A stretch of DNA of 64,000 nucleotides from an uncultured bacterium (GTDB lineage Bacteria; Patescibacteriota; Minisyncoccia; UBA6257; GWB1-50-10). Location of the stretch: positions 98,612 through 162,611 of the forward strand of contig CAVRNT010000001.1 in the NCBI GenBank assembly GCA_963722655.1, in the 5' to 3' direction. A program made the translations under genes and the position numbers. Positions 1 through 64,000 of this stretch are shown here, piece by piece (the stretch's first letter is position 1; the number at the start of each line of letters is the position of its first letter). Under the pieces are notes generated by a model. It did no database searches and had not been told where the DNA came from. It saw only the letters and a program-made list of their open reading frames with translations.

Positions 1-110
1 GGCTTTACATCGCGAAGAACATCGTCGAAGGCCACGGCGGAAAGATCGGCGTCACGTCCGAGCCGGGACGCGGTAGCGAGTTTTGGTTCACCCTCCCGGT
101 CAAGAGATAG
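1..110 (+). CDS. Sensor histidine kinase, C-terminal end (5' partial)
   Basis: Frame 3 reads ...[35 protein letters not shown], which matches a HATPase_c G2-box tail; stop at 108-110. Confidence 0.5.
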
Positions 111-113
111 ATC

Positions 114-653
114 ATGTCTGGTCACAGCCATTGGAAGCAGATCAAGATCCAAAAGGCGGTCACGGACAAAAAGAGGGGCGCCTCCTTCGGGAAGCTCTTG
201 AACGCGGTCTCAATCGCCGCTCGGGGGGAATCGAACCCGGACTTCAATCCCCGCCTCCGGACGCTCGTCGCGAAGGCCCGCGGGATCCAAGTCCCGCAGG
301 AGAACATCGACCGGGCGATCCAAAAGGCCAAGGATAAAAGCGCGAACCTGGAGGAGATTGTTCTAGAGTGCTATGGCCCGGGCGGGATCGCCGTTTTGAT
401 CAACGCGATCACCGACAACAGTAACCGGACTGTGAACGAGGTTAAGTTGACTCTCAAGGATTTCGGCACCAAGCTCGCCGAGCCGGGCAGCGTCCGTTGG
501 GGCTTCGAACCCAAAGGCGACGAATTCGGGGCCGTGCAGCCCAAGTTCACCCAAGACCCCGGCGCGGAGCGAGGTAAACTAGAGGCCATGATCGAGGCGC
601 TTGAGTACCTAGAAGATGTTCAGGCGGTCACGACGAACGCTTCACCACAATGA
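114..653 (+). CDS. YebC/PmpR-family probable transcriptional regulator (short form)
   Basis: 179 aa with N-terminal MSGHSHWKQIKIQKAVTDKKRG and YebC-like GPGG region; sits immediately upstream of ruvC with a 4-nt overlap, as is typical. Confidence 0.65.
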   Translation: MSGHSHWKQIKIQKAVTDKKRGASFGKLLNAVSIAARGESNPDFNPRLRTLVAKARGIQVPQENIDRAIQKAKDKSANLEEIVLECYGPGGIAVLINAITDNSNRTVNEVKLTLKDFGTKLAEPGSVRWGFEPKGDEFGAVQPKFTQDPGAERGKLEAMIEALEYLEDVQAVTTNASPQ

Positions 654-1129
654 AGGTCAGGATACTGGGCATCGATCCCGGCACGACCCGCATCGGCTAC
701 GGCCTCATTGAAAAGACCGGGATGGATCTGCGGCACGTCGAAAGCGGGCTTCTGCCTGTCCCGCCGAGCGGTCTCTCGCCGGCTGACCGGCTGTTGAAGA
801 TCGAATCCGCCCTCGGGGCGCTCATCGAAAGGGCGAAACCTAACATCGTGGGCGTCGAGAAGCTGTTCTTCACCAAGAACAAGAAAACGGCGATGCGGGT
901 CGCCGAGGCGCGCGGGGTCATATTGAAGACCGTGGCCCAAGCCGGGGTCCTCCTCGCCGAGGTGTCGCCCTCGGCCGTGAAGATCGCTGTCACGAGCGAC
1001 GGTCGGGCCGACAAGAAAGCGGTCGCCAAGATGACGAACCTGATTTTGCACATCCCGCCCCGCAGGGTGGTGGACGACGTGACGGACGCTCTCGCGATCG
1101 CCGTTGCCGCGAGCTCGAGCTACCCTTAA
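650..1129 (+). CDS. ruvC: Crossover junction endodeoxyribonuclease RuvC
   Basis: N-terminus MKVRILGIDPGTTRIGYGLIE; about 159 aa; follows yebC as expected. Confidence 0.8.
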   Translation: MKVRILGIDPGTTRIGYGLIEKTGMDLRHVESGLLPVPPSGLSPADRLLKIESALGALIERAKPNIVGVEKLFFTKNKKTAMRVAEARGVILKTVAQAGVLLAEVSPSAVKIAVTSDGRADKKAVAKMTNLILHIPPRRVVDDVTDALAIAVAASSSYP

Positions 1130-1131
1130 GA

Positions 1132-3603
1132 TCAGTGGTAAACGATTATATTGACTGAATTCGAGACCCCGGAAATATCCGTGGCCTTTATTGTTATCAG
1201 GTTTTGCGCCTCCAGGGAGTTGGCGACCACGTAGTTCAACGAGTAGTTCGTTCCTGCGACCTGAATGGTCTTCAGAACGGCGCCGTTCAGATCGATCTCC
1301 ACCGACGTGAGGTTAGTGACCGAAGAGATGTCGGCTCTCACATTGAGCGGTGAGGCGGCGAAAGATCCGTTCGTCGGGTAGACGTTCCCGATCGTCGCGC
1401 CGCTCCCTCCGCTTTGACTTCCCCAAGCGGCGGCTGGAACGGGTTTGTTGTACGTGGTGGCGAAGTCCGGAATGTTCGCTGCGGCCCAACTTAAGACCCC
1501 CGTCTCCCAATTGGTAAACTGGGGATCGTTAGCTGGATTCTGGGGTACCGGGCCCAAGGGGTCGCTTTTGTCAACGTAATAGAGCAGATCGTGGATCTGG
1601 GGGTAATTCACCCCGCCCACGGAAGGGTTCGCGATGTAGCTGCCGTTCAGCATCGGCTTGGACGATGGCGGGAGCGGGTCGGGGTGATTGAAGAGCTCCG
1701 GCGGATAGTTCGGGAGCACCTGGTTCAAGAAGGCGCTCCACATCGGGACGGCGGCCAAGATGCTGCTGCCGCTCCGCTGCATCGGCGTATTATCGCTGTT
1801 CCCCGCCCAAACGCCGACGGCGAGCGACGGGGTGTACCCGAAAGCCCAAGCGTCGCGATAATCGTTCGTGGTACCGGTTTTGAGGGCCACGTCGCGCCCC
1901 GGAAACACGGTAAGGGGCAAACTGGCCCCCATGAGCCCTGCCCGAAGGTCGACGTCGGAGAGGATCTGGTTCACGAGCCGGGGATACTCCAGGTCGACGA
2001 CGCGGGAAGAGCTATCGTTGTACGATTCAAGGACGTTGCCGCTGCTGTCCTTGACCTCAAGGACCATCGCCTGGGCGTGATGGACCCCCTCCGTGGCCAA
2101 GGTCGAGTAAGCGCCGACAAGGTCGGCCAACTTCACTTCCCCGCCACCGAGGACTAGGGAGAGGCCGTAGCGCCACGGCTCGGTGAGCGTCGTGACGCCG
2201 AACTGATTAAGGGTGTTGATGAGGTTTTGGAGACCGACGAGGTAGAGGACCTTAACGGCGGCGACGTTCACTGACTGGGCCAAGGCTTGGGCGAAGGGGA
2301 TGGGCCCTTGGAACGGATCGAAATCCTGGGGATGGAAGCATTCGCTGTTCGGGTCCGCCGGTGCGTCGAAGTTCGGAATGGCCGGGCAGTTGGGATCGTT
2401 CGAGACGAACTCGGTCGGGACGTCGAAGACCATTGTACTCGGCGAATAACCCTTCTCGAAGGCTAGGGTGTAGGCGAATGGTTTCAAACTCGATCCGGGC
2501 TGGCGCAGACCCTGGAGGGCGACGTCGAAGTTACCGTCAATGGCCGCGTTGAAATAATCGGCTGAACCGACGAGGGCGAGAATCTGACCGGTCTTCGGGT
2601 CTTCAGCCACCAAACTCCCGTTCGTGCTCGCGTAAAGTTTGGTGTTTCGGGCGACCCCGTCCGTCACCGCCTTCTCGGCGGCCTGCTGCATCGGCCAATC
2701 GAGCGTCGTCGTGACCTTGAGCCCGCCGTTCAGGACCTCGTCCTCGCCGTACTTGCCGACGAGATAGTCTTTGACCGCGAGAACGAAGTGGGGGGCCTTG
2801 ATGGTCCCGAGGGAGGCCGGCGCGAAGGTTATCGTTTGGGCTTTGGCCGCATCGCGCTCTTTGGCCGTGATGTAACCCAACTCGGCCATTCGGTCTAAAG
2901 CGTAATCCTTCCGGGCCAAGAGCTCCGAAACATGGTCGCCCCAAGGCGAGTAATAGCTCGGAGCTTGGGGAAGGGAGGCGAGGACGGCGGACTCGGCGAG
3001 CGTCAGGTTATTGGCGGATTTGTTGAAATAGGTCTGGCTGGCGGCCTCGATACCGTAGGCATTCGAGCCATAAGGAATCTGGTTAAGGTAAAAATCAAGT
3101 ATCTGGTCCTTGGAGTATTTCGTCTCGAGCTCGAAAGCGAGGATTATCTCGTTCACCTTGCGGGTGATGGTCTTCTCCGGGGAAAGGAAGGCGTTTCGGG
3201 CGAGCTGTTGGGTGATGGTCGACGCGCCCTGGACGAAGCCGCCGGCCCGAACGTCGGCCCAAACGGCTCGGAGAATACCAAGAGGGTCGATGGCCGGTCG
3301 GGTGTAGAAGCTAGCGTCTTCAAGGGCGATGGTCGCCTCCTTGACGGTGGAGGGGATGTCGGTGAATGGGACCACCGTCCGCTTCTCCTCACCGTGAATC
3401 TCGTAGAGAAGGGTGGTGTCGGTGCGATCGTAGATCTTGGTGGACTGGCTGACTTCCCGAGTGGAGAACTGCTCCGGCGTCGGGAGGGTTCTGATCGCGA
3501 TCACGACGTAAACCGTGCCAGCGACGGCCACGCTCACGGCGAAAAAAAATCCCAGAACTAGGATTGAGAGCCAGAGCTTGCGACGGTTACCAAATCGTTC
3601 CAC
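1132..3603 (-). CDS. Class A penicillin-binding protein (transglycosylase/transpeptidase) with extra C-terminal domain
   Basis: 823 aa. N-terminal TM helix, a GT51 motif region (EDASFYTRPAIDPLGILRA...QGASTITQQLARN) and a transpeptidase region (KTGTTND). The C-terminal ~200 aa are Ser/Thr/Asn-rich. Confidence 0.8.
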   Translation of the reverse strand: MERFGNRRKLWLSILVLGFFFAVSVAVAGTVYVVIAIRTLPTPEQFSTREVSQSTKIYDRTDTTLLYEIHGEEKRTVVPFTDIPSTVKEATIALEDASFYTRPAIDPLGILRAVWADVRAGGFVQGASTITQQLARNAFLSPEKTITRKVNEIILAFELETKYSKDQILDFYLNQIPYGSNAYGIEAASQTYFNKSANNLTLAESAVLASLPQAPSYYSPWGDHVSELLARKDYALDRMAELGYITAKERDAAKAQTITFAPASLGTIKAPHFVLAVKDYLVGKYGEDEVLNGGLKVTTTLDWPMQQAAEKAVTDGVARNTKLYASTNGSLVAEDPKTGQILALVGSADYFNAAIDGNFDVALQGLRQPGSSLKPFAYTLAFEKGYSPSTMVFDVPTEFVSNDPNCPAIPNFDAPADPNSECFHPQDFDPFQGPIPFAQALAQSVNVAAVKVLYLVGLQNLINTLNQFGVTTLTEPWRYGLSLVLGGGEVKLADLVGAYSTLATEGVHHAQAMVLEVKDSSGNVLESYNDSSSRVVDLEYPRLVNQILSDVDLRAGLMGASLPLTVFPGRDVALKTGTTNDYRDAWAFGYTPSLAVGVWAGNSDNTPMQRSGSSILAAVPMWSAFLNQVLPNYPPELFNHPDPLPPSSKPMLNGSYIANPSVGGVNYPQIHDLLYYVDKSDPLGPVPQNPANDPQFTNWETGVLSWAAANIPDFATTYNKPVPAAAWGSQSGGSGATIGNVYPTNGSFAASPLNVRADISSVTNLTSVEIDLNGAVLKTIQVAGTNYSLNYVVANSLEAQNLITIKATDISGVSNSVNIIVYH

Positions 3604-3638
3604 AGATTTATCTTATAACGCTTTATCGCGACTGACCA

Positions 3639-3674
3639 GAGAAAAGAAAACACCGCCGGGGAGCGGTGTTTTCG
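3639..3674. terminator. Hairpin ACACCGC-cgggga-GCGGTGT flanked by T/A tracts (bidirectional terminator candidate)
   Basis: 7-bp GC-rich stem read directly; T-tract on the + side and A-tract (U on the minus transcript) on the other. Lies between the small acidic ORF and the PBP gene. Confidence 0.35.
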
Positions 3675-3685
3675 TGGGGGTCGTT

Positions 3686-3868
3686 TTAATATTCCTCCGG
3701 TTCTATGTCGTCGCCTTGGTAATCGTTGCTCCCGACGCTCGAACCGGAATCCTCTCCCGGCAAGCCGATCTCTTCGGGCGTTTCCACCACTTCGTCCCCA
3801 CCTTCCTCAATGAGATCGTCGTCGTTTTTCGCTGACATCTTAGGGGGATTTAAAACAAACGTTTCCAT
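3686..3868 (-). CDS. Small acidic hypothetical protein
   Basis: 60-aa ORF, highly acidic (DDDLIEEGGDEVVETPEE); only the ORF supports it. Confidence 0.25.
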   Translation of the reverse strand: METFVLNPPKMSAKNDDDLIEEGGDEVVETPEEIGLPGEDSGSSVGSNDYQGDDIEPEEY

Positions 3869-3945
3869 AGTCGCTGATATTCTCGACCTTTTGAACTCAA
3901 TGGGGAGAGTATAGGAAAGTATTTTAAATTGTCAACGGTCCGGCC

Positions 3946-5049
3946 CTAGCCCTTGATGGGCATCGCGACGTAGGTGGTGGTTTTGTCGCCTTCGCCGCTC
4001 AAGACGATTGGTTTTTCCGATGAGTTGAAGCCTAGGACGACGTTCCCGGTCCTTTGGATCTTCAGCCCGTCCAAGATGTAGCGCCAATTGAAGACGATTG
4101 AGAACTTGTCGCCGGAAAGCTTCACCGGAACTTTGTAGTTGTTCTCGCCGACCGAGGCGTCCGCCGCGTAGATCTCGAGGAACTTTTTATTCTCTCCGAT
4201 CCGGATTGTGATGTCATTGCTTTTACCCGAGAAGGTGCTCGCCAGTTTCACCGCGTTCAATATCTCCTGCTTGTCCAGAACGACCTTCGTCTTGCAGTCC
4301 TTCGGCACCACCGCCTTATAGTCCGGGAATTTTCCGTCGATGAGACGGGAGACCAAACGCCTGTTTTGGTCCTTGAACATCGCTTGGTTCTGATCGAGGA
4401 ACACTTCAATGGGTTCGCTGTCGCCGAAAACCCTCGGTATCTCACTCGCGGTCTTGAGGGGGAGGATAACAGAAAAATCGGAGCGTTTCCCCTCAATCTT
4501 CTCGCCGCTCAAGGTCCTTTCCGCCAAACGAAAACCGTCGGTCGCGACGAACTCGATCTCTTCGCCGTCGAACGCGATGAGCACGCCGCTGATCTCCGGC
4601 CGGATTTCCGAATACTGGGCGGAGGTGATCACGCTCCCAATCGCCTCCCGGAGCTCCTTGGCGTCGATCTTGAACGGCTCCCCGCCGTCGACGGCGGGAA
4701 TAATCGGGAAGTCGCCGGCATCCTGACCCTGGATTACCGCCTCGTAGTTGTCGGTGGTGACGGTGATTTTACCGCCCTTCTCCTCGATCGCGACCCGTTC
4801 GGCGGCGAGATTTCTCAAGATCGAGCTGAAGACCGAGAACGGTGCCGCCACCGCGCCGGATTCTATAATTTTTCCCGGGACGACGCACTCGACCGCCAAC
4901 TCGAGGTTCGTCGAGGTGAGAATGATCCTTCCGCCGTCGGTCTTGAAGAGGAAACTTTTAAGGATCGGCAAATTGGAATTTTCCCCGACGCCGCGCTCAA
5001 TAACCCCAAGGGCCTCTATTAAGTTCGTTCTTAGTATTATTAACTTCAT
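3946..5049 (-). CDS. dnaN: DNA polymerase III beta subunit (sliding clamp)
   Basis: 367 aa, MKLIILRTNLIEALGVIERGVGENSNLPILKSFLF...; lies immediately downstream of dnaA in the canonical dnaA-dnaN order. Confidence 0.85.
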   Translation of the reverse strand: MKLIILRTNLIEALGVIERGVGENSNLPILKSFLFKTDGGRIILTSTNLELAVECVVPGKIIESGAVAAPFSVFSSILRNLAAERVAIEEKGGKITVTTDNYEAVIQGQDAGDFPIIPAVDGGEPFKIDAKELREAIGSVITSAQYSEIRPEISGVLIAFDGEEIEFVATDGFRLAERTLSGEKIEGKRSDFSVILPLKTASEIPRVFGDSEPIEVFLDQNQAMFKDQNRRLVSRLIDGKFPDYKAVVPKDCKTKVVLDKQEILNAVKLASTFSGKSNDITIRIGENKKFLEIYAADASVGENNYKVPVKLSGDKFSIVFNWRYILDGLKIQRTGNVVLGFNSSEKPIVLSGEGDKTTTYVAMPIKG

Positions 5050-5212
5050 AGTAGTCGTAGTAGATGAGCCGTTTATGTGGAAAAGTCTTCTTCTTCTGAT
5101 TTTTATTGAGGTTTCGAGTGTTTTATATTTTGAAAACTGTTGATAATCGGTTGCGCTGTGTTGATGCTTTTACGCCACCTCCCCGAAAGCTCAGTTTTTC
5201 AAAACAGGACAT

Positions 5213-6595
5213 TCACATCTTATACAGCCGCTCCTTGATCAAAAGTATCTTCTGGTTCAACCCTGGATTTTGGCTCACCTCCCTGGTTATTTTATCGCAG
5301 GCGTGGATGGCAGTCGTGTGATCCCGTTTCCCCAACCGATCACCGATGTGAGGATAGGACATTTTAAGTATCTCGCGCATCAAATACATCGATATTTGAC
5401 GCGGCTCCACCACTTCTTGTTTGCGGCTCCTCTGGGTCATATCACCGACCGGCACCTCGAAGAATTCCGCAACCGTCTTTACGATGTCGTTCGGGGTGAT
5501 GTTCTTTGGTGTCACCTGGACGGCTTCGTTGATTATTTCATCCAACTTCTTGCCGTCCAAGCCACCCTTTTTATACTGGCTGTAGAAGGCCACCTTGTTC
5601 AAGACCCCCTCGAGCTCTCGGATGTTCTTTTGAACCCGGGCGGCGATCTGTTCCATCACCTTGTCCTCCACCACAACGCCCATCCCCTTGGATTTAGTCT
5701 TGAGTATTGCGAGGCGCATCTCGTAATCCGGATAGCCGATGTCGATGATCATCCCTCCTTCAAACCTCGACCGGAGACGCTCCTCGAGGGTGGGAATTGC
5801 GGAAGGCGGCCGGTCCGAGGAGATGATGATCTGTTTGTTGTTTTCGTAAAGAGTATTGAAGGTGTAGAAAAACTCCTGTTCGGTGGCGGTCTTGCCGCCG
5901 ATGAACTGGATGTCGTCGACGATGAGGACATCGATGTCGCGGTATTTTTTCTTCACGTCGTCCATCCGCTTGTTCCGGACCGCCCAAACGACGTCGTTGA
6001 TGAACTTCTCCGATGAGACGTAAAGGACCGCCACTTGATTCTTGTAGGTGTTCAAGATCTCGTTGCCGGTCGCTTGAATGATGTGGGTTTTACCGAGTCC
6101 GACGCCGCCGTAGAAAAAGAGCGGGTTGTACTTCTTCCCGACGTTCCTCACGACCGCCTGGGCGGCGGCGTAAGCCAGCTCGTTCGAGGAACCGACGATG
6201 AACGTCTTGAAGTCGTAGCGGGGGTTCAGGTTGGTCTTCGGGTCCGTCTTGAGCTCGATGAGCTCGGCTTGCGGCGCGACCACCTCTTGGGCGTCGCTCC
6301 GCGGTCTCTTGTTGGGGGCGCTCGCGGCCGGATTCGGATTGTTCTGGTTCACCACGACGTAGTCGATGTTCTTGATCGATCCGTCGAGGTTGCGCAGCGA
6401 CCCGAGGATGATCTTGTGGTACCGGCTCTTTACCCACTCTTTGGCGAAGTTGTTCGGCAAACCCACGAGCGCCACCCCCTCCCTGTCGTCCTTCCCGAGG
6501 AACTGGCTGTTCTTGAGCCAAGTTAAAAAATTCGGTCGGGAAATCTGAAGCTCGATATCTCCGAGAACTGTTTGCCAAACGTCTTTAGGATTCAT
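5213..6595 (-). CDS. dnaA: Chromosomal replication initiator DnaA
   Basis: 460 aa. Walker A GGVGLGKTHI, AAA+ region (IDVLIVDDIQF) and a C-terminal DnaA-box-binding HTH (SMYLMREILKMSYPHIGDRLGKRDHTTAIHAC). Confidence 0.9.
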   Translation of the reverse strand: MNPKDVWQTVLGDIELQISRPNFLTWLKNSQFLGKDDREGVALVGLPNNFAKEWVKSRYHKIILGSLRNLDGSIKNIDYVVVNQNNPNPAASAPNKRPRSDAQEVVAPQAELIELKTDPKTNLNPRYDFKTFIVGSSNELAYAAAQAVVRNVGKKYNPLFFYGGVGLGKTHIIQATGNEILNTYKNQVAVLYVSSEKFINDVVWAVRNKRMDDVKKKYRDIDVLIVDDIQFIGGKTATEQEFFYTFNTLYENNKQIIISSDRPPSAIPTLEERLRSRFEGGMIIDIGYPDYEMRLAILKTKSKGMGVVVEDKVMEQIAARVQKNIRELEGVLNKVAFYSQYKKGGLDGKKLDEIINEAVQVTPKNITPNDIVKTVAEFFEVPVGDMTQRSRKQEVVEPRQISMYLMREILKMSYPHIGDRLGKRDHTTAIHACDKITREVSQNPGLNQKILLIKERLYKM

Positions 6596-6835
6596 CCTGT
6601 TATTAGAAGCTTGGTTTTGGGAAAACTTCGACTGGTTTCAATAAATCGATTTGGAAAATTGAGTTCAAGTTTATTTTTACCAAAGCCTCTAACAGGATTC
6701 ATGATCTTTTAACGGTTTGCACTTCAGGTTCATCATAGTGATATTTTGGGACGGCGCAACGTTGCGATAAGACCCTAACTGTGCTTTAATTGTGCATTAT
6801 CTGTTGATAGTCGCAACGGGGTATAATCAGAAAAG
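6596..6835. promoter_or_regulatory. Candidate oriC/divergent promoter region between dnaA and rpmH
   Basis: AT-rich 240-nt intergenic region with DnaA-box-like 9-mers (TGTTGATAG, a 1-2 mismatch variant of TGTGGATAA) and TATAAT at 6822-6827 just upstream of rpmH. Confidence 0.3.
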
Positions 6836-6970
6836 ATGAGCGTCACTTATCAGCCGAAAAAGAGAAAGCGAGCGCGGACCCACGGGTTCATTCGCCGGAA
6901 GGGGTCGGCGACCGGCCGCGGCGTCCTTAAGGCTCGCCGCCGCAAGGGCCGCCGCCGGCTCACGGTTTAA
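6836..6970 (+). CDS. rpmH: 50S ribosomal protein L34
   Basis: 44-aa basic peptide [44 protein letters not shown]; not in the ORF track (<60 aa) and found by hand upstream of rnpA. Confidence 0.8.
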
Positions 6971-6972
6971 GC

Positions 6973-7230
6973 GTGGAACTCTCGCTTAAATCGAGGGCTT
7001 GCCGGAGCGGCCGGCCGAAGGTCTTGGTGGTGGTCGGAAAGGCGACCCTTAAAAAGGCCTCGGCGCGCAATCTCCTCAAAAGGCGCCTCCGGGCGCTCCT
7101 CGCGCGGCAGGCGCTCGCGAACCGGACGGACCTGACTATCTACATCAAAGGGAGAGCGGGAAAGATCGGCTTCAGCGAGCTTAAAGAGAGATTGGCTGGA
7201 GCATTTAAAAAACATGGGAGCGATTTTTGA
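6973..7230 (+). CDS. rnpA: RNase P protein component
   Basis: Small basic protein in the rpmH-rnpA-yidC context; KVLVVVGKATLKKASARNLLKRRLRAL resembles RnpA. May use an alternative start. Confidence 0.55.
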   Translation: MELSLKSRACRSGRPKVLVVVGKATLKKASARNLLKRRLRALLARQALANRTDLTIYIKGRAGKIGFSELKERLAGAFKKHGSDF

Positions 7231-7873
7231 CGCCATAATCTATCAACCGATCCTCTGGGTATTGGTCTTTTTGTATCAAAACGCCTCTTTCGGCGACCTC
7301 GGAGTCGCGATTATCCTCCTTACGATAATTGTCCGGTTGATTCTCCTTCCGCTTTTCTACAAGGGGGCCAAAGACCAGACTGTCCTCCAGCGACTTCAGC
7401 CACACATCAAGAAGATCCAGTTGGACCACAAGGACGACAAGGAGAAACAGGCGCGGGCGATGATGGAACTCTATAAGACGAACAAGGTCAATCCGTTCTC
7501 CGGTTTTCTCCTCCTTCTTCTCCAGCTTCCCATCTTCATAGCCCTCTTCGAGATATTCACCAAAGGGATAACGTCGGTCGGTTTCGCTAACCCAACCCTC
7601 TTCGGGATGGACTTGGCGGCGAAGAGTATCGTCCTCGCGGCGGTCGCGGCCGCCCTCCAGTACCTTCAGGCGCGTCTTACGATGCCGACGAAGAGCATGG
7701 AGACCGCCCAGCGGATGATGGTGTTTTTGGGACCGGCAGTGACGATTATTGTCCTTTGGAACCTCCCGGCGGCCCTCAGCCTGTACTGGAGCGTCTCAAA
7801 CTTGTTTTCCTTGGGCCAGCAGGTCTATATTAATAAAAAACTCGCTCCCCTGCCGGACGAGCCGAAGAAATAA
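7214..7873 (+). CDS. yidC: Membrane protein insertase YidC (short form)
   Basis: 219 aa, polytopic, YidC/Oxa1 core; position follows rnpA. Confidence 0.8.
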   Translation: MGAIFDAIIYQPILWVLVFLYQNASFGDLGVAIILLTIIVRLILLPLFYKGAKDQTVLQRLQPHIKKIQLDHKDDKEKQARAMMELYKTNKVNPFSGFLLLLLQLPIFIALFEIFTKGITSVGFANPTLFGMDLAAKSIVLAAVAAALQYLQARLTMPTKSMETAQRMMVFLGPAVTIIVLWNLPAALSLYWSVSNLFSLGQQVYINKKLAPLPDEPKK

Positions 7874-7878
7874 CGACA

Positions 7879-8307
7879 ATGGACCTCAAAGAACAGGTAC
7901 AATCACTGGTTGAGAAAATGGGCTTCCCGGAAGCCCAAATTTCCGTCGATGACGAACACCACAAGGTCTCGATCGTTATTGATGACGAAGCGGTGCGGGC
8001 CCAACTCCCCAATCTCCTGCCGGCCCTGGAGCATCTCGTGAACCTCATCCTCCGCAAAGTGAAATCCCCGGCCTACGTCGTGGATTTGAATTACTACCGC
8101 CGCGAGCGCGAGCGGCTCATCGTCGAGCTAGCGAAGGCCGCCGCGAAGAAGGCGGCAATGACGAAGGGCGAAGTGGCCCTGCCCCCGATGAACGCCTACG
8201 AAAGGCGTTTGGTCCACGTGGAGATATCGACGAACCCCGACCTTAAGACCGAGAGCGTCGGCGCCGGCAAGGACCGGCACATCGTCATCCAGCCGACGAA
8301 CCTTTAA
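7879..8307 (+). CDS. Jag/KhpB-like R3H-domain RNA-binding protein
   Basis: 142 aa with C-terminal R3H-like region (YERRLVHVEIS...DRHIVIQ); follows yidC as is typical. Confidence 0.7.
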   Translation: MDLKEQVQSLVEKMGFPEAQISVDDEHHKVSIVIDDEAVRAQLPNLLPALEHLVNLILRKVKSPAYVVDLNYYRRERERLIVELAKAAAKKAAMTKGEVALPPMNAYERRLVHVEISTNPDLKTESVGAGKDRHIVIQPTNL

Positions 8308-9518
8308 TCCCCCGTTACGGGGATACTCCCACTTGCATTAGGCGTGGCGGGCAGCGGCAGCGGATTATTTCCGATATTGAGTGCATAGAGGTAGTTATCG
8401 AATCGGTTAATGAAATAAAGATTACCGCCGGCGATAGCCGGTTTTCCCGCGTCTAGCGGACCGCTGTTTGCGGCGAGCGGCAGAAGAGTGGAGACACCAC
8501 TTACGGTATCAACGCCGTAAAGGACGTCGTTGGAGTAGACCTTCCTCTCGAGATAATCGTCGGGCAGTGAGGCGCTCTTGAAATTGCTATTCGTCGGAAC
8601 GAAGCAATAAACGATCGAGCCGGAGTTCAGCGAGCACTTTGAGGGAAGAGTGATGAAAGGTATCGGCGCGACGTTCTGCAGGGTTTGACTCTTGAGGACC
8701 TGGAACCCGCTCGCCGAGGAATAGGTTATGAGAGTTGAACCATCATTCGTGAGTTCGGTGATTAGGCCGTTTAGCGGACCCATTAAGAGATTGATCGCGG
8801 ATGTTTTAATGTTAAAACTCCAAATCCTTCCACCATAGTTCGCGTTCCCCTTCTCCTTGATGAGGAGCGTGCTTGGCGGAACGAAATCAAATGAGGTGTC
8901 CAGTAATCGGAGGTCGTTCACAAGTACCCTTGGTTTCGGGGGCGTTTTTGTGAGGTCGAGCGTCACCAAATTGACATTAGACCCGTTCTGCTCGGTCGCC
9001 ACGAGCGTGTCGGAGTCCGCTCCCCAGGTCGCGTTCAAGATGTTAGCTGGCAGGGGTCGCCAAACCTGGTCAATGGCGTCGTAAATTCCCCAACTCGGCA
9101 GACGCGGGTCGCCGAAGGCGGCCAGGATGGATTTCCCATCCGGACTTTGTTTGATGAAGTTCACGGCGCTCACACCCTGCTGGGTGATCTGGGGATTCTT
9201 CTCTCCCGACTCGGCCTGCCAGACGATGCCACCTTGGTCCAAATAGAAGACCTCGCCCGTTCCTGGGTCGGTCCAGAAGAACGAAACCGGTTTATCCGAT
9301 ACCCTAATTAGAGCTCCGATAGTCGTCGTTGCTCCCACCGAGGGAATGCCACCGCCGCTAGTACTGGTACTGGTCAATCCGGCGAGGGGGAAATAGGGTG
9401 CGCTCGTCGGGCTGACCGGAGTCGGTTTCGTCGTAGTGCTCGTCCAGATAAAGTAAATTAAGAGACCAACAATTATAATCGCACTGACGACAATAATTAA
9501 TTTTACATAAGGTTTCAT
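8304..9518 (-). CDS. Secreted/membrane-anchored hypothetical protein, beta-propeller-like (first gene boundary of T4SS-like operon)
   Basis: 404 aa. N-terminal TM helix (LIIVVSAIIIVGLLIYFIW), then a Thr/Ser-rich linker, then PD40/TolB-like repeat character. Confidence 0.4.
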   Translation of the reverse strand: MKPYVKLIIVVSAIIIVGLLIYFIWTSTTTKPTPVSPTSAPYFPLAGLTSTSTSGGGIPSVGATTTIGALIRVSDKPVSFFWTDPGTGEVFYLDQGGIVWQAESGEKNPQITQQGVSAVNFIKQSPDGKSILAAFGDPRLPSWGIYDAIDQVWRPLPANILNATWGADSDTLVATEQNGSNVNLVTLDLTKTPPKPRVLVNDLRLLDTSFDFVPPSTLLIKEKGNANYGGRIWSFNIKTSAINLLMGPLNGLITELTNDGSTLITYSSASGFQVLKSQTLQNVAPIPFITLPSKCSLNSGSIVYCFVPTNSNFKSASLPDDYLERKVYSNDVLYGVDTVSGVSTLLPLAANSGPLDAGKPAIAGGNLYFINRFDNYLYALNIGNNPLPLPATPNASGSIPVTGD

Positions 9519-9533
9519 GGCGATGATACGTCG

Positions 9534-10937
9534 TTAATTTTGACAACCCTGGCCATCCGTCGGGTGCTTTCCTCCACTGCACAGCTCCACGTGCAAATTA
9601 CTGCCCGTTGTGGTTTCAAAAGTGGATCCGCCGCACTGGCTGTATTCATTAAGGACGCCTAAACCCTGATTGAAGAAACTTTGCATGACGTTATTGAGGT
9701 AACCGCAATCAAGCGGCGTTTTCGTTAAAACAACATCAGCGCAGGTTCCGATGTTGTGGCAGAGGGAAGCATGAACGACGGTCGGCGGCCAGGCCTCACT
9801 GATTTGCCAGCCGTTATACGGAGACCTGTAAGCTGCTTGCATTTTTATGACTAAACCAGAATTTAACAAACAAAGGCTATCATTGCATGCTCTAAGAGGT
9901 CCCTTGTTCGGCAATCCAGTGCTGGATAGATCCAAACATTGCAGGGCAGAGCAACCGCATTGGCTGTATATCGGATTACAGAAAGCCTTTGGGTCAGAGG
10001 ACGGAGCAATAGCACCCATGGATTGGTTGTGGGGGTAGCAGAGTTCCAGGGACGGGTTTAATCCAATCATACTCGTGCCCGAACTATTCATTTCCTGATA
10101 AGCGTAGATTAAACATCTCGCTCCAACAGCGACAGCACCGCTCGTCGTGGCCGACCCCGGGAAATAGGGGTACTGCCAAATTTCAGATCCGGGATTGATA
10201 ACCACGGTTCCCGACTTGAAATTGAGTAAGTTTACGATATTACCAAGTCCCAAGCTATAGTAATCTTTGTCACTGGTAAGGGTGAGCGTCGAACGCGTAT
10301 AAAATACTCGATTTTGGCAATTCGCCGTGGCCGGGTCGTCTGCACTAGATCCGGAATCGTAGTTACCACCCCCCAGGTAAGTGGTGGGATTGGCCATGCT
10401 GGCATAAGTGGCGTCGGCTGAGAGTGTAGAAGAGTTGTTGGGGTCGGCAGTTTGTGCGTTGAGGGGGATACATTCCGTGATTGGGACAGACACGCCGGAG
10501 CTTGTCGCGACTTGATTGAACCCCACTCCAGGGAGGGTGAGGGTAGTGATTTGCGGGTTGATGGTGTTCAGGATCAAGTAAGAGGCGAGGAGCAACGCCA
10601 CACCGTAGATGGCGGAAAGGATGATATCCCGTGCATCCTCCTGCCCTCCGGCGTTCCCGGCGGAGATCGTGTATTTGACCCCGCCGTAGACGATCATTAG
10701 AAGCGCTAGAATGCCGGAGAGGCCAAGGGCGATTTGGTAGAACGAGTTCAAAAATGTGCCGATGGGATTTGAAGAAGAAGCTGCGTCGGATAATTGTACG
10801 CAATTGCCGAAGCTAGAAGGACACGGGAAATTGAGATTCACGAGCTGGCTGTTGGGTCCGGCGTGGACGAAAGCCACGGGTATAACGAGCGTTAGTACGG
10901 CCAGTGAGCCTATCGCCATTATCTTGTATTTATTCAT
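9534..10937 (-). CDS. Pilin-like (VirB2/TrbC-type) N-terminal domain fused to large Cys-rich extracellular domain
   Basis: 467 aa. Signal peptide, then helix-AGNAGGQEDARD-helix (LGLSGILALLMIVYGGVKYTISAGNAGGQEDARDIILSAIYGVALLLASYLILNTI), the same architecture as the pilin paralogs at 31.5-33.1 kb. The C-terminal ~330 aa carry many Cys. Confidence 0.5.
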   Translation of the reverse strand: MNKYKIMAIGSLAVLTLVIPVAFVHAGPNSQLVNLNFPCPSSFGNCVQLSDAASSSNPIGTFLNSFYQIALGLSGILALLMIVYGGVKYTISAGNAGGQEDARDIILSAIYGVALLLASYLILNTINPQITTLTLPGVGFNQVATSSGVSVPITECIPLNAQTADPNNSSTLSADATYASMANPTTYLGGGNYDSGSSADDPATANCQNRVFYTRSTLTLTSDKDYYSLGLGNIVNLLNFKSGTVVINPGSEIWQYPYFPGSATTSGAVAVGARCLIYAYQEMNSSGTSMIGLNPSLELCYPHNQSMGAIAPSSDPKAFCNPIYSQCGCSALQCLDLSSTGLPNKGPLRACNDSLCLLNSGLVIKMQAAYRSPYNGWQISEAWPPTVVHASLCHNIGTCADVVLTKTPLDCGYLNNVMQSFFNQGLGVLNEYSQCGGSTFETTTGSNLHVELCSGGKHPTDGQGCQN

Positions 10938-10944
10938 ATGCCGT

Positions 10945-11646
10945 TTATTGGATATTGAAAATGCTTATCGTTTTGCTGAACTCCAGCGGATTTGCCGTGT
11001 TCTGCGTCGTGAGCGTCACCGGCAGCATCTGCTGGCTGGGCGATTGGGGCGAACCGATCTGAAGCGTGAGCTGGTTTTGGTTGCTCGTCGTGTTTTGGCC
11101 GTTCGTCTGCCAGGTAAACTGCAGCTGATCCAGGGAATCGACGTTGAAGAAATAAGGCCAAGCCGTCAGGGTGACCGTCCCGCCTGCGGGAACGGTCTTG
11201 CCGATTGAAGGATAATCGATGATCGCGAATGGCGCCGAGGCGAGGATGGAAACGGCGTTTTGGAATTGGGCGCCACCCGCCGCTTGGACTTGGACGCGGA
11301 CGGTGATGAGTCCGGACGGGTCGGGGTTGGCCGTGAAGGAGATGCTCTTTAGCCCCGTGCCGCTCTGGACCAGCTGGTCGTTCACGAACCAGCCGATTTG
11401 GGCGCCGCTCAAGTTGATGAGCTTGTTCCCGGCGATCTCCTCGACCGCAGCCATCACCTGCGTCCCGGGCGTGATCATCGCCTTTCCCGGAAAGTCGGCC
11501 GGGAAGTAATTATTGGCCTCCCAGGTGATGACGAGCGGATTGATCGTTTGAGCGTTGGCCGGCCCGACGGAAGCGCCGAAGAGCAGTGTCGCGGTGAGAG
11601 CCCCTAAAAAGGCGCACAGAATTATTTTTTGGAAAATATTTTTCAT
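10945..11646 (-). CDS. Secreted hypothetical protein
   Basis: 233 aa with signal peptide (MKNIFQKIILCAFLGALTATLLFGASVGPANA). Confidence 0.4.
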   Translation of the reverse strand: MKNIFQKIILCAFLGALTATLLFGASVGPANAQTINPLVITWEANNYFPADFPGKAMITPGTQVMAAVEEIAGNKLINLSGAQIGWFVNDQLVQSGTGLKSISFTANPDPSGLITVRVQVQAAGGAQFQNAVSILASAPFAIIDYPSIGKTVPAGGTVTLTAWPYFFNVDSLDQLQFTWQTNGQNTTSNQNQLTLQIGSPQSPSQQMLPVTLTTQNTANPLEFSKTISIFNIQ

Positions 11647-11981
11647 TTCGTTACCGGTATTTTTGCCACGACAGCGCTGGCCGCTTTGGGGTGATTGTGA
11701 AGATAGACCTTGATGGCAAAGGTCAGAACCGGTGCGGGGATGAAGGGGATCGCGTCGCCGACGACTTGAACGAGCAGAGAAACGGGCTTACTGGCCGTCG
11801 TATCCCCCTTTTCTTTGAAGAAGAACCAGGTGCCGCCAGTGCAGGCGAAGTTGATGATTGGGGCGATCACGAGACCTATCGCCAGCCCGTCCAGTATGTC
11901 GTTCAGGGTATAAAGGCCCAAAAGGAAGATGACCCAAATCACTACTTCCGCCTCGTTGATTTTTTTGTAATCCCGCGTCAT
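11643..11981 (-). CDS. Small membrane protein
   Basis: 112 aa, 2-3 predicted TM helices; overlaps neighbours by 4 nt at both ends. Confidence 0.4.
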   Translation of the reverse strand: MTRDYKKINEAEVVIWVIFLLGLYTLNDILDGLAIGLVIAPIINFACTGGTWFFFKEKGDTTASKPVSLLVQVVGDAIPFIPAPVLTFAIKVYLHNHPKAASAVVAKIPVTK

Positions 11982-13738
11982 TTTTCTTGTAATCCTTTTA
12001 TCTCGAGCATCTGCTCCGGATTCGTCGTGATGATCTGGTCCTCGGTGTAGGAGGCGATGATTTTGATCGCAACGTGCTTCAGCCCCGCGAAGAAGAGTCC
12101 CTCGCCGACCGCGGCCTCCAAAAGGAAGGCCTTCTCGCCCTCGGTGAGGCCGAAGGCCTTGGCGACGGCCTCGATGCTCGTCGGGGACTGTTTTAATAGT
12201 AGCTGAAGCGATGAGTTGGAGATGATCGGCGCGCCGTATTCCGACTTAATGAAGTCGTCCACGTCCTGGGTGATGGTCGTGACGCCGAGGAAGTACTTGC
12301 GGGCGCGCTTCACGAGCCCGAAGAGGAAGGAAGCACTGTCCTTGTATTTCATCATCCACCAGGCCTCGTCGATCACGAGCATCCGCTGTTTCAAAGACGA
12401 CCGGATGAGGTTCCAGACGAAGTTCAATACGATGTACATCGCGATCGGCCGGAGCTCTTCCTCGAGATCGCGGATTGAGAAGACGATGAGGCGGTTCTTG
12501 ATATCCACGTTCGTTGGGGCGTTCGTGAAGCCGGAGTAGGAGCCGTTCACGTATTTATCCAAACGCGCCGCCATTCCCCGGCCGCCCTCGCTGCTTTGGA
12601 GGACGGTCTGAAGATCGCCGAGGAGGGGCGGATTCAGTTCTTTGAGCGAACCGAAGTTATCGGCCGTGATGTCGCGGGAGGCGTAGGTCTCGGTGATCGC
12701 CCGGTCGAGCATCGCCTCCTCCTCCGGCGTGATCTTGCCGAGCATCAGCTTCACTAATCCGGTGAGGTTCAGGATATGCGACTTAAAGACGTCGGCCGGC
12801 TCCTCTCCCTCGGGGATGATCGGGATGTCGAACGGGTTCACGTGGCTTTCGGAAGTGAGGGAGATCTTGAAATAGCTGCCGCCGATCGCGTTCGCGAGGT
12901 TCTGGTACTCGTTCTCCGGATCGATGACGAGGACGTCCGTGCCCATCATCATCGAGCGGAGTATTTGGAGCTTGGTGGCGTAGGACTTGCCCGAACCGGA
13001 TTTGGCAAAGACAACCATATTGGCGTTCTCGAGCGAGAACCGGTCGAAGATGATGAGCCCGTTGTTATTCAAATTAATGCCGTACATCGTGCCAGTCTCA
13101 GAAGAGAGGTCCGGCGAGACGAAGGGGAAAAGCGACGAGGCCGGACCGGTGTTTAGGGGCGTCCGCAAGGCGAGTTTGTCCTCCCCGAGGGGCAGAACGG
13201 AGGTCAATCCTTCGGTTTGGCGGAAAAGCGCCGGTTTGGCGTAGACCAGCTTGCTTTCCAGGGCGTTCACGACAGTCTCCTCAAGAGTCTTGAGGTCCTC
13301 TTGGGTCGAGGCGTAGAGGGTGATGTAAACCCCGACTTCGAAAAGCCGCTCCCGCGCCTGCTGAAGGGAGTCCCGGAGGGTCTCTACGTCCTCGTGGGCG
13401 GTCTCAAGGACCGGGTCGCGGACGATGCCCTTCGCCTCCTTCTCATTCATCTCGGCCTCGATCTGGGCCACCTTCTTCCGCAGGTTCCGAAGGGCGAGCG
13501 CCGTGTCCATCGGATGCATGAAGATCGAGATGTCGATCATCGCTGGCAAATTTATAATGGACGAGAACCAACCGCTCGTGACGAATCGCGGATAGGTGAA
13601 GATGAAGATTGTCTTCGTGAAGTAATCGCCGATCTTCAAATAGTTGCTCCCCACCTCTAATCCGGCGGGGGCGATGATGTTCGGCAGGTCCTCTTCGCCC
13701 GGCTTGTAGGCCTTGGGTATTTTGATCTCGTCGCTCAT
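11978..13738 (-). CDS. VirB4/TrbE/CagE-family type IV secretion ATPase (C-terminal ATPase part)
   Basis: 586 aa. Walker A VVFAKSGSGKSYATK, Walker B LVIDEAWWMM and VirB4-like overall organisation. Confidence 0.75.
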   Translation of the reverse strand: MSDEIKIPKAYKPGEEDLPNIIAPAGLEVGSNYLKIGDYFTKTIFIFTYPRFVTSGWFSSIINLPAMIDISIFMHPMDTALALRNLRKKVAQIEAEMNEKEAKGIVRDPVLETAHEDVETLRDSLQQARERLFEVGVYITLYASTQEDLKTLEETVVNALESKLVYAKPALFRQTEGLTSVLPLGEDKLALRTPLNTGPASSLFPFVSPDLSSETGTMYGINLNNNGLIIFDRFSLENANMVVFAKSGSGKSYATKLQILRSMMMGTDVLVIDPENEYQNLANAIGGSYFKISLTSESHVNPFDIPIIPEGEEPADVFKSHILNLTGLVKLMLGKITPEEEAMLDRAITETYASRDITADNFGSLKELNPPLLGDLQTVLQSSEGGRGMAARLDKYVNGSYSGFTNAPTNVDIKNRLIVFSIRDLEEELRPIAMYIVLNFVWNLIRSSLKQRMLVIDEAWWMMKYKDSASFLFGLVKRARKYFLGVTTITQDVDDFIKSEYGAPIISNSSLQLLLKQSPTSIEAVAKAFGLTEGEKAFLLEAAVGEGLFFAGLKHVAIKIIASYTEDQIITTNPEQMLEIKGLQEK

Positions 13739-14385
13739 TGGGTTATCACCTCTTTCTTTTCGACCAGCTGCGGGTTGTAGAGATTGTAGAAAAGTTCCAC
13801 GAGGTCATCGTCCTCCAAAGGCACTGCCCGGAGGCCGATCTGATTCAAGCCGGTGATGACCTGCTCGGTGCGGCGGCGGAGCTGTTCCAAGTTCTCTTGG
13901 AGCGAGGCCTCTTCCGCGGCCTTCGCGGCCGATTTACCTCCCGAAAAGAGCGAGAGCAGCCCCTTGGAGCCGCCGCCGGGGACGACCACCGGGTCGTAAG
14001 GCACAACGGCGAAGAAAGTCTTCGTAATAATGGCGTTCTGTTCAACGAAGTTCCGGATGAAGTTGACATACTCGTCAATCTGGATCTTCAAGAGCTCGTT
14101 CGTTTCCTCGGCCTTGCGCGCCTCCATCAGCTTCAGGTATTTTTCCACGTTCACCTTCCGCGAGTGGATGAAGAACTGAACGGCGAAATCCAGTGCGTTC
14201 AGGAAATTTTGGAAGCCGCCGAGGATAAGGTTCTGCTCCTCCTCGGATTTGAGCTCGAAGTTGACCCCGCCGACGATGAGGACCTGCCGGAGGGATTTGT
14301 TCTTGAGGTAGACGACGCCGTCCTTGATGGATTTCACCTCCACGAACTCCTGCGACGGTTTGGTTGGCTGTTGTTTCTCCGCCAT
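13735..14385 (-). CDS. VirB4 N-terminal-domain-like protein (split VirB4?)
   Basis: 216 aa. VEVKSIKDGVVYLKNKSLRQVLIVGGVNFELKSEEEQNLILGGFQNFLNALDFAVQFFIH resembles the VirB4/TraC N-domain. Overlaps the ATPase ORF by 4 nt; 216 + 586 aa is about full-length VirB4. Confidence 0.45.
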   Translation of the reverse strand: MAEKQQPTKPSQEFVEVKSIKDGVVYLKNKSLRQVLIVGGVNFELKSEEEQNLILGGFQNFLNALDFAVQFFIHSRKVNVEKYLKLMEARKAEETNELLKIQIDEYVNFIRNFVEQNAIITKTFFAVVPYDPVVVPGGGSKGLLSLFSGGKSAAKAAEEASLQENLEQLRRRTEQVITGLNQIGLRAVPLEDDDLVELFYNLYNPQLVEKKEVITQ

Positions 14386-14399
14386 TTTATCTTATTTTA

Positions 14400-14891
14400 T
14401 CAGTAATCTATCCTTTTTGCTTGCTTGCGCTCGCCCGTGAGATAGACGACCGTCTCGTATCCCTGCTCCTCGCCCTTTTGCGCCTTCAGCGCAAAGAACT
14501 TACCGGTCGTGATGTTCAAAGCGACGTTCTTGAGCCGTTCCTCCAGGCCCATCTTGTGCCGGAGGTTCTCGATGTCCGTCAACTTGTTCAGGTCGATCGT
14601 GGTCGTCGGGTTGATCCTTTGCCAGGTGTAGACCCGGGGTTGCCAGAAATAAGTGAGTGCCGAGGTAACAATCTTCGGGAACTCCTGGCCGTTGATCTTC
14701 AAAAAAGCGAAAGCGAGGCCGATCATGCCGACGATCACCGTCACAATGACGGCGAAGAAGAGATTGAAGATTTGGAAGGAGATGTAGCCCAGAAGGGCCG
14801 CCCCGCCCACGTAGAAGAACTGTTGGAGAGTGAGGAAGCCGACGATCTTCGGCTTCTGTTCTATGAATTGTGGAATTTGGAAATTAGCCAT
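14400..14891 (-). CDS. Small two-TM membrane protein, VirB3-like candidate
   Basis: 163 aa with two hydrophobic helices (FFYVGGAALLGYISFQIFNLFFAVIVTVIVGMIGLAFAFL); sits directly upstream of the VirB4 parts. Confidence 0.35.
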   Translation of the reverse strand: MANFQIPQFIEQKPKIVGFLTLQQFFYVGGAALLGYISFQIFNLFFAVIVTVIVGMIGLAFAFLKINGQEFPKIVTSALTYFWQPRVYTWQRINPTTTIDLNKLTDIENLRHKMGLEERLKNVALNITTGKFFALKAQKGEEQGYETVVYLTGERKQAKRIDY

Positions 14892-16305
14892 TGCTCAAGT
14901 CGACGGTGTTGCCTTCGATTTTCGGCTCCGGCTTTTTGATGGCGCCGAGTATCGCCGGCGTTGCCACCCCCGCGGGAGACGTTTGTGGATCGGAGGACGC
15001 GACCATCGGCTTCACCGCGGTCGGCGCCGCGAACGTCTTTTCCGGCATGTTCTCCGCCTTAGGTTTGATGGTCATGGCCGGCTTTCCCATCGTTTCGGAG
15101 AGCGTTCCTGCGGCCGCCGGTATCGGCATTTCTTCCGGAAGCGGTTTTACCTCACCAACGTTCAGAAAAGCTGGTTCCTCCAAGGCACCGAGGGGCGTGC
15201 GGGTCTCGCTATAATGTACGACCCGTTTCTCTTCCGATTTGATCCCCGGTATCTCCAATTTCGCGAAGGCCGACCTCGGTTCCCCGGTCGCCGGTCTCTT
15301 CTTGAGGAAGAATCCACCGAGGGGCGCGGTAACGCTCCGGAAGACGGACTTCTGGGAAGCGATGTTCCCCTCCGGCACAATCTCTTCGTGGAGAATGAAC
15401 GGCGTCTCCGTTTTTTGTTCCTTGAGCGTGACGGACGACGTTTCTACTGGGATCGATTCTTCTTCCTCGGCACCGCCGATGTTCTCCAAAGAAACTACTC
15501 TTTCAGCCGTCGGCTTTATTTCACCCATAGGTTCATAGATGGAACTAATTGAACCGGTCAGACCACCGACGATGCCGGCTTCGATATCGGATGCTATTTC
15601 ATCGCATATCCTTTGGTCGATGCCAAGTTTCTCTTGCAAGGTCTTAAGCAGGTCGTCGGGGTGAACGAAACCTAAGATCACTTGCCCTACCACTGCTGCC
15701 ACTTGACTGGTTTTGTCATCGCTCAGATGGTGGTTAATGCACGTTCTATATGTGGTTTCCGCTCCCTCGTACGAATACATCGCGCGCCGGAGGTTGTCCG
15801 GAATAAAACGGTACCTTTTGAGGGTTTTCTCGAGATTGCTGTCACCGAGGGATTTCGGGTAAAGTCCGATATCCTGGCCGGGTGCCGCGATGACGAAATT
15901 GTAAATTGACTGTCTTTGCGTTTTGAGCCACCCCAACTTGCTGTTGTCCGTTTGACCGGGAATAGATCGCCAGAAAAGCCTTTCGAACCTGTCTTGGGAA
16001 TCCGGCGACAGGTTTTGTAGCACGATGCTAAATGCCTTGCCGTTCGCGCTGTTCAGAACCGCTCGCACGAGCGCCGGCTGGGCGTTCTTCGTCCAATCAT
16101 CATCACTTAGATCGCCCAAGACCATTGGGAGGCCGGAGAAAACGCCCTCCCAATAGACCGCTTCCCAATCCTCTAATGAAAAACCGCTTAGCAAACTCTC
16201 CAAGCCCCGCTCGGCTGCTGTAAACTGTTTCTTTTGGAGTGGTGCCCAAATAGACTCGTCCCAAGTCGGGAGCACACTCAATATTGTTTGAATATCTTCT
16301 TCCAT
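14884..16305 (-). CDS. Hypothetical protein of T4SS-like operon
   Basis: 473 aa with a Pro/Ala/Glu-rich C-terminal half; no recognised motifs. Confidence 0.4.
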   Translation of the reverse strand: MEEDIQTILSVLPTWDESIWAPLQKKQFTAAERGLESLLSGFSLEDWEAVYWEGVFSGLPMVLGDLSDDDWTKNAQPALVRAVLNSANGKAFSIVLQNLSPDSQDRFERLFWRSIPGQTDNSKLGWLKTQRQSIYNFVIAAPGQDIGLYPKSLGDSNLEKTLKRYRFIPDNLRRAMYSYEGAETTYRTCINHHLSDDKTSQVAAVVGQVILGFVHPDDLLKTLQEKLGIDQRICDEIASDIEAGIVGGLTGSISSIYEPMGEIKPTAERVVSLENIGGAEEEESIPVETSSVTLKEQKTETPFILHEEIVPEGNIASQKSVFRSVTAPLGGFFLKKRPATGEPRSAFAKLEIPGIKSEEKRVVHYSETRTPLGALEEPAFLNVGEVKPLPEEMPIPAAAGTLSETMGKPAMTIKPKAENMPEKTFAAPTAVKPMVASSDPQTSPAGVATPAILGAIKKPEPKIEGNTVDLSNG

Positions 16306-16310
16306 AACCG

Positions 16311-18167
16311 TTATTTTTTACCGCCACCCCCTCTGCCACCGCTGGGTGGTTTCGGTGCGCCGCCTTCCTTTTCTTCCCCCCCATCCTCTTCGTTGATCGC
16401 TTTTATCGCCTCCTCGACCTTCTCCGTTTTGCCTGGCGTGGCGAGGTATTCTTTACCGACCTGACCATAAGCCTTGCCAAGTTTTGTATTCTTGAGTTCA
16501 AAGCCGGCATCTTCGAATGTTTTTCGAGCACTCTTTGGTAATTGAGCCATAATATCTTCCATTGCCGCCGCCGCCTTTAGCGCATCATCGACGTTTTTAT
16601 CGATTTTAACCTTGTTCGCCTTCGCCGCAGCCAGCTCTCTCTCTGCGGCGCTAATTTCCTTAATATCTTTGCCTCGCTCGGCGATCCTAAGATTTTTTTG
16701 GGCAGTATCCACGGCATCGCCCGCATCTTCTTGATTTTTAAGTAGGGGATCTACTGCATCTTTCCGTTTCTTCTTCTCCTTCAGAAGGTCGGAAGCAATA
16801 GCCACACGCTCAGCATTGTTGGCATGAGCGTATCGCTGTGCCTTATCTTTTAGATTCTTCGGCAGTTTTTTGGTGGCATCCGCTATTTGTTTTTCAACTT
16901 TGGCTCGCTGCTCGGCCAAAGCATTGCCGGCTAAACGCACCTGTCCGGTGATCGGGGCAGCGATCGGTTTGAGCCACGACGGAAGATTTTGGCCGAATTT
17001 CTGCATTCCGCCGACAATATTGCGGCCCGCCTGAGTGCGGAGAGGTGCCGTCGCCATTCTGGCCGATGCTTTCCCGGCCCATCCCCTAACTTGTTTGCCT
17101 GTGCTTTTAGCGATATTAATCGCCCCCGCCGCGCCCGCGATGCCCATGCTCTTCGCGGCGATGAGTCCGCCGAGAAGGATACCGGCGAGGACCACCATCT
17201 GGGCGCCCTGGCTGAAGGTCGTCTCGAGGACCGAGCCGACGGAGCCACCCGTTGAGATCTGGGCGGAGCCCAAAAATTGGGCGCCGGTCAGGGCCACGTA
17301 GATGAAAAACGAGACGGCCGGAGCGAAGAAGACCCAGTCCAAGAACTTGCTCCACCATTCGTTGAAGAGCTTATTGAGCGGCGGAAAGACCCAGAAGAGC
17401 CAGACTAGAGGCGCGACGATGAGAAGGAAAGAAAGATACACGTAGCGGATGAGGAGCATTAAGGCGAGTGCGATCATCACGAGTGCAGCGATGGCGGTAA
17501 AGGCCGTCGTGAAGATCAGCCCCGCGATGCTCGTGAGGGCCGCCGCCGTCACCCCGCCCGCGGCGCTACCCTGATCCGCCGGGTTCGGCGGTTCCGGGTT
17601 TTCCGGCGGGAGAAGGAGCTTCTGCGGCGCGAAAGCGTTGTCGATCGCCGAGACCATATCGCCACTCATCTTGCCGTTAAGAAAAACGTTCGTGAGGGAG
17701 TTCGAGAAGGTGATGAAGATGCCGGCGATGGTCAAGCTGAAGTTGACGATGATCGCGGCGCCGATGAGCTTCGGCAATAAGCTCTTGGCGCTGAATCTCT
17801 CGTAGCGGACGATGGTTGCGACCGCGACGATGATCATCATGAGGACGAAGCCAAGGTTCGCCACGTCGCGGGCGATCGTCCAGCCGACGCCGACGAGCGC
17901 GTTGTTCTGGTTCAAAATGTCAGCGTTCAAGTGCATCATCAAGTTCACCAAGAAGCCGCCGAGGATGAAGAGCAGTCCGAAGACGAAGTTCAGGATGAAG
18001 GCCAGGATGCGGAAGACCATCGTGGCGACGCCGGCCGGGCTGAGGTCGAGGAGGCCGAAAAGCGCCGCGTGGGTCGTCTGCGGCATCACCAAAAGCGGTA
18101 GGGCGATCAGGGCGCCGATCAGGGCAATCTTCAAAATTCTTGTCACTTGTTGCTTATTTCCTGTCAC
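16311..18167 (-). CDS. Polytopic membrane protein, VirB6/TrbL-like, with C-terminal Lys-rich coiled-coil tail
   Basis: 618 aa; the first ~330 aa have at least 6 TM helices; the C-terminus is charged coiled-coil ending GGRGGGGKK. Confidence 0.5.
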   Translation of the reverse strand: MTGNKQQVTRILKIALIGALIALPLLVMPQTTHAALFGLLDLSPAGVATMVFRILAFILNFVFGLLFILGGFLVNLMMHLNADILNQNNALVGVGWTIARDVANLGFVLMMIIVAVATIVRYERFSAKSLLPKLIGAAIIVNFSLTIAGIFITFSNSLTNVFLNGKMSGDMVSAIDNAFAPQKLLLPPENPEPPNPADQGSAAGGVTAAALTSIAGLIFTTAFTAIAALVMIALALMLLIRYVYLSFLLIVAPLVWLFWVFPPLNKLFNEWWSKFLDWVFFAPAVSFFIYVALTGAQFLGSAQISTGGSVGSVLETTFSQGAQMVVLAGILLGGLIAAKSMGIAGAAGAINIAKSTGKQVRGWAGKASARMATAPLRTQAGRNIVGGMQKFGQNLPSWLKPIAAPITGQVRLAGNALAEQRAKVEKQIADATKKLPKNLKDKAQRYAHANNAERVAIASDLLKEKKKRKDAVDPLLKNQEDAGDAVDTAQKNLRIAERGKDIKEISAAERELAAAKANKVKIDKNVDDALKAAAAMEDIMAQLPKSARKTFEDAGFELKNTKLGKAYGQVGKEYLATPGKTEKVEEAIKAINEEDGGEEKEGGAPKPPSGGRGGGGKK

Positions 18168-18180
18168 TTGTTTAATTTAC

Positions 18181-19776
18181 CTATCTGTTGGCTTCGCACT
18201 GCTGTTGTTTGTTTTGGGCCGCCGCAAGGGTTATTTGAATGCCAGAGAGCATAATCTGGACGTTGCTATCTAAGTTGGCCGCAGTCATTGTGAGGTTGGC
18301 GACATTGCTAGAATCAACGCTATTTAGCGTACTGGACGTGACATTCGGGTCACCGATGATGCCAATCAGCGTGTTGACCGAAACCGTTGAAGAAGTAACC
18401 TGAACCGCCGCTTGTTGTAACGCGGCGGGCGTCGAACTCACGGCGATCGTCAGATTCTCCTGAGCCCAGCCGTAGTCGGGGTTGACGGGATTAGTGCCCA
18501 AGCAACCAATGAGCCCGGTAATTGGCCCGCCCAACGTCGTTATTAGGGTTTGATTGGTGCTAGAAGCGGTCGCGAGCGTCGTTGATGCGTCGGCGAGCGA
18601 ACTTGCGGCCTGGTTCAGTTGGGTCATGTACTGGCTCTGGAGCGCCGTGTTTATGGTATTAGTGTAGTTATTTGCCGCTGTGATCGTCGATGTGTTATTG
18701 GTCAGTGATTCCGGAGACGGCGCGTTTGGACCGCTAGACGGCTGGCCGCCGTTCGTCGCCGAAAGGATGACCCCTTGCAGGCCCTGCACCCCCGCCTTGA
18801 TCAGTCGGTTAAAGGCGGCGTCGGCGATCATTGCGATCGCGTTCGTTATATCCGGATCGCTGATGGTGAGATCGAGGTTAGCGTACAGCGATTTATTCAA
18901 GCCCTCTGCGAGAGCGGCGCCCGGCGTGGAGATCTTAAGATCGGCGCACTTCCACTGAAGTGTCGTTGGGTCCACGCCCGGCGCGACCAATGCTGGATCG
19001 AGGAAGTTCGGGGTGCCGCTGATGGGCGACGGCGGATTGTCCTGATCGGTGAGATTAGAAGGGGCCGGTACTGTCTGGGAGCCGACGGGCGTTCCACCTT
19101 GGATCTTGATGAGCCGCCAGCTGACGCATGACTGTGATTGGAACCCGACGTTCACTTGGGTTTGGAGGACGTTCTGAGCCGTAACCTGCTGAGCGTTGTT
19201 GTAAAGGGTGTCTTGGGTGATGATGTCTACGCCGTACTGGTTGTTCTGCGGCGCAAGGAGTTCGTAGTAGCCGATGACGCCGCCGGCGTCGAACCTGTTC
19301 CAGAAATCGTTGAAATTCGCGACGATGGAATTGAGCGTGCAGGAGCTCGGCTGGACCTGCGGGCTGGGGGCGGTTAGCTCCAGATTGACCTTGAAGCTGA
19401 ACGGGGAACAAAGGGTCGGCAGGATCGCCTGGGCCGTGTCCCCGACCGCTTGGTTCAGCGCTGGCTGGAAGACCCCTTGGCCGAAATTCTGGATGAACTT
19501 CGGGCTGCCGCCGCCGTTTATCCAGGTGATTATCTGATCGGTCATCGTGTCGATAATCCGCTTTTTAAGTGCGGACAAGGCAACTTTCAAGAGATTATCT
19601 TGCACCCATTGCCACACGCTTTGCGTTTTAGCCGCAGTGGTTATGTTTTGTAATGTTGGGTCGGAAACCAACATCACTCCAGCTACTTGAGCTTTTGCTG
19701 TTGGCGTAAAAAAACCGGGAGCCGAAATAACAGTAACAATGCCAAAAATTAAAACTGCGGTAAGAAATTTTTTCAT
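18181..19776 (-). CDS. Secreted Thr/Ser/Asn-rich hypothetical protein
   Basis: 531 aa with signal peptide (MKKFLTAVLIFGIVTVISAPGFFTPTAKA) and low-complexity T/S/N/Q-rich regions. Confidence 0.4.
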   Translation of the reverse strand: MKKFLTAVLIFGIVTVISAPGFFTPTAKAQVAGVMLVSDPTLQNITTAAKTQSVWQWVQDNLLKVALSALKKRIIDTMTDQIITWINGGGSPKFIQNFGQGVFQPALNQAVGDTAQAILPTLCSPFSFKVNLELTAPSPQVQPSSCTLNSIVANFNDFWNRFDAGGVIGYYELLAPQNNQYGVDIITQDTLYNNAQQVTAQNVLQTQVNVGFQSQSCVSWRLIKIQGGTPVGSQTVPAPSNLTDQDNPPSPISGTPNFLDPALVAPGVDPTTLQWKCADLKISTPGAALAEGLNKSLYANLDLTISDPDITNAIAMIADAAFNRLIKAGVQGLQGVILSATNGGQPSSGPNAPSPESLTNNTSTITAANNYTNTINTALQSQYMTQLNQAASSLADASTTLATASSTNQTLITTLGGPITGLIGCLGTNPVNPDYGWAQENLTIAVSSTPAALQQAAVQVTSSTVSVNTLIGIIGDPNVTSSTLNSVDSSNVANLTMTAANLDSNVQIMLSGIQITLAAAQNKQQQCEANR

Positions 19777-20573
19777 GAAGCCAATGATTGATATTGCGCT
19801 TGCATGGTTTGTTGAACCGTCAAATTCTCATTGAGAATATCGTTGATTTGGTTCAAACCGATAACCGCCTTAGCTGGATCGTTCGCGAGGTCGGCGATGG
19901 CCGAGAAGACAGTTATTTTCTCTTCCCAAAGGTTGATGTTAGAAAGGTGCCAGGCCGCCCAGTTGTTCGGCGCGCGCAAAGCCAAGAGGTCCACGACCTC
20001 CTGGTTTGCGATCGCGATGTACTGGTTTAGGGCTGAAGTGTCGTTGTTGTTAAAAAAGTTCGATACCATCTTGTCCATCGGCGTCTTAAAAGAGCCGAAA
20101 TCCTTTTGGGTGATCGCTCCTACGGCGGCGAGGTATTGGAGCTGGCTCGTTGTCGAAACATCGTCCGATGTCAGAATATCCTCCGGAGCGTAGGTTTTGT
20201 ATTGGAGCTTTTGGTTGATGGCTTGAGAGAGGAGTTGACTCGTCTCGTCCACGGACGGGAAGCTGATAGGGTTGGAGCCGGTCGCACTCGCGCCGGCGAA
20301 GCCGCTGTTCATCTGGAAAACGGTTTGGGCGTAGTTTTGCGTCAAAAGGTCGGTGAGATTATCCGTTACCGCTGCGGTCCCGCTCGCAGTGCCGCCGTTG
20401 TTCATCGGTCCGCGGTTCGCGCTCACGGTGTAGTCCAAGCTGCCGTCTGCACCAGCGCCAGTCTTGGCCGTGACCAAGGGTGCGTTACTTGACGAAGACG
20501 CCCCGATGATGACGAAAAATAGAGCGATTCCGCCCAAAAGAACGATCGCGGCGATGATTTTTCGTCTTTTCAT
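19773..20573 (-). CDS. Membrane-anchored/secreted hypothetical protein
   Basis: 266 aa with N-terminal TM helix (IIAAIVLLGGIALFFVIIGAS); first gene of the operon in transcription order. Confidence 0.4.
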   Translation of the reverse strand: MKRRKIIAAIVLLGGIALFFVIIGASSSSNAPLVTAKTGAGADGSLDYTVSANRGPMNNGGTASGTAAVTDNLTDLLTQNYAQTVFQMNSGFAGASATGSNPISFPSVDETSQLLSQAINQKLQYKTYAPEDILTSDDVSTTSQLQYLAAVGAITQKDFGSFKTPMDKMVSNFFNNNDTSALNQYIAIANQEVVDLLALRAPNNWAAWHLSNINLWEEKITVFSAIADLANDPAKAVIGLNQINDILNENLTVQQTMQAQYQSLAS

Positions 20574-20628
20574 ATTCGCTTTCCTATCAGTATACTACAT
20601 TAGGAGCGAATTTTTAATGTTTTGGCGC

Positions 20629-21441
20629 CTATTTTAGCCCCCGAGCCAGCTTAATTATCGTAGGTAGGTCCAAGTTCTGAGGTCGATCGGCCGGGTCGAT
20701 GCCGAAACGCTTTAATTTTTCGGTCAACCTCTCTCTTGTCTCTCGTCCCCGGTCTCTTGCCGCTAGGTTATTCAATATGGTTTTACGCGGTTGTTTGAAG
20801 AGGGCAGTGATAAATAGGTAGAAAACATCGGATTTTATCGGCGTTTTGGGCAGAGGGACAACCTCGATGATCGCCGAATCCACTTTCGGGGCCGGACGGA
20901 ACGATTTTCGGTCCACTTCGGCCAAAGTCCGCGGCCGCGCCCAAAATTGGACGCTTGCAGCGAGGAGATTCATTTCCGGTGGGCAAGCGCAGAGCCGATT
21001 CGCCACCTCCTTTTGGATCAAGAGGACGATCTTTTTCGGTTTCGGGTCCAATTCCGACAAGATCCGCAAAAGATGGCCGGTCAGGTAGTAGGGAATATTG
21101 CCGACCAGTTTGTAGTGAGTAGTGAGTAGTGAGTAACTCTTATTTTTGATCATCTCCGGCAAGACACTTAAAACGTCGCCGCCGATAATTTCGACATTTT
21201 TATCATTCTTAAATTTATCCCTCAGTAAACTAACCAGCTGCCCATCCTTTTCAATGGCCAGTATTCTTGATTCTCTATTCTTAATTCTCAATTCCCGCGT
21301 AAGCTCCCCGTGCCCCGGGCCGATCTCGATGACGGTGTTGCCCCCTCCGAGCACCAATGCGGCCGCAATCTTTTTGAGCGCGCTTTTGTCTTTGAGGAAA
21401 TTCTGGCCGAGAGATCTTTTAGGTTTCATTTGTGTTCGCAT
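20629..21441 (-). CDS. rsmA: 16S rRNA (adenine1518-N6/adenine1519-N6)-dimethyltransferase
   Basis: 270 aa with LGQNFL, SAM-binding VIEIGPGHGELT and NIPYY motifs. An in-frame heptamer-repeat insert lies at 21118-21147. Confidence 0.85.
   Translation of the reverse strand: MRTQMKPKRSLGQNFLKDKSALKKIAAALVLGGGNTVIEIGPGHGELTRELRIKNRESRILAIEKDGQLVSLLRDKFKNDKNVEIIGGDVLSVLPEMIKNKSYSLLTTHYKLVGNIPYYLTGHLLRILSELDPKPKKIVLLIQKEVANRLCACPPEMNLLAASVQFWARPRTLAEVDRKSFRPAPKVDSAIIEVVPLPKTPIKSDVFYLFITALFKQPRKTILNNLAARDRGRETRERLTEKLKRFGIDPADRPQNLDLPTIIKLARGLK
21118..21147. repeat. 30-nt (ACTCACT)n-containing repeat, in frame inside rsmA
   Basis: Reverse complement TTACTCACTACTCACTACTCACTACAAACT is identical to 44652-44681 in folD. 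Confidence 0.8.
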
Positions 21442-21496
21442 CTGTCTGTGCTATAATCGGAGCATCAGTAAGATTCTATCCAATCTCGCGCCTCAA

Positions 21497-21820
21497 ATGA
21501 AGGGGGTTTTGAAGGTGCCCATGTTCTGGCCGCTCTTTTTAGTTACCCTTCTGGTCGGCGCCAATCTCGTTGCCGCGCAGTTCCCTTCTCGGACCGACCT
21601 GGAACACGTTCAGTCCGCGCCCGTCGCCCGGAGCGTTGACAGCTCATTCCTGGCCACCTTGCCGGTGGCAATCGCGAGCGGCGTGCCCGGGATGCCGACC
21701 TCTTCAGCGGATGCCACGGTTGTCTCGAACACCAACGATATCTTTTGGGTAAACGCCACCGCCATATTGGGCGGGAACGGCCCTTTTCACTGTCCGAAAG
21801 CGGCGAAAACCTCGAAATAA
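21497..21820 (+). CDS. Small secreted hypothetical protein
   Basis: ORF with signal-peptide-like N-terminus (MKGVLKVPMFWPLFLVTLLVGANLVAAQ); only the ORF supports it. Confidence 0.25.
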   Translation: MKGVLKVPMFWPLFLVTLLVGANLVAAQFPSRTDLEHVQSAPVARSVDSSFLATLPVAIASGVPGMPTSSADATVVSNTNDIFWVNATAILGGNGPFHCPKAAKTSK

Positions 21821-21950
21821 CTTCACTTGTTGACCCTTAACCGGTACTGGAACGCCTCGGCGAGGTGGTCCCTTTTGACGTTCGATTCTCCGGCGAGTTC
21901 CGCCGAATAGATCTTCCGTACCACCCCCCCCATTAAGCTACTTTAACACA

Positions 21951-22295
21951 CTAGCGGCGCGGGGCAGCCTTAAGCTTGCATTTGCGGCAGAGGAGCGATT
22001 CGGGGTTCGCCGCCAAAACCTCCTTTTCAATGATCGCGCCGCAGTTTTCGCAGACGCCGTAACTGCCGTCCTTGATCTTCCCCAAGGCCTTTTCGATCTG
22101 CTCGAGCCGGGCATCCTGCGATTTCTTGACGCTCAAGTAATTGCCCATCTCCTCGGATTCGTCAGACTCCTCTTCACCGTGGTCGATGTCGTCGCCGAAG
22201 TCCAACGTCTCTTTGAAGCGCGCCATATCCTTTTCGATGGCCACCTTTTCCGCGATGAGGCGCTTTTCCGCCTCCTTGAGCTCCTCCTTGTTCAT
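21951..22295 (-). CDS. DksA/TraR-family C4-type zinc-finger protein
   Basis: 114 aa with acidic coiled-coil and CxxC-x17-CxxC (CENCGAIIEKEVLAANPESLLCRKC). Confidence 0.6.
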   Translation of the reverse strand: MNKEELKEAEKRLIAEKVAIEKDMARFKETLDFGDDIDHGEEESDESEEMGNYLSVKKSQDARLEQIEKALGKIKDGSYGVCENCGAIIEKEVLAANPESLLCRKCKLKAAPRR

Positions 22296-22332
22296 AAAGA
22301 AGATTTTAGCATCCTCGCCCGCTTAAATCAAA

Positions 22333-22367
22333 AACCCGCCTCTGCGGCGGGTTTTCCTTTTTTTTCG
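22333..22367. terminator. Rho-independent terminator hairpin (AACCCGCC-tctgc-GGCGGGTT) with flanking T-run
   Basis: 8-bp GC stem followed by TTTTCCTTTTTTTT on the + strand and an A/T run on the other side. Confidence 0.5.
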
Positions 22368-22371
22368 GCTT

Positions 22372-23529
22372 TTAAAGTTTGCTCAAGACGTCCTTGAAAC
22401 CGTTGTAGGACGTGCTGATGACTAAAGTGTTGCCGGACCAGGCGTAGTTAATGGAAGCTCCGCTGCTCAAGGGGAGATAGCGGGTTGGAACGCCGGAGAC
22501 ACTGCCGCTCTTCCAGGTGCCGGGCGTGCCGGGATCGGTCGCGAAGGCGCCGACCCAGCTGGTATTACTCTCGAAAGCTTGGGTGAAAGCAGCTTGAATG
22601 TCGCTCAAATTCGCGTTTGAGGTGATGGCGGTCACGTAGCCGAGCCACTCCTTGCCGCTGCTATCCACATAGACGAAGCCGGCTGTTCCTTGATCGTCCC
22701 AGGTGTTCTGGAGAGCGGGGGCGTTCAAGCTCAAGCCGAAGACGGTATGCATCACGCTCGCGAAGCCGACCGGGTTGCCAGTTTGGTCTTGATAAGTTAC
22801 CTCAACGAGCTGCGGTGCGGTCGAGGTTTGGATGTTGAGACTTGCAAGCGTCGCTCCGGTCGTGATGGTCGTCGCGGTAAGGCTCGCGTCGGCCGGGGTC
22901 TTGAAGAGCGAGACGTGAGGCTGGACGGCCGGGGGGGTCGTGGATGCGGTCGAGGTCGGTGCCGGAACTATTTCGGTGGAGGTCGGCGTGACCGGTGGGG
23001 GCGTCGGATTTTCCGCGACGGGCGCCGGCTGAAGCGTCGGCGTCGCGAAGAACATCGGATAGATGACGAAGTAGCCGAGGACCGCGAGGCCCACGATGAT
23101 GATGACGGTGATTATCCCGACGAAGACCCCCCTGCCACCCCTTTTCTTCGGAGGAATCGGCGAGGGAGAGCTGGTGCCGCTGCCGGGTGCTCCCACGACG
23201 GGCGGCGTCGGCGGGTTGAAATCCATTTTCGGGAGATCGAAGCTCGGAGCGCCGCCGCCCATGTCCTTGGTCGCCATACCCGCCGGAGGCGGAGGCGGGA
23301 TCAGTGCGCCTGAGGGGACGTAAGGTTTCGGCGTCTCACCGGTCTTCACCGCATTCAGATCGGAGCCCATCGTGCGGACGCCGAAGCTGGGCGTTCCGCC
23401 CTGGTTCGGGACGATCGGCGACTCCCCTTCGCCGGTACCGATATTGAAGTTATCGTTTGGCATTGGTCTCATTATAACAAACCCGCCGGTCGGGCGGGTT
23501 GTGGACAGTCCCTCACCCTCGATTTTCAA
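22372..23529 (-). CDS. Membrane-anchored protein with Pro-rich disordered N-terminus
   Basis: 385 aa with a Pro/Gly-rich N-terminal 140 aa, a central TM (VFVGIITVIIIVGLAVLGYFVIYPMFF) and a C-terminal globular region. Confidence 0.4.
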   Translation of the reverse strand: MKIEGEGLSTTRPTGGFVIMRPMPNDNFNIGTGEGESPIVPNQGGTPSFGVRTMGSDLNAVKTGETPKPYVPSGALIPPPPPAGMATKDMGGGAPSFDLPKMDFNPPTPPVVGAPGSGTSSPSPIPPKKRGGRGVFVGIITVIIIVGLAVLGYFVIYPMFFATPTLQPAPVAENPTPPPVTPTSTEIVPAPTSTASTTPPAVQPHVSLFKTPADASLTATTITTGATLASLNIQTSTAPQLVEVTYQDQTGNPVGFASVMHTVFGLSLNAPALQNTWDDQGTAGFVYVDSSGKEWLGYVTAITSNANLSDIQAAFTQAFESNTSWVGAFATDPGTPGTWKSGSVSGVPTRYLPLSSGASINYAWSGNTLVISTSYNGFKDVLSKL

Positions 23530-25583
23530 GGGTGAGGGATCTCTTTTAATTGTTTGACGGAGAGCGCCAATTTCCCCTCCTCGGCGCGGATGACCCTGGC
23601 CCGCACCACGTCGCCGATCTTCGCGACGTCGCCGATGGTCTTCACAAAGCCTTCCTTGAACTCGGAGATGTGGATCATTCCGTCCTTCCCGCCGCCGAGA
23701 TCGACGATCGCGCCGAAGTCCAGCAGTTTGATGATAGGGCCTTCGACGATCTCACCCACCTTGTATTCTTTGGTGATGCCTTGGACCGCCTTGATCGCCC
23801 GGTCGACGAGCGCCTGGTCGACGCCCGAGATGAAGACGGAGCCGTCCTCCTCAATGTCGATGCCGACCCGGTTCTCGCAGTCGGCGATGATGCCGTTGAT
23901 GACCTTGCCTCCGGGGCCGATGAGCTCCCCAATCTTCTCGGGGTTGATGTGGAGGGTCACGATCTTCGGGGCGAAGGGCGAAAGTTCGGCTCTGGGATGA
24001 GCGATGGTCCTTTCCATCGCGTCCAGGATGTGGAAGCGGGCCTTCCTCGCGGCCGCAAGGGCCTCGACGAAGATCTTTTCGTTTATGCCGCCGATCTTCA
24101 CGTCCATCTGGATGGCGTTCACACCGTCCCGCGTCCCCGCCACCTTGAAATCCATGTCACCGTAGTGGTCCTCTGGTCCTTGGATGTCGGTCAAGATCTT
24201 GTACTCACCCTTGTCGTTCGACATGAGCCCGATCGCGATGCCCGCCACATGCTTTTTGATCGGCACGCCGGCGTCCATAAGTGAAAGGGAAGAGGCGCAG
24301 GTCGAAGCCTGCGACGATGAGCCGTTCGAAGAAAGAGTCTCGGCGACGATGCGGATCGTGTAAGGGAAGTCTTCCATCTTCGGGATCATCGGGGCGATGG
24401 CCTTGGCGGCCAAGGCGCCGTGGCCGATCTCGCGCCGGCCGGGACCCCGCGAGCGGCCCGCTTCGCCGGTCGCAAACTTCGGGAAGTTATAGTGGAGCAT
24501 GAAACGCTTCTTGCCGGTCGTCTCCATGGTCTCGATAAGCTGCTCGGCGCCGGGGCTCGCCAAGGTCGTGATAGCGAGGACATGCGTCTCGCCCCGTACG
24601 AAGACGGCCGATCCGTGGGTGCGCTTGAAAAGACCTACCTCGGCCAGAAGGTCGCGGACCTCGTCCAGGGCGCGGCCGTCTGCGCGGCGGTCATGTTTTA
24701 TCGCCTCTTCATGGACGAAGTTGTCCACGTACTCTTCGAAGACAATCTCGGCGATCGGGAAAACCTCCTCCGATTCACCGCTCTGAACCAAGTGTTCAAA
24801 AAGCCGCGCCTTCAAGGCGTCGGCCGTCCTGGTCTTTAATGTCTCGGCGACCACCGGTTTCAAGAAATCCTCGATCTTTTTGTGCAGTGCCGGTTCGGCT
24901 TCGGCCCAAGCGACGTTTGCCTTCGGTTTGCCCATCTCCTTCGCAACCTTCGTTTGAAAGGTGGTCAAGGCCCTTATTTTTTCAAAGGATCGGCGGAAAA
25001 CGTCCGCGGCCTCGCTTTCCGAGACCTCCTTGCCGCCGAACTCGATCATATTCATGAACTTCTCCGTGCCGGCGAAGAAGGCCTGATACCCACCCTCTTC
25101 GACGGGCTTTTCGGAGACAATCTTCACGCCCGCGACCGGCCCGCTCCACGGAACGTCGGAGGTCACGAGAGCGGCCGAGGTGGCGAGAAGACCGATTACG
25201 TCGGGGTCGTTCTTTTCGTCGTAAGCGAGGATGGTGATCGTGACCTGGACCTCCCGGCGGAGACGCGGGTCAAAGAGCGGCCGGATGGTCCGGTCGATGA
25301 GGCGGGCCGAGAGCGTCGCCTCGTCCGAGGGGCGGCCTTCGCGCCGGACGTATCGACTGCCGATGATCTTGCCGGCGGCGTAGAAGCGCTCCTCGTAGTC
25401 CACGGTCAAGGGGAAGAAGTCGCCCGGTTTGTCCTCGTTGCTCATCACGACCGTCGCGAGGACGGCGGTCTCGCCGTAGCGCCCGAGGACAGAACCGTTC
25501 GCCTGCCCGGCGAGCTTCGAGAACTCCAATGAGACCTCCTCTCTGTCCAAGGTCGTCTTATATAATTTTCTCTGCAGATCCAT
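23526..25583 (-). CDS. pnp: Polyribonucleotide nucleotidyltransferase (PNPase)
   Basis: 685 aa with two RNase PH-like cores plus C-terminal KH and S1 domains (GEIVEGPIIKLLDFGAIVDLGGGKDGMIHISE). Confidence 0.9.
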   Translation of the reverse strand: MDLQRKLYKTTLDREEVSLEFSKLAGQANGSVLGRYGETAVLATVVMSNEDKPGDFFPLTVDYEERFYAAGKIIGSRYVRREGRPSDEATLSARLIDRTIRPLFDPRLRREVQVTITILAYDEKNDPDVIGLLATSAALVTSDVPWSGPVAGVKIVSEKPVEEGGYQAFFAGTEKFMNMIEFGGKEVSESEAADVFRRSFEKIRALTTFQTKVAKEMGKPKANVAWAEAEPALHKKIEDFLKPVVAETLKTRTADALKARLFEHLVQSGESEEVFPIAEIVFEEYVDNFVHEEAIKHDRRADGRALDEVRDLLAEVGLFKRTHGSAVFVRGETHVLAITTLASPGAEQLIETMETTGKKRFMLHYNFPKFATGEAGRSRGPGRREIGHGALAAKAIAPMIPKMEDFPYTIRIVAETLSSNGSSSQASTCASSLSLMDAGVPIKKHVAGIAIGLMSNDKGEYKILTDIQGPEDHYGDMDFKVAGTRDGVNAIQMDVKIGGINEKIFVEALAAARKARFHILDAMERTIAHPRAELSPFAPKIVTLHINPEKIGELIGPGGKVINGIIADCENRVGIDIEEDGSVFISGVDQALVDRAIKAVQGITKEYKVGEIVEGPIIKLLDFGAIVDLGGGKDGMIHISEFKEGFVKTIGDVAKIGDVVRARVIRAEEGKLALSVKQLKEIPHP

Positions 25584-25588
25584 AATTG

Positions 25589-26158
25589 TTATTTTCTATA
25601 GTTCCTATCCCTGGTCTCCTGTCTCCGGTCGCTTGTCTCTTGACCCCGGTCCTTGATCTTAAGGAGGGCCCGCGGCATCCGCTCGATCTCCGTGAACTTC
25701 GTCGCGATCTCCTTGAGCTTGCCCGAAGAGGTGTGACCGAAGCCGGCTACCTCCACGTCGCGGCCCATCCCCGTCTTCAAATACTCCACGAGCGGAATGA
25801 AATCACCGTCGCCGGTCACGAGGACCACGACGTCGAGCATCGGCGAGTAGCGAACGGCGTCTACAGCGAGACCCACGTCCCAATCCCCCTTCTTCGTGCC
25901 GTCGGGATAGACCTGGAGGTCCTTCACCCGGAGGTCGAAACCGCTTTTCTTTAAGGCCTCGAAGAAGGAATCCTCCCCGAGGGCCGTATCGCTCTTCGCG
26001 ACGTAGGCGAAGGCGCGGATGAGGGACCGGCGGCCGACGACGTTCCGGAGCAGTTCCTTGAAGTTGACCCGAGCGCGATAGAGGTTCTTCGCGGAATGGT
26101 AAACGTTCTGGACGTCCACGAAGACGCCCACCCGTTGAGAGGGATGTTCGTAAGACAT
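25589..26158 (-). CDS. NYN-domain (LabA/PIN-like) protein
   Basis: 189 aa; VGVFVDVQNVYHS...LVTGDGDFIPLVEYL matches the NYN/DUF88 pattern. Confidence 0.6.
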   Translation of the reverse strand: MSYEHPSQRVGVFVDVQNVYHSAKNLYRARVNFKELLRNVVGRRSLIRAFAYVAKSDTALGEDSFFEALKKSGFDLRVKDLQVYPDGTKKGDWDVGLAVDAVRYSPMLDVVVLVTGDGDFIPLVEYLKTGMGRDVEVAGFGHTSSGKLKEIATKFTEIERMPRALLKIKDRGQETSDRRQETRDRNYRK

Positions 26159-26421
26159 TAGTCTAATTCCAACTTCTTTGCGATGCGATCGTAGGCCTTC
26201 TCGTTCTTGTCCTTCAGGTTCTGGAGGAAACGGCGGCGCTTACCCACCATCATCAAAAGCCCCCGGCGGGAATGAAAGTCCTTCGGGTTCTTTTTGAGAT
26301 GATCGGCCAAGGCCTTGATGCGCCTCGAGAGGAGCGCGATCTGCACCGGGCTCGAGCCGGTGTCGGATTCGTGGACCTGGAAATCGCTGATCGTATTCTG
26401 TTTCTGCCTCTTCTTGAGCAT
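26158..26421 (-). CDS. rpsO: 30S ribosomal protein S15
   Basis: 87 aa (TGSSPVQIALLSRRIKALADHLKKNPKDFHSRRGLLMMVGKRRRFLQNL); canonical position upstream of pnp. Confidence 0.85.
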   Translation of the reverse strand: MLKKRQKQNTISDFQVHESDTGSSPVQIALLSRRIKALADHLKKNPKDFHSRRGLLMMVGKRRRFLQNLKDKNEKAYDRIAKKLELD

Positions 26422-26568
26422 TTTTCAGATTCTACCGCAGGATTAGCCGCTTGGCAAGCGGCCGTGGAGGTCGAACTTCCTTGGGGAGGTTCGACCCCCT
26501 AATTTTCTCGTTGGTTGTATAGCCAATATCTATTTTGCGACGCGAGTGATAAACTAAGATGATAAACT

Positions 26569-27453
26569 ATGCCCAGTGCGGAAAAACTTTTGAACGACTA
26601 TCTCGCCTATCTCGAGGTGGAAAGGAATCGTTCGCCGAAGACGCGTGAGAACTATGAGCGTTATCTCCGACTTTTCCTCAAGGAGTCGGGCGTGAAGGAT
26701 ATAACCGATCTCACCGAGACCGCCGTCCGCGACTTCCGCGTCGCCCTGGCCCGCCGGAACATCAAGAAGAACACCCAGAGCTATTACGTGATTGCCATTC
26801 GGAACTTCCTTAAGTTCCTCCTGAAGCGCGACTACGACGTCTTGGCGCCGGACAAGATCGAGTTGCCCAAGGTCTCGCGCCGGGACATCGAGGTCCTGGA
26901 CTATGCCGAGCTCGAGTGCCTCCTCGCCGCCCCCAAAGGAAACTCTTTGCGGGCTCTTCGCGACCGGGCGATTTTGGAAACCTTCTTTTCGACCGGCCTC
27001 CGTCTCGCCGAGCTCTGTTCCCTCCCCCGCTACATCGATCTGGGCCGCGGGGAGATCTCCGTGCGCGGGAAGGGCGATAAGCTGCGCATCGTTTTTCTTG
27101 CCGACTCCACCAAGAAGGCCATTAAGAACTATTTGGAAAAGCGCACCGACACCGAAGAGCCGCTCTTTGTGAGTTTGACAAAGACCGGCAAGGTCATTGG
27201 CCGCATCACGCCGAGGGCGGTCCAGAGGTTGGTCGACCATTACGGCCGGGCGGCGGGAATTCCGAAAAAGTTGCATCCGCACCAGCTCCGGCACAGTTTT
27301 GCCACCGACCTTTTGATAAACGGCGCTGACATCCGCTCCGTCCAGGCGCTCCTCGGCCACGCGAACATCGCAACCACCCAGATCTACACTCATCTAACCA
27401 ATAAAGAGCTCCGCGAAGTACACCAGGCCTTCCACGGCCGGAGGAGAAAATAA
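26569..27453 (+). CDS. Tyrosine recombinase XerC/XerD family
   Basis: 294 aa; catalytic residues in RLAEL...HQLRHSFATDLLINGADIRSVQALLGHANIATTQIYTHL. The stop is 5 nt from the tRNA-Leu 3' end. Confidence 0.8.
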   Translation: MPSAEKLLNDYLAYLEVERNRSPKTRENYERYLRLFLKESGVKDITDLTETAVRDFRVALARRNIKKNTQSYYVIAIRNFLKFLLKRDYDVLAPDKIELPKVSRRDIEVLDYAELECLLAAPKGNSLRALRDRAILETFFSTGLRLAELCSLPRYIDLGRGEISVRGKGDKLRIVFLADSTKKAIKNYLEKRTDTEEPLFVSLTKTGKVIGRITPRAVQRLVDHYGRAAGIPKKLHPHQLRHSFATDLLINGADIRSVQALLGHANIATTQIYTHLTNKELREVHQAFHGRRRK

Positions 27454-27457
27454 TCTG

Positions 27458-27539
27458 TGCCCTCGAGAGGATTTGAACCTCTAACCCTTGCGGGACAGCG
27501 TCCTAAGCGCTGCGCGTATGCCAATTCCGCCACGAGGGC
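27458..27539 (-). tRNA. tRNA-Leu (anticodon UAG), type II with long variable arm
   Basis: Hand-folded cloverleaf: acceptor GCCCTCG/CGAGGGC, anticodon loop CTTAGGA, variable arm TCCCGCAAGGGTT, T-loop TTCAAAT; CCA is not encoded. Confidence 0.8.
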
Positions 27540-27569
27540 AACACTACGATTTTATCAGGTTTTTCTGAT

Positions 27570-27598
27570 TTGACAAATCACCGGTTTTCTGCTAGTAT
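27570..27598 (+). promoter_or_regulatory. Sigma70-type promoter TTGACA-17nt-TAGTAT
   Basis: Read directly; lies upstream of the three-gene operon; shares the ATTTGACAAAT motif with three other promoters in the window. Confidence 0.4.
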
Positions 27599-27668
27599 TT
27601 AGGCAGAATTATTGTCACAATTAAGACTATCGGAATTGAAAGAAACTCGGAATAAAAGCGGAGGTTGT

Positions 27669-27887
27669 ATGTCTATACCAGAAACGCCGGCAGAAGAGGT
27701 CAAGAGAAAACTGAAACAGATCGGCAAGACGGTCGGCCGAGTTGTCAGAAATCTTGACGACGACCTCATCCACGGCATTGCTTCTCTGCATGAAAACAAG
27801 AAGGTCCAGAGTTTTACGAAAGGACTCCTCAAGACGTGGAGAGATGTCCTGAAAGAGCTTGATAACGAAAAGAAAGAAAAACCTTGA
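27669..27887 (+). CDS. Hypothetical small protein (gene 1 of 3-gene operon)
   Basis: 72 aa from the ATG after RBS GGAGG (MSIPETPAEEVKRKLKQIGKTVGRV...); low-GC codon usage; the ORF-track start at 27612 is less likely. Confidence 0.35.
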   Translation: MSIPETPAEEVKRKLKQIGKTVGRVVRNLDDDLIHGIASLHENKKVQSFTKGLLKTWRDVLKELDNEKKEKP

Positions 27888-27907
27888 AACTTGAAAGGAG
27901 GTTTATT

Positions 27908-28306
27908 ATGCAAATGGGTTTCGCGATCCCCTCGAAAGGCAAAAAACATCGAGGTGAATCGGACGGCGACAAGCAAAAGCCGAGAGAGGTTCTTAACGTT
28001 GAGGTGGTTGGGCCGAAAGGCAGACAAAAACTATTCATCTCCGTTAGCATGGAGAACGGTGGTCTGATAGCAGACGCCGAAGGTGTCTTGATCGACGGCT
28101 TGATCTCTAAAGAATTCACAACCGGACAAAGCGGAATTTATGTCCACGAAGTTAAGTTCGATGGAAACGAACCAACTCGCGTTATCAGAGTTAAAATTGG
28201 CGATGGACCGATTCATAACTGGGAATCAGTCATTATGAACACAAAACCGCCGCGACTTCAACTAAGTCCAATAACAGCCGAACTAGAAAGGAGGTTTCCC
28301 GTATGA
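27908..28306 (+). CDS. Hypothetical protein (gene 2 of 3-gene operon)
   Basis: 132 aa from the ATG after RBS AGGAGG (MQMGFAIPSKGKKHRG...); the stop of gene 1 overlaps this region; no recognised motif. Confidence 0.35.
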   Translation: MQMGFAIPSKGKKHRGESDGDKQKPREVLNVEVVGPKGRQKLFISVSMENGGLIADAEGVLIDGLISKEFTTGQSGIYVHEVKFDGNEPTRVIRVKIGDGPIHNWESVIMNTKPPRLQLSPITAELERRFPV

Positions 28307-28872
28307 ACCTGAAATCGATTTGGCAATGGATCATTACATTCGGTGGTGATGTCCTCGCCGCCATTTGGGGCAGTAAGCTTGCTGCCGAAGATGGTAACAA
28401 ACCTGTTGGTGGTGCAAGCCCGGGTAAGATTCTTGGAGGATACCTCCAAGAAAAACTAGCCGAAAAGCTTGATCGCGGCACTCTACTCCATGAACTTCAT
28501 ACCATAAACGCTGATACCCAAGGCGGCATCCAGAAACTTATGGAACTCTACCTCGAACTCCAGGTGAAACACGTCATCTTCGTCGGGAATCAGGCCTACA
28601 CGGAAGACGAACTGGGGTTGATGCTTATGCAGATACCAGTAGATGAACGTAGCACGGAGTATGTTATTTTGAACGACGTGCTTGTAGAACAGGGCCGTGA
28701 AGCCTTATTCTCTCAATTGGAAATACTGCGCAACAACAAGCTCCAACAAAAACTCGAAAAATTCGACGCCGTGGCCAAAAAGAAGATCGGCGAAGTTGCG
28801 GAGCCGATTAAAAATGCGGCCCGCAAGAACAGGGAGAACAAGGGCTATGTCATCCCTTCATACCTCGAATAG
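28303..28872 (+). CDS. Hypothetical protein (gene 3 of 3-gene operon)
   Basis: 189 aa; start overlaps the gene 2 stop (ATGA coupling); no recognised motif. Confidence 0.4.
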   Translation: MNLKSIWQWIITFGGDVLAAIWGSKLAAEDGNKPVGGASPGKILGGYLQEKLAEKLDRGTLLHELHTINADTQGGIQKLMELYLELQVKHVIFVGNQAYTEDELGLMLMQIPVDERSTEYVILNDVLVEQGREALFSQLEILRNNKLQQKLEKFDAVAKKKIGEVAEPIKNAARKNRENKGYVIPSYLE

Positions 28873-28893
28873 GTAGTTGTAATCATTCAAAAA

Positions 28894-28922
28894 CCCGCTT
28901 CATCGGAAGCGGGTTATTATTT
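28894..28922 (+). terminator. Rho-independent terminator CCCGCTTC-atcg-GAAGCGGG + TTATTATTT
   Basis: Perfect 8-bp stem, 4-nt loop and T-rich tail, read directly. Confidence 0.7.
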
Positions 28923-28949
28923 GACAAATTACATATATTATGCTAATAT
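28921..28949 (+). promoter_or_regulatory. Sigma70-type promoter TTGACA-17nt-TAATAT
   Basis: Read directly; lies upstream of the membrane-protein gene at 29027. Confidence 0.45.
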
Positions 28950-29026
28950 TCACCCAGTTTCTCATAATAGAAAATTAGTGGGATTGATAGAAAAACCTAA
29001 ATAAACCCTTAATAAGGAGGTCTAAA

Positions 29027-30109
29027 ATGCTTTCCGAATTGCTGAAAATGATCGCCTCTATCGGCGACAAGCCGGTGGTCGATTTTGTCGATATGGCGAG
29101 AAAGCTCGCCTTCATCAAAAAACCGCAAGAGCGATCGGTTTGGTCTGTGTATCTTCAGGCGTTGCTACGCTATGCCCTAGCGATTACCATCGCTCCGATG
29201 GTGTTGCTGGCCATAGGCATCGCAACCGACTGGAACTGGTTGATTGGGATCGTCGGCGTATTTTGGTCAATCTGCACTATCTTGATCTTCGTGATTGCCG
29301 CGCCTGTCGGGGTCCTAATTGAAATGATTGCTGACTACCCTTCCGGATTCGGTAAGAATTATGTCCATACGGTCGGTAAGGTGCTGGCCATGGAAACAGC
29401 GTTTGCTTTCGGCGCAATGATCGTTCCTGTCGGCAATAATCCGAATATTTTGCCGGTGGCGATCGTCGCGGTGATACTGCTCGCTTGGTTTTCTTGGTCT
29501 GGATCACAGGTGATAAAGGGTAAGAAGCCGAATAAGTTGGCAACGAAGCTCGTTGGCTCGGTCCTGACTATCACCATACTCGCTTTCTTCTTTCCGAATA
29601 TCCTTCCGGTCGGAAGTAGTTGGATTCGTTGGGCAAACGAAAAAGTCTTGGATCTTAAAAAACCAGGACTTCCTCTCGCTCCGTTGGCCACTAGCCAAGC
29701 CGAACTGAACCAAGCGATAGCGCAGGCGCAACAAACGCAGAGCCCAATGCCTCCGGGAATGCAGGCAAACGTGTCTGCACAACCGATACAGCCGGCGGAT
29801 ATCCGTTTCGCTGGCAACGAGACATCAAAGGATGTTCCCTACACAACCGCCAGATGCACTCCCTGGGTTTATCTTCCCAGGACCACTGGTAGCTGGTCTA
29901 CGGATTTGACCCCCGCTCTTACTACACCAGGACAATCGATATCCATCTATTGTCTTGATGGTAGGAAGTTCACGAGGACGTACGATCATAATCCGGTCAT
30001 CTACCCAACACCTCAGGCCATCTCCATCGTCGGGGATAACTGCGAGGGGACGGCGACGATAAACATCCTACGTCTAGGTCATGGACAAGTGGCAATGTTG
30101 AGCCACTAA
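29027..30109 (+). CDS. Polytopic membrane protein with C-terminal extracytoplasmic Cys-containing domain
   Basis: 360 aa; 5-6 TM helices in the first 200 aa, then a Gln/Pro-rich linker and a C-terminal domain with 4 Cys; RBS AAGGAGG. Confidence 0.45.
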   Translation: MLSELLKMIASIGDKPVVDFVDMARKLAFIKKPQERSVWSVYLQALLRYALAITIAPMVLLAIGIATDWNWLIGIVGVFWSICTILIFVIAAPVGVLIEMIADYPSGFGKNYVHTVGKVLAMETAFAFGAMIVPVGNNPNILPVAIVAVILLAWFSWSGSQVIKGKKPNKLATKLVGSVLTITILAFFFPNILPVGSSWIRWANEKVLDLKKPGLPLAPLATSQAELNQAIAQAQQTQSPMPPGMQANVSAQPIQPADIRFAGNETSKDVPYTTARCTPWVYLPRTTGSWSTDLTPALTTPGQSISIYCLDGRKFTRTYDHNPVIYPTPQAISIVGDNCEGTATINILRLGHGQVAMLSH

Positions 30110-30174
30110 GTCCAAGTTCATCGAGCGCGAGCTCGGCGGGCGCGAGAAAACAAAACCTCGCGCCCTTTTATTTT

Positions 30175-31512
30175 CTAAATTCCGTACGTGTATGGGGCGA
30201 CAATAAGAAATCCTGTGACGGTCAAAACCGCTATCGCGATGAGCGCGAGGCGCGCGGCGAAGTCGTTTTTCTCAATCAGCTTTCCGACGAAGATTCCGGC
30301 GAGGGCGATGGCGAAAAGCAGCGCCGGGAAGTAGTGATAGAGAAATGTGGCGCGATGGACAATGGTGAAAAACGGCATGAGACAAAAAATATAACCGACC
30401 ATAAGAAGCAAGGCCGGTTTCATTTTTTCGTCAAAAAATCGCTTAACCCCGCTTTTGATCGTGAGCCAAAGCGCACCGATGACCGCGGTCGTCGAGGCGA
30501 GCCAGACGAACGGATTGCCGACGAGAACGATCCGCTTCGTGAATTCCATTGGTTTCCACATAAAAGGCCAGGCGTACCACGGGCTCATTAGTGGGTGAGA
30601 GGCCCCGCTCGTGTAGCCGGTTACCATTAAAAGTCCATTAACTATTACCGCTTTGACCGCCGCAATCGTCCGCGGAACGTTTTGATAAGCCCCGGTGATC
30701 TTTTGGAGTATCGGCCAGCCGAAAAGCCCAACGTCATAGCTTAAATACGCATTCGGGCGGGCGACGATACCACTCAAGCCTAATTCGGCAAAAACGAGCA
30801 CGATGAGCGCGGCGACGGCGAACTTCCAGAAAACGCTCTTAACGTCCTCTTTCGGGATTCTCGACCAGCCAATTAAAAGTGCAGCGACGATCGGGCCGAT
30901 AAAAACTATCGCCGTGAGCTTAACACTCAAAGCAAGGCCGAAAAGCAGTCCGGCAACGGTGGGTCGCGGTCTTTCTTTGAGAAAAAAATAGAGGGACCAT
31001 AGACCGAAAGCAATGTACATTCCGTCCATTAGGACCAGGCGAGTGTCCAAAAGTAGCGCGTTTTCGAATATCAAAAGGAACGTGCCGGCGATGGCGGCAA
31101 TGGGGCCGGCGAGCGCTCGTACGAGAAGATAGAAACCGGCGATCATCAGCAGGCCGAAAAGGACGCTGACGACTCTTAGGGGAACATAGGGGAATTGGCC
31201 GTACGGCACCGGGTTATAGTTGGTTTGGAGATTATCCGTCGCGACATTGTGATTGAAAGTAACATAATCGGCACCGGCCAAATCCACCCGCGGATAGAAG
31301 AGAAGCGGCAAAGCGTAGATCCATTTACCGAGGGGTGGATGGACATCGAAAAATATTTTTCCCGTAGCGTTATCAGCGGCGTAGGTCGTAAAATAGGCCT
31401 CGTCAAAGACCGGTTCGGCTGGCAAGACGATGCGATAGAGATGCAGAAAGGCGCTTAGAAGGACCAAAAAAATAAAAGCGACTGTTTCATATCGCTTCAA
31501 AAAATCCGCCAT
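30175..31512 (-). CDS. GT-C family glycosyltransferase (GT39 PMT / ArnT-like)
   Basis: 445 aa, polytopic; N-terminal loop carries EPVFDEAYF, consistent with the DE motif of PMT/ArnT-type GT-C enzymes. Confidence 0.6.
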   Translation of the reverse strand: MADFLKRYETVAFIFLVLLSAFLHLYRIVLPAEPVFDEAYFTTYAADNATGKIFFDVHPPLGKWIYALPLLFYPRVDLAGADYVTFNHNVATDNLQTNYNPVPYGQFPYVPLRVVSVLFGLLMIAGFYLLVRALAGPIAAIAGTFLLIFENALLLDTRLVLMDGMYIAFGLWSLYFFLKERPRPTVAGLLFGLALSVKLTAIVFIGPIVAALLIGWSRIPKEDVKSVFWKFAVAALIVLVFAELGLSGIVARPNAYLSYDVGLFGWPILQKITGAYQNVPRTIAAVKAVIVNGLLMVTGYTSGASHPLMSPWYAWPFMWKPMEFTKRIVLVGNPFVWLASTTAVIGALWLTIKSGVKRFFDEKMKPALLLMVGYIFCLMPFFTIVHRATFLYHYFPALLFAIALAGIFVGKLIEKNDFAARLALIAIAVLTVTGFLIVAPYTYGI

Positions 31513-31515
31513 ATT

Positions 31516-31836
31516 TTATTGCGCCTTGATGACGTTGGTGACTATCGTCTGGACGCCGCTTGCTAGAAGCGCCACGGCCGCCGCGATCACGGCGTAGAGG
31601 ATAATCCTCTTCGCTTTGGTAATCTTTTCGTCGTCGCCGCCGGCCGTGACGAAAAGTATCGCCGCCCAGATGAGCATCCCGACCGCGATTATCCAAAAGA
31701 TGCCAAAAAGGTAGTTCACCCAGTTATTGAGGGTGTTTTTAACGTCCGTAATCGATGTAATGGGCGGTGTTTGAGCGGCGGCGATCGCTGGGAGGAAGAA
31801 AACCGTGAGTGCGCCGAGCGTCTTTTTGATCATCAC
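31516..31836 (-). CDS. VirB2/TrbC-like pilin paralog 1
   Basis: 106 aa; signal peptide ending AIAAAQ, then helix-AGGDDEKITKAKR-helix. Confidence 0.55.
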   Translation of the reverse strand: MMIKKTLGALTVFFLPAIAAAQTPPITSITDVKNTLNNWVNYLFGIFWIIAVGMLIWAAILFVTAGGDDEKITKAKRIILYAVIAAAVALLASGVQTIVTNVIKAQ

Positions 31837-31901
31837 TTTTATAATACAACTTTATGTAAAAAAACAAACCCCGCTTGGCGGGGTTTGTTCATCGATCGAT
31901 T

Positions 31902-32261
31902 TTAGGAGGTTGAACCAAGCAAGAGCCGTGTGACAATCGCTTGTAGACCGGTCGAAAGGAGGGCGATGGCCGCCGCGATGATCGCGCCGATAACGCGCTT
32001 CTTCGCTTGGCCGATCTTTTCTTCGTCGCCGCCAGCCGTGAGGTATAGGACCGCCGCCCAGATCAGGAATAATACAGTGATTATCCAGAAGATGGTGATG
32101 AGCCAGTTGATGATGTTGGTCAAACTGCCCTGCGCTTGGCCCAAGGATGTAATCGGGGCCACCGCCGTGATTCCCGGCGGTTGCTGAGCCAGCGTCGCGA
32201 GCGGCGTGACGATGGCCATCGTCATTACCGCAACGCTCACGATTTTTTCGAATTTCGTCAT
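31902..32261 (-). CDS. VirB2/TrbC-like pilin paralog 2
   Basis: 119 aa from the internal Met (MTKFEKIVSVAVMTMAIV...LTAGGDEEKIGQAKKR...); the 210-aa ORF-track version has an implausible Arg-rich extension. Confidence 0.5.
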   Translation of the reverse strand: MTKFEKIVSVAVMTMAIVTPLATLAQQPPGITAVAPITSLGQAQGSLTNIINWLITIFWIITVLFLIWAAVLYLTAGGDEEKIGQAKKRVIGAIIAAAIALLSTGLQAIVTRLLLGSTS

Positions 32262-32293
32262 TTCGGTAGGTTGTGCTTTGTAAGCTCGACCTT

Positions 32294-32701
32294 TTATTGA
32301 CTTAACAGACTTTGGATGATGGAAGTTATCCCCCAACCGATAAGAATTATAGCATAGCCGATGACGGCGTAAAGAACAGTCCTTTTGCCCGTCGCGAACT
32401 TCTCCTCGTTTCCGGCGGCGGTCACCATTTGTAACGCCCCTATAATAATCATACCGACTGCAATCGGTGTCGCGATGATCCATAACCAGTGGACGATGGA
32501 TTGTATGAGTCCTTCTACGGTGCCGTTCTGGCAATTGGTGCTCCCGCTCGTGCAGAGAGGGTTAAGTAAGGAAATTGCTGTGGGACCAGGCGAAAGTGGC
32601 CCAGCTTGGGCTAAAACAGTCGATACACCGGTACCAACCGCTAAGACACACAAAGCTCCACTTAGTCCCAAAACAATCAATTCTCTTCTCATTCGTTTCA
32701 T
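32294..32701 (-). CDS. VirB2/TrbC-like pilin paralog 3
   Basis: 135 aa; signal peptide, Cys pair (CTSGSTNC), then helix-AAGNEEKFATGKR-helix. Confidence 0.5.
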   Translation of the reverse strand: MKRMRRELIVLGLSGALCVLAVGTGVSTVLAQAGPLSPGPTAISLLNPLCTSGSTNCQNGTVEGLIQSIVHWLWIIATPIAVGMIIIGALQMVTAAGNEEKFATGKRTVLYAVIGYAIILIGWGITSIIQSLLSQ

Positions 32702-32702
32702 T

Positions 32703-33140
32703 TTAGCACTGAATTTGGGCCCACGGGAAGTCCAGCCGGCCGGTCAGGACCTGGAAGAGCGTGTTCACAATGAGCCACCCGCAGAGGATGATGATGAGGC
32801 CGATGATCGCGCTCGTCATTATCTTTCTCGCCTCGCCGAAGTTGCTCTCAGAACCGAAGGAGACCATCATCCGGATCGCGCCGTAGACGATGAAGACGAC
32901 GGCGATGATTATCCCGAGGGGTACCGCGATGTTGTTTATGATGTTCCCGGCGACGATCACGGCATCGCAGGTCGAGCAGCCAATCGTGGAAGTGCCGGTC
33001 GTCGCGTTGCAGGTCTGGCCGCCCTGTCCCGTTCCCTGCCAGATGTTGAAGCTGAAGTTCGGCATCGCGGCCGAGGCCGTTTGGGCGAGAGCGCTGGAAA
33101 CGGCGATGATGGCGAAAGCGACGATTAAAATTTTATGCAT
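32703..33140 (-). CDS. VirB2/TrbC-like pilin paralog 4
   Basis: 145 aa from the internal Met (MHKILIVAFAIIAVSSALAQTASA...); Cys-rich mature N-terminus; helix-FGSESNFGEARK-helix. Confidence 0.5.
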   Translation of the reverse strand: MHKILIVAFAIIAVSSALAQTASAAMPNFSFNIWQGTGQGGQTCNATTGTSTIGCSTCDAVIVAGNIINNIAVPLGIIIAVVFIVYGAIRMMVSFGSESNFGEARKIMTSAIIGLIIILCGWLIVNTLFQVLTGRLDFPWAQIQC

Positions 33141-33157
33141 TTCAATATTGGGGAGGT

Positions 33158-34468
33158 TTAACCTCCTATGTTCTGCGCGAGCTGGTAGATCTGGTTTTGA
33201 GCTTGAGTCAGAGCCGCTTGAACAGTCGTTTGGCCCGTGAGGACACTCTGGATCGTTTGAGAAAGGATCTGGGCATCGGCGGCCGGGTCGGCCTCGTACC
33301 ACGACTTCGCGATCAGGGCCTGTCTCGCGAAAGCGCTCAAGGTCGGGTCGCTTTCCTCATTATATATCACCTGGTTCAGGGCTGGTGGCTTGCCGGTCGC
33401 GGTCACGTAGGCGGCGGCGTTCGTCTGGTTCGTCGTCATATCCAGAATGAGGGTCCAGGCGAGAGCGGCGTGGGTGCTCTGTTTGGAGACGACGTAAGCC
33501 CAGTAGTTCGGGTAGGCCGCCACGACTCCGTTTTTGACCTGCGGCACCGGTACCGTCTCGATGTCGAGGAAAGGCTTCTGCGACTTTATCTGCGGAATGG
33601 CCGATTCGTAGTCGAAGATCATCGCTGTTTTGCCTTGGGCGAGGGCGTCAACTGGGTCGGGGAGCGTCGAGCTCCAGGTATAAACGGACGAGTTCGGTGA
33701 GCCGAACTGGACGTAGAACTGAAGGGCGTTCTGAGCCGCTTGGGAATTGAGGTTGAAGTTACCCGCGCGCGAGTCCAGGGCGACGCCGTTCTGGATCAAG
33801 AGAAGCGCCAGAAGATCGGAGGCGCGGGGAACGCTGTCGTTCGGGCCGCCGATCGCCGCCGCCGCTTGAATGATGTTCCCGGCCGCGTCCTTTTGCGTGA
33901 GCTTCGGGACGTTCGCCGTGAAATCGTCCCAACTCTGCCAGGTCGATGGGAGCGGCACGCCGGCCTGGTCGAAGAGCGAGCGGTTGTAGATCAAGGCGAG
34001 GGTGTCGATCGAGAGCGGCAGGCCGTAGACCTGACCTTGAGAAACGAAGTCCTGGACCACGACGGGCGGGAAAAGTTGTTGCAGGTTGAGGAGTGCGAAC
34101 TGGGTCTGGGGAACGGGCGTGATCTTGTTCAAATTTGGCTGGAGGTCCGTGTTCGGGACCATAAAGATGTCCGGTCCTTCGTTCGCCGCGAGGGCGTTCA
34201 AGACGGCCGCCTCGTACGTCTTAGCGTCGGGGAAGCTCCGGTAGTTCACCGTGACGTTCTTATATGTCTGGTTGAAACTTTGGATGGCGGCACCATAGGC
34301 CGATGACGGGTCGCCGACGCCCCAGAAGTTCAAAGTCGCCTTGATGTTCTGGGGGTTCGTCTGCTGATTTTGAAGTCCTGGCAGGATGCCGATGAAGACC
34401 AAGGCGAATATCAAAACCACGCCGCCCCCGACAGCGATCATTATGATTTGATTGTGAGAGAATTTCAT
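33158..34468 (-). CDS. ABC transporter extracellular solute-binding protein (family 1, sugar-type)
   Basis: 436 aa with N-terminal TM/signal anchor and SBP_bac_1-like composition; no cognate permease or ATPase in the window. Confidence 0.6.
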   Translation of the reverse strand: MKFSHNQIIMIAVGGGVVLIFALVFIGILPGLQNQQTNPQNIKATLNFWGVGDPSSAYGAAIQSFNQTYKNVTVNYRSFPDAKTYEAAVLNALAANEGPDIFMVPNTDLQPNLNKITPVPQTQFALLNLQQLFPPVVVQDFVSQGQVYGLPLSIDTLALIYNRSLFDQAGVPLPSTWQSWDDFTANVPKLTQKDAAGNIIQAAAAIGGPNDSVPRASDLLALLLIQNGVALDSRAGNFNLNSQAAQNALQFYVQFGSPNSSVYTWSSTLPDPVDALAQGKTAMIFDYESAIPQIKSQKPFLDIETVPVPQVKNGVVAAYPNYWAYVVSKQSTHAALAWTLILDMTTNQTNAAAYVTATGKPPALNQVIYNEESDPTLSAFARQALIAKSWYEADPAADAQILSQTIQSVLTGQTTVQAALTQAQNQIYQLAQNIGG

Positions 34469-36916
34469 TTAAAGGCAAACTATGCCCACTAACTTATCCC
34501 CCTTCTCCAGGTTCATGATCTTCACTCCCTGGGTCGCGCGGGAAAGGACGCGAATGTCCTTCAAGGCCGTCCGAAGGGCTTGGCCCTTGGTCGAGAAGGC
34601 GAGCACCTCCGTTGTCGCGTCGTCCACGATGTGGGCGCCGATCACTGGACCGGTCTTTCCAGTGATTTTCGCGGTCTTGATGCCCGAGCCGCCGCGCTTT
34701 TGGACCTTGTACTCCTTGAGGAGCGTCTGCTTGGCGAAACCGTTCGCCATCACGGCGACCAACCTCCCCCTTTCCGCATCCTCTTTCTTTATTATATCAA
34801 GCCCGCTCACCATATCCCCCTTGCCGAGGCGCATGGCCTTCACACCCGAAGCGCCGCGGCCCATCGCCCGGATGTCCTTTTCCTTGAAACGGATGGCCTG
34901 GCCGAGGGCCGAGGAGATGATGATCTGGTCCTCCCCGCCCGAGAGCCGGACCCAACCCAGCGAGTCCCCCGCCGTAAGCTTGATGGCGATGATGCCGTTC
35001 CGGCGGACGTTGCCGAAGTCGCTCAAAGCCGTCTTTTTGACGATACCTTCCTTCGTGACCATCACGAGGAAGTTCTTGCCGCTCGCGAGCTCGTTCGAAT
35101 AAGCCACGATTGCGCTCACCTTTTCCGTCCCCGGCATCTCGAGGAAGTTGTAGATCGCCCGGCCCTTCGCGGTGCGGCTCGCGACCGGGATCTCGTAGAC
35201 CTTGGTCTGGAAGACCTTGCCTTGGTTGGTGAAAAAGAGGATGTTGTCGTGCGTGTTCGCGGAAAGGAACTGATAGATCAAGTCCTCCTCCTTGAGGTCG
35301 AAGCCGATGAGGCCTTTGCCGCCGCGCTTCTGGACGCGGAAGGTGTCAGGCGGCATCCGTTTGATGTAGCCGTCCTGGGTCAAAGTGATGAGCGCCTCTT
35401 CGGAAGCGATCAAATCCTCCTCCTTGAACTCCTTGAGACCGCTCGCGACGATCTTCGTCCGGCGGCCCTCCGGGAAGGTTTTTTGAAGAAAGGCTAGGTC
35501 CTCCTTGATGATCCCGAGGATCTTCTTCGGCTGTTTCAAAATAAGCTCCAGTTCGGCGATGAGCTTCCGCTTTTCCACGAGCTCGTCCTCCAGTTTCTGG
35601 TGTTCAAGGGCGGCCAGGGTCTGGAGGCGCATCTCGAGGATCGCGTCCGCTTGGAGCGCCGTGAGCTTGAAGCTCTTCATCAAGTTCTGTTTTGCGTCCT
35701 CGCGGTCCTTTGATCTCTTGATGGTCGCGATGACCTTATCGATGACGTCCAAGGCCCTAACAAGACCTTCCAAGATGTGCTCGCGCTCCTTAGCCTTCTT
35801 GAGATCGAACTCGGTCCGGCGGCGGATGACGATCTTCCGGTGCTCCAGGTAAGCCGCAAGCACTTCCTTGAGCGAAAAGATCTGCGGCTGGATGCCGTCC
35901 ATAAGGGCCAGCATGTTCAAATAGAAGTTCTTCTGGAGCTCGGTGTACTCGTAGAGCTGGTTCAAGATCTTCTGGGGCGCGGCATCGGATTTGAGCTCGA
36001 CGACGATGCGCAATCCTTCGCGGTCGGATTCGTCCCGGAGGTCGCGGATGCCGTCGATCTTCTTCTCGGTCACGAGCTCTGCCATTTTGGTGATGAGGTC
36101 GGATTTGTTCACTTGGTACGGGATCTCCGTAATGATGATCTGGAAAGCGCCGGACTTGCGTTCCTCGACCTCGGCCTTGGCCCGCATTGTGATAGAGCCC
36201 TTGCCGGTCGCGTAGGCCTCTTCAATGCCCTTTTTGTTGTAGATCACACCACCAGTCGGGAAGTCCGGTCCGGGCAGGAACTCCATCAGCTCTTTGACGG
36301 AGGCGTCGGTATGGTCGATCAAATAGGCCGTCGCGTCGGCGACCTCGCCCAAATTGTGGGGCGGGATGGACGTCGTCATGCCGACCGCGATGCCGGAGGC
36401 GCCGTTCAAAAGTAGGTTCGGGAGCTTGGCCGGGAGGTAGCGGGGTTCATCGCGCGTCGCGTCATAGTTGGGTTGCCACTCCACGGTCTCCTTCTCGATG
36501 TCCTGGAGCATCTCCTCGGCGATCTTCGAGAGGCGCGCCTCGGTGTAACGCATCGCGGCGGGGCTGTCGCCGTCAATCGAACCCCAATTCCCTTGGCCGT
36601 CGATCAACGGGTAACGCAAAGAGAAGTCCTGGGCCATTCTGGCCAAGGCGTCGTAAACCGAAAGGTCGCCGTGGGGATGGTATTTGCCAAGCACTTCGCC
36701 GACGACGTTCGCTGACTTCTTGAACTTCGCCGCGTGGGTGAGGCCCGAGTCCCACATCGCCCAGAGGATGCGCCGCTGGACGGGCTTCATGCCGTCGCGG
36801 ACGTCCGGCAGGGCGCGCGAGACGATGACGGACATAGCATAGTCCAAATAGGATTCCTTGAGCTCCGCCGTGATCTCCCGGTCCTTGATGTTCTCCTTTT
36901 TGATGTCGTCCTCCAT
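34469..36916 (-). CDS. gyrA: DNA gyrase subunit A
   Basis: 815 aa with active-site region [18 protein letters not shown] and a C-terminal beta-pinwheel. Confidence 0.9.
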
Positions 36917-36947
36917 TGTGAAATATTAAATATTTAATGTTTAAACA

Positions 36948-37355
36948 TCACTGCGTCGTGCTCGTCGCCTCCAATTGGAGTGTATTCGTCCTTTGTATCT
37001 GGTTTTGGAAATCCTGCCAAGCCCCGCCAATCACGTTCCCAATGTTTTGGAAGCCGCTCCCGAGGTCCTGCCAGACGATACCGAAACCCCGACCCAGCGT
37101 TCCGAAGAAAGAGCCAGTCTTGGTCTCGCCCGAGGCGCCAGGGAAAGACGTCGTCGCGCTCGAGGTGGCGGTCGCCACCTCCGGCGCCGCTTGCGGTAGG
37201 GTCATATTGAGGTAAACCAGCCAGAGGAAGACGACGACGATCATTAATACGGCGGAGACGCCGTACAGATACCGCCTTTTGGTCTTGTCGTCGGCGCGCT
37301 GGAGGCGCTTTATGAAATCGCGGGTCTTAGTGGCCGTTTCTTTGATGTTCGGCAT
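36948..37355 (-). CDS. Small membrane-anchored hypothetical protein
   Basis: About 135 aa from the internal Met (MPNIKETATKTRDF...) with one TM; the ORF-track start at 37439 would overlap the upstream gene by 80 nt. Confidence 0.3.
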   Translation of the reverse strand: MPNIKETATKTRDFIKRLQRADDKTKRRYLYGVSAVLMIVVVFLWLVYLNMTLPQAAPEVATATSSATTSFPGASGETKTGSFFGTLGRGFGIVWQDLGSGFQNIGNVIGGAWQDFQNQIQRTNTLQLEATSTTQ

Positions 37356-37357
37356 CG

Positions 37358-37927
37358 TTAGACGGAAAGGCACTTGATCGCCATCGCCTTTGGCACCAAG
37401 TCCTTCTTCTTGAAGACCAATTTCTCCTCCGGGGAGCACTTTTCCTGCCCCATCTCTTTGAGGAGGTTCTTTGGATTCTCCGGGAAGGAGATGAGGACGA
37501 TGCTCGGTTCGAGCTGGCGGATGAGCTTCGCGGCCGCGGCCGCCTCCATGAAGGACTTGCCGCCCGCGGGAATGATGAGGACGTCGCAGTCCGTCAAAAA
37601 TTCTTGGACCTTCGGTTCAGGCTCCTTCGTAATCTGCCCCAAGACGGCGAAAGAGATTTCGTCCATCTCCATCCGGTAGACGGTCCGCTCGACGCCCTTA
37701 TCGTTTCCGGCGCTCCAGCCCGTCACGTGGATGCCCTGCACTTCGTATTCCCCTTGGTGCGAGATGACGGCCGGACCCTCGTCCGATACCTCGACCGGCG
37801 CCGGCATTATTGTGTTCAAGACTAAGGCCGCTCCGCGGAGGGAGCGCTGATTTTCCGGGTCGAGGAGGACGGCGAGCCCCCCCGACGATATCTTGAAGTA
37901 GTCGTTGCCGAGAAAATTAATGACCAT
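37358..37927 (-). CDS. Hypothetical protein, possibly degenerate MBL-fold hydrolase-like
   Basis: 189 aa; N-terminal MVINFLGNDYFKI resembles UPF0173/MBL starts but no HxHxDH motif is seen. Confidence 0.3.
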   Translation of the reverse strand: MVINFLGNDYFKISSGGLAVLLDPENQRSLRGAALVLNTIMPAPVEVSDEGPAVISHQGEYEVQGIHVTGWSAGNDKGVERTVYRMEMDEISFAVLGQITKEPEPKVQEFLTDCDVLIIPAGGKSFMEAAAAAKLIRQLEPSIVLISFPENPKNLLKEMGQEKCSPEEKLVFKKKDLVPKAMAIKCLSV

Positions 37928-37956
37928 TAAGCTCTCTTATTTTACCTTAAAATGAC

Positions 37957-39087
37957 TTGCTTTTCAATGCGGCCTCGTGTAGATTATTTACACTAATGAA
38001 CGTCATCAAGGACAGTCCATCCACGGAACCGGTGCCGGTCTGGAAAAGCAATCCGGCCATTTTGCCGACGCTCCGCCAAGGCGACCTCGTCGAGGGCGTC
38101 GTTTTGGAAAAGGGTTCCAAAGAGATCGTCATCGACCTCGGCCGCTACGGCACGGGCGTCGTCTACCGTGGAGAATTGCAGAACGCCCGCGAGATTGCGC
38201 GGGACCTCGAGGTCGGGAGCCCCGTCCACGCCAAGGTGGTGGAGGTGGACAACGATGACGGCCTCGTGGAACTATCGCTCTCTGAAGCGGACAAGCAGCG
38301 CGCTTGGGCGGCCGTCGCCGAGCTCAAGGAAAAGGACGAACCCCTCAAGGTGAAACCGACCGGCTTCAACAAAGGGGGGCTCATGATGGACATCGAGGGA
38401 TTGCACGCCTTCCTTCCCATCTCCCAGCTCTCCGCCGAGCACTACCCCCGCTCGGAATCGGCCGAACCAGGCCGGGCTGCCCAGATTCTCCAAACCCTCG
38501 TCGGGACCGAGATCGAAGCGAAGATCATCGACGTTAATCCGCGGACGGGTAAGCTCATCGTCTCCGAGCGCGCCGCGAAGGAAATCAGCGCCAAAGAACT
38601 GGCCAAGAACTACGCCGTCGGCCAGGAGATCGAGGGCGTCGTCTCGGGCGTCGCCGATTTCGGCGCTTTCATCCGCTTTACCGACAATCCGGCCGTCGAA
38701 GGTTTCATTCACGTTTCGGAGATCGACCACCGCGTCTTGGAGCATCCGAAGGAGATCGTCAAAGTGGACGACGTCGTGAAGGCCAAGATCGTGGACATCA
38801 AGGACGGTCGTATCTCCCTTTCGCTCAAGGCCTTGAAGGAAGACCCGTGGCTCACAGCCGCCGAGCATTATAAGGAGGGCGAGACCGTGCGCGGCATTGC
38901 TTATTCCTTCACGCCTTTCGGCGCGCTCATCAATTTGGACCACGGCCTCCAGGGGCAGCTCCCGGTCACCGATTTTGGCGGCGTGGCCGAGATGAAAAAG
39001 GCACTCGTCGCGGGCGACACCTACCCATTCACCGTCTTGAGCGTGAAGCCCGAAGACCACCGGATCATCTTGAAGTTCCAGAAATAG
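37957..39087 (+). CDS. rpsA: 30S ribosomal protein S1 (multi-S1-domain)
   Basis: 376 aa with four S1-like repeats (GDLVEGVV..., GSPVHAKVVEVD..., EIEGVVSGVADFGAFIRF..., GETVRGIAYSFTPFGALINL). Confidence 0.7.
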   Translation: MLFNAASCRLFTLMNVIKDSPSTEPVPVWKSNPAILPTLRQGDLVEGVVLEKGSKEIVIDLGRYGTGVVYRGELQNAREIARDLEVGSPVHAKVVEVDNDDGLVELSLSEADKQRAWAAVAELKEKDEPLKVKPTGFNKGGLMMDIEGLHAFLPISQLSAEHYPRSESAEPGRAAQILQTLVGTEIEAKIIDVNPRTGKLIVSERAAKEISAKELAKNYAVGQEIEGVVSGVADFGAFIRFTDNPAVEGFIHVSEIDHRVLEHPKEIVKVDDVVKAKIVDIKDGRISLSLKALKEDPWLTAAEHYKEGETVRGIAYSFTPFGALINLDHGLQGQLPVTDFGGVAEMKKALVAGDTYPFTVLSVKPEDHRIILKFQK

Positions 39088-39150
39088 ATAAAAATCACTC
39101 TAGGTCAGCGGTTTTGCTCCCGCCGACTTTTTGCATATAATTAACTCGCT

Positions 39151-40995
39151 ATGAAGAATATCGGAAAAAACCTCTTGGGCGCCTTCACGCTTCTCCTCGT
39201 CATCGTCTTCATCTTTTCGCTCTTCGTGAACTTCGGCGGTCCCTCGCCGAAGAACTTGGACATTTCGCAGGTCGCGGCCGATGTCACTGCCGGCACGGTC
39301 AAAAGCATCACGGTGAACGGCAACGATCTCGCGATTACCCTCATGGACGGCTCGCAGGCCGTCTCGCAGAAAGAGACCGAGGCGAGCTTGAGCGACACCT
39401 TGAAGAACTATGGCGTGACCCCCGGAGCCCTTTCCAAGGTGGATGTAAGCGTCCAAGCCCAGAGCGGCTTCGATTATTGGCTGGGCCTGCTCCTCACGCC
39501 CGTCCTCACCATCGTCGCGATGCTCGTTCTTTTCTGGTGGATCTTCCGCCAAGCGCGGACGGGCGCGAACCAGGCGATGAACTTCGGCAAGATCAACATC
39601 CGCCTCTTTTCGGCGAATCGCGATAAGGTGACGTTCAAAGACGTCGCCGGACTCAAGGAATCCAAGGAGGAGTTGGAAGAAGTGGTTGATTTCCTCCGCC
39701 ACGCCAAAAAGTTCTTGGACATCGGTGCCCGCATCCCGCGGGGCGTGCTCCTAATGGGTCCGCCCGGGACGGGTAAGACGCTCCTTGCGCGCGCCGTCGC
39801 GGGCGAAAGCGGCGTGCCCTTCTTCCATCTCTCAGCCTCGGAGTTCGTCGAGATGTTCGTGGGCGTGGGCGCCTCGCGCGTCCGCGATCTCTTCGCCACG
39901 GCCAAGAAAGCCGCCCCGTCCATCATCTTCATCGATGAGATCGACGCCGTCGGCCGCGAACGCGGGGCGGGCTTGGGTGGCGGCCACGACGAGCGCGAGC
40001 AGACGCTGAACCAGATTCTCGTCGAGATGGACGGCTTCGAGCGCGATTCGAACGTCATCGTGATGGCGGCGACGAACCGGCCCGACATCCTGGATCCGGC
40101 GCTTCTCCGTCCCGGCCGCTTCGACCGGCGCGTAATTCTGGACATTCCCGACATGAAGGACCGCGAGGACATTTTGAAGATCCACTCCAAAGGAAAGCCC
40201 TTTGACAAGAATGTCGACCTCAAAACCGTCGCCGTTCGGACGCCCGGGTTCTCCGGCGCCGATCTCGCGAACCTGATGAACGAAGCGGCCATCTTCACGG
40301 CCCGCAACGATCGGAAGACCATCACCCAGGAGGACATTTTGGATTCCATCGAAAAGGTGATGCTCGGCCCGGCGCGGAAGAGCCGCGTCATATCGACTAA
40401 AGAGAAAGAGATCACCGCCTACCACGAGGCCGGTCACGCCTTGGTCGCCGTCTCTTTGAAGGACGCCGACCCGATACATAAAGTATCCATCATTAGCCGC
40501 GGCATGGCGGGCGGTTACACCTTGAAGTTGCCGATCGAAGAACGGCACCTCAAGACCCGGGCGGAATTCCTGGCCGATCTCGCCGTCTCCTTCGGCGGCT
40601 ACGTCGCGGAGTCGCTGGTCTTCAAGGACGTTTCGACCGGCTCCTCGAGCGACATCAAGGAGGCGACCGATCTCGCGCGGCAGATGGTCACGCGGTATGG
40701 CATGAGCGAAAAGCTTGGCACGCGTACCTTCGGAGCGACGCAAGAGATGATCTTCCTCGGCCGCGAGCTCACGGCGGAGAAGGACTATTCGGAGAGCATC
40801 GGCACGGAGATCGATGCCGAGATTAACAAGCTCATCAAGAAGACCTACGACTTCGCGAAGAAGGCGATCTCCTCGCGCCGCGACGCCCTGGACAAGATCG
40901 CGAAGGCGCTCATCGAGAAAGAGACCCTGGAAAAGGACGAGTTCTACGCCCTGCTCAAGAACCTCCGCTTGAAGCCGGCCGCCATCACGGCCTAA
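39151..40995 (+). CDS. ftsH: ATP-dependent zinc metalloprotease FtsH
   Basis: 614 aa with Walker [12 protein letters not shown] and HEAGH zinc motif. Confidence 0.9.
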
Positions 40996-41038
40996 ATTTG
41001 ACGCCGCCGTTCTTTTGGCGGAAACTTTGGAAAGATAC

Positions 41039-41114
41039 GGGCCAGTAGCATAGCGGCTAATGCAACGAGCTTATACCTCGTAGACCGAGGGTTCGAGTCC
41101 TTCCTGGCCCACCA
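41039..41114 (+). tRNA. tRNA-Ile (anticodon UAU) with encoded CCA
   Basis: Hand-folded: acceptor GGGCCAG/CTGGCCC, D-stem GCAT/ATGC, anticodon stem ACGAG/CTCGT with loop CTTATAC, T-loop TTCGAGT, discriminator A, CCA. Confidence 0.55.
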
Positions 41115-41116
41115 GA

Positions 41117-41188
41117 GGGCGATTAGCTTAGTGGTAGAGCGTCTCGTTTACACCGAGAAGGTCGGGGGTTCGATCCCCTCATCGCCCA
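41117..41188 (+). tRNA. tRNA-Val (anticodon UAC)
   Basis: Hand-folded: acceptor GGGCGAT/ATCGCCC, anticodon loop TTTACAC, T-loop TTCGATC; starts 2 nt after the preceding tRNA; CCA not encoded. Confidence 0.7.
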
Positions 41189-41237
41189 CAAAAAGTTCGT
41201 TTGACACGCCCGCCCGCCGGGCGTAGTTTCTATATGT

Positions 41238-41738
41238 ATGACCGACGTTTTCAACACCTCATACGGCTTGAAGATCGAGCTCCAAGAGATCGTCCAGGAG
41301 ATAATCTCCTTCATGCGGGCCAAGCCGAATTCGGAGTACAAGGTGATCATCGGGAGCGACTCGGAGCTTTTGGAGGACAAATCCGCCGACTTCGTGACGG
41401 CGATCGTCGTTCACCGTAGAGGGAACGGCGGCCGCTATTTCTGGCGCCGGATGAAACTCGGTAAATTCTACAACCTCCACGACCGCATTGTGCGGGAGGT
41501 GATGCTCTCTTTGGACGCCGCAAAGATTTTCTTCACGGCCTTGAAGACCGAGACGGCAAAGCAAGACCCGGAAAATTCTCTCCATTGGAGCTTCGAGATC
41601 CACATCGACGCGGGCGAGAACGGTCCGACGAAGACCCTCATCCAAGAGGTCGTCGGCATGGTCCGGGCCTCGAACTTCGAGGCAAAAACGAAGCCCGAAA
41701 GCTACGCGGCCAGCAACGTGGCGGATCGCTACGTTTAG
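41238..41738 (+). CDS. DUF458/YkuK-like RNase H-fold protein
   Basis: 166 aa; IIGSDSE...IHIDAGENGPTKTLIQEVVGMV...KPESYAASNVADRY matches the conserved DUF458 pattern from memory. Confidence 0.45.
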   Translation: MTDVFNTSYGLKIELQEIVQEIISFMRAKPNSEYKVIIGSDSELLEDKSADFVTAIVVHRRGNGGRYFWRRMKLGKFYNLHDRIVREVMLSLDAAKIFFTALKTETAKQDPENSLHWSFEIHIDAGENGPTKTLIQEVVGMVRASNFEAKTKPESYAASNVADRYV

Positions 41739-41792
41739 GAAGCCCGACTTTCAAATTTTTTCGTCGGTGTTACAATACACCTCACCTATTTA

Positions 41793-42358
41793 TGGACAAA
41801 TTGGTAATAGATATTGAAACCAAGAACTCCTTTGAAGACGTGGGCGGCCGCGAAGGCCTGAAGAAGCTGGATGTCTCCGTCGTCGGCGTTTATTCGTACG
41901 AAAAGGACGAATACATTGCCTTCGACGAGCACGAGCTCGCCGCCTTGGGCGAGCTCCTCCAAAAGTCGCATCTCATCGTGACCTTCGCCGGAGTGCGATT
42001 CGACATTCCCGTCCTCGAGAAATATTTCCCCTGGAACATCAATGCCATCAAGCACTACGACATTTTGGAGGACGTGGAAAAGCGCCTCGGCCGGCGTATC
42101 GGATTAGGCATCCTCGCCGAGGCGAACTTGGGCGTCGGCAAGACCGGCCACGGGATGGACGCGATCGAGTTCTACCGGAACGGTGAGATGGAGAAGCTAA
42201 AAAGCTATTGCCTGAACGACGTGAAGATCACGAAGGACCTTTACGAGATGATAAAAAAACAGGGCTATCTTTGGATACCGGAGCGCAACACTTCACAAAT
42301 GACCAAACTGGTGCTACCGTATACGGAAGAAGAACCGCCTCAAAACCAATTATTTTAA
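41793..42358 (+). CDS. DEDD-type 3'-5' exonuclease domain protein
   Basis: About 188 aa from MDKLVIDIETKNSFEDVGG (Exo I motif DxE), ...YCLNDVKITKDLY (Exo III YxxxD-like). The longer ORF-track start is unlikely. Confidence 0.55.
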
Positions 42359-42360
42359 AT

Positions 42361-42696
42361 ATGTTCAATCTCGGTAAAAACAAATATTTTGTCGCTGGAT
42401 TCGCCATATTGATGGCGGTGGGACTCATGGCTGCCTACATTCCGATGCTCTTTCCGCAGGTCCCGGCCGGGAATACCGGCGTCGTCTCGGGCGACATTTT
42501 GGGCAACGTCTCCGGCGACATCTCCGGCACGGCCCAGCTTAACCAGAACGCCTTAAGCGGCACCGACGTCCAGACGGCGACCTCAACGCCGACCTCGACT
42601 GATAAATCGGCCAGCTTGCCGTCGAGCTTATCCGGTCTTCAGGACGAACAGAACTCTCTGAACGACATCAACAATCTCCTGAACCAGAGCCAATAG
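42361..42696 (+). CDS. Small membrane-anchored Ser/Thr-rich hypothetical protein
   Basis: 111 aa from MFNLGKNKYFVAGFAILMAVGLMAAYI with one TM and a low-complexity tail. Confidence 0.35.
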   Translation: MFNLGKNKYFVAGFAILMAVGLMAAYIPMLFPQVPAGNTGVVSGDILGNVSGDISGTAQLNQNALSGTDVQTATSTPTSTDKSASLPSSLSGLQDEQNSLNDINNLLNQSQ

Positions 42697-42792
42697 ATCG
42701 GATTTGGAGAAAAACCGTCCTGAGCTTGCCGAAGGATGTTTTTTTGTTTTCTGGAAATTAAATTGCTTCTAGCTTACATTTAAGATAATCAA

Positions 42793-43950
42793 ATGAAGGA
42801 TAAAGAGATTCAAAAATTGATTGGAGCCGAAGAAAAACGCCAGAAAAGGACGGTCAATCTGATCGCCTCGGAGAACTTCGTCTCCGGAGACGTTTTGGAA
42901 GCGCTCGGTTCGGTTTTCACCAACAAATACGCGGAAGGTTATCCCGGCGCGCGGTATTACGGAGGCAACAAATTCGTTGACGGGCTCGAAAAGCTCGCGC
43001 AAAACCGCGCCTTAAAACTGTATAAATTGAGCCCCAAAACCTGGTCCGTTAACGTCCAGCCCTACTCCGGTTCCCCGGCCAACCTCGCGATTCTTTACGC
43101 CCTTGTACCTGTCGGAGAAAAGATAATGGGAATGGACCTTAATATGGGTGGCCACCTGACGCACGGATACAAGGCGAGCATCACTGGAAAATTATGGAAG
43201 CAGGTGCCTTATGGTGTGGATAAAAAAACCAAAAGGATCGACTATAATGAACTTTCAAGGATTGCCAGAAAAGAGAAGCCGAAGCTCATCATTGCCGGTG
43301 GGAGCGCCTATTCGCGGGCTATTGATTTCAAAAAATTCAGAAAAATAGCCGACGCGGCCGGAGCCATTTTACTCGTGGATATGTCCCACTTTGCCGGTCT
43401 CGTCGCTGGCGGCGTTTATTCTTCACCCTTTCCGTACGCTGACGTCGTGATGACGACAACGCACAAAACGCTTCGCGGTCCGCGCGCGGCGCTCGTCTTT
43501 TCAAAAAAGGAATATTCTCCGGCGATAGACAAAACGGTCTTCCCCGGCCTTCAGGGCGGACCGCACGCGAACGCGATTGCGGCCGTCGCCGTAGCGCTAA
43601 AAGAAGCTAGTGAACCGAGTTTCAAAAGATACGCGCGGCAGGTAATCAAAAACGCCCAAGCTCTCGCGGCGGGACTCCAAAAGCGCGGCTGGCGTATCGT
43701 CTCCGGCGGCACGGACACACACCTATTTTTGGTTGATACGATGAGCCGCGGTATGAGCGGTAAGACGGCGAGCGAGAAACTGGAGAAGGCCGGGATTATC
43801 GTGAACAAAAATATGCTCCCCTACGATACGCGCAAGCCGTCCGATCCCTCCGGCATCCGTCTCGGCACCGCGGCTATGACGACGAGAGGAATGAAGGAAA
43901 AGGATATGAAGAAGCTAGCAGAAAAGATAGATAAGGTCTTGGGAAAATGA
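42793..43950 (+). CDS. glyA: Serine hydroxymethyltransferase
   Basis: 385 aa; PLP-site region TTTHKTLRGPR and N-terminal LIASENFVS. Confidence 0.85.
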   Translation: MKDKEIQKLIGAEEKRQKRTVNLIASENFVSGDVLEALGSVFTNKYAEGYPGARYYGGNKFVDGLEKLAQNRALKLYKLSPKTWSVNVQPYSGSPANLAILYALVPVGEKIMGMDLNMGGHLTHGYKASITGKLWKQVPYGVDKKTKRIDYNELSRIARKEKPKLIIAGGSAYSRAIDFKKFRKIADAAGAILLVDMSHFAGLVAGGVYSSPFPYADVVMTTTHKTLRGPRAALVFSKKEYSPAIDKTVFPGLQGGPHANAIAAVAVALKEASEPSFKRYARQVIKNAQALAAGLQKRGWRIVSGGTDTHLFLVDTMSRGMSGKTASEKLEKAGIIVNKNMLPYDTRKPSDPSGIRLGTAAMTTRGMKEKDMKKLAEKIDKVLGK

Positions 43951-44774
43951 TTATAGATGGTAAACAAATAGCGGCGGAGATAATCGCCGAGCTTAAGAAA
44001 AAGCCGAAGCCGAAAAAATTCTTCGCGGCTTTTCTGGTCGGCAACGATTTTGCCTCGGCGAGTTTCCTGAACCAAAAGAAAAAGATCGCAGAAGAATTGG
44101 GTATTGATTTCCGTTTGTATAAGTTTCCGGAGGCGGTCTCACAAGACGAACTGCGGAAGGAGGTTTTGAAGACCGCCGAACACAAAAATTGCGGTGGCGT
44201 TATCGTCCAATTACCACTCCCCGCTTCGATAAGCGCCCAGTATGTTTTGAACGTCATTCCGCGCGATAAGGACGTGGACGTGCTCGGTGAAAGAGCGCTC
44301 GGTGCCTTCTATGCCGGCCGAAATTCGGTTTTGCCTCCAGCCGTTGGAGTTGTAGAAATCGTTCTACAAACTACTCACCACTCACTACAAACTAGTGCCG
44401 TAGCCGTGCTCGGTGCCGGGGCTTTAGTCGGCAAGCCGATAGCGGCCTGGCTCACGGGTAAGTGCAAAGAGGTTTTTATTTTGGACAAAGGCAACGATTT
44501 AAGTACTTTGAAGAACGCCGATGTAGTCATCTGCGGCGCAGGCGTTTCCGGTCTTGTGAAGCCGGAGATGCTCAAGGAAAACGCGCTCGTCATAGATTTC
44601 GGCTACAGACTAAAGGATGGCAAACCCTCCGGAGATTTTGATTCGTCAGGTTTACTCACTACTCACTACTCACTACAAACTATTTCGTATACTCCCACTC
44701 CCGGTGGCACCGGGCCGATTCTCGTCGCGAAACTATTCGAGAACTTTTTTACTCTTCTTCGGCCGAAGGATTAG
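43947..44774 (+). CDS. folD: Bifunctional methylenetetrahydrofolate dehydrogenase/cyclohydrolase
   Basis: 275 aa with MIIDGKQIA..., VGKPIA and TPTPGGTGP motifs. Two heptamer-repeat blocks are embedded in frame. Confidence 0.85.
44365..44393. repeat. (ACTCACT)-type repeat variant CTACAAACTACTCACCACTCACTACAAACT in frame in folD
   Basis: Read directly; CTACAAACT is duplicated at both ends; encodes [10 protein letters not shown]. Confidence 0.7.
44652..44681. repeat. 30-nt TTACTCACTACTCACTACTCACTACAAACT, in frame in folD
   Basis: Identical to the reverse complement of 21118-21147 in rsmA; encodes [10 protein letters not shown]. Confidence 0.8.
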
Positions 44775-45804
44775 TGCTTGGGCTAGAGATGACGGTCTTC
44801 TTCTCCGAGGCCTCGATGGTGGCTTTTTTGATCGCCTCCAATAGTTTTTTATCCTCCTTGAGTTTCAATCGGACGTTGTCGAACCCAACTCCCAGTTTTT
44901 CCTCCCCAAAATAGAAGGTTGCGCCGTTCTTCTTCACCACCTCGTATTTGATGGCGGTGTTCAAGACGTCGGCTTCGTAGGAAATGCCCTCGCCGAACAT
45001 AATGTCGAACTCGGCGATCTTGAAGGGCGAGGCCACCTTGTTCTTCACGATCTTGGCCTTCACCCGATTGCCGATGGATTCATCCCCCTTCTTGATCTGG
45101 GCGATGCGGCGAATGTCGATGCGGACCGAGGCGTAGAACTTAAGGGCCATGCCGCCCGGCGTCGTTTCGGGGTTCCCGAACATTATGCCGATCTTCATCC
45201 TCGTCTGATTGATGAAGATGATGATGGTGCCGGATTTGTCGGCGATTGCCGTCAGTTTCCGCAGGGCTTGGGACATCAAACGCGCCTGGAGGCCCATATG
45301 CGACTGGCCCATCTCGCCCTCGATCTCCGCCTTGGGCGTGAGGGCCGCGACGGAATCCACGACGACGATGGCGATGGAATTGGAGCGCACCAAGCTTTCC
45401 AGGATGTTCAGCGCCTCTTCGCCGTTATCCGGCTGGGAGATGATGAGGTCCTTCACCTTGACCCCGATGCGGGCGGCGTACTCCGGGTCCAAGGCGTGCT
45501 CGGCATCGATGAAGGCCGCCTTGCCGCCGCGCTTTTGGGCCTCCGCCACGGCGTGGAGGGCGAGCGTCGTCTTACCGGAGCTTTCCGGCCCGAAGATCTC
45601 GATCACCCGGCCCTTAGGCAGCCCGCCCGTGCCGAGGGCGAGGTCCAGCGAAAATGAGCCGGAAGGGATGGTCTCAACCTTGCTGTGGCGCGCGTCGCCC
45701 AAGCGCATCACCGCCCCTTCGCCGAAGCGCGACTGGAGTGATTCGATGAGGGAATCGATGCTGCTCTCCCCGCTTTTAACCTCTTTTTTCTTTGAATTAG
45801 CCAT
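44749..45804 (-). CDS. recA: Recombinase RecA
   Basis: 351 aa; Walker [10 protein letters not shown], loops L1/L2 and [22 protein letters not shown]. Confidence 0.9.
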
Positions 45805-46486
45805 TGGTAGTTGAAGTTCCGTTAGTGCTGGTCGGCGCGTTATAGAAAACCTGTTTGGTCTCGGTGAAAGTTTGGCCGACGAGCTTTTTGAGTTCGAACT
45901 TGAGCGTATTGAAACCGGGTTGGAGGACGAGATCGGCCTGGAAACGGCCGGACCTGTCTGGGTAAATCTCCTCGCCGTTCAGGATCAATTGATCCGCCGG
46001 ATTCATTGTACCTTGGACCGGGAGATTTGGCGACGCGACGGTCGCCGGGAGCGGACCCAAATTGAAGGACGGCGCGCCCAAAAATCCTGGCAGGCGCAGG
46101 ATGATGTAGCCGAAGACGATGATGATGAGGATTATGATCGCGACGACCTTCTTATTGACCTTCCCCGCCCGAAAGCGGTTCTGGGGCAACACGTCCGCCG
46201 GACCGGGGCGCTTGATGCCGCTCTTGTCCTTCAAGTATTCCGACCAAAGTTTCTGGCCGTCCAATCCGAGGACCTCGGCGATCTTCACTAAATAACCATG
46301 GATGTAGGGCGCGGCTGGAAGTTTTTCGTACTTCTCGTCCAAGAGAGCGGCGAGCATGCTCTCTTGGATGCCGGTCGCTTCCGAAAGGCGGGCCAGGTTC
46401 AGGCCCTTGAGCCGCAAGGCCTCGATTATCAAATTGGCCAGGTTATGCTGGGGTTCCTGAGGTTCCACACCGCCATTATACCCCAC
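45797..46486 (-). CDS. RodZ-like HTH (XRE-family) membrane protein
   Basis: 229 aa; N-terminal HTH ([27 protein letters not shown]), central TM ([17 protein letters not shown]), C-terminal DUF4115-like region. Confidence 0.5.
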
Positions 46487-46540
46487 CTCCCGCCGATTTA
46501 TCCACCGGAATTATCGAGGTTCAACCTCGATAATTTTTGA

Positions 46541-48613
46541 CTAATTCCCTTCCTCGTAAACATCGCGCGGCTTGGCGCCTTCGCCTGGGCCGATGATGCC
46601 GCGCTCCTCCATTATGTCCAACAGCCGGGCGGCTCGAGCGTAGCCGACCTTGAGCCGGCGCTGGAGCAATGAGGCCGAGGCCTTCTTCGCGGCCCGGACG
46701 GTCTCGATCGCCTCGCCCAAAAGTTCGTCATCGTCGCCGCTCCCGTCCAAGGCGTCGAGGTCCAAGGCGATCTCCCCGCCGTTCCCGTTCTCGAAAGCTA
46801 CCTCGTCCCCTTCCACAGATTCGTTGTTGTCGCGGATGAAGTTCGCCACCTTTTTGATCTCCTCTTCGGTGATGAAGGCGCCCTGCACGCGGAGCGGTTT
46901 CGAGGTGTCGGCCGCGACGAAGAGTGCGTCGCCGTGGCCCAAGAGCTTTTCGGCGCCGGCGGTGTCCAAGATCGTCCGCGAATCGATCTGTGAGGCGACC
47001 TGAAGGGCGATGCGCGTCGTGATGTTCGCCTTGATGAGCCCGGTGATGACCTCGACCGAGGGCCGCTGGGTCGAGACCACGAGGTGGAGACCCGTCGCCC
47101 GGGCCATTTGGGCAAGGCGGATGATGGAACTTTCGACCTCGTGGCCGAAGGAAGTCATCAGGTCGGCCAATTCGTCGATGACGATCACGATGTAAGGCAG
47201 ACTGCGGCCGCTTGAATTGTAGCTTTTAATGTCGCGGGCGCCGGCCTCGAGGAGGAGCTGGTAGCGCCGGTCCATTTCCTGGATCGCCCAGCGGAGGACG
47301 CCGATGGACCTCTTGTTCTCGGTGATGACGGGGGCGAGGAGATGCGGAATGCCGGTGTAGACCGAAAGCTCCACCCGCTTCGGGTCGATCATCAGGAGCC
47401 GGAGCATCTCCGGCGAGTTCTTATAAAGGAGCGAGATGATGAGCGAGTGGATCATTATGGACTTGCCGCTTCCGGTCGCGCCGGCGACGAGAAGATGGGG
47501 CATCGTCGCGATGTCCTTGAAAATTGGTTCGCCCGAGACGTTCCGGCCGATGGGAAAGGCAAGATCGCCGGCCTTCTGGAATTCGGGGTAAAGGAGAACA
47601 CTGCCAAGGCGGACGACGGCCGCCGCCTTGTTCGGTACCTCGATGCCGACGAGCGACTTACCCGGGATGGGCGCTTCGATCCTGATCGGATGGGCGGCGA
47701 GAGCCAAAGCGAGGTCTTGGTGGAGCGCGGTGATGCGCGAAAGTTTCACCCCTTCGGCGGGCTTCAAGGTGTAGCGGGTGACGGTGGGGCCGACATTGAT
47801 CTCTCCCATCTCGACCGGGATGCCGAAGCTGTCCAGGGTGCGCTTGATGACGTTCGCGTTCGCCCGCAGATCGCCGATCGTGGGCTTCTCGGTCGTCGAG
47901 GAAAGGAGCGACAAGGGCGGCGGGACGTAATTTTTGATGTGTTTCGGGACCGCGCTCATTCTCGGCATTGGGATATCCGCCAAAACCTCGGGTTCTCTCT
48001 TTTTTTTCTCCTCCTTCGGCGCCTCTTCCGCTTTTTCTTCCATCGGCTCCGGCGGGAGGCTCACTTCCGGCATCTCCTCCTCTTCCGGCGTTTTCCGAGA
48101 GAGCTTCAAAGGCCTGTTCACGATGATGAGGAAGGAGACGATCATCGCGACGATCGTGATGATGAGGGCGACCGGGATGCCGAAAGGCGTTTTTAGCGCC
48201 CCCACGATATTGCCGATCCATCCGCCATTCCCCGGTGCGACGATGTCGATAAAGCCGAGGGCGGAGAGGATGAAAATGCCGCCGCCGATCAGCGTGGACC
48301 GGAAAAGTTTCTTCCGGTCAGGCGCGAGAAGGGCGAAGACGATTATGAGAGCGACGGCCGGGAGGAGAAAATAACCCCAGCCGAAGAGCTTGTCGAAGAG
48401 CGAATAGAAAGCGGCACCCCAAGGACCGGCCTCCCCGGTCGCGGCCAGCGTGAAGATGACGGCTAATCCGGCGAAGACGACGACCCAGATGCTCTTCTTG
48501 GTCTCGGGGTGGAGGGGCGAGACATTCTCCTTCCGATCGAAATTCCGTTCCCGGCCTTCCGAATTCTTTTGTTCGGACCTTCTCTCACCGTTCTTCTTTT
48601 TCCTCCGTGCCAT
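46541..48613 (-). CDS. ftsK: DNA translocase FtsK/SpoIIIE
   Basis: 690 aa; N-terminal TM helices, Walker A GATGSGKS and a C-terminal gamma/winged-helix domain. Confidence 0.85.
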   Translation of the reverse strand: MARRKKKNGERRSEQKNSEGRERNFDRKENVSPLHPETKKSIWVVVFAGLAVIFTLAATGEAGPWGAAFYSLFDKLFGWGYFLLPAVALIIVFALLAPDRKKLFRSTLIGGGIFILSALGFIDIVAPGNGGWIGNIVGALKTPFGIPVALIITIVAMIVSFLIIVNRPLKLSRKTPEEEEMPEVSLPPEPMEEKAEEAPKEEKKKREPEVLADIPMPRMSAVPKHIKNYVPPPLSLLSSTTEKPTIGDLRANANVIKRTLDSFGIPVEMGEINVGPTVTRYTLKPAEGVKLSRITALHQDLALALAAHPIRIEAPIPGKSLVGIEVPNKAAAVVRLGSVLLYPEFQKAGDLAFPIGRNVSGEPIFKDIATMPHLLVAGATGSGKSIMIHSLIISLLYKNSPEMLRLLMIDPKRVELSVYTGIPHLLAPVITENKRSIGVLRWAIQEMDRRYQLLLEAGARDIKSYNSSGRSLPYIVIVIDELADLMTSFGHEVESSIIRLAQMARATGLHLVVSTQRPSVEVITGLIKANITTRIALQVASQIDSRTILDTAGAEKLLGHGDALFVAADTSKPLRVQGAFITEEEIKKVANFIRDNNESVEGDEVAFENGNGGEIALDLDALDGSGDDDELLGEAIETVRAAKKASASLLQRRLKVGYARAARLLDIMEERGIIGPGEGAKPRDVYEEGN

Positions 48614-48654
48614 AGCTTTTTAATTAAAGTGTAAATTGAGCTAAAATTCAAATC

Positions 48655-49413
48655 ATGGAATTCAAATTGTCCGGGAAGAAGGTGGTCATACTCGACTTAG
48701 ATGGGACGCTCGCGAAAAGCAAACAGCCGCTGGACCGGGAAATGGCGCCTCTCCTCGCCGCGCTGACCAAAAAGACCGTGGTCGCCGTTATCGGCGGAGG
48801 CAAGATCGCCCTTTTCCGCAGGCAGGTCCTTGCTCCCCTGCGGCCTTTCCGACCAGATCTGCGGGACCTTCGCCTTTTCCCGACGAACGGGGCCGCGCTT
48901 TACCGCTGGAACGGCAGCTGGAAGAAGGTTTATGAGTCGGAACTCTCAAAAGCCGACGCGGCGCGCATCAAATCGGCCGTAAAAACCGCTCTTACGGAGA
49001 TCCATTTCAAGCATCCTAGGCGCCGTTACGGCCCATTGGTTGAGGACCGCGGAGCACAGATCACGTTTTCGGCCCTCGGCCAACGCGCACCCCTCTTGGC
49101 CAAAATGAAATGGAACCGCAAAAGTGACATCCGGCCGGTATTGGCCAAAGAACTCAAGAAACTTTTGCCGGGATTCAACGTTCAAGAAGCCGGCCTCACG
49201 TCCGTGGACGTCACGAAGGAGGGCATTGATAAAGGTTATGCCATCCGTCGGCTGATGCAGTACCTTCATTTAAAGAGAAGCGAGGCTCTTTTCGTGGGTG
49301 ATGCCATTTCCCCCGGTGGTAACGATTACCCGGCCAAAAAAACCGGCATCCCCTGTCTCAAAGTTTCGGGGCCGGAGGAAACGAAGCAGATGATCAAACG
49401 GCTCCTTGATTGA
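48655..49413 (+). CDS. HAD-superfamily hydrolase (Cof/IIB-like)
   Basis: 252 aa; motif I ILDLDGTL at the N-terminus and GDAISPGGND near the C-terminus. Confidence 0.55.
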   Translation: MEFKLSGKKVVILDLDGTLAKSKQPLDREMAPLLAALTKKTVVAVIGGGKIALFRRQVLAPLRPFRPDLRDLRLFPTNGAALYRWNGSWKKVYESELSKADAARIKSAVKTALTEIHFKHPRRRYGPLVEDRGAQITFSALGQRAPLLAKMKWNRKSDIRPVLAKELKKLLPGFNVQEAGLTSVDVTKEGIDKGYAIRRLMQYLHLKRSEALFVGDAISPGGNDYPAKKTGIPCLKVSGPEETKQMIKRLLD

Positions 49414-49467
49414 CATTTTTATAGCTTTGTGCTAGATTAAAAGGCACTTAACAAAAGAATAAGGAGG

Positions 49468-49815
49468 TTGATTATGTTTGCTATTTTAATAGCAACTACA
49501 CTGTTCATGATTGGGCTGGCATCCATGACCGTAGCTCATGGATTATGGCTGGAAGGTAAGGGGCATAACCAGCTTAAGTTCAAAATGGTTCTCGGTGGGC
49601 TTATCAGTTTGACGATCGCCATCATCCTAACGATCGTCTATTATCCTCTACCGATACCCTCGCACTGGAAGGTGATCTTTACCGTACTGGTCGCCCTGTT
49701 CATTTGGGACATCCTGAGGTTAAGAATCGCCGCCGGACACCCATCGATTCGCTCGGAAATCATCAAGAGAATATGGGTGAAACACGTCGTTTCCGGCATG
49801 TACAGGAATAGGTAG
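49468..49815 (+). CDS. Small membrane protein
   Basis: 115 aa with 3 hydrophobic helices; RBS AAGGAGG; lower GC than neighbours. Confidence 0.35.
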   Translation: MIMFAILIATTLFMIGLASMTVAHGLWLEGKGHNQLKFKMVLGGLISLTIAIILTIVYYPLPIPSHWKVIFTVLVALFIWDILRLRIAAGHPSIRSEIIKRIWVKHVVSGMYRNR

Positions 49816-49827
49816 TCAGGTTTAATA

Positions 49828-49870
49828 CCGGGTCGTTGTCTAAAAGAACAACGGACCCGGCTTTTATTTT
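49828..49870 (+). terminator. Rho-independent terminator CCGGGTCGTTGT-loop-ACAACGGACCCGG + CTTTTATTTT
   Basis: 12-bp stem (one bulge) and T-rich tail, read directly. Confidence 0.6.
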
Positions 49871-50197
49871 AAAAACCAGTAAACCGGCTTAGATCAAAAA
49901 ACTTGAAAAACCTGTAAAACCTGTTTAATCAGATAATGCGACAAAACCTACACCTGCTATTAAACACGCATATTTACTGACTTATCAGGTTTTTTAATTT
50001 AATGGTGCGATTATTTCGGCCTAAATTTGACATAAAAGTGTAAAACATGTGAAATGCTGCTCAATATGTCAGAAGCCGATAATGCGATGGTTATTGTATT
50101 ATTAGGTTTTTGATTAAAAAATATGTTTCGCGGCAAACATATTTAAAATGAGGTTTCTCTGAAATATTTGCTCTTAAAAGTGCTAAAATTATCTCAA

Positions 50198-50566
50198 ATG
50201 ACCCAAAAGTCGAATCTTGGGCGCAAGGGAGAAGAATTTGCTGTTACTTACTTGAAGAAGAACGGCTATTGGATGGTTGATCGGAATGTGAAGATCTACC
50301 ATGACGAGCTGGATATCATCGCCGAGGCACCAAACAAGACGCTGGTTTTCGTTGAGGTGAAGACGGTGACGGACCCGGGGGATTTTGGGGCTCGGGCCGA
50401 AGAGCATATGACGAAGGAGAAACGTGAAAGATTCGAACGGGCGGCCTCGCTCTATGCCGGGAGTCATCCGAAGGAGATCAGCAACAAGAGGGGTTGGCGC
50501 TTGGACGTGATCGCGCTCACTGCCTACGACAATTCATTCACCTCGAAGCACTACGAGAACATTTGA
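50198..50566 (+). CDS. YraN-family (UPF0102) endonuclease-like protein
   Basis: 122 aa; LGRKGEEFAVTYLKKNGYWMVDRN...DELDIIA...LVFVEVKT...WRLDVIAL is the typical YraN pattern. Confidence 0.6.
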   Translation: MTQKSNLGRKGEEFAVTYLKKNGYWMVDRNVKIYHDELDIIAEAPNKTLVFVEVKTVTDPGDFGARAEEHMTKEKRERFERAASLYAGSHPKEISNKRGWRLDVIALTAYDNSFTSKHYENI

Positions 50567-50624
50567 CAATAAGATAATTTAGTTTTATTATATCAATCAA
50601 GAAACTTAAAAAGAGAGGCAGATT

Positions 50625-50891
50625 ATGGGGCGGTATAAGGATGAAAGATTAGACACGCTAGTACGGCGTGCGGAAGAGTACGAACTAGCCTGAGAAGACA
50701 ATAAGGTTTACACCTTCCACGACGAGACGCTGGTTTTGAAGGAGAACGGCGCCGAGATTAAGGAAGACAAAGATTCGTTGGCCACCAACTTCGGTGGACG
50801 CATGTTCGAGCTCACGTTCGAGAATCACCACTTCGTGCACGTTTGTACGCCAAACAGTGATATTTGTACGAAATCGAAACCGATCTTATAG
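50625..50891 (+). pseudogene. Small ORF (89 codons) interrupted by in-frame TGA at codon 23
   Basis: MGRYKDERLDTLVRRAEEYELA*EDNKVYTFHDETLVLKENGAEIKEDKDSLATNFGGRMFELTFENHHFVHVCTPNSDICTKSKPIL*; RBS AGAGAGG; TGA is a genuine stop elsewhere in the window. Confidence 0.3.
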
Positions 50892-50917
50892 CCGCGCCCC
50901 GCGCGGCTTCTGTATTT
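50889..50917 (+). terminator. Hairpin GCCGCGC-ccc-GCGCGGC + TTCTGTATTT
   Basis: 7-bp GC stem with T-rich tail, read directly after the interrupted ORF. Confidence 0.5.
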
Positions 50918-50946
50918 ATAGTCCCGGGGTGCCCCCGGACTTATAT

Positions 50947-50975
50947 TTGACAAATATATCCTGTTGAAGTATAAT
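50947..50975 (+). promoter_or_regulatory. Consensus sigma70 promoter TTGACA-17nt-TATAAT
   Basis: Perfect -35 and -10 hexamers with 17-nt spacer, preceded by ATAT (ATTTGACAAAT motif); lies upstream of the 51049 ORF. Confidence 0.5.
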
Positions 50976-51048
50976 ATGCGCAGAAATGGTTGAAAACTGG
51001 ACATGTAAATAAACCCGCGCTGGCCGGATAACGCCAGAAGGAGATTGT

Positions 51049-51399
51049 ATGAATTTCCAAGGATTCCTGCAGGTGGTAAAGGGCTATTCGCAATATCTGG
51101 AAGTAGCGAAACCGTATTTGCCGGGGATAGTGACCGTAGTCACACTGCTTTTACTGAACTACTTGTACATCACAAAGTTCTTCTTAAGGAAGATCTTTGT
51201 GGATTTTGTCGTGTTTGCAGTGCTGGCTATTGGCGTATCTTTCGCCGGCTTAAGCTGGGTCTCGTACGCATCGATTGTAAACCCCAGTTTCAGCACGGTG
51301 GGTTCGATTGAAACGCTGGCAATAGTGGCTGGAGTGATACTGAGCGTCGTTGCCAACCTGTGCTTGTCATTTGCCTATCACGACCCCAATCTTAGGTAG
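51049..51399 (+). CDS. Small membrane protein
   Basis: 116 aa with 3 TM helices; RBS GAAGGAG. Confidence 0.4.
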   Translation: MNFQGFLQVVKGYSQYLEVAKPYLPGIVTVVTLLLLNYLYITKFFLRKIFVDFVVFAVLAIGVSFAGLSWVSYASIVNPSFSTVGSIETLAIVAGVILSVVANLCLSFAYHDPNLR

Positions 51400-51407
51400 A
51401 AATTTGA

Positions 51408-51457
51408 GCCCGGTGGAGAAAATTGAAAATTCTCCGCTGGGCTTGTCTTTTTTCTTG
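51408..51457 (+). terminator. Rho-independent terminator (13-bp stem GCCCGGTGGAGAA/TTCTCCGCTGGGC) + TTGTCTTTTTTCTT
   Basis: Long stem with 2 G-U pairs and a T-tract, read directly. Confidence 0.65.
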
Positions 51458-51518
51458 AATGTGCTATAGTGCTTGCGTACTTGACCGCTCCTTGAGAGCG
51501 GCAAAATTTTAAAGGGAT

Positions 51519-52742
51519 ATGGATCTCAAATCATTGGCCGTCGCGGTGGACCAGATCGCTGCGGAAAAGGGGATACCGGCGGAGAAAGTGATGGGCGCCA
51601 TCGAGGCCGCCATCGCCGCCGCCTATAAGCGCGAATACCGCAAGCGCTCCGAGGTCGTCCGGGCCAAATTCGACCCGAAGACGGGGGATATGGAGTTCGC
51701 CCAAGTGAAGACCGTCGTCGAACCGTCCGAAGTGCGCATCGTCGCCGAGGGAGAGGAAGAACCGCAGACGGCCGCCGACAGCGAGGAACTTCTGCCCCGG
51801 TACAACGAGGACCGCCACATTTTTTTGGCGGAGGCGAAGAAGATTAAAAAGGACGCCAAATCCGGCGACGAGCTGGAATTCCCGTTGGAATCCCACGCCG
51901 ATTTCGGCCGCATCGCCGCCCAAACGGCGAAACAGGTCGTTTTGCAGAGCCTGCGGGATGCGGAGCGAGCCTCCGTTAAGGAGGAGTTCGCCGACAAGGA
52001 AGGGGAGATTGTCTCGGGCGTCGTCCAGCGCTTCGAGCGCGGCAACGTCTACGTGAACCTCGGCCGGGCGATAGGCATCATGTATCCGAACGAAAGCATC
52101 TCTGGCGAGCACTACCGCCTCGGCGACCGGATGCGCTTCTACGTTTTGGCCGTCCAAGACGACGTCCGTCGGCCGGGCATCGTCCTTTCTCGCTCGCACC
52201 CGAACTTCGTGAAGAAGCTCTTCGAGCTCGAAGTGCCGGAGATTGCGGAAGGGACCGTTGAGGTCAAGGAAATCGCCCGCGAAGCGGGGAGCCGGACCAA
52301 GATCGCCGTCGCCTCCAAGGAGGAAGGCGTGGACCCGGTGGGTTCGGCCGTCGGCCAGCGCGGCACGCGCGTAATGGCGGTGACGAACGAACTGGGGAAC
52401 GAGAAGATTGATATCATCGAATGGTCCGACGACCCGGAGAAGTTCATCGGTAACTCCATCTCGCCGGCCAAGGCCAAGCTCGTCGAGATCCTGCCGCGGC
52501 GCGAGGCGCGGGTCCTGGTTTCCGAAGATCAACTCTCGCTCGCAATCGGCAAGGGCGGGCAGAATGTCCGTTTGGCCGCGAAACTCACGGGGTGGAAGAT
52601 AGACGTGCGCTCGCAATCCAATCCCGACGCGGTCCTCGAGGGCGGCGTTGCGGCGGCCGAGGCTGAGTCCGCGGACGAAGGCACCGCTGATTTCGGCGAA
52701 GCGGAAGCGCCCAAGGAAGCGAAAAAAGAAGTCGCAGAATAG
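51519..52742 (+). CDS. nusA: Transcription termination/antitermination factor NusA
   Basis: 407 aa with S1-like and tandem KH regions (GSRTKIAVASKEEGVDPVGSAVGQRGTRV...) and an acidic tail. Confidence 0.85.
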   Translation: MDLKSLAVAVDQIAAEKGIPAEKVMGAIEAAIAAAYKREYRKRSEVVRAKFDPKTGDMEFAQVKTVVEPSEVRIVAEGEEEPQTAADSEELLPRYNEDRHIFLAEAKKIKKDAKSGDELEFPLESHADFGRIAAQTAKQVVLQSLRDAERASVKEEFADKEGEIVSGVVQRFERGNVYVNLGRAIGIMYPNESISGEHYRLGDRMRFYVLAVQDDVRRPGIVLSRSHPNFVKKLFELEVPEIAEGTVEVKEIAREAGSRTKIAVASKEEGVDPVGSAVGQRGTRVMAVTNELGNEKIDIIEWSDDPEKFIGNSISPAKAKLVEILPRREARVLVSEDQLSLAIGKGGQNVRLAAKLTGWKIDVRSQSNPDAVLEGGVAAAEAESADEGTADFGEAEAPKEAKKEVAE

Positions 52743-52744
52743 TT

Positions 52745-53167
52745 ATGAAATTCAAATTCGGCGGAGTATTGATTTGGAAGAACGGGAAAGTCCTTTTGGT
52801 GCAGGAAAAACACAAAGCGGCGAGGGGCCTCTGGTCGCTTCCTTTGGGTTTTGTCGAGAAAAACGAGACCTTGAGGGAAGGAACGGTCCGGGAAGCGAAA
52901 GAAGAAACCGGTTACGCTGTGCAGCTCAAGAAGAAGATGAGATCCATCTTCGTAAAGGCGCGGGACTTCCATAGCGCCCACCCTTTCCTTCGGGGGAGAG
53001 TGCATCTCACCGTGTTTTACGCGGAAACGGTCGGCAAGCGGTCGCGGAAGACCGAGCTTAAAACTGGCTGGTTTTCCAGGCGGGAGATCGAAGCGCTAAA
53101 TTTGCGAGGCGACTGGGAGAAAAAAATTCTTTTGCCAAAGCAGCGAGTTTCTGACAAAGTACGTTAA
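52745..53167 (+). CDS. NUDIX hydrolase
   Basis: 140 aa; Nudix box GFVEKNETLREGTVREAKEETGY. Confidence 0.7.
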   Translation: MKFKFGGVLIWKNGKVLLVQEKHKAARGLWSLPLGFVEKNETLREGTVREAKEETGYAVQLKKKMRSIFVKARDFHSAHPFLRGRVHLTVFYAETVGKRSRKTELKTGWFSRREIEALNLRGDWEKKILLPKQRVSDKVR

Positions 53168-53178
53168 ATTCTAAAAAA

Positions 53179-53205
53179 ACGGCTCGTCATTCGACGGGTC
53201 GTTTT
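53179..53205. terminator. Bidirectional terminator hairpin between convergent genes
   Basis: 10-bp stem (2 G-U) ACGGCTCGTC-attc-GACGGGTCGT, preceded by AAAAAA and followed by TTT. Confidence 0.4.
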
Positions 53206-53226
53206 AGTTAAGATAGATAGATTAAC

Positions 53227-53868
53227 TTATTGTTTGTTGCTCGGCCAGATCATCCTTAGTGCTCGGAAACCGATGCACGCCCAGGGTTTTCGGAGAAGAA
53301 ATCGGTACAGTTGCATCCGCCTCTTCTCGTATGAAGCAAATGATTCTTCGGTCGCCCAATATGGTTGGCCGGGGACGTCTTTGTCGTACGGACCATCCGA
53401 GGACACCCCGAACATCTTGAGCTTCCCGCCATAATACAGCCTGTTCACCGTAAGGAAAGATAATTCAGTCCTCTTGATGTGCAGTGGGTGATCTACTATC
53501 GCAATGGCATTTTGCTCGCCGCCATCGCAGTGCAGACAAAGGGTCGCGGCCCTAAGTGCCTCAAAGGCGTTATTGTGCGTCCGGTAGGACGCGTTCTCAA
53601 TAATCGTTGGCACTGCCCCACTTGCACTTCCATTGTAAGCGGGTTTGGTCCAATAGAGATTATTCATTGAATCGGCCTCTGTCACACCGTTGACCTTATA
53701 ACCTCCAGAGAAGATAATCCTGATACCGTTTTTCGCCGCAGCGAGCATTTTGTAACGGATGCTAGGTTTATTTGCGATCTGCCGGCACGTTTCGACTACC
53801 GCGTCACTCATTTTACTCGGCGTTCCGTCGGCGTGCAGGCCGTTCCCAATCCCTATGATAATCAGCAA
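53227..53868 (-). CDS. DUF218 (YdcF/SanA/ElyC-like) domain protein
   Basis: 213 aa; MLIIIGIGNG...IRIIFSGG pattern resembles DUF218. Confidence 0.45.
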   Translation of the reverse strand: MLIIIGIGNGLHADGTPSKMSDAVVETCRQIANKPSIRYKMLAAAKNGIRIIFSGGYKVNGVTEADSMNNLYWTKPAYNGSASGAVPTIIENASYRTHNNAFEALRAATLCLHCDGGEQNAIAIVDHPLHIKRTELSFLTVNRLYYGGKLKMFGVSSDGPYDKDVPGQPYWATEESFASYEKRRMQLYRFLLRKPWACIGFRALRMIWPSNKQ

Positions 53869-53975
53869 TTGCTTACACCTCCTTTTGTTAATTTTATCCT
53901 GGCAATAGATTATAACTATCGAGTCATTTCGTCAAGAAAAACCCCGCCTTGGACGGGGTTTGTGATTATTTACAT

Positions 53976-54425
53976 TCAATCGCTCTTCACTTTTAGCTTT
54001 TTCGCCTTGGCCCGGTCGAGCTTCGGCATCCGGATCGTCAGAACGCCGTTTTTGAGTGTCGCCGCGGAATGCTCCGGGTCCACCTCGTGCGGGAGGATGA
54101 CGGTGCGGGAGAACGTTCCCCAGAAAAGTTCTTGGTAGAAGTAGTCCTTGTCGCTCACCTTGTCGCTCCGCTCGCGCTCGCCGCGGATCGTGACCGATTC
54201 GGTCGTGATGTTCACCTCGAGTTTGTCGTCCTCGACGCCCGCGACCGTGGACTGAACAATGATGTCATCGCCGTCCTCGTAGACGTCGACGGTGAGGGTT
54301 CCTTCGCCTTCGTCAGCGCCGACTGCCGCCTCTTCCCTTATCTTAAGCGGCGTCGGGGCGCTCTTCACTTTGGCGAGCTCGACGAAGATATCCTTTTTCT
54401 CGTTGTTCTCTTCCATCCCGCTCAT
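53976..54425 (-). CDS. Hsp20/alpha-crystallin small heat-shock protein
   Basis: 149 aa; alpha-crystallin domain (LTVDVYEDGDDIIVQSTVAGV...GVLTIRMPK). Confidence 0.8.
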   Translation of the reverse strand: MSGMEENNEKKDIFVELAKVKSAPTPLKIREEAAVGADEGEGTLTVDVYEDGDDIIVQSTVAGVEDDKLEVNITTESVTIRGERERSDKVSDKDYFYQELFWGTFSRTVILPHEVDPEHSAATLKNGVLTIRMPKLDRAKAKKLKVKSD

Positions 54426-54429
54426 TATA

Positions 54430-55140
54430 TCAGAAATGGGGACGCGCGACCTCTTCCCGCTTCAGGACGTCGAAATCCTTGAGGACGAAGAGGGCCGCCA
54501 GGGCGAGGAAGAGCGAAGGGTAGAGCATGTTCACGTCCTGGAACTGGTAGATGAGGAGATTGAAGGCGGCGTGGAGCGCGGTCGCGGCGAGGAGGCTGAA
54601 GGCGACGTACTTTCCGACTTTCTTTTTGATTTTCCCCTGCGCCCAAGCGAAGCCGACGAGGCCCGAGGCCAAGCTGTGGAGGAGGGTCGCGCCGATGAAG
54701 CGGAAGCCGAGCGTGGAGACGGCCGAAAGGACGGAAGCGACACTCACGTAACCGAGCTGTCCGCCCACAATGAAAAGGTTCTCAATCGTCGCGAAACCGA
54801 GGGCCGCCGTGATCATGTAGATCATCGCGTCCACCGGTTCGTCGAAGGCGGGATTGTCCCCGATGCTCCAACGCGCGGCGAAGAACTTGAAGACCTCCTC
54901 GATGACGGCCAATCCGACGATGAGGAGGAGAAAATTGTGGAGCGGCGAGGCGACGAGGTTCTGGAAGAGGAGCTGGAGGCCGAGGACCGGGACGCTGGCG
55001 ACGGCGCCGGCCATAAAGACGAGGGCAATGAGCTTCTTGGGTTCCGGGTGGATATCCTCGCGGAGGAAAAAGACGAGCCAGATTAGGGCCGGCACGGCCG
55101 CGAGGAAGAAGGTCAAGATGTAGCTTAAGACGACCTCCAT
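54430..55140 (-). CDS. PrsW-family intramembrane metalloprotease
   Basis: 236 aa, polytopic; EEVFKFF and FxxxHSLASG motifs typical of PrsW/YpdC. Confidence 0.55.
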   Translation of the reverse strand: MEVVLSYILTFFLAAVPALIWLVFFLREDIHPEPKKLIALVFMAGAVASVPVLGLQLLFQNLVASPLHNFLLLIVGLAVIEEVFKFFAARWSIGDNPAFDEPVDAMIYMITAALGFATIENLFIVGGQLGYVSVASVLSAVSTLGFRFIGATLLHSLASGLVGFAWAQGKIKKKVGKYVAFSLLAATALHAAFNLLIYQFQDVNMLYPSLFLALAALFVLKDFDVLKREEVARPHF

Positions 55141-55141
55141 T

Positions 55142-57253
55142 TCAGTCCCAATTTTCCACCATAAGTAGTCCTTTTTCTTCCGGCATCTCTTTCCAAAGCG
55201 CCTCCGTGATGAAAGGCATGAAGGGATGCAGCATCTTGAGGGAATCCTTGAGGACCGCGAGCAAGATATTTTGCGTCGAGGTCCTCGTTCTTTCGTCGGC
55301 GAGCTGCTTTTTTGCCGTTTCCAGGTACTTATCGCAAAGGTCGTGCCAGAAGAAATCGTAAAGCCCTTGGAGCGCCTTGCTGAACTCGAATTTCTCTATG
55401 AGCTTCTCCGTTCCCTTTTTGGTTTTGGCGAGTTTGGTCAATATCTCCTTGTCGGCCGCCGTCACTGGCTTGGCCTTCCCGCCCGCCCTGCCGTTCTCGA
55501 TGACGAAGCGGGCCGCATTCCAGATCTTGTTACAGAACTTCCTCCCGGCCGCGACCGCCGCCTCGTCCCAGCGGATGTCCTGGCCCGTCGCCTGCCAGAC
55601 CACGGCGAAGCGCGCCGCGTCCGCGCCGAACTGGTCGATGTATTTCAGGGGGTCGATGCCGGTGCCCAAGCTCTTGGACATTCTTTTTCCGTCCTTCGTG
55701 AGAATGGTCCCATGGATCAGGACGTCTTTGAAGGGGACCTTGTCCATGAACTCCAGTCCGGAAAATATCATCCGGGCGACCCAGAGGTTCAAGATGTCGC
55801 GGGCGGTGATCAATGTGTTGCCGGGATAATATCTTTTCTTGTCGCTTTCGGAAAGCCCCGCGAAAGGCCAAAGGGCGGATGAGAACCAAGTATCCAAGAC
55901 GTCGGGTGCCTGTTCCATCTCGCACTTCCCGCAGACCGGGCACTTCTTCGGTCTTTCAGTGGCCACAATGAACTTCTCCTTCTCGTTCTTGCAAAAATAA
56001 ACGGGAAGTTGATGCCCCCACCAGATTTGGCGTGAGATCGTCCAGTCGCGGATGTTCGAGAGCCAGTCAAAATATATCCTTTGGAAATTTTTCGGTTGGA
56101 TGTTCACCTTACCGCTTTTGACCGCTTTCAAGGCGTTCTTGGCAAGCGTGCCCATCTTGAGGAACCACTGGGTGGAAGGAATGGGTTCGATGACATGGCC
56201 GCACCGCGAGCAGATGGAAACGTTGTGGACGTACGGCTCCTCTTTTTCCAATAATCCCTCCGCCTTGAGCTTCTTGATGATGGCGGCGCGGGCCTCTTCG
56301 GTCTTCAATCCGGCGTATTCTCCGGCATTCGAGTTCATCTTCCCGCGCTCATCGATCACTTGGATCGTCTGGAGCTTGTGACTTTGGCCGATCTCGAAGT
56401 CCAAGATGTCGTGGGCGGGCGTCACCTTCACCGCCCCCGTGCCGAAATCTTTGTCTATCTTGGGGTCGGCGATGATGGGTATCTCGCGGTCCGTGAGCGG
56501 AAGTTTCACGGTCTGACCGACGAGCGCCGCGTACCTCTTATCCTTCGGGTTCACTGCCACGGCCGTATCGCCGAGCATCGTCTCCGGTCTCGTCGTCGCC
56601 ACGATGACGAACCTGCCGCTTTGAACGGGATATTTTATGTACCACAGCGTTCCCTCCTCCTCCTCCTTATGTTCCAGCTCTAGGTCGGACAAACTCGTGC
56701 CGCAACGCAGACACCAGTTCACCGTCCGAAAGCCGCGATAAATCCAGCCCTTCTCGTAGTAGTGGACGAAGGCGGAGGTGACGTCCTTGGCGTAGGCCGG
56801 ATCCATCGTGAAGCGCAGGCGTGACCAATCGGCCGAGATGCCAATCCTTTTAAGCTGGCCGAGGATGATGCTCCCGTACTCTTCTTTCCATTTCCAGACG
56901 CGCTCAACGAACTTATCGCGGCCGAGATCGAAGCGCGACACCCCTTCTTTGCGCAGCTGTTTTTCGACGACGTATTGCGTGGCGATGCCGGCATGGTCCG
57001 TGCCGGGGAGATACAATGTCCTGAACCCCTTCATCCGGTGGAACCTAATCAGGATGTCCTGAAAGGAGTTGTTCAAAAGATGCCCCATATGGAGTGTCCC
57101 CGTCACGTTGGGGAGAGGCATATAGACGATGTAGTTCTTCTTCCTCTTCCCCGGCAGTTTGTCCGGATTGAAATAGCCGGAATTGAGCCACTTATGGTAT
57201 ATCTCCGGTTCAACCAGTTTCGGGTCGTAGGGTTTGGAGAAATCGGCCTTCAT
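55142..57253 (-). CDS. valS: Valine--tRNA ligase (short, no long C-terminal coiled-coil)
   Basis: 703 aa; HMGH, TRPETMLGDTAVAVNP and KMSKS motifs, with a ValRS-like N-terminus. Confidence 0.8.
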   Translation of the reverse strand: MKADFSKPYDPKLVEPEIYHKWLNSGYFNPDKLPGKRKKNYIVYMPLPNVTGTLHMGHLLNNSFQDILIRFHRMKGFRTLYLPGTDHAGIATQYVVEKQLRKEGVSRFDLGRDKFVERVWKWKEEYGSIILGQLKRIGISADWSRLRFTMDPAYAKDVTSAFVHYYEKGWIYRGFRTVNWCLRCGTSLSDLELEHKEEEEGTLWYIKYPVQSGRFVIVATTRPETMLGDTAVAVNPKDKRYAALVGQTVKLPLTDREIPIIADPKIDKDFGTGAVKVTPAHDILDFEIGQSHKLQTIQVIDERGKMNSNAGEYAGLKTEEARAAIIKKLKAEGLLEKEEPYVHNVSICSRCGHVIEPIPSTQWFLKMGTLAKNALKAVKSGKVNIQPKNFQRIYFDWLSNIRDWTISRQIWWGHQLPVYFCKNEKEKFIVATERPKKCPVCGKCEMEQAPDVLDTWFSSALWPFAGLSESDKKRYYPGNTLITARDILNLWVARMIFSGLEFMDKVPFKDVLIHGTILTKDGKRMSKSLGTGIDPLKYIDQFGADAARFAVVWQATGQDIRWDEAAVAAGRKFCNKIWNAARFVIENGRAGGKAKPVTAADKEILTKLAKTKKGTEKLIEKFEFSKALQGLYDFFWHDLCDKYLETAKKQLADERTRTSTQNILLAVLKDSLKMLHPFMPFITEALWKEMPEEKGLLMVENWD

Positions 57254-57293
57254 TTATTCGATTATCGCCGATTTTAGGCCCGAAAGGAAGTGT

Positions 57294-58334
57294 TTAAAGG
57301 GTCAAATTCGCCTGAGCCGTTATACGGCGATTTTTCTTTTTGAGGATTTGGATGTAAGCGGCGGCGGCGATCATCGCGGCATTGTCGGTATTGAACTCCA
57401 TCCCCGGCGCGAAGAAGTTGATTTTCAGCTCGTGGCTTTTTGCTTTCAGTGCTTCACGCAAAGATTGATTGGCGGCCACGCCTCCGGCGAGGATGATGGA
57501 CCCGGCCTTGTACGCCTTGGCGGCCTTGATCGTTTTGTAAACTAGTGTGTCGACGGCGGCTTTCTGGAAAGAGGCCGCGACGTCGTTCACGGAGGCATTC
57601 TTGTGGTCGCGAAGGTAATAAAGGACGGAGGTCTTGAGTCCGGAGAAACTGAAGTCGTAGTTCTTGTCGTGCATCATCGGCCGGGGGAAATTGATCGCCT
57701 CGGGGTTCCCGGAAGCGGCGTCTTTCTGGATCTCCGGCCCGCCGGGGTAGGGCAGGCCGAGCATCCGGGCCACCTTATCGAAGGCCTCGCCCACGGCATC
57801 GTCGCGCGTCTCGCCCAACTTCTTCCACTCGGTGAGCGACTTGAGGAGAAGAAGTATTGTATGCCCGCCGGAGACCACGAGGCCTATGGCCGGGAAAGTC
57901 CGTTTAGGAATTAGAAGTTTGTCATTAGAAATTCCAGTTTTCTGCATGAGCAGAAAACTGTAAAGATGACCTTCCATGTGATTCGTCCCGACGAGCTTCG
58001 CTTTAGGGAATTTGTTTTTACGGAGTTCCTTGGCGAATTCAATACCCGTCCAAAGCGCCGGCTCGAGGCCGGGGCCGACGGTGACGGCGATCGCGTCCAC
58101 TTGTCCCTTGTTTCCTGTCTCTTGTAGCTCCCGAAAAACCAGCGGAAGGTTTTTCAGGTGTTCGCGCTTCGCGATGTTGGGAACGACCCCACCGAAGGGC
58201 GCGTGGAGGGCCACCTGGGAGGAGACGACGTTCTTCAAAACCTTGAACCGCGGGTCTTTGAGACCGCCCGAGGCCTCGACGAGCGCCATGGCCGTTTCGT
58301 CGCAACTCGTTTCTATTGATAGTATCTTCATCAC
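57294..58334 (-). CDS. tsaD: tRNA N6-adenosine threonylcarbamoyltransferase TsaD
   Basis: 346 aa; HMEGH and SGGVAAN motifs. Contains a low-GC in-frame insert with a perfect palindrome at 57935-57960. Confidence 0.85.
   Translation of the reverse strand: MMKILSIETSCDETAMALVEASGGLKDPRFKVLKNVVSSQVALHAPFGGVVPNIAKREHLKNLPLVFRELQETGNKGQVDAIAVTVGPGLEPALWTGIEFAKELRKNKFPKAKLVGTNHMEGHLYSFLLMQKTGISNDKLLIPKRTFPAIGLVVSGGHTILLLLKSLTEWKKLGETRDDAVGEAFDKVARMLGLPYPGGPEIQKDAASGNPEAINFPRPMMHDKNYDFSFSGLKTSVLYYLRDHKNASVNDVAASFQKAAVDTLVYKTIKAAKAYKAGSIILAGGVAANQSLREALKAKSHELKINFFAPGMEFNTDNAAMIAAAAYIQILKKKNRRITAQANLTL
57935..57960. repeat. Perfect 10-bp inverted repeat CAGTTTTCTG-catgag-CAGAAAACTG inside tsaD coding sequence
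   Basis: Read directly; embedded in an AT-rich ~60-nt stretch encoding extra residues (LLMQKTGISNDKLLIPKRTFP) relative to the usual TsaD loop. Confidence 0.7.
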
Positions 58335-58372
58335 TTGAAATTAGGACTGTATAATATAAGAATAATAGTACT

Positions 58373-58777
58373 ATGATTCAACCTCTTTGGATTTGGAGCG
58401 ATTGGGGACTGCTCGTCTTGCGGGTTATTTTAGGCCTCATTCTCATCAAGCACGGTTGGCCGAAGCTGAAGGACCTGAAGCAGGCCGGCAATGGTTTCGC
58501 TCAAATGGGCTTCAAGCCCGGCGTCTTCTGGGCGACCGTCGTTTCGCTCCTGGAGGTCTTCGGCGGGTTGCTTCTCATCCTCGGATTTCTCACCCAAATC
58601 GTCGCCTTCTTCGTCGCCATTGAGTTCATTGTCATCCTCATCAAGGTGAAGCGGAAGGCCGGCTTCGTGGGTGGGTACGAGTTCGAGCTCTTGATTTTGG
58701 CCGCCGCGCTCGCCCTTATCGTCTTGGGCGCCGGCCGCGTGAGTTTGGACACCGTTTCCGGGCTCATAATTTATTAA
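58373..58777 (+). CDS. DoxX-family membrane protein
   Basis: 134 aa with 3-4 TM; LIKHGWPKL...GLLLILG pattern. Confidence 0.5.
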   Translation: MIQPLWIWSDWGLLVLRVILGLILIKHGWPKLKDLKQAGNGFAQMGFKPGVFWATVVSLLEVFGGLLLILGFLTQIVAFFVAIEFIVILIKVKRKAGFVGGYEFELLILAAALALIVLGAGRVSLDTVSGLIIY

Positions 58778-58783
58778 CCTTCA

Positions 58784-60268
58784 ATGCGTCGATTTTGGGA
58801 GATCCTCCCCGGTGCGGCGGCTTGGTTCACCCTCCTCGTTCTTCTTTTCTTTTCCTGGTATTTACCGGTCGCGGTCGTCATCTTCATCCTGCTCTACGAT
58901 CTCTATTGGTTGCTGCGCATCATCTATTTCTTCTTCCACCTCACTTTCTCCTTTCGGCGGATGCGGTCGAACATGAAGGTGAATTGGCTGGGGCGGCTCG
59001 GTTCCGAAAAAGGCGGGGAGTGGGAAAAGGTCTTCCACTTGGTCATCTTGCCGGCCTACCACGAACCTTTCACACTCGTTCGCCGGACGTTTTTGACCTT
59101 GGCCGAGGCGAACTATCCCAAAGAGAACTTCCTCGTCGTCCTCGCGACCGAAGAGCGGGGCGAAACGGAGGACGCGCTCGTGGCGGAAAAGATCGCCGCG
59201 GAGTTCGGCCGGACCTTCGGCGGCTTCTTGATCACCCGCCATCCGGCGAACGTTTCCGGGGAGATGCCGGGCAAGGGCTCGAACGAGACCTGGGCCGCTC
59301 ACGAGGCCGTGAAGAAGCTCGTAGAGGCGAAGGGCCTCGACCCCCGAAACGTCATCGTCTCGGTCTTCGATGCCGATACGCGGCCCGGCCCGGATTATTT
59401 TGGGCTCCTCGCGCACGGATTCTTGAGTTCGCCGGAGGGCGCCCGGTCGAGCTACCAGCCGATACCGATCTTCGTGAACAATTTAGAAGGAGCACCCTTC
59501 TTCGCATACATCGTCGGTTTCTCCTCCACCTTCTGGCAGCTGATGCAGGGATCGCGGCCGGAACAGCTCGTGACCTTTTCCTCCCACAGCATGCCGCTTG
59601 CGGCCTTGATCGAGGTCGGCTTTTGGGAGACGGACCTCGTCTCCGAGGACTCGCGAATATTCTTCGAGTGCCTCGAGCGCTTCCGGGGCGATTGGCGGAC
59701 CGTGCCACTCTTTTATCCGGTCTACATGGACGCAGTCTCCGGTCCGGATATTTGGAGCGCGGTGAAGAACCTTTACAAGCAGCAGCGGCGCTGGGGTTGG
59801 GGAGCGGAGAACCTAGGACGCTTCGCGGCAGGCACGAAAACGGAAAAAGATTTTCCCCGGAAATTGCGCTGGTTCTGGCTCTGGGTGCTCTTTGACGGCT
59901 TCTACTTTTGGGCGACGAGTGCGCTTGTCATCTTCCTCTTCGGCTGGCTGCCGAACGTCTTGGGCGGCACGGCCTTCACCACCTCGATCGTCTCCTACAA
60001 CCTGCCGCGGATGACCGGACTCATCTTGAACTTTAGCTTGATCGGCGTAATCGCCCTCGCCATTTGGAGCGCGGCGATACTCCGCACGGAAAAGGGCGGT
60101 ATGCCAAAAATGAACTATTTGCTTTACGTCCTGGGTTGGGTCCTCACGCCCCTCACGACTATCATCTTCGGTGCCATCCCCGCCCTTGAAGCCCAGACCC
60201 GGCTCATGCTCGGCGGCAAATACCGCTTGGGATTTTGGAAGACGCCGAAATTGGCGGCAAAAAAATGA
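58784..60268 (+). CDS. Membrane-bound family 2 glycosyltransferase (cellulose-synthase-like architecture)
   Basis: 494 aa; N-terminal TM pair, cytoplasmic GT-A region (DxD-like FDAD, QQRRWGWG resembling the QxxRW motif), C-terminal TM bundle. Confidence 0.55.
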   Translation: MRRFWEILPGAAAWFTLLVLLFFSWYLPVAVVIFILLYDLYWLLRIIYFFFHLTFSFRRMRSNMKVNWLGRLGSEKGGEWEKVFHLVILPAYHEPFTLVRRTFLTLAEANYPKENFLVVLATEERGETEDALVAEKIAAEFGRTFGGFLITRHPANVSGEMPGKGSNETWAAHEAVKKLVEAKGLDPRNVIVSVFDADTRPGPDYFGLLAHGFLSSPEGARSSYQPIPIFVNNLEGAPFFAYIVGFSSTFWQLMQGSRPEQLVTFSSHSMPLAALIEVGFWETDLVSEDSRIFFECLERFRGDWRTVPLFYPVYMDAVSGPDIWSAVKNLYKQQRRWGWGAENLGRFAAGTKTEKDFPRKLRWFWLWVLFDGFYFWATSALVIFLFGWLPNVLGGTAFTTSIVSYNLPRMTGLILNFSLIGVIALAIWSAAILRTEKGGMPKMNYLLYVLGWVLTPLTTIIFGAIPALEAQTRLMLGGKYRLGFWKTPKLAAKK

Positions 60269-60798
60269 ACGAATATGTCACGGAGGGGATAGTGCTCCAC
60301 GTGCGCAACCAGCGTGAGACAGATCGGAGCGCCGACGTCTTCGCCCGCAAGCTCGGCCGCGTCGAGATCAAGGTCACGGGTGGCCGCAAACCGCTCTCGA
60401 AGCTCTCGCCCCACTTGGACGTCCTAGTTCTCGTGAAACTCCGGCTCGTCGAGAAGAACCAGATCACGGTCGTGGACGCGCTCCAAGGAGAGAGATTCGA
60501 AAAGTTGGAGAAGGACTCGACCTTGCGGGCTCGGGCGCTCACCCTCATCTATCTCTTGCGATCGCTCTTGCCCAAGGGCGAACCGGACGAAGCGCTCTGG
60601 CATTATCTCCTGCGCGCCTTCCGCTCTGGCGAGTGGGAGACTGGCGAGGTCCTGCGCATTTTGGGCTACGCGCCGGAGGGAGCGAGCTGCGCTGCGTGCG
60701 GTCGCCGACCGGTCGCCGCTTTCCATCTGAAGGACCAGGAATTTTTCTGCTCGCGGTGCGTTTCAAAGGCGCCCCCGAACGAGGTAGTATACTTATAA
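60265..60798 (+). CDS. recO: DNA repair protein RecO (short form)
   Basis: 177 aa from MNEYVTEGIVLHVRNQRETD (OB-fold N-terminus) with C-terminal Cys4 zinc motif (CAACG...CSRC); 4-nt overlap with the upstream gene. Confidence 0.5.
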   Translation: MNEYVTEGIVLHVRNQRETDRSADVFARKLGRVEIKVTGGRKPLSKLSPHLDVLVLVKLRLVEKNQITVVDALQGERFEKLEKDSTLRARALTLIYLLRSLLPKGEPDEALWHYLLRAFRSGEWETGEVLRILGYAPEGASCAACGRRPVAAFHLKDQEFFCSRCVSKAPPNEVVYL

Positions 60799-60828
60799 AA
60801 TATTTAAAGATTTGAAGATCTAAAAAGA

Positions 60829-62667
60829 ATGGCTTTAGAAAATTTGGAAAAAAGATTGCGCTCCCGGGCGAAAGCGAGCGCGAAGCGCTCCGGCCTCCCT
60901 CGGAAGGAAACGCTCAAAAGAAGACTCTTCACCAAGGACGACGAGGAATTCCCGTCCTGGCTGAAGCGCCTAATGGTCCTGGGCGGCGGTTTCACTCTTC
61001 TCGTGATTGTCGTCGGCCTCGGTCTCATCCTCTTCTACACGGGCGGCGGGCGGGACGTGACCGTGACGCTCACCCTTCCCCAGACCGTGACGCGCGGCGA
61101 ACCCTTCGATGCCCAAATGGAAATAATGAACTCGACCGCCGCGCCGCTCCAAGGAGGAGCGGTCGAGATCGACCTGCCCGCCGGGATCGTGAACTACAAC
61201 GGGCCGAGTGCGCACATCCTTTCGGACCAGATCGGGGACGTCGGCGTCGGCAGTTTGAGCAAAAAGACCTATTCGCTCCTCCCCGTTGGGCCGATCGGCG
61301 AGAACGAGTCCATCGCCGCCGTTTTCAATTACTCGACGGGCGGCGGCGCCCAGTTCCAAAACCGGGCGACGGCCGAAACGGCCGTAAAGGATGAAGCGCT
61401 CGCTTTGACCGCGACGCCCCCGACGCAGATCCTCTCCGGCTCCACCTTCCAGGTCCCGATCGTCTACGAGAATGACTCCGATTTCGATTTCCCGGCGATG
61501 ACCCTCTCGGCCGACTACCCGGACGGTTTCAAGTTCGACGCCTCGGACGTTCCGCCGGCCTCGCTCAATGACTATTGGCAGCTGGGTGACCTCAAACCCC
61601 ATGCCTCGGGGACGGTGACGATCACCGGACACCTCATGGGGAACGCCTCAGCCGCGGTTTTGCCCTTGAAGCTCTCCGCGACCTTCGGCGGCGAGGATTT
61701 CCCGCTCGCCGAAACGAGCGTGTCCTTGAACCCCTCGCCCTCGCCCGTCTCTTTGAATGTCCTCGTGAACGGCGGCAACGCCTACGTCGCCCGCGTCGGC
61801 GACGCGTTGAACTATCAGATCCAGTATCAGAACGGGAGCGGCGTCGCCCTCGCGAACGTCATCATCAAAGCGACCATCGTCGGCGATATGTTGGACCTTT
61901 CGACTCTTTCAACGGACGGTCAGTTCGACTCGGGCGCCCAGACCGTGACCTGGAGCGCAGCGAACCTACCCGCTCTCGCGCTCGTTCCGCCAGGCGGGGG
62001 CGGTACGGTGAACGTCACGGTCAAGCTGAAGAATCAGTTCAACGCGGCGCGCTTGAACGACAAGAACTACTCCGTCCAGATGAGCGTCGTGATGACCTCG
62101 CCCACCGTGCCGCCCTACGTTTCCGCGACCCGCACGACGGCTCAGGCGATCGTGGCGACCAAGATCTCCGGTATCGTCGACGTCTCGGCCCAAGGTTACT
62201 ACCGCGATGCGCCGAGCGGCATCGTGAACCCCGGGAGCCTGCCGCCCAAGGTGGGCCAAGCGACCGATTTCACCATCCATTGGGACATCACGAACTATTC
62301 GACCGACCTTTCGGGCGTCACGGTTTCGGCGCCGCTCCCGCCCGGCGTTTCCTGGACGGGTCAGGTGAAGAGCAATATCACGGAAGCTCCGATCTATGAT
62401 CCGAGCACGGGTGACGTCGTTTGGACCATCGCGAGCGTCCCGGCCGGCCGGGGGGTCTTGAGCGACCCGGTCGAGGCCGTCTTCCAAGTGGCGGCGACGC
62501 CTACCTCCGACTACACCGGGCAATTCGAGCCGCTCCTCGGGGCGACCTCGCTCTCCGCGACCGACAGTTTCACGGGCCTCGCGCTCGCGAGCCAGGACGC
62601 GCCCGTCACGACCGCCTTGCCGGACGATCCGACGGTCGGCCAGAGCCAAGGGATCGTGGCGCCTTAA
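60829..62667 (+). CDS. Large surface protein with DUF11-like repeats
   Basis: 612 aa; N-terminal TM anchor, then repeated beta-rich segments resembling the DUF11 conserved repeat domain common in CPR/archaeal surface proteins. Confidence 0.4.
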   Translation: MALENLEKRLRSRAKASAKRSGLPRKETLKRRLFTKDDEEFPSWLKRLMVLGGGFTLLVIVVGLGLILFYTGGGRDVTVTLTLPQTVTRGEPFDAQMEIMNSTAAPLQGGAVEIDLPAGIVNYNGPSAHILSDQIGDVGVGSLSKKTYSLLPVGPIGENESIAAVFNYSTGGGAQFQNRATAETAVKDEALALTATPPTQILSGSTFQVPIVYENDSDFDFPAMTLSADYPDGFKFDASDVPPASLNDYWQLGDLKPHASGTVTITGHLMGNASAAVLPLKLSATFGGEDFPLAETSVSLNPSPSPVSLNVLVNGGNAYVARVGDALNYQIQYQNGSGVALANVIIKATIVGDMLDLSTLSTDGQFDSGAQTVTWSAANLPALALVPPGGGGTVNVTVKLKNQFNAARLNDKNYSVQMSVVMTSPTVPPYVSATRTTAQAIVATKISGIVDVSAQGYYRDAPSGIVNPGSLPPKVGQATDFTIHWDITNYSTDLSGVTVSAPLPPGVSWTGQVKSNITEAPIYDPSTGDVVWTIASVPAGRGVLSDPVEAVFQVAATPTSDYTGQFEPLLGATSLSATDSFTGLALASQDAPVTTALPDDPTVGQSQGIVAP

Positions 62668-62706
62668 AGATTTCAAATTGGGGATTTCTCGTTTAGAATT
62701 AGACGA

Positions 62707-64000
62707 ATGGACATTTGGGAGAAGATAACCAGCTTGGCCAAGCGCCGAGGTTTCATCTATCCGGGCTCCGAGATCTACGGCGGTCTTGCCGGCACCTGGG
62801 ATTACGGCCCCTTAGGCACGGAGCTCAAGCGCAACATTAAAAGTGAGTTCTGGAAGACGATGGTCCAGGAGCGTGAGGACGTCGTCGGATTGGATGCCGC
62901 GATCATTATGAACCCGAAGGTCTGGGAGGCCTCGGGACACCTCACGTCATTCTCCGACCCGCTCGTCGAGTGCAAGAAATGCCATCACCGTTTCCGCGCC
63001 GACCAGCCCCCCGGGGAAAAATGCCCGGACTGCGGCGGCGAGCTCACGACCCCGAAGCAGTTCAACTTGATGGTCGAGACGTACTTGGGCGTCATCGAGG
63101 GCGAGAAGCTCAAAACGTACCTGCGCGGTGAGATTACCCAGGGCGTCCACGTCAACTTCAAGAACGTCTTGAGCTCCACGCGGGTGAAGATCCCCTTCGG
63201 CGTCGCCCAGATCGGCAAGGCCTTTCGGAACGAGATTACGCCCGGCGGGCTCACCTTCCGTTCCCGCGAGTTCGAGCAGATGGAGCTCCAGTTCTACGTG
63301 AGACCCGAAGAGAAGGAGTCGATGAAATGGCTCGATTACTGGAAGAAACAGAGGATGGATTGGTACCTCGCGCTCGGGATGAAAAAGGGGAATCTGCGCT
63401 TCAAGGAGCACGGGAAGGACGAGTTGGCGCACTATGCCAAAGCCGCCTTCGACATTGAGTTCAATGCCGAAGGGGATTGGAAGGAGATGGAGGGTGTTCA
63501 TCACCGCGGCGACTGGGACGTGCGGCGGCATCAGGAATTCTCGGGCGAGGATATGACCTACTTCGACGAAGAGACGAAAGAGAAATACCTGCCCTACATC
63601 ATCGAGACCTCGGGCGGCGTTGACCGCGCGGCCCTCTTCTTCCTGATGAACGCCTACGAAGAGGAGAAGACGAAGGACGGCGAGGAGAGGACGGTCCTGC
63701 ATCTCCATTCGAAGCTCGCGCCATACAAGGTGGCGGTCTTCCCGCTCCTCGCGAACAAGCCGAAACTCGTGGAGTTGGCCCAAGAGATCGCGGGCGATTT
63801 GCGCAAGGACTTTATGGTCGCCTGGGACAGCCGGGGGAACATCGGCAAGCGCTACCGCGCCCAGGACGAAGCCGGCACGCCCTATTGCGTCACGGTTGAC
63901 TTTGAAAGTTTGGAAAAGAACGACGTCACGGTCCGCGACCGGGACACGATGAAACAGGAGAGAGTGAAGATAAAGGAGCTACCGGCCTATTTCGCCGAGT
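62707..64000 (+). CDS. glyQS: Glycine--tRNA ligase, class II dimeric type (3' partial)
   Basis: MDIWEKITSLAKRRGFIYPGSEIYGGLAGTWDYGPLGTELKRNIK... is a canonical GlyRS N-terminus; continues past the window end. Confidence 0.85.
   Translation, partial: MDIWEKITSLAKRRGFIYPGSEIYGGLAGTWDYGPLGTELKRNIKSEFWKTMVQEREDVVGLDAAIIMNPKVWEASGHLTSFSDPLVECKKCHHRFRADQPPGEKCPDCGGELTTPKQFNLMVETYLGVIEGEKLKTYLRGEITQGVHVNFKNVLSSTRVKIPFGVAQIGKAFRNEITPGGLTFRSREFEQMELQFYVRPEEKESMKWLDYWKKQRMDWYLALGMKKGNLRFKEHGKDELAHYAKAAFDIEFNAEGDWKEMEGVHHRGDWDVRRHQEFSGEDMTYFDEETKEKYLPYIIETSGGVDRAALFFLMNAYEEEKTKDGEERTVLHLHSKLAPYKVAVFPLLANKPKLVELAQEIAGDLRKDFMVAWDSRGNIGKRYRAQDEAGTPYCVTVDFESLEKNDVTVRDRDTMKQERVKIKELPAYFAE

Follow-up and report, generated by a model that had tools for sequence, protein, structure and literature searches.

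Within the 64,000-nucleotide window analyzed here, the block at positions 8304–20573 comprises eleven co-directional, tightly packed genes (g1–g11), all on the minus strand, with overlaps of 4 nt at g1/g2, g6/g7, g7/g8 and g8/g9 and of 8 nt at g4/g5; the junctions without overlap are spaced by 5–15 nt. The ORF coordinates and 4-nt overlaps bear out the layout proposed in an earlier sequence-only reading of this DNA. That reading had also called for a synteny comparison in related genomes, which revealed that the gene order ksgA, g1–g11, jag/yidC, dnaA, dnaN is kept in 80 related species-level genomes. Because of this conserved order, g1–g11 are real genes rather than chance ORFs and constitute a vertically inherited module near the replication origin and not a mobile element. 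VirB4 identity across the 80 species tracks relatedness, from 91% down to 56%, and the G+C profile displays no island at the operon. The top VirB4 homologs are all patescibacterial (76–91% identical). The genome is that of a Paceibacteria-type patescibacterium in which the operon adjoins replication origin genes, and g1–g11 represent a chromosomal T4SS cluster typical of the ultra-small Patescibacteria (CPR), so the earlier remark on similar gene sets in CPR was accurate. The proteins g1, g2, g9, g10, and g11 each carry a signal or anchor segment at the N-terminus.

The energizing component is encoded by g7 (11978–13738), a VirB4-family ATPase of the MPF_FATA/CD1110 type, as identified by the NCBIfam model conju_CD1110 (375.7 bits, cut-off 325) and the Pfam TraG P-loop model (E = 9.5e-30). 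Its Walker A (FAKSGSGKSY, residues 244–253) and Walker B motifs are both intact, and residues G248, G250, K251, S252, D457, and E458 are invariant. The adjacent g6 (13735–14385) is TrsD-like and corresponds to the VirB4 N-terminal domain as a separate polypeptide, with NCBIfam matches to VirB4_plasma (E = 2.1e-10, profile positions 99–218) and TrsD (E = 1.8e-7). On the 752-position CD1110 VirB4 profile the two proteins occupy complementary parts, 4–106 for g6 and 188–733 for g7, and in two relatives (L020 and L059) their counterparts form a single ORF of 769–790 aa. Since both halves are one ORF in these relatives, the split suspected earlier is real, and the profile matches assign the TrsD-like N-domain to g6 and the ATPase body to g7.

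Two further genes encode putative parts of a membrane platform. The small PrgI/VirB3-like membrane protein g5 (14400–14891), found in 72 of the 80 loci, matches Pfam PrgI (PF12666; E = 8e-8, 33.2 bits, cut-off 27) and, weakly, TraL. The polytopic membrane protein g3 (16311–18167) possesses at least six hydrophobic segments and a ~250-aa Lys-rich coiled-coil tail. Although g3 itself did not match any Pfam model, and its hhalign comparison with PrgH was not significant, the Pfam TrbL/VirB6 model (PF04610) was matched by five of 27 g3 orthologs (best E = 1.1e-6), and the VirB6-like assignment is confirmed only through these orthologs. With this qualification for VirB6, the Pfam and NCBIfam matches uphold the VirB4, VirB3, VirB6, and pilin identities given previously.

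The operon pilin, g10 (9534–10937), is a VirB2-like T4SS pilin of 467 aa, in which residues 1–135 comprise a signal peptide and two TM helices and the pilin core (residues 56–126; 10560–10772) matches Pfam T4SS_pilin (PF18895) with 39.4 bits (cut-off 26.6). The signal peptide, the two helices, a short charged loop, and the T4SS_pilin/TrbC matches are shared with VirB2, TrbC, and TraA pilins; however, these classical pilins span 70–120 aa with no appended domain. The description of g10 as a pilin carrying a Cys-rich ectodomain stands (18 cysteines; a C-terminal extension of ~330 aa), amended in that the end of the ectodomain is recognizable as a zinc peptidase-like domain. The middle domain (approximately residues 136–351) is lineage-specific, with only eight relatives among 5.8e9 proteins. 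The last ~115 residues (352–467; 9537–9884) are predicted by profile comparison to adopt the LAS (Hedgehog/D-Ala-D-Ala peptidase) zinc-hydrolase fold. The family profile of this domain matched Hedgehog N-domains with E = 3.9e-5 (2.9e-6 by hhalign), while no match to the Pfam M15 and Hedgehog models was observed at E ≤ 10. Candidate zinc ligands are H394, D401, and H449, and E431 and H389 are also conserved; across the family, the H-x6-D...H triad and the glutamate are invariant or nearly so. Fold, metal triad, and glutamate are common to the Hedgehog N-terminal domain and to the LAS zinc peptidases VanX, VanY/LdcB, the phage T5 and Ply500 L-Ala-D-Glu endolysins, and MepA. Unlike the known LAS peptidases, the g10 domain is Cys-rich, and therefore probably disulfide-bonded, contains a ~17-residue insertion ahead of the last histidine, and always forms the very C-terminal end of a T4SS pilin.

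The LAS domain has at least 704 relatives, nearly all of them fused to T4SS pilins; T4SS_pilin is carried by 61 of 75 sampled family members. Among the pilin orthologs from related loci, only five of 69 carry the LAS domain, which is thus accessory rather than a core requirement. Some others possess Peptidase_M23 or YkuD in its place, both of which act on peptidoglycan. The C-terminal extension of the pilin orthologs ranges from 0 to ~600 aa, and those of Paceibacteria have a median length of 262 aa and highly variable C-terminal domains.

Apart from g10, four small VirB2-like pilin genes (~105–145 aa) are located on the minus strand at 31516–33302, 11 kb outside the operon, and the term "minimal" used for this apparatus was consequently an understatement. 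PF18895 matches two of the four (E = 7e-8 and 5e-8), a local pilin HMM matches all four (E = 1e-11 to 1e-6), and all align with the pilin module of g10. These are likely to be the bulk pilins of the g1–g11 machine.

The roles that we give to the six remaining proteins are guesses drawn from topology. By topology, g1 (19773–20573) is membrane-anchored, with an N-terminal TM segment (residues 6–24), a low-complexity linker, and a helical C-domain; an iterative HMM identified positional orthologs at 38 loci, with Y147, P202, and D232 invariant. Searches of PDB and Pfam returned no match to g1, and its comparison with the VirB8-like PrgL revealed no resemblance. The 531-aa g2 (18181–19776; 44 orthologous loci) is secreted, as indicated by its signal peptide; its N-domain is conserved and contains Cys, and its C-terminal part is a bundle formed by three long helices. 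It has no sequence match in Pfam or PDB, and in its AF2 model (pLDDT 53 overall) the three helices reach 78–94 over residues 370–531. A Foldseek search returned generic helical matches only. The topology of g4 (14884–16305; 59 orthologous loci) is cytoplasmic, a TM scan having found no segment; a conserved N-terminal helical module precedes a Pro-rich tail that is probably disordered, and no PDB match was obtained. The small membrane protein g8 (11643–11981; 112 aa), recognized by position, evolves fast and has homologs by sequence in only five close loci; roughly half of the related loci have a small multi-TM ORF at this position. The secreted g9 (10945–11646; 70 orthologous loci) has a signal peptide and tandem beta-sandwich repeats, which we tentatively place in the Ig-like family on the basis of weak profile matches to Hoc (E = 0.002) and an antigen receptor (E = 0.007). 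Finally, g11 (8304–9518; 61 orthologous loci) is membrane-anchored (TM segment, residues 7–25) and was identified as a TolB-like beta-propeller by its ortholog profile (E = 3.9e-7 against TolB structures). The accessory proteins had been called uncharacterised; the TolB-like assignment of g11 amends this in one case.

No relaxase, VirD4 coupling protein (T4CP), VirB11, VirB9, or VirB10 was found in the operon, as the sequence-only reading had noted, nor in a scan of 40 ORFs across the window. Distant T4CP homologs are reported from many Patescibacteria (PMC12102498), and this genome may encode a coupling protein at another site.

Publications of 2023–2025 (Wang 2023; Quinonero-Coronel 2025; a FEMS review of 2025) have already described patescibacterial T4SS as a class, together with the lack of a relaxase, the TrsD partner, and the location beside dnaA and ksgA (PMC12102498). 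Our cluster shares with them (PMC12102498; Southlakia epibionticum SEML1_0006-0019, PMC10633639) the same VirB4, adjacent TrsD-like protein, PrgI/VirB3, VirB6, and VirB2-like pilin(s), and in both cases a relaxase, a coupling protein, VirB9, and VirB10 are absent from the neighborhood. It represents the Paceibacteria version, which is chromosomal and adjoins dnaA, dnaN, and ksgA (PMC12102498), whereas the genetically studied Southlakia T4SS is the Saccharimonadia version. Unlike in the published clusters, the array of small pilins stands apart from the operon by 11 kb, and g1, g2, g4, g8, g9, and g11 are without named counterparts there. With the MPF_FATA conjugative T4SS of Gram-positive plasmids, the cluster has in common a CD1110-family VirB4, the VirB6–VirB3–VirB4 order (g3–g5–g6/g7, as in prgH-prgI-prgJ of pCF10), the TrsD/TrsE-type split (TrsC-TrsD-TrsE of pGO1), and a cell-wall hydrolase function downstream of VirB4, here predicted. 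Unlike pCF10 (PrgH-PrgI-PrgJ-PrgK-PrgL), it lacks a relaxase, a PcfC-type coupling protein, a detectable VirB8-like PrgL, and a PrgB-type adhesin at the locus; where those systems use an SLT/CHAP protein such as PrgK, its predicted hydrolase is a LAS domain on a pilin. The cluster also possesses pilins, which Gram-positive MPF_FATA systems lack, and is chromosomal and not mobile rather than plasmid-borne.

From homology, we infer that g1–g11 probably form a pilus-forming T4SS conduit to a host cell and, since relaxase and coupling protein are missing, would not conjugate, in agreement with the earlier rejection of classical conjugation and with PMC12102498 and PMC10633639. In this mechanism, VirB3 and VirB6 would be the docking site for VirB4/TrsD, which would pull pilins out of the membrane and assemble them into a polymer, either a pilus or a short conduit, while g1, g2, the Ig-like g9, and the propeller g11 would supply wall-spanning or distal parts, standing in for the missing VirB8, VirB9, and VirB10. 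The g10 pilin module would insert C-terminus-out, so that the LAS domain would be displayed on the membrane or pilus surface, where it may cut peptidoglycan peptide stems and open a path, a VirB1/PrgK-like activity directed at the wall of the producing cell, that of the host, or both. Most likely, such a contact-dependent conduit would serve an epibiotic lifestyle through macromolecule exchange with the host cell. In support of this notion, Southlakia cannot grow epibiotically without its T4SS and the associated pilins (PMC10633639), a conduit has been suggested before (PMC12857230), and pilus-like tubes are reported at a parasite–host interface (preprint 10.64898/2026.06.21.733656).

The lack of a substrate-recruiting coupling protein, the peptidoglycan-acting types of the predicted pilin C-terminal domains (LAS, M23, YkuD), and a site beside origin and division genes that fits a housekeeping role would also suit a surface filament, adhesion organelle, or wall remodeler without translocation, its pilin-tethered hydrolases acting on the cell's own wall, e.g. 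in budding or division. We consider this unlikely, as VirB4-VirB3-VirB6 cores translocate wherever studied, Ptl and Brucella VirB secrete without a T4CP (cited in PMC12102498), and the highly divergent pilin arrays suggest variable interaction partners. A dedicated competence machine of the kind represented by Helicobacter ComB and archaeal Ced, in which a VirB4-driven pilus would draw DNA from the environment or the host to the membrane, appears quite improbable, although the absence of relaxase and coupling protein, weak VirB4 matches to CedB and CedD models, the lack of nucleotide synthesis in Patescibacteria (PMC10633639), and the proximity of T4SS genes to comF, recG, and radA in class ABY1 (PMC12102498) would be compatible with it. 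The Ced matches (E = 6.7e-11 and 3e-4, far under cut-offs) are explained by general VirB4 homology alone, the operon has no competence genes beside it, and Southlakia competence requires ComEC and type IV pili (PMC12857230). Since Southlakia remains viable after ComEC loss whereas its T4SS is essential (PMC12857230), the essential role there is not transformation. Of the two functions offered by the sequence-only reading, DNA uptake or cell–cell contact, the former drew no support from our findings and a conduit to the host is favored. It is highly doubtful that the cluster is the conjugative apparatus of an integrated element with relaxase and coupling protein outside the window, as its conjugative-family VirB4, pCF10-like gene order, and a tyrosine recombinase 6 kb away (26569–27453) are outweighed by the XerC/D architecture of that recombinase, a G+C profile without an island, the constant location of the cluster between ksgA and jag/yidC/dnaA across 80 species with identities tracking relatedness, and the rarity of relaxases in Patescibacteria (103 of 3,035 genomes; PMC12102498).

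Within the proposed host-directed conduit, one detail is apparently so far unreported, namely the LAS domain, predicted to cut cell wall, at the outer end of a pilin; a LAS-fold peptidase-like pilin domain is mentioned in neither PMC12102498 nor PMC10633639. As for the g10 domain itself, it could be a non-catalytic binder, because Hedgehog uses a LAS-type fold for binding. For steric reasons, a VirB2-type helical filament may not accommodate a ~330-aa appendage on each subunit, and g10 may act solely from the membrane or enter the filament only rarely or at its end.

The eleven tightly packed, co-directional genes that a sequence-only reading had placed on the minus strand at 8304-20573 (g1-g11, numbered in the direction of transcription) are a real feature, and our ORF layout agrees with them, with four 4-nt overlaps and one 8-nt overlap at the junctions and gaps of 5-15 nt elsewhere. 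The interpretation of these genes as a VirB4/VirB6/pilin-type apparatus is likewise supported, and the class of system is already published. Promoter and terminator scans did not rise above shuffled expectation; one weak candidate -35/-10 pair lies at 20617-20589, inside the 55-nt gap upstream of g1.

Profile searches against Pfam and NCBIfam placed VirB4, PrgI and T4SS_pilin matches all above cut-off. The translation of g7 (11978-13738; 586 aa) contains the Walker A motif FAKSGSGKSY that had been pointed out from the DNA, and its Walker A and B residues are invariant. This protein is a VirB4 of the MPF_FATA type, matching the VirB4-like NCBIfam model conju_CD1110 (375.7 bits against a cut-off of 325) and, above the Pfam gathering scores, the TraG P-loop, AAA_10 and DUF87 families. 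[quoted passage not shown] Since g6 spans positions 4-106 and g7 positions 188-733 of the 752-position CD1110 VirB4 profile, the two cover complementary parts of one model and together make one VirB4. To survey relatives, one genome per species was scanned, giving 80 loci from Paceibacteria-type MAGs in which ORFs were called and then searched by BLASTP and iterated HMMs. In two of these loci, the TrsD-like and VirB4 sequences form a single ORF (L020:9326-11698, 790 aa; L059:9434-11743, 769 aa); the proposed split into an N-domain ORF and an ATPase ORF is therefore real, a common gene arrangement and not a pseudogene. In a third genome, g1 (19773-20573) and g2 (18181-19776) are likewise one 725-aa ORF (L012:2378-4555), and a physical interaction within each pair of proteins is suggested by such fusions.

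The remaining core components were identified by homology in the same way. The g5 product (14400-14891) matches PrgI (VirB3) in Pfam above gathering score (33.2 bits against a cut-off of 27). Translation and hydropathy confirmed that g3 (16311-18167; 618 aa) encodes a polytopic protein with a Lys-rich tail. The g3 protein itself has no Pfam match and its comparison with PrgH was not significant; its VirB6 identity rests on its orthologs, 5 of 27 of which match TrbL/VirB6 (PF04610).

The combination of an MPF_FATA-type VirB4, an adjacent TrsD-like protein, PrgI/VirB3, VirB6 and VirB2-like pilins is that of the T4SS described for the Patescibacteria. In a survey of 3,035 genomes (Quinonero-Coronel et al. 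2025; PMC12102498), a monophyletic group of patescibacterial VirB4 proteins was recovered within MPF_FATA; genes for TrsD, PrgI, VirB6 and VirB2-like pilins lay nearby, relaxases were almost absent and, in Paceibacteria, the neighbors were dnaA, dnaN, ksgA, rnpA and rpmH. The operon resembles these systems also in being chromosomal, near dnaA, dnaN and ksgA, and in its gene content: as the sequence-only reading had stated, no relaxase, coupling protein (T4CP) or VirB11 was found among the 40 ORFs scanned across the window, and the only FtsK-family protein there has the alpha and gamma domains of chromosomal FtsK. About 2,400 patescibacterial genomes are already known to hold the system, so one more Paceibacteria example is not news in itself. 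What g1-g11 do provide is a clean reference for how the Paceibacteria version is laid out, complete with all 11 genes and checked at each position against 80 relatives.

As for function, Southlakia is the only organism in which the system is known to be required for epibiotic growth; there, Wang et al. (2023; PMC10633639) found both the T4SS and its pilins to be essential, and noted the lack of a relaxase and coupling protein. According to a speculation in a 2025 review (PMC12857230), the T4SS and pilus together make up a conduit, used either for exchange or for uptake. A 2026 preprint (10.64898/2026.06.21.733656) reports pilus-like tubes, observed in one cultivated relative, at the parasite-host interface, together with the use of host RNA, and connects patescibacterial PNPase and VirB4 with feeding on that RNA. 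The operon had been read as a DNA-uptake or contact machine and not a classical conjugative one. DNA uptake is disfavored as the essential role because of the ComEC result in Southlakia (PMC12857230), and conjugation by the g1-g11 system is unlikely. Conjugative MPF_FATA systems (pCF10/pGO1) possess a relaxase and a VirD4/PcfC-type coupling protein, and searches of the operon and the window revealed neither. They also possess a VirB8-like PrgL/TraM, whereas the profiles of g1, g9 and g11 aligned to pCF10 PrgL with hhalign probabilities below 1%, and no VirB8-like protein was recognised among them. Moreover, the conjugative systems are plasmid- or ICE-borne, whereas the present operon keeps one and the same place on the chromosome across 80 species.

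On one side, the operon is flanked by ksgA and genes for a DksA-type zinc finger protein, PNPase and an NYN-domain protein, and on the other by jag, yidC, dnaA and dnaN; elsewhere in the window lie genes for PBP1, GyrA, FtsK, FtsH, RecA, NusA, SHMT, a class I aminoacyl-tRNA synthetase and similar proteins. The relatives showed the syntenic conservation for which a check had been proposed. Across the 80 genomes the order is kept, running ksgA, g1-g7, (g8), g9-g11, jag and yidC on the opposite strand, dnaA and dnaN almost everywhere that the contig reaches. Identity across the loci is 56-91% for VirB4 and 20-35% for the accessory proteins. Among the best 120 VirB4 matches, which are 76-100% identical, every taxon-named one is patescibacterial (Jorgensenbacteria, Brennerbacteria, Paceibacterota), and the 80 genome loci come without exception from MAGs that are either patescibacterial or of an unclassified bacterium. 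The fixed slot and the conservation pattern point to vertical inheritance of a fixed chromosomal module. An origin from a plasmid or an integrated conjugative element was rejected on this synteny, which excludes an integrated element, and on composition, since the G+C content along the window reveals no island. Counts of DnaA boxes were not above chance, hence no oriC was called. The PNPase and NYN-domain (RNase-like) genes lie at 23526-26158 on the minus strand, 3 kb upstream of the T4SS operon and on the same strand. A 385-aa ORF without a Pfam match (22372-23529, minus strand) sits between the PNPase and DksA-like genes and overlaps the end of the PNPase gene by 4 nt.

Hydropathy indicated N-terminal signal or anchor segments in g1, g2, g9, g10 and g11, in agreement with the secreted or anchored proteins noted earlier. 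Among the accessory proteins, the ortholog profile of g11 (8304-9518) matches TolB beta-propellers (E 3.9e-7), and that of g9 (10945-11646) matches Ig-like proteins weakly. No PDB or Pfam matches were obtained with the ortholog profiles of g1, g2 and g4 (14884-16305), and no relatives of g1 and g4 were found outside the operon family. The sole confidently modelled part of the secreted g2 protein is a C-terminal three-helix bundle, for which Foldseek returned generic helical-bundle and ciliary proteins only (E >= 0.02), and an assignment was withheld. The orthologs of g4 (alignment A15) match no known family; they share an N-terminal helical module and a long Pro-rich tail, and most of them conserve a C-terminal DPYREP motif, which the g4 in the window does not carry. 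Finally, g8 (11643-11981) is recognisable by sequence in only five close relatives, and a small multi-TM ORF fills its slot in about half of the loci.

The g10 protein (9534-10937; 467 aa, 18 cysteines) had been described as a pilin-like domain joined to a Cys-rich region, and translation and hydropathy agree. Residues 56-126 match T4SS_pilin (PF18895; 39.4 bits, above the Pfam gathering score), and with its signal peptide, two TM helices and this profile match, g10 is a VirB2/TrbC-type pilin. All g10 orthologs retain the pilin module (residues 1-135), while the C-terminal extension varies from none to about 600 aa; ortholog length has a median of 262 aa and exceeds 200 aa in 49 of 69. The middle part of the extension in g10 has only eight relatives among 5.8 billion proteins. 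The last ~115 residues of g10 carry the motif W-x-[IV]-[ST]-E-A-[WY]-P-P-T-V-x-H-x-S-x-C-H-x-x-G-T-C-[AV]-D ... N-E-Y ... H-[VI].

For this C-terminal region, single sequences gave no Pfam match even at E <= 10 and a 5-sequence profile gave no PDB match; the link to Hedgehog and LAS (lysostaphin / D-Ala-D-Ala peptidase / Hedgehog) proteins surfaced only once the family had been enlarged by a search of 1.84 billion proteins, among which the profile has 704 representatives at E <= 1e-3. Against the PDB, a 32-sequence profile matched 23 Hedgehog N-terminal domain entries (best E 3.9e-5), followed, below significance, by M15 LD-carboxypeptidases, and hhalign aligned the domain profile to a hand-entered ShhN sequence with E 2.9e-6. 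In 75 sampled members, H394, D401 and E431 are invariant, and H449 and H389 are conserved in at least 90%. The alignment places H394 and D401 on the Shh zinc ligands H141 and D148, and E431 on Shh E177; H449 would be the third candidate ligand. With an H-x(6)-D ... H triad and a catalytic acid in place, residues 352-467 of g10 are predicted to adopt the LAS fold. The domain is always found at the extreme C-terminus, and in the same sample it accompanies T4SS_pilin in 61/75 and TrbC/VirB2 in 3/75.

The C-terminal domains differ between loci. In alignment A13, of the pilins that occupy the g10 position, the LAS/Hedgehog-like domain is present in five (L002, L052, L061, L062 and L075), a Peptidase_M23 domain (E 2e-33) in one and a YkuD L,D-transpeptidase domain (E 6e-12) in another. 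In the closest relative, the pilin (L001:8919-10367) is about 50% identical to g10 in the middle domain and ends in ~160 residues of a different Cys-rich domain with the motifs SCHYGG ... N-x-G-S-x-A-x-D-F ... H-V-H; considered as a LAS candidate, this region was not detectably related to the LAS profile and was treated as a different domain. As the VirB4 of this locus is 91% identical, the terminal domain of the pilin turns over very quickly. We found no mention of such pilin-hydrolase fusions in PMC10633639, PMC12102498 or the other literature searched, although they may still be published, and we regard the pilin-peptidase fusion and the modular pilin C-termini as a modestly novel, testable lead.

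Pilins bearing predicted cell-wall hydrolase domains would offer a concrete and testable answer to the questions of how a monoderm T4SS that lacks VirB1, VirB8, VirB9 and VirB10 crosses cell walls and why it is essential for epibiosis. In the mechanism that we envisage, the VirB4/TrsD ATPase would extract pilins from the membrane and then polymerise them, and the parts that span the wall or lie distally would be formed by g1, g2, g9 and g11. The g10 pilin would insert with its C-terminus outside, the topology of VirB2 and one consistent with the Cys-rich domain, so that the surface or the filament would anchor the zinc peptidase domain. In this position, the putative peptidase may cut the peptide stems of peptidoglycan, taking over the role of VirB1/PrgK or opening the host wall. 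Extending this to patescibacterial T4SS pilins in general is speculative, and we consider it possible but rather unlikely: the pilins may be modular carriers, in which a conserved VirB2-type membrane and filament module displays interchangeable peptidoglycan-acting C-terminal enzymes (M23, YkuD and LAS, the last a previously unrecognised LAS/Hedgehog-like peptidase family with at least 704 members), and the pilus so armed may drill the host's or its own wall to give a conduit for feeding or exchange, with domain swapping tuning the tool to the chemistry of the host wall. If the pilin domains are active and directed at the host, they would be candidates for the factors that set host range across this radiation, the largest among uncultivated bacteria.

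The operon is not the whole machine, since the same (minus) strand carries four more small genes for VirB2-like pilins at 31516-33302. For two of these pilins (31902-32534 and 32703-33302) the called ORFs probably begin too far upstream, and the proteins more likely start at MTKFEK... and MHKILIV.... A PMT-family (protein O-mannosyltransferase-like) glycosyltransferase is encoded 3 nt downstream of the array (30175-31512, minus strand), raising the possibility of pilin glycosylation, and a gene for a solute-binding protein precedes the array. Elsewhere in the window, a tyrosine recombinase of XerC/XerD-type architecture (Phage_integrase and SAM_1) is encoded on the plus strand at 26569-27453, overlapped on the opposite strand by a 279-aa ORF that has no match and is probably spurious. 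A 612-aa protein with DUF11 and DUF7619 repeats (60829-62667, plus strand), probably a surface protein, is encoded next to a family 2 glycosyltransferase (58784-60268).

Follow-up and report, generated by a model that had tools for sequence, protein, structure and literature searches.

A VirB2-like pilin hairpin fused to a Hedgehog/DD-peptidase-like module in a type IV secretion operon of Patescibacteria

The wall hydrolases of monoderm type IV secretion systems (T4SSs), grouped as the VirB1 class, include PrgK, TraG of pIP501, TcpG and CwlT. Such proteins combine lytic transglycosylase, lysozyme, CHAP or NlpC/P60 domains, and sometimes M23 domains, with a plain transmembrane anchor (PMC12102498). 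Among Patescibacteria, the sole species tested cannot grow epibiotically without its T4SS (PMC10633639), and what these systems do is unknown (PMC11665869). A survey detected VirB2-like pilins near virB4 in more than 1000 assemblies and found classical VirB1 mostly missing there; its authors concluded that a wall hydrolase may be dispensable for making the pilus (PMC12102498). In Southlakia epibionticum, the homologues of peptidase and lysozyme whose genes sit just downstream of virB4 are reported to be essential (PMC12102498), and SEML1_0007, encoded beside VirB4, carries at its C-terminus a domain that ECOD classes as Hedgehog/DD-peptidase (Table S2 of PMC10633639). Genes of the kind described below were counted as VirB2 homologues in two of these studies (PMC10633639, PMC12102498), in which we saw no reference to an enzyme at the C-terminus of VirB2 homologues. 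A literature search of incomplete coverage returned no description of a pilin–peptidase fusion.

Here we analyze such a fusion in a 64,000-nucleotide stretch of patescibacterial DNA (the window). The open reading frame at 9534..10937 (minus strand) starts with ATG and encodes 467 residues; it is closely packed between its neighbors, one ending at 10945 and the other starting at 9518, and belongs to a T4SS operon near dnaA, two genes 3' of virB4 (Table 1). In our best reading, the product is an envelope protein with three modules and works in a T4SS of Patescibacteria type (monoderm, MPF-FATA-like). Of 62 Patescibacteria loci, which were collected with an 8-sequence alignment, 18 show the gene order PrgI–TrsD–VirB4–(112 aa)–233 aa–fusion–404 aa, and in those 18 the end of VirB4 lies 0.8–3.5 kb upstream of the fusion. 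The nearest named locus belongs to a Jorgensenbacteria MAG, whose VirB4 is 77% identical. No virB4 lies within 10 kb in about two thirds of the loci that carry the fusion, and many copies adjoin other pilin genes away from virB4. Some hydrophobic stretches of the polytopic VirB6/TrbL-like protein in the operon are wide enough for two helices.

Table 1. Features of the fusion protein, its operon and related genes in the window.
Feature	Residues	Nucleotides	Strand	Evidence or remark
Signal peptide	1-26 (MNKYKIMAIGSLAVLTLVIPVAFVHA, followed by G)	10860..10937	-	Hydrophobic segment aa 4-28
Extracytoplasmic N-terminal stretch	27-55	10773..10859	-	'NFPCP...C' Cys pair C39, C46, kept in homologs
VirB2-like pilin hairpin (PF18895)	56-126	10560..10772	-	Pfam, hydropathy, paralog comparison
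Middle beta-rich module	~145-307	10017..10505	-	Alignment A2 and AF2 model
Hedgehog/DD-peptidase (LAS, M15-like) zinc-peptidase module	316-467	9537..9992	-	Profile, AF2, Foldseek
Predicted Zn-binding motif H394-x6-D401	C-H-N-I-G-T-C-A-D	9735..9758	-	H79, D86 of alignment A1 invariant
Putative catalytic base E431	N-E-Y	9645..9647	-	Invariant E116 of A1; aligned to Shh YYE177
Putative third Zn ligand H449	N-L-H-V-E	9591..9593	-	H134 of A1 at least 90% conserved
Conserved upstream partner, secreted protein	233 aa	10945..11646	-	Homologs directly upstream in 10 loci plus L063, L065
Conserved downstream partner, N-terminally anchored protein	404 aa	8304..9518	-	Weak beta-propeller matches; homologs immediately 3' of the fusion in 13 loci
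Small membrane protein, gene flanked by virB4 and the 233-aa gene	112 aa	11643..11981	-	Conserved in L022, L063, L065
VirB4 ATPase (P-loop part)		11978..13738	-	PF19044 TraG P-loop E 9.5e-30; AAA_10, DUF87
TrsD/TraC-like, separate VirB4 N-terminal-like part		13735..14385	-	Weak TraC_F_IV; orthologs PF26593 TraC-like
PrgI (VirB3-like)		14400..14891	-	PF12666 33.2 bits
Polytopic membrane protein, VirB6/TrbL-like		16311..18167	-	Seven hydrophobic stretches; L065 ortholog PF19590 TrbL_3
Four free VirB2-like pilin paralogs		31516-31836, 31902-32231/32261, 32294-32701, 32703-33140	-	PF18895 34-49 bits each
PBP1 gene		1132-3603		Same region

Hydropathy analysis of the 467-aa protein revealed hydrophobic segments at aa 4-28, 65-91 and 104-127. 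For the signal peptide, the AxA rule gives a probable cleavage after A26, between VHA and GP. The second and third segments flank the loop S-AGNAGGQEDARD and constitute the hairpin (helix 65-91, loop SAGNAGGQEDARD, helix 104-127), which is followed by the exit motif 'LILNTINP', common to fusions with unrelated cargo. PF18895 (T4SS_pilin) matched aa 56-126 over model positions 2-71 of 71 with 39.4 bits (E 6.6e-10), above its cutoff of 26.6 bits. The initial annotation had likened this region to the four small pilins encoded in the window, which are the sole further pilin-type open reading frames there, and the likeness proved significant: all four match PF18895, all four are matched (38-59 bits) by an HMM that we made from the N-terminal parts of homologous fusions, and BLAST of aa 1-140 aligned paralog 4 at 28% identity over 134 aa (E 8e-8). 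In an alignment of the fusion with the paralogs, the inter-helix loops are in register. With 340 aa beyond the hairpin, the protein is unlike a small stand-alone pilin.

All 18 cysteines of the protein fall in predicted extracytoplasmic segments, C39 and C46 before the hairpin and 16 within aa 136-467. Cysteine makes up 4.8% of aa 136-467 compared with 0.30% in 23 other window genes (binomial P ~1e-14), and Ser, Asn and Thr together account for 27% of this region. The layout first proposed for the protein, a signal peptide and pilin hairpin followed by a large Cys-rich extracytoplasmic region with Asn/Ser/Thr-rich stretches, was thus confirmed by Pfam, hydropathy and paralog comparison, the estimate of about 20 cysteines in that region being too high. 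The further idea of a single adhesin-like domain needs revision: the ~330 extracytoplasmic residues after the hairpin form two modules, each of which also occurs independently; the C-terminal one is Hedgehog/DD-peptidase-like, leaving only the middle one as a possible binder.

The middle module contains C207, Y227, W254, C275, A279 and L293 as invariant residues in alignment A2, with C300 nearly so, and the motifs W-x-YPYF and CLIYAY. The AF2 model is all-beta with an overall pLDDT of 67.5; most core blocks reach 72-93, and three dips fall to 53-67. Fold searches of PDB and BFVD gave no match, and Pfam assigned no family. A profile hint (E 0.05-0.18 only) at a pertussis-like toxin B subunit (AB5, PltB/ArtB) was rejected even at its best value (E 0.05) because the fold search gave no support, such subunits being absent from the Foldseek PDB matches. 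The module could be a binding or adhesin domain.

The C-terminal module begins with a Cys-rich part (C320-C356). A profile of alignment A1, which comprises 62 homologs of this module, matched the N-domains of Sonic, Indian and Desert hedgehog in the PDB (E ~4e-6 to 1e-3). In the top match, 4c4m_A, the terminal H-x-H of the module family is partly aligned to a His tag; we therefore relied on other Hedgehog matches (E ~4e-6), which lack the tag alignment. The profile alignment places E381/H389/H394/D401 opposite E127/H135/H141/D148 of Sonic hedgehog (Shh), in which the roles of H141, D148 and other residues are taken from earlier work (PMC6027127). E381, H389, H394, D401 and E431 are invariant in the 62 homologs and H449 is at least 90% conserved, as are the cysteines C393 and C399 that flank the zinc motif (C78 and C84 of A1). 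Most homologs have H-x-H at this position, which reads N447-L-H449 in the target; the Shh HMM alignment stops before this point, and H449, placed by the AF2 model on its final beta strand, would be the counterpart of Shh H183.

Structural modeling and search, as suggested for the C-terminal domain at the outset, agree with the profile matches. The AF2 model (pLDDT 86.9, pTM 0.83) matches the Hedgehog/DD-peptidase (LAS) fold, and nearly all of its Foldseek PDB neighbors are LAS proteins: the Hedgehog N-domain (probability 0.97-1.0, TM 0.52-0.55), VanXYc, VanY, MepA, the L-Ala-D-Glu peptidases of T5 (EndoT5) and RB49, and LysECD7, with phage M15 endolysins among them. No Pfam peptidase family, PF01085 and Peptidase_M15_x included, matched the target above threshold; PF01085 matched 9 of the 62 relatives weakly (at E values of at least 0.002), and Peptidase_M15_3 matched one (E 0.12). 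Because the module belongs to the LAS family with its catalytic residues intact, we regard it as an enzyme; judged by sequence and model, it is most likely a zinc-dependent peptidoglycan peptidase.

The usual arrangement among homologs is pilin plus Hedgehog/DD-peptidase-type module, and 136 of the 150 collected proteins with the peptidase module also carry the hairpin. A search with aa 136-467 returned 247 clusters at 50% identity (E ≤ 1e-3); among the matches listed, most fall in the peptidase module. The initial annotation had proposed to look for homologs with separate pilin and Cys-rich genes, and homologs in which the peptidase is apart from the pilin do exist: they are ~175-200 aa long, have a simple N-terminal anchor and are encoded right after a pilin–peptidase gene.

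The C-terminal module differs among close relatives. At the syntenic position in loci whose VirB4 is ~90% identical, it is of type A, B or C, or it is absent. P0002 and P0005 are nearly identical over their first 188 residues and 90% identical over 322 aa, after which no similarity is seen, while P0006 and P0008 consist of pilin and middle module without a peptidase. No other gene of the operon has diverged as much as the fusion, whose 50-57% identity is confined to the N-terminal part and compares with ~90% for VirB4; identity of the 404-aa gene downstream is 65-69% in L063-L065 whichever C-terminal module the fusion has. Type B carries the motif 'NCTSLEG...TGGTE.GH..HG...D...H.H' and type C 'NSCHYGG...A.D...H.H'. 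For both types, searches against PDB sequences and Pfam gave no match, and profile-profile comparison gave no significant relation to the Hedgehog-like module; their His/Asp/H-x-H patterns are only a resemblance to those of peptidases. As close relatives lack or replace the module, it cannot be that every lineage depends on the peptidase to assemble its machine. The cargo exchange at this fixed locus is very recent and offers a testable handle on the handling of the wall, the cell's own or the host's. Different end modules in near-identical proteins hint that the protein acts at the contact between cell and host. The fast swapping speaks for an interaction surface, and the operon position speaks for a VirB1-like hydrolase.

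Based on these data, we propose, with moderate confidence, that the fusion is a T4SS-coupled, pilin-anchored peptidoglycan peptidase and a functional analogue of VirB1. First, the Sec signal peptide and the VirB2-like two-helix hairpin would insert the protein into the membrane, leaving its two ends on the outer side. The hairpin would hold it in the membrane pool of the free pilins and probably dock it at the T4SS. The disulfide-rich beta module may act as a substrate- or wall-binding spacer, and the LAS zinc peptidase, with a predicted metal site formed by H394-x6-D401 and H449 and with E431 as the base, would cut a peptide bond in peptidoglycan stems or cross-links beside the T4SS. In this way, the fusion would supply the wall cutting that VirB1, PrgK or CwlT-type hydrolases supply to other T4SSs. 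We infer the enzymatic activity itself, the peptidoglycan substrate, the bond cut and whose wall, own or host, is opened.

A bolder version, which we put forward tentatively and would not expect to prevail, is that the T4SS of an epibiont builds an 'armed' pilus: the pilin-fold subunit sits in the pilus (at the tip, at the base, along the filament or sporadically) or at the channel mouth, and its exchangeable wall-degrading head drills through the host peptidoglycan where the two cells touch, in which case module swapping would track host wall chemistry. The presence of a full pilin module instead of a plain anchor fits this proposal, as do the swapping and divergence described above and the many copies with other pilin genes as neighbors. 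The loop between the helices is turned toward the lumen in conjugative pili of solved structure (PMC11722321); by topology the termini would then point outward. It also fits that Pfam searches recognized no VirB5-like tip protein in the operon. Against the proposal, an appendage of 330 aa likely hinders helical packing, a T4SS pilus has not yet been seen in Patescibacteria (PMC12857230), hydrolase identity of modules B and C is a matter of motif resemblance, and the operon slot is the usual one for a hydrolase acting on the cell's own wall.

We consider improbable the reading first suggested for the protein, a tip or adhesin domain carried by a pilin and devoid of catalysis, in which the Hedgehog-like module would act as a ligand or binder and the Cys-rich region as a stable binding surface. 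Hedgehog N-domains do serve as ligands (PMC6027127), the middle module, lacking a family or fold match, could bind, and P0006 and P0008 retain just the pilin and this module. However, loss of activity should relax conservation, as in Drosophila Hh (PMC6027127), whereas the LAS catalytic residues are all invariant or nearly so in 62 diverse homologs, and active wall peptidases are among the structural neighbors. We give similarly little credence to a carrier or pro-protein, in which the hairpin does nothing but route the polypeptide to the membrane or the T4SS and a putative cleavage near 'LILNTINP' frees the hydrolase in soluble form, perhaps along with a mature pilin. VirB2-type pilins are indeed processed at the C-terminus, TrbC losing 27 residues and TrhA 5 (PMC11722321), and the motif accompanies unrelated cargo; yet it lies inside the Pfam match and may just end the second helix.

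LAS/M15 enzymes commonly act in wall maturation and the region also contains a gene for PBP1, but a housekeeping DD-carboxypeptidase or endopeptidase for growth of the cell's own wall, beside the T4SS by chance, is very hard to credit given that the gene order with VirB4 recurs in several Patescibacteria lineages, that a T4SS pilin module is fused to the great majority of these peptidases, and that close relatives have lost or replaced the module, which a housekeeping enzyme would not tolerate.

If the fusion is a pilin-anchored peptidase as we propose, our data suggest that some of the 'VirB2 homologues' of Patescibacteria are pilin–peptidase fusions that bring their own wall-cutting enzyme; since they form part of that count, the VirB1-type hydrolase would be hidden rather than missing. 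The analysis also defines a widespread, unannotated branch of the Hedgehog/DD-peptidase superfamily and presents the conjugative-type pilin fold as a carrier of extracellular cargo. Were the pilus in fact armed, head swapping would amount to a polymorphic determinant of host range, akin to the cassettes of phage tail fibres or polymorphic toxins, though carried by a conjugative-type pilin.

Among known systems, the layout of the fusion is like that of VirB2/TrbC-type pilins and of the patescibacterial PF18895 arrays (Wang et al. 2023, PMC10633639; Quinonero-Coronel et al. 2025, PMC12102498), with a signal peptide, two helices joined by a short loop, a match above the Pfam threshold and a location near virB4. 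VirB2/TrbC-type pilins measure ~100-150 aa, whereas the fusion has two added C-terminal extracytoplasmic modules. The best profile and fold matches of the last module are the Hedgehog N-domain and the bacterial Hh/DD-peptidases (M15A; Roelink 2018, PMC6027127; PMC8052667), with which it shares the LAS fold, the H-x6-D motif, the Glu equivalent to E177 and, putatively, the C-terminal His. It differs from them in its low identity (~13-17%, below the Pfam HH_signal and M15 thresholds) and in being joined to a pilin hairpin. Compared with Hedgehog, the acidic Ca2+-binding residues D130 and D132 of Shh are replaced by P-P-T ('WDEDG' to 'WPPTV'), with only the E127 equivalent, E381, kept; ~15 residues are inserted between the Glu and the last His, and an added conserved Cys pair brackets the first His. 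SEML1_0007 of S. epibionticum exceeds 1100 aa and has no Pfam pilin listed (Table S2 of PMC10633639). In ~1100-aa proteins of two of our loci (L047, L050), a pilin hairpin spans ~770-880 and the peptidase comes after it, at ~950-1080, so SEML1_0007 may, by analogy, share the cassette.

Like the VirB1-class hydrolases, the fusion is membrane-anchored and modular, and its gene lies near virB4 within a T4SS operon. It is no homolog of VirB1, however: it joins a LAS metallopeptidase to a pilin hairpin, and Pfam detected no lytic transglycosylase or lysozyme domain, with or without CHAP, in the target. Its module arrangement can be likened to that of polymorphic toxin and effector systems, in which a conserved N-terminal part (~320 aa in the fusion) precedes an exchangeable C-terminal domain. 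The fusion differs from polymorphic toxins in what lies downstream, where no module-specific immunity gene is present and the 404-aa gene is kept in all variants.

The gene under study encodes a 467-aa protein with three hydrophobic segments (aa 4–28, 65–91 and 104–127), the last two separated by the loop SAGNAGGQEDARD. Residues 56–126 match PF18895 (T4SS_pilin) at 39.4 bits (cutoff 26.6), compared with 34–49 bits for the four small ORFs at 31.5–33.1 kb. A local pilin profile built on the N-termini of homologous fusions recovered all four of these paralogs (38–59 bits), and the target aligned with the fourth at 28% identity across 134 aa (E 8e-8). The similarity is thus significant, confirming the paralog-like N-terminal hairpin proposed in the initial annotation. 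The Cys-rich region described there was also evident, cysteine accounting for 4.8% of residues in aa 136–467 versus 0.30% in 23 other window genes (P ~1e-14), but the suggested count of about 20 fell to 18, two ahead of the hairpin and 16 in aa 136–467. All 18 lie in segments predicted to be extracytoplasmic under a topology of a signal peptide plus two helices. With a Sec-type leader and a two-helix pilin module, the 340 aa that follow are placed outside the membrane.

A whole-protein search returned 34 relatives, and BLAST similarity fell into three blocks: the pilin part (aa 1–135), a middle block (aa ~145–307) and a C-terminal block (aa ~316–467). Across 62 diverse aligned members of the C-terminal block, E381, H389, H394, D401, E431 and one Cys are invariant, and conservation reaches at least 90% for H449, C393, C399 and a Pro-Pro pair. 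The corresponding profile matched the N-domains of Sonic (Shh), Indian and Desert hedgehog in the PDB (E ~4e-6 to 1e-3); the top PDB match was discounted because part of its alignment fell on a His tag. Against Shh, the profile aligned along T-E-A-w-P-P-t-v-x-H-x-s-x-C-H-x-x-G-t-C-x-D, with N-E-Y placed onto Y-Y-E, and ended ahead of the final His, leaving H449 outside the aligned part. In Shh, zinc is bound by H141, D148 and H183, with E177 as catalytic base, and the Hh/DD-peptidase motif is defined by H-x6-D plus H-x-H (PMC6027127); at the position of H-x-H in most relatives, the target reads N-x-H.

The AF2 model of aa 316–467 was confident (pLDDT 86.9, pTM 0.83), and its Foldseek neighbours in the PDB were nearly all LAS enzymes, with modest E-values: Hedgehog domains (probability 0.97–1.0, TM 0.52–0.55), VanXYc, VanY, MepA, the phage T5 and RB49 L-alanoyl-D-glutamate peptidases and the LysECD7 endolysin. 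Pfam HH_signal matched nine of the 62 members weakly and none above threshold, which explains why public annotations give PF18895 only. The target block lacks the acidic cluster that binds Ca2+ in true Hedgehog and in bacterial Hedgehog-like proteins, and membership of the Hh subgroup was rejected. Given this absence, the modest Foldseek E-values, the N-x-H motif and the alignment that stops short of the last His, we place the block in the LAS superfamily outside the Hh subgroup. By sequence and model, it is a divergent member of the LAS/Hedgehog-DD-peptidase superfamily and a predicted zinc peptidase. Two highly conserved cysteines surround the first zinc ligand (C393-H394-x4-C399-x-D401); this pair has no counterpart in Hedgehog and M15 enzymes and could act as a disulfide staple or as extra metal ligands.

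In an alignment of 32 sequences of the middle block, C207, Y227, W254 and C275 are invariant and C300 is nearly so; its motifs include W-x-YPYF and CLIYAY. AF2 predicted an all-beta structure with a mean pLDDT of 67.5 (most core blocks 72–93, three dips to 53–67). The block matched no Pfam family, and fold searches of the PDB and BFVD returned no match. The sole sequence hint, a pertussis-like toxin B subunit (E 0.05), was rejected for want of a supporting fold match. The initial reading of an adhesin on a pilin is partly supported: the pilin part holds, but the presumed single adhesin domain divides into two blocks. The C-terminal one has a predicted LAS fold of Hedgehog/DD-peptidase type, and only the middle one might still serve in binding or adhesion.

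The gene resides in a minus-strand T4SS operon that adjoins jag, yidC, dnaA, dnaN and a class A PBP gene, which locates the operon at the replication origin region, as is also the case at loci L063–L065. It corresponds to the monoderm-type T4SS near dnaA that has been described for Patescibacteria (PMC12102498). VirB4 is split over two overlapping genes in the window, and at another locus (L056) its P-loop part is itself in two ORFs. At many Patescibacteria loci, the fusion gene is bordered by the genes for the 233-aa and 404-aa proteins, which could serve as partners, as a VirB8-like component or as an enzyme regulator. The four-pilin array is followed immediately, in the same orientation, by a gene for a PMT-family (dolichyl-phosphate-mannose protein mannosyltransferase-like) membrane glycosyltransferase, whose possible substrates are the Ser/Thr-rich pilins or the fusion protein.

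Features of the window discussed in the text
Feature	Position	Strand	Remark
T4SS operon	8304–20573		
jag, yidC, dnaA, dnaN	3946–8307 region		
VirB6-like polytopic protein	16311–18167	−	first in listed operon order
473-aa protein		−	between VirB6-like and PrgI/VirB3 genes
PrgI/VirB3	14400–14891	−	
TrsD/TraC-like protein, 216 aa	13735–14385	−	N-terminal part of VirB4
VirB4 P-loop part, 586 aa	11978–13738	−	
112-aa membrane protein		−	between VirB4 and 233-aa genes
233-aa secreted protein	10945–11646	−	just ahead of target in operon order
Target fusion, 467 aa	9534–10937	−	tight between two other minus-strand genes
Conserved Cys pair, aa 393–401	9735–9761		
404-aa anchored protein	8304–9518	−	weak beta-propeller matches; after target
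PMT-family glycosyltransferase	30175–31512	−	
Four-pilin array	31516–33140	−	
Mechanical 210-aa TTG ORF	31902–32534	−	overlaps next pilin gene; true pilin start probably ATG at 32261 (MTKFEKIV..., 119 aa)

Scanning species-representative genomes with two conserved peptidase peptides yielded 62 loci, labelled mostly as Patescibacteria lineages, about 10 as other taxa, whose labels look wrong, and a handful as 'bacterium' only. MAGs titled 'uncultured Gammaproteobacteria' or 'Bdellovibrionales' carry Patescibacteria-type pilin-peptidase genes (L001, L002, L004, L012, L019, L035, L038, L041, L052), and these bin labels look unreliable. ORF and HMM analysis recovered the order PrgI–TrsD–VirB4–...–233 aa–fusion–404 aa at 18 of the 62 loci (13 of 40 among those whose upstream sequence spans 6 kb or more), with VirB4 ending 0.8–3.5 kb upstream of the fusion; elsewhere, the usual neighbours of the fusion are additional genes with a pilin domain.

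An exhaustive HMMER search using aa 136–467 as query gave 247 cluster representatives (E ≤ 1e-3), the majority of which align to the C-terminal block only. Among 176 retrieved proteins sorted with local HMMs, 120 combine the pilin part with the C-terminal block, 13 share the target's three-part layout, 20 have pilin and middle blocks with another C-terminus or none, and 14 have the C-terminal block without a pilin. Although the last are mostly fragments, about five are complete (~175–190 aa) with a plain N-terminal anchor, so homologs with the peptidase apart from the pilin, a possibility raised at the outset, do exist. Fused and separate forms also occur side by side: a pilin-less peptidase gene (~175–200 aa, single N-terminal anchor) directly follows a pilin-peptidase gene at L007, L008, L010, L011 and L013 and a pilin-domain gene at L021. 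Two ~1100-aa proteins (L047, 7148–10453; L050, 6992–10321) have an interior hairpin (aa ~770–880) and a Hedgehog-like peptidase (aa ~950–1080), indicating that large cargo can also be attached N-terminally to the hairpin. On the basis of this layout, the cassette may also occur in Southlakia epibionticum SEML1_0007, which lies beside VirB4 and has an ECOD Hedgehog/DD-peptidase domain at aa 951–1105 (Table S2, PMC10633639); in that species, the peptidase and lysozyme homologues encoded just downstream of virB4 are reported as essential (PMC12102498). PKD domains precede the hairpin in the homologous protein P0025, and P0028 (659 aa) has two hairpins within one chain.

Three loci of close relatives (L063–L065) share the window's gene order from VirB6 to PBP, with VirB4 ~90% and DnaA ~85% identical, and carry different C-terminal modules. 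Where the target has the Hedgehog/DD-peptidase module (type A), P0003 (L063) has type C, P0007 (L064) type B, and P0006 (L065) none, ending right after the middle block with the next gene 10 nt on. The fusion is the most diverged operon gene (50–57% identity, N-part only), compared with 59–72% for the 233-aa and 65–69% for the 404-aa protein. The type A protein P0002 and the type C protein P0005 share 90% identity over 322 aa, with the first 188 nearly identical, and are unrelated beyond a break point just past an LCYPH-x-Q motif. Types B and C, in which His, Asp and H-x-H motifs are conserved, were assigned to no family by sequence, profile and Pfam comparison. In P0096 (505 aa), a type A module end ('GGQHIEF...GHLHLS') is followed by a type C module, giving two peptidase-like modules in tandem.

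The LAS catalytic set is conserved, and the gene has a fixed place in the T4SS operon. We consider it probable that the protein is a pilin-anchored peptidase with a VirB1-like job, its enzyme activity being predicted. It would cut a peptidoglycan peptide bond close to the T4SS machine and fill the role of the VirB1, PrgK or CwlT-type hydrolases of other T4SSs, whose domain composition has been described (PMC12102498). Such a role would explain why VirB1 is reported to be scarce near virB4 in Patescibacteria (PMC12102498). In the main alternative, which we rate as less likely, the T4SS would use the pilin module to display the protein at or on the pilus, with an exchangeable head acting on the host wall. 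The recent exchange of the C-terminal module, its loss in some relatives, the high divergence of the fusion and the many copies adjoining pilin arrays favour display, as do solved conjugative pili, in which the inter-helix loop lines the lumen (PMC11722321) and the termini would lie outside. Against display, it is difficult to see how subunits bearing a 330-aa appendage would pack into a helix, and a pilus of this kind has yet to be observed (PMC12857230). Lesser alternatives to a pilin-anchored wall peptidase are that the protein is a non-catalytic adhesin, that it is a carrier which is cleaved, or that it is a housekeeping peptidase unrelated to the T4SS.

T4SS pilins, T4SS-associated wall hydrolases and Hedgehog/DD-peptidases are already known separately, and a Hedgehog/DD-peptidase beside virB4 appears as a supplementary table entry for one Saccharibacterium (PMC10633639). 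In the searchable literature, we found neither a VirB2-like pilin fused to a Hedgehog/DD-peptidase, nor any mention that this fusion is the prevailing architecture in a large unannotated family, nor enzyme-module swapping at a syntenic locus. The hydrolases VirB1, PrgK and CwlT are encoded near virB4 and are membrane-anchored, and the target resembles them in both respects.

Follow-up and report, generated by a model that had tools for sequence, protein, structure and literature searches.

Heptameric simple sequence repeats (SSRs) are found in many bacteria, among them the cyanobacterial STRR and the GGGNATC repeats of Xanthomonas and Nostoc (PMC4692102). Their excess was noted by Mrazek in 2007, as cited in PMC4692102, and has had no accepted cause since then; besides this excess, the precedent includes a preference for four units and a position behind stop codons (PMC4692102). 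Rickettsia palindromic elements (RPEs), by comparison, have a length of ~150 bp and are inserted whole (PMC10969869). Phase-variable contingency SSRs reside in surface or variable genes, whose reading frame they switch as their unit number changes from one close strain to another. REP elements, which are dispersed hairpins restricted to extragenic space and have a cognate Y1 (RAYT) transposase, carry GTAG as their conserved head.

The repeat family described here, which we call CTAC after the start of its unit, resembles the heptameric SSRs in its head-to-tail 7-nt units, its period-7 excess and its arrays of about four units. In related loci one of its strands also follows stop codons closely, in the gaps separating co-directional or convergent ORFs and seldom in those separating divergent ones, as in the heptameric SSRs. 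Unlike them, it has no G-tracts, and there is therefore no G-quadruplex rationale for its four units. Its intergenic copies are inverted pairs around a small palindrome. Coding sequence is poor in the described families, but genic copies account for a quarter to a third of the CTAC family and lie in frame in essential enzymes. Its phylum, Patescibacteria, also sets it apart from the described families. Its in-frame residence in essential CPR enzymes is unusual. A search of the available, incomplete literature brought up nothing relevant to this sequence, to heptanucleotide repeats of CPR or to REPs in CPR.

An identical heptamer array in rsmA and folD

The window, by which we mean the whole 64-kb stretch of DNA analysed, contains exactly two matches to the 30-mer TTACTCACTACTCACTACTCACTACAAACT, one of them as its reverse complement. 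A variant block, CTACAAACTACTCACCACTCACTACAAACT, lies at a second position in folD. The two host genes and the three blocks are as follows.

20629..21441, minus strand: rsmA, 16S rRNA adenine dimethyltransferase, host gene (Pfam RrnaAD, E=5.6e-45)
21107..21136, minus strand: CTAC-type heptamer array in rsmA (exact 30-mer match; TRF; ORF and Pfam; 6ifs alignment)
43947..44774, plus strand: folD, methylene-THF dehydrogenase/cyclohydrolase, host gene (Pfam THF_DHG_CYH and THF_DHG_CYH_C; identical to P0001)
44364..44393, plus strand: variant array, folD site 1 (CT ACAAACT ACTCACC ACTCACT ACAAACT), upstream of the AVAVLGAG Rossmann strand
44652..44681, plus strand: identical 30-mer, folD site 2 (exact match; TRF; solved-structure alignment; AF2 model)

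A sequence-only reading of the window had reported an identical 30-mer in rsmA and folD, and the exact matches bear this out; chance copies were found in 0 of 100 shuffles. That reading located the folD copy correctly at 44652-44681 on the plus strand, whereas the rsmA copy, on the minus strand, lies 11 nt to the left of the interval 21118-21147 where it had been placed. All three blocks are, as it also held, in frame and stop-free within the ORFs of rsmA and folD. TRF reports period 7, 3.4 copies and 100% matches at both 30-mers. The rsmA array is composed of three ACTCACT units and one ACAAACT unit with TT in front (four 7-nt units), and its peptide adjoins VGNIPYY, immediately N-terminal to it. 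The encoded peptides are 11 residues long for the rsmA block and 10 residues for each of the folD blocks. The shared 30-mer has another reading frame in folD than in rsmA, a point absent from the sequence-only reading, and its peptides are rotations of one heptapeptide, because three units of 7 nt make seven codons. The rsmA start in the public collection (P0121, 266 aa) lies four codons downstream of the start of the window ORF.

Short repeats can mislead assemblers and the genome is metagenome-derived, which would favour an artefact or a chimeric join at the repeat, a possibility that the sequence-only reading had named as a refutation. We give it almost no credence. Both flanks of each block lie in the same gene and in frame. 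The folD gene with both blocks is matched base for base in an independent Logan assembly (L001) that is identical over 5.4 kb, and the blocks are therefore not an artefact of one assembly. The same arrays recur at the same gene sites in contigs of many projects. Together these observations effectively refute an assembly artefact.

Alignment to solved proteins shows how much length each block contributes. At folD site 1 the alignment to the segments LKHYHIEIKGK and LKAYEIDLEGK of solved FolDs is free of gaps, giving a net change of 0, while folD site 2 is longer than the solved FolDs by a net 5 residues. The rsmA block had been proposed to add residues, which holds weakly: the array gains a net residue (+1) over B. 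subtilis KsgA (6ifs) and ~+7-8 residues over the CPR homologues that are shortest. Net changes of 0, +1 and +5 residues suggest that the arrays mostly overwrite tolerant segments. In the AF2 model, folD site 2 is a surface loop (residues 233-247, pLDDT ~77) and site 1 takes in the end of helix 131-142 together with the loop that leads to strand 151-155.

Array sites in homologues and their turnover among relatives

The rsmA site and both folD sites show a lag-7 identity of 0.25-0.35 against ~0.03-0.12 at other lags (103-116 homologues per site), with 0.08 in a control region. Most of the ~120 homologues of each protein are 7-residue periodic at these sites with lineage-specific units, and the DNA of relatives is 7-nt periodic there, with other units. 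These results show that the three positions are old, permissive array sites common to CPR homologues.

Closer relatives reveal turnover at one of them. The window, its closest relative L246 and a further relative, L244, share 83-88% nucleotide identity over 2.3-3.0 kb of flanking DNA. At folD site 2 the window has a CTAC array, L246 has none and is exactly 21 nt shorter (the window being 7 residues longer), and L244 has an ATTGAAA array. This 21-nt difference is the sole direct evidence of unit-wise change, and no unit-number polymorphism was seen between near-identical contigs (five or six pairs). Units also change in concert: all of them are ATAC-like at their start in folD of L246 and in rsmA of the relative L247, and CTAC in the window. 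Arrays are too few on L246 and L247 to show whether an ATAC family runs through their genomes. Tripeptides common to both sites occur in 13 of 120 FolDs, so genome-wide homogenisation is at best partial. The rsmA arrays are 83-97% identical, synonymous positions included, between genes that are 48% identical elsewhere, a figure that is partly by construction as the loci were found with the 21-mer. Judged by these sequence comparisons, array sequence is conserved at the DNA level and decoupled from gene phylogeny.

The sequence-only reading had likened the blocks to RPEs. In effect the resemblance stands: like RPEs, the CTAC copies lie in frame in housekeeping genes that are unrelated to one another, where they add or replace a short peptide at the surface or at another tolerant position. 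A small non-autonomous element of the RPE or MITE kind, transposing in frame, would make the two 30-mers two recent insertions; it would fit their exact identity in two unlinked genes, the same composite in loops of many unrelated housekeeping proteins, the palindromic intergenic form described below, the decoupling of array sequence from host-gene phylogeny and the 21 nt gained at folD site 2 over the closest relative. As to mechanism, we consider such a mobile element quite unlikely. The coding copies are single-arm tandem arrays of 28-30 nt, against ~150 bp for RPEs (PMC10969869), and consist of G-free direct repeats with no self-complementarity and no terminal inverted repeats. Their flanks (AAGAG...GGTCG, CAGGT...ATTTC and TCGTT...AGTGC) hold no direct repeats, hence no target-site duplication, and the discrete ~100-500 bp body and overall palindromy of an RPE or MITE are missing from them. 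At two of the three sites, folD site 1 (0) and rsmA (+1), there is no real net insertion. The sites are phylum-wide and periodic with other units in most of the ~120 homologues, which argues for long-standing sites rather than recent hits. A tblastn search of ~780 kb of sampled DNA with an approximate IS200 TnpA query, a weak test as RAYTs are single-copy and divergent, gave no match better than E=0.87 and no RAYT-like gene. The 30-mer is not a one-off and is probably not a transposon footprint.

Over-representation of period 7

Three further heptamer-periodic segments were identified in the window.

21259..21294, minus strand: second rsmA array, of another unit family (GAATTGA GAATTAA GAATAGA GAATCAA GAATAC), read as ELRIKNRESRIL
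20728..20763, minus strand: third heptamer-periodic stretch of rsmA, in its C-terminal part (AARDRGRETRER), degenerate and weak in the window
25614..25642, minus strand: heptamer array in the C-terminal tail of an NYN-domain protein, encoding QETSDRRQETRDR (TRF, period scan)

The second rsmA array has TRF periods of 7 and 14 and was also picked up by the period scan; its lag-7 signal is present in 47 of 119 RsmA homologues, and L247 keeps it with point changes. In the same relative, codon alignment places a clear array (GACAAGC GACACGA GACAAGC GACAAGG) opposite the degenerate segment. The ORF of the NYN-domain protein (25589-26158) matches Pfam NYN with E=3.5e-32.

At a loose threshold, the window scan found five arrays of period 7, while each of the other periods between 4 and 15 gave 0-2; under a Markov-3 model ~0.05 would be expected. 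FolD-selected CPR loci gave nine arrays of period 7 and 0-2 for other periods. When CTAC/GTAG was masked in the metagenome loci, period 7 still counted 98 arrays, compared with 7 for period 6, 21 for period 8, 15 for period 9 and 4 for period 12. Period 7 is specifically over-represented in the window and in related loci. The other half of the original proposal, a heptamer microsatellite, is supported by this enrichment, by the tandem 7-nt units and by the three-unit difference of 21 nt from the closest relative.

The CTAC/GTAG family beyond the window

The 21-mer composite is present in at least 120 metagenome contigs with GC contents of 30-61%, and the named relatives are Patescibacteria/Parcubacteria. 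A repeat confined to this DNA, which would have counted against the sequence-only reading, is clearly not what these contigs show. The unit spectrum is narrow: of the non-seeded units, 80% have TCA, AAA or CAA after CTAC, and a G is present in 8 of 341.

Between genes, copies in related loci form a module that follows a stop codon and precedes a start codon: first a G-arm of (GTAGnnn)4-6, then a small palindrome, then a C-arm of (CTACnnn)4-6. Median distances are 7 nt from the stop codon to the beginning of the G-arm and 15 nt from the end of the C-arm to the start codon. All 47 paired modules run G-arm, loop, C-arm, and none is in the reverse order. They form long hairpins, with fold energies of -33 to -48 kcal/mol and z from -6 to -9. 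By crude longest-ORF gene calls, on which the genic or intergenic assignment, the context and the four-unit counts all rest, 89 of the intergenic arms in related loci lie between co-directional genes, 18 between convergent and 4 between divergent ones, and four-repeat arrays account for 40 of the 54 genic copies and for 87 of the 141 between genes. The ratio of convergent to divergent arms suggests that the modules are tied to gene ends more than to gene starts.

In these respects the modules are similar to REP/BIME elements, being dispersed hairpins that are preceded by GTAG on each strand and, in related loci, placed at gene 3′ ends. They differ in having arms built of tandem heptamers, where REPs have a unique palindrome. 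REPs also keep to extragenic space, and CTAC copies do not (3 of 3 in the window and 54 of 195 in related loci are genic).

Several other candidates for the modules were set aside. A Rho utilisation site has the wrong spacing, and the C-arm comes after the hairpin. Telomere-like addition disagrees with copies that are internal and dispersed. A G-free translational-enhancer leader before start codons would fit the 15-nt median, but the excess of convergent over divergent contexts speaks against it. An Rfam search matched tRNAs alone, and a scan of viral contigs for the array gave no matches.

The composition and geometry of the family bear on whether slippage by itself could be responsible. Heptamers might arise anywhere and persist where tolerated, the identity of the 30-mers then reflecting how few stop-free, low-cost heptamers exist. 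The period-7 excess with many different units, the 21-nt difference from L246, the placement of arrays at gene termini and in loops, and the heptamer SSR excess already known in many bacteria (PMC4692102) all suit such a neutral microsatellite. We nevertheless regard it as unlikely, since 61 of the 64 trinucleotides are stop-free after CTAC and yet three of them provide most of the units, and the same 21-mer is found across contigs of widely differing GC. Genes that are saturated elsewhere still agree at the synonymous positions of the arrays. Neither the strict arm order nor the preference for four units would be expected.

Copies inside genes

Genic copies in related loci are all on the sense strand (54, against 0 antisense). 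Three units of the GTAG strand suffice to place a TAG in every reading frame, which leaves the G-free CTAC strand as the only one that a gene can contain. The genic share is 54/195 (28%) and 26/76 (34%), against 11/111 (10%) in similar arrays of other phyla; the latter set was taken from among the matches listed for the degenerate (ACWMACY)x4 and represents generic heptamer microsatellites, with the window's lineage not among them. Beyond RsmA and FolD, the hosts include TsaD, Pth, GT1, UvrC, a racemase, Sua5 and PurA. Copies turn up repeatedly at one and the same site in RsmA (four times), TsaD, Pth and GT1. Some arrays are at gene termini and others in loops, and the copies are read in all three frames.

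Similar peptides appear in several proteins, as would be expected if an LLTTHY/LQTTHY-type motif were selected at the protein level and had arisen convergently in both enzymes. The chance of this is very remote in our estimation. The same DNA read in three frames gives different local peptides, identity is at the nucleotide level and includes synonymous sites, most copies are non-coding, and homologues tolerate entirely different residues at these sites or lack them. Frame independence effectively refutes a functional peptide. The hosts also distinguish the family from phase-variable contingency SSRs, as they are core housekeeping enzymes rather than surface or variable genes. Arrays are identical in near-identical contigs, and the sole length difference, of 21 nt, keeps the frame.

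Discussion

On balance, the blocks in rsmA and folD are probably in-frame, sense-strand copies of a heptanucleotide repeat family that is abundant in the genomes of Patescibacteria (CPR), is REP-like between genes, colonises permissive coding sites and evolves in concert. New arrays, and changes in the size of old ones, may stem from slipped-strand mispairing or from unequal exchange, with 7 nt as the unit. In essential genes the survivors would be confined to three-unit (21 nt) changes at structurally tolerant positions, and arrays would consequently overwrite tolerant segments more than lengthen them. The uniformity of CTAC would call for a sequence-specific force on the whole family. Selection acting on the hairpin modules between genes, or on a candidate factor recognising them, is its likeliest form, and ectopic conversion or allele exchange between dispersed copies could add to it. 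RsmA and folD would then carry the same 30-mer because both sites now hold the same version of the family, not because of two mobile-element insertions. Counting against this account, the window has no intergenic CTAC/GTAG module, all three of its copies being genic, and no conversion donors are therefore visible in the 64 kb. The small number of FolDs with tripeptides common to both sites and the absence of unit-number polymorphism between the near-identical contigs speak against it as well.

With regard to slippage as a process, it leaves unexplained the arrays of other families at the same site in relatives and the four-unit preference.

The apparent replacement of native sequence also recalls the DNA uptake sequences DUS of Neisseria and USS of Pasteurellaceae. 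By this analogy, the arrays might be recognised in natural transformation and spread by molecular drive, with biased uptake and homologous recombination as its means. Inverted-pair hairpins behind genes, residence in permissive regions, motif conservation above that of the flanks and arrival by recombination (PMC2397512) have parallels here, among them permissive genic copies, although for the CTAC family the motif-to-flank comparison is subject to an ascertainment caveat. Replacement without length change and the decoupling of arrays from gene phylogeny would also agree with it. Conservation of the com machinery extends across CPR, and Saccharibacteria have been shown to be naturally competent (PMC10633639). 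We find this reading decidedly unlikely, however. Density is lower, with 3 copies in the 64-kb window and 195 in 654 kb (~1 per 3.4 kb) of loci that were selected to contain one, against ~1 per 1.1-1.5 kb for DUS (PMC2397512); many other heptamer families coexist; and known uptake sequences do not resemble a tandem array of four units.

In a broader and likewise quite improbable form, CTAC arrays may be the recognition or writing target of a CPR-wide trans-acting system, either an uptake or recombination signal or an enzyme that synthesises or converts arrays, whose drive rewrites tolerant segments. If this were true, CPR proteins would have phylum-wide "cassette" loops whose sequence is set by a nucleic-acid-level process and not by protein function.

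Returning to the repeat family as we prefer to read it, heptamer repeats are now found in tiny, streamlined genomes, and in frame within essential enzymes at phylum-wide sites. Their four-unit preference in the absence of G-tracts argues against the G-quadruplex as a general explanation. The paired modules may act as transcript-end or processing elements, in organisms about whose gene regulation very little is known. The genic arrays offer an evolutionary read-out of tolerated positions, of cassette turnover relative to the flanks and of concerted unit change. A repeat process at the level of DNA, and not selection on the protein, shapes short segments of CPR housekeeping proteins, which matters when CPR proteins are aligned, placed in phylogenies or predicted in structure and when marker genes are used for trees.

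Heptamer arrays in rsmA and folD

The 30-mer TTACTCACTACTCACTACTCACTACAAACT occurs twice in the window, in folD and as its exact reverse complement in rsmA, and folD also carries a variant, CTACAAACTACTCACCACTCACTACAAACT.

20629-21441, minus strand: rsmA ORF (Pfam RrnaAD, E=5.6e-45)
21107-21136: exact reverse complement of TTACTCACTACTCACTACTCACTACAAACT, in rsmA
43947-44774, plus strand: folD ORF (both Pfam THF_DHG_CYH domains)
44364-44393: CTACAAACTACTCACCACTCACTACAAACT, folD site 1
44652-44681, plus strand: TTACTCACTACTCACTACTCACTACAAACT, folD site 2

The sequence-only reading had placed the rsmA copy 11 nt too far to the right, at 21118-21147, but was correct that the exact reverse complement is present. 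It had also argued that such an identity exceeds chance, and indeed no comparable pair arose in any of 100 dinucleotide-preserving shuffles. All three blocks keep the reading frame and are free of stops, as it had claimed. Each comprises four 7-nt units, either three ACTCACT plus ACAAACT or ACAAACT-ACTCACC-ACTCACT-ACAAACT. The identical 30-mer is read in different frames (TAC TCA CTA CTC... in rsmA, TTA CTC ACT ACT... in folD), and the encoded peptides are alike only through the length of the repeat: three 7-nt units span seven codons, and any frame therefore gives a rotation of one heptapeptide. The concern about an assembly artefact is answered by an independent Logan assembly (L001, 100% identical over 5.4 kb), in which folD again carries both blocks; they do not, therefore, stem from a single assembly.

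Age and structural tolerance of the sites

In alignments of about 120 homologues per protein, each site is periodic at seven residues, with lineage-specific residues. Examples are LQTTNYSLQT, IQNLKFKIQN and LRIQNRELRIQ at FolD site 1, IENCKLKIEN, QLTTNDQQLTTN and LKPNTYNLKPS at FolD site 2, and LTTNYKL-LTTNYKL, ITNYKLP-ITNYKVI, PKSYILN-PKSYKIV and ISHFPFP-ISHFKLV in RsmA, where some homologues miss one period altogether. Lag-7 residue identity is 0.32, 0.25 and 0.35 at the three sites, compared with roughly 0.03-0.12 at other lags and 0.08 at lag 7 in a FolD control region. The DNA of relatives confirms the 7-nt sub-periodicity with other units, namely ATTGAAA-type arrays (L244, L242), nnACTAA and nnnATTC units (L243), ACAAACT ACAAATT ACTCACT ACAAACT (L245) and ATAC-type arrays (L246, L247). 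The rsmA and folD sites are ancient array sites and not fresh insertions.

In comparison with solved structures, folD site 1 shows no net length change (gap-free alignment to LKHYHIEIKGK and LKAYEIDLEGK) and site 2 gains five residues, and the rsmA block gains one relative to B. subtilis KsgA. In a confident AlphaFold model of FolD (mean pLDDT 92.4), site 1 forms the last turn of helix 131-142 and the loop into the Rossmann strand, and site 2 is a loop on the surface, where confidence is at its lowest within the protein body. The net changes and modelled positions therefore suggest that arrays mostly overwrite poorly constrained segments instead of simply adding residues. The proposal that the rsmA block adds residues before NIPY holds for its placement, before NIPYY, and only weakly for length, with a net gain of one.

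Turnover and concerted change

The window and its relatives L246 and L244 share 83-88% nucleotide identity in flanking-DNA alignments of 2.3-3.0 kb. Across them folD site 2 takes three states: a CTAC-type array in the window, no array and exactly 21 nt less in L246, and an ATTGAAA-type array in L244. At folD site 1 and in rsmA the nearest relatives retain arrays, all of whose units start ATAC-like as against CTAC in the window (ATGCAAA ATACTAA ACACCAG ATACAAA in folD; ATACCAA ATACGAA ATACGAA ATACACC in rsmA). Such alteration of one unit position throughout an array is a signature of concerted evolution.

Among rsmA genes about 48% identical in nucleotides elsewhere, arrays are 83-97% identical to that of the window, synonymous positions included, a figure partly produced by construction as the loci were found through a 21-mer. 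In the closest relative, L247, rsmA is 67% identical elsewhere and the array only 57%. The two FolD sites of one protein share tripeptides at 0.25 versus 0.10 +/- 0.04 in random pairs, but only 13/120 proteins show any sharing; cross-site homogenisation is therefore real yet partial. No unit-number polymorphism was seen between near-identical contigs.

The CTAC family and its genic copies

The repeat belongs to a large, sequence-specific family and is not confined to this stretch, a possibility that the sequence-only reading had linked to chimeric assembly: the composite ACTCACYACTCACTACAAACT occurs in at least 120 loci of a metagenome-contig scan. Its contigs range from 30 to 61% GC; among the matches listed, groundwater and sediment projects account for many. 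For both RsmA and FolD of the window, the nearest related proteins carry Patescibacteria annotations (Parcubacteria, Wolfe-, Jorgensen-, Pace- and Colwellbacteria, Minisyncoccia).

Counting as an array any run of three or more CTAC tetranucleotides spaced 7 nt apart, we found 195 in 654 kb of these loci, among the matches listed. The three variable bases of the unit depart strongly from randomness. Although 61 of the 64 trinucleotides possible after CTAC are stop-free, TCA, AAA and CAA make up 80% of units in arrays other than the search seed, and G occurs in 8/341 non-seed units (both among the matches listed). Four CTAC repeats are strongly favoured, in 40/54 genic and 87/141 intergenic arrays among the matches listed. 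The pattern used for the genome-collection scan was too degenerate, and generic heptamer microsatellites dominate its output: the matches listed are mainly (ACTCACC)n, (ACTAACC)n and similar repeats from many phyla, and the mixed ACAAACT/ACTCACT composites among them belong to CPR genomes (Peribacteria L093, Azambacteria L102 and the Patescibacteria-group MAG L117).

Two further loci were noted. A Saccharibacteria MAG (L010) carries (ACAAACT)4 at two sites about 2 kb apart, both behind the identical flank TATAGTTTCA[A/C]AACT, which suggests a longer conserved Saccharibacteria element around the heptamer. L245 has another CTAC-type array, CTACTCACTACTTACTAC, at 7299-7316, by position inside a called TsaE gene directly upstream of folD.

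Crude longest-ORF gene calls place 54 genic copies in sense and 0 in antisense among the matches listed, because three GTAGnnn units put TAG in every frame, and the common units leave every frame of the CTAC strand open. All three frames are used. Hosts confirmed by Pfam are TsaD, Pth, family-1 glycosyltransferases, UvrC, Asp/Glu racemase, Sua5/TsaC and PurA; UvrD- and RecG-like hosts are identified solely from motifs in the flanks. The same protein site is reused across lineages, in RsmA before (G/A)NIPYY (the window and four contigs, L150, L179, L216 and L236) and likewise in TsaD, Pth and the glycosyltransferase.

Intergenic paired modules

Between genes the layout is constant: an upstream stop codon, 4-6 GTAGnnn units (G-arm), a short central palindrome, 4-6 CTACnnn units (C-arm) and the next start codon. 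In some loci the palindrome is a canonical A-run/hairpin/T-run terminator. An inverted partner was found for 47 seeded copies, in the order G-arm, loop, C-arm in 47/47 and the reverse in 0 (among the matches listed). By the same crude gene calls, and again among the matches listed, the G-arm starts a median 7 nt past the stop codon (in 16 cases a TAG of the array itself serves as that stop), the C-arm ends a median 15 nt ahead of the start codon, and the arms lie in 89 co-directional, 18 convergent and 4 divergent contexts. RNA folding of four modules yielded energies of -33 to -48 kcal/mol (z-scores -6 to -9). No Rfam family matched the modules, and no intergenic CTAC/GTAG module occurs in the 64 kb of the window.

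Inverted pairs were also seen in TAGAAAA-, AGATTTA- and GAATCAT-type heptamer families (contigs L143, 9043/9093; L154, 5836/5886 and 10058/10106; L167, 2599/2982). The paired-arm design thus extends beyond the CTAC family.

Period-7 excess in the window and relatives

The window holds five period-7 arrays against 0-2 for each other period from 4 to 15 and a third-order Markov expectation of about 0.05. The five are the two 30-mers, the second rsmA array, the NYN-protein tail and the stretch by gyrA; other features are included below.

20728-20763, minus strand: third segment, C-terminal part of rsmA, degenerate heptamer periodicity, AARDRGRETRER
21259-21294, minus strand: second rsmA array, GAATTGA GAATTAA GAATAGA GAATCAA GAATAC (AGAATnn units), peptide ELRIKNRESRIL, unrelated to the CTAC block
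25614-25642, minus strand: C-terminal tail QETSDRRQETRDRNYRK (then stop) of an NYN-domain protein (ORF 25589-26158), heptamer array, GTCTCCT-type on the plus strand
27458-27539, minus strand: tRNA gene
36915-36948: AT-rich AAATATT-type period-7 stretch in a short intergenic spacer, with the gyrA start at 36916 and the end of the neighbouring ORF at 36948
41039-41111 and 41117-41188, plus strand: two adjoining tRNA genes
42476-42529: 12/24-nt tandem repeat close upstream of the SHMT gene, CCGGCGACATCT (4.4 copies, about 70% matches)

The stretch by gyrA may be a promoter region instead of the same phenomenon, and the CCGGCGACATCT repeat differs in kind because its period is a multiple of 3. AGAATnn-type units also make up folD site 1 in L244 (LRIQNRELRIQD), and the L247 counterpart of 20728-20763 is a clear array (GACAAGC GACACGA GACAAGC GACAAGG). 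Downstream of rsmA, two ORFs of 266 and 531 aa (18181-20573, minus strand) gave no Pfam match; in length and order they match two genes of 265 and 530 aa that follow rsmA in L247 and are succeeded there by TrbL, PrgI, TraC-like, VirB4-like and T4SS-pilin genes (L247 region 2145-12103). This suggests, from gene order, a conserved Patescibacteria type IV secretion cluster adjoining rsmA.

Period 7 is characteristic of these genomes in general. Four FolD-selected loci contain 9 period-7 arrays versus 0-2 of other periods, and the metagenome loci with the CTAC/GTAG family masked contain 98, versus 7, 21, 15 and 4 for periods 6, 8, 9 and 12 (among the matches listed, several as inverted pairs). One 20-kb Patescibacteria locus (L243) has five clean heptamer arrays with five different units, which by position lie in called IleRS (4404-4438), MOFRL-family (6619-6658 and 6697-6739), SHMT (9390-9429) and ArgRS (12592-12629) genes and show how densely seeded some CPR genomes are.

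Comparison with known repeats and proposed explanation

An excess of heptameric SSRs is known in many bacterial genomes; in Xanthomonas and Nostoc four units are preferred, and the repeats lie on the sense strand within 50 bp behind stop codons and between co-directional ORFs, with depletion from coding sequence and from the spacers of divergent ORFs (PMC4692102). The CTAC intergenic arrays fit this description point for point, but they lack G-tracts, are paired inverted around a palindrome, and 28-34% of CTAC arrays are genic versus about 10% of similar arrays in other phyla (among the matches listed). The suggested resemblance to RPEs, which are palindromic elements of about 150 bp (PMC10969869), extends to the in-frame colonisation of housekeeping genes. 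Coding CTAC copies lack inverted termini and a target duplication, and most bring no net insertion.

GTAG plays a defining role in REPs, and the GTAG-plus-hairpin design and gene-end position are common to REP/BIME and the modules; a weak test in about 780 kb found no RAYT-like gene. With DUS/USS (PMC2397512) the family has in common terminators in inverted pairs, location at permissive positions and a motif more conserved than its flanks, and CPR possess com machinery, with Saccharibacteria naturally competent (PMC10633639). However, CTAC arrays are sparse, and their tandem design sets them apart from known uptake sequences. We found no paper on heptamer arrays in CPR genes in the incomplete library searched.

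The family anatomy, its two forms with their gene context, and the strand rule are established, as are site antiquity and permissiveness, cassette-like turnover and DNA-level conservation of CTAC units. We propose that slipped-strand mispairing or unequal exchange, acting on 7-nt units, would create arrays and alter their size, with only 21-nt steps at tolerant positions surviving within essential genes. Slippage alone explains neither family replacement at one site nor the four-unit preference. Family uniformity would be upheld by a sequence-specific force, probably selection acting on the hairpin modules between genes or on a putative factor recognising them, to which ectopic conversion or allele exchange may add. 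The shared rsmA and folD 30-mer would then follow from the uniformity of the family, making two transposition events unnecessary. The heptamer repeat first noticed in these two genes is a real feature, much broader than the sequence-only reading could see. It belongs to a known kind, that of heptanucleotide SSR and REP-like repeats, and is distinguished by its phylum-wide, in-frame occupation of essential genes.
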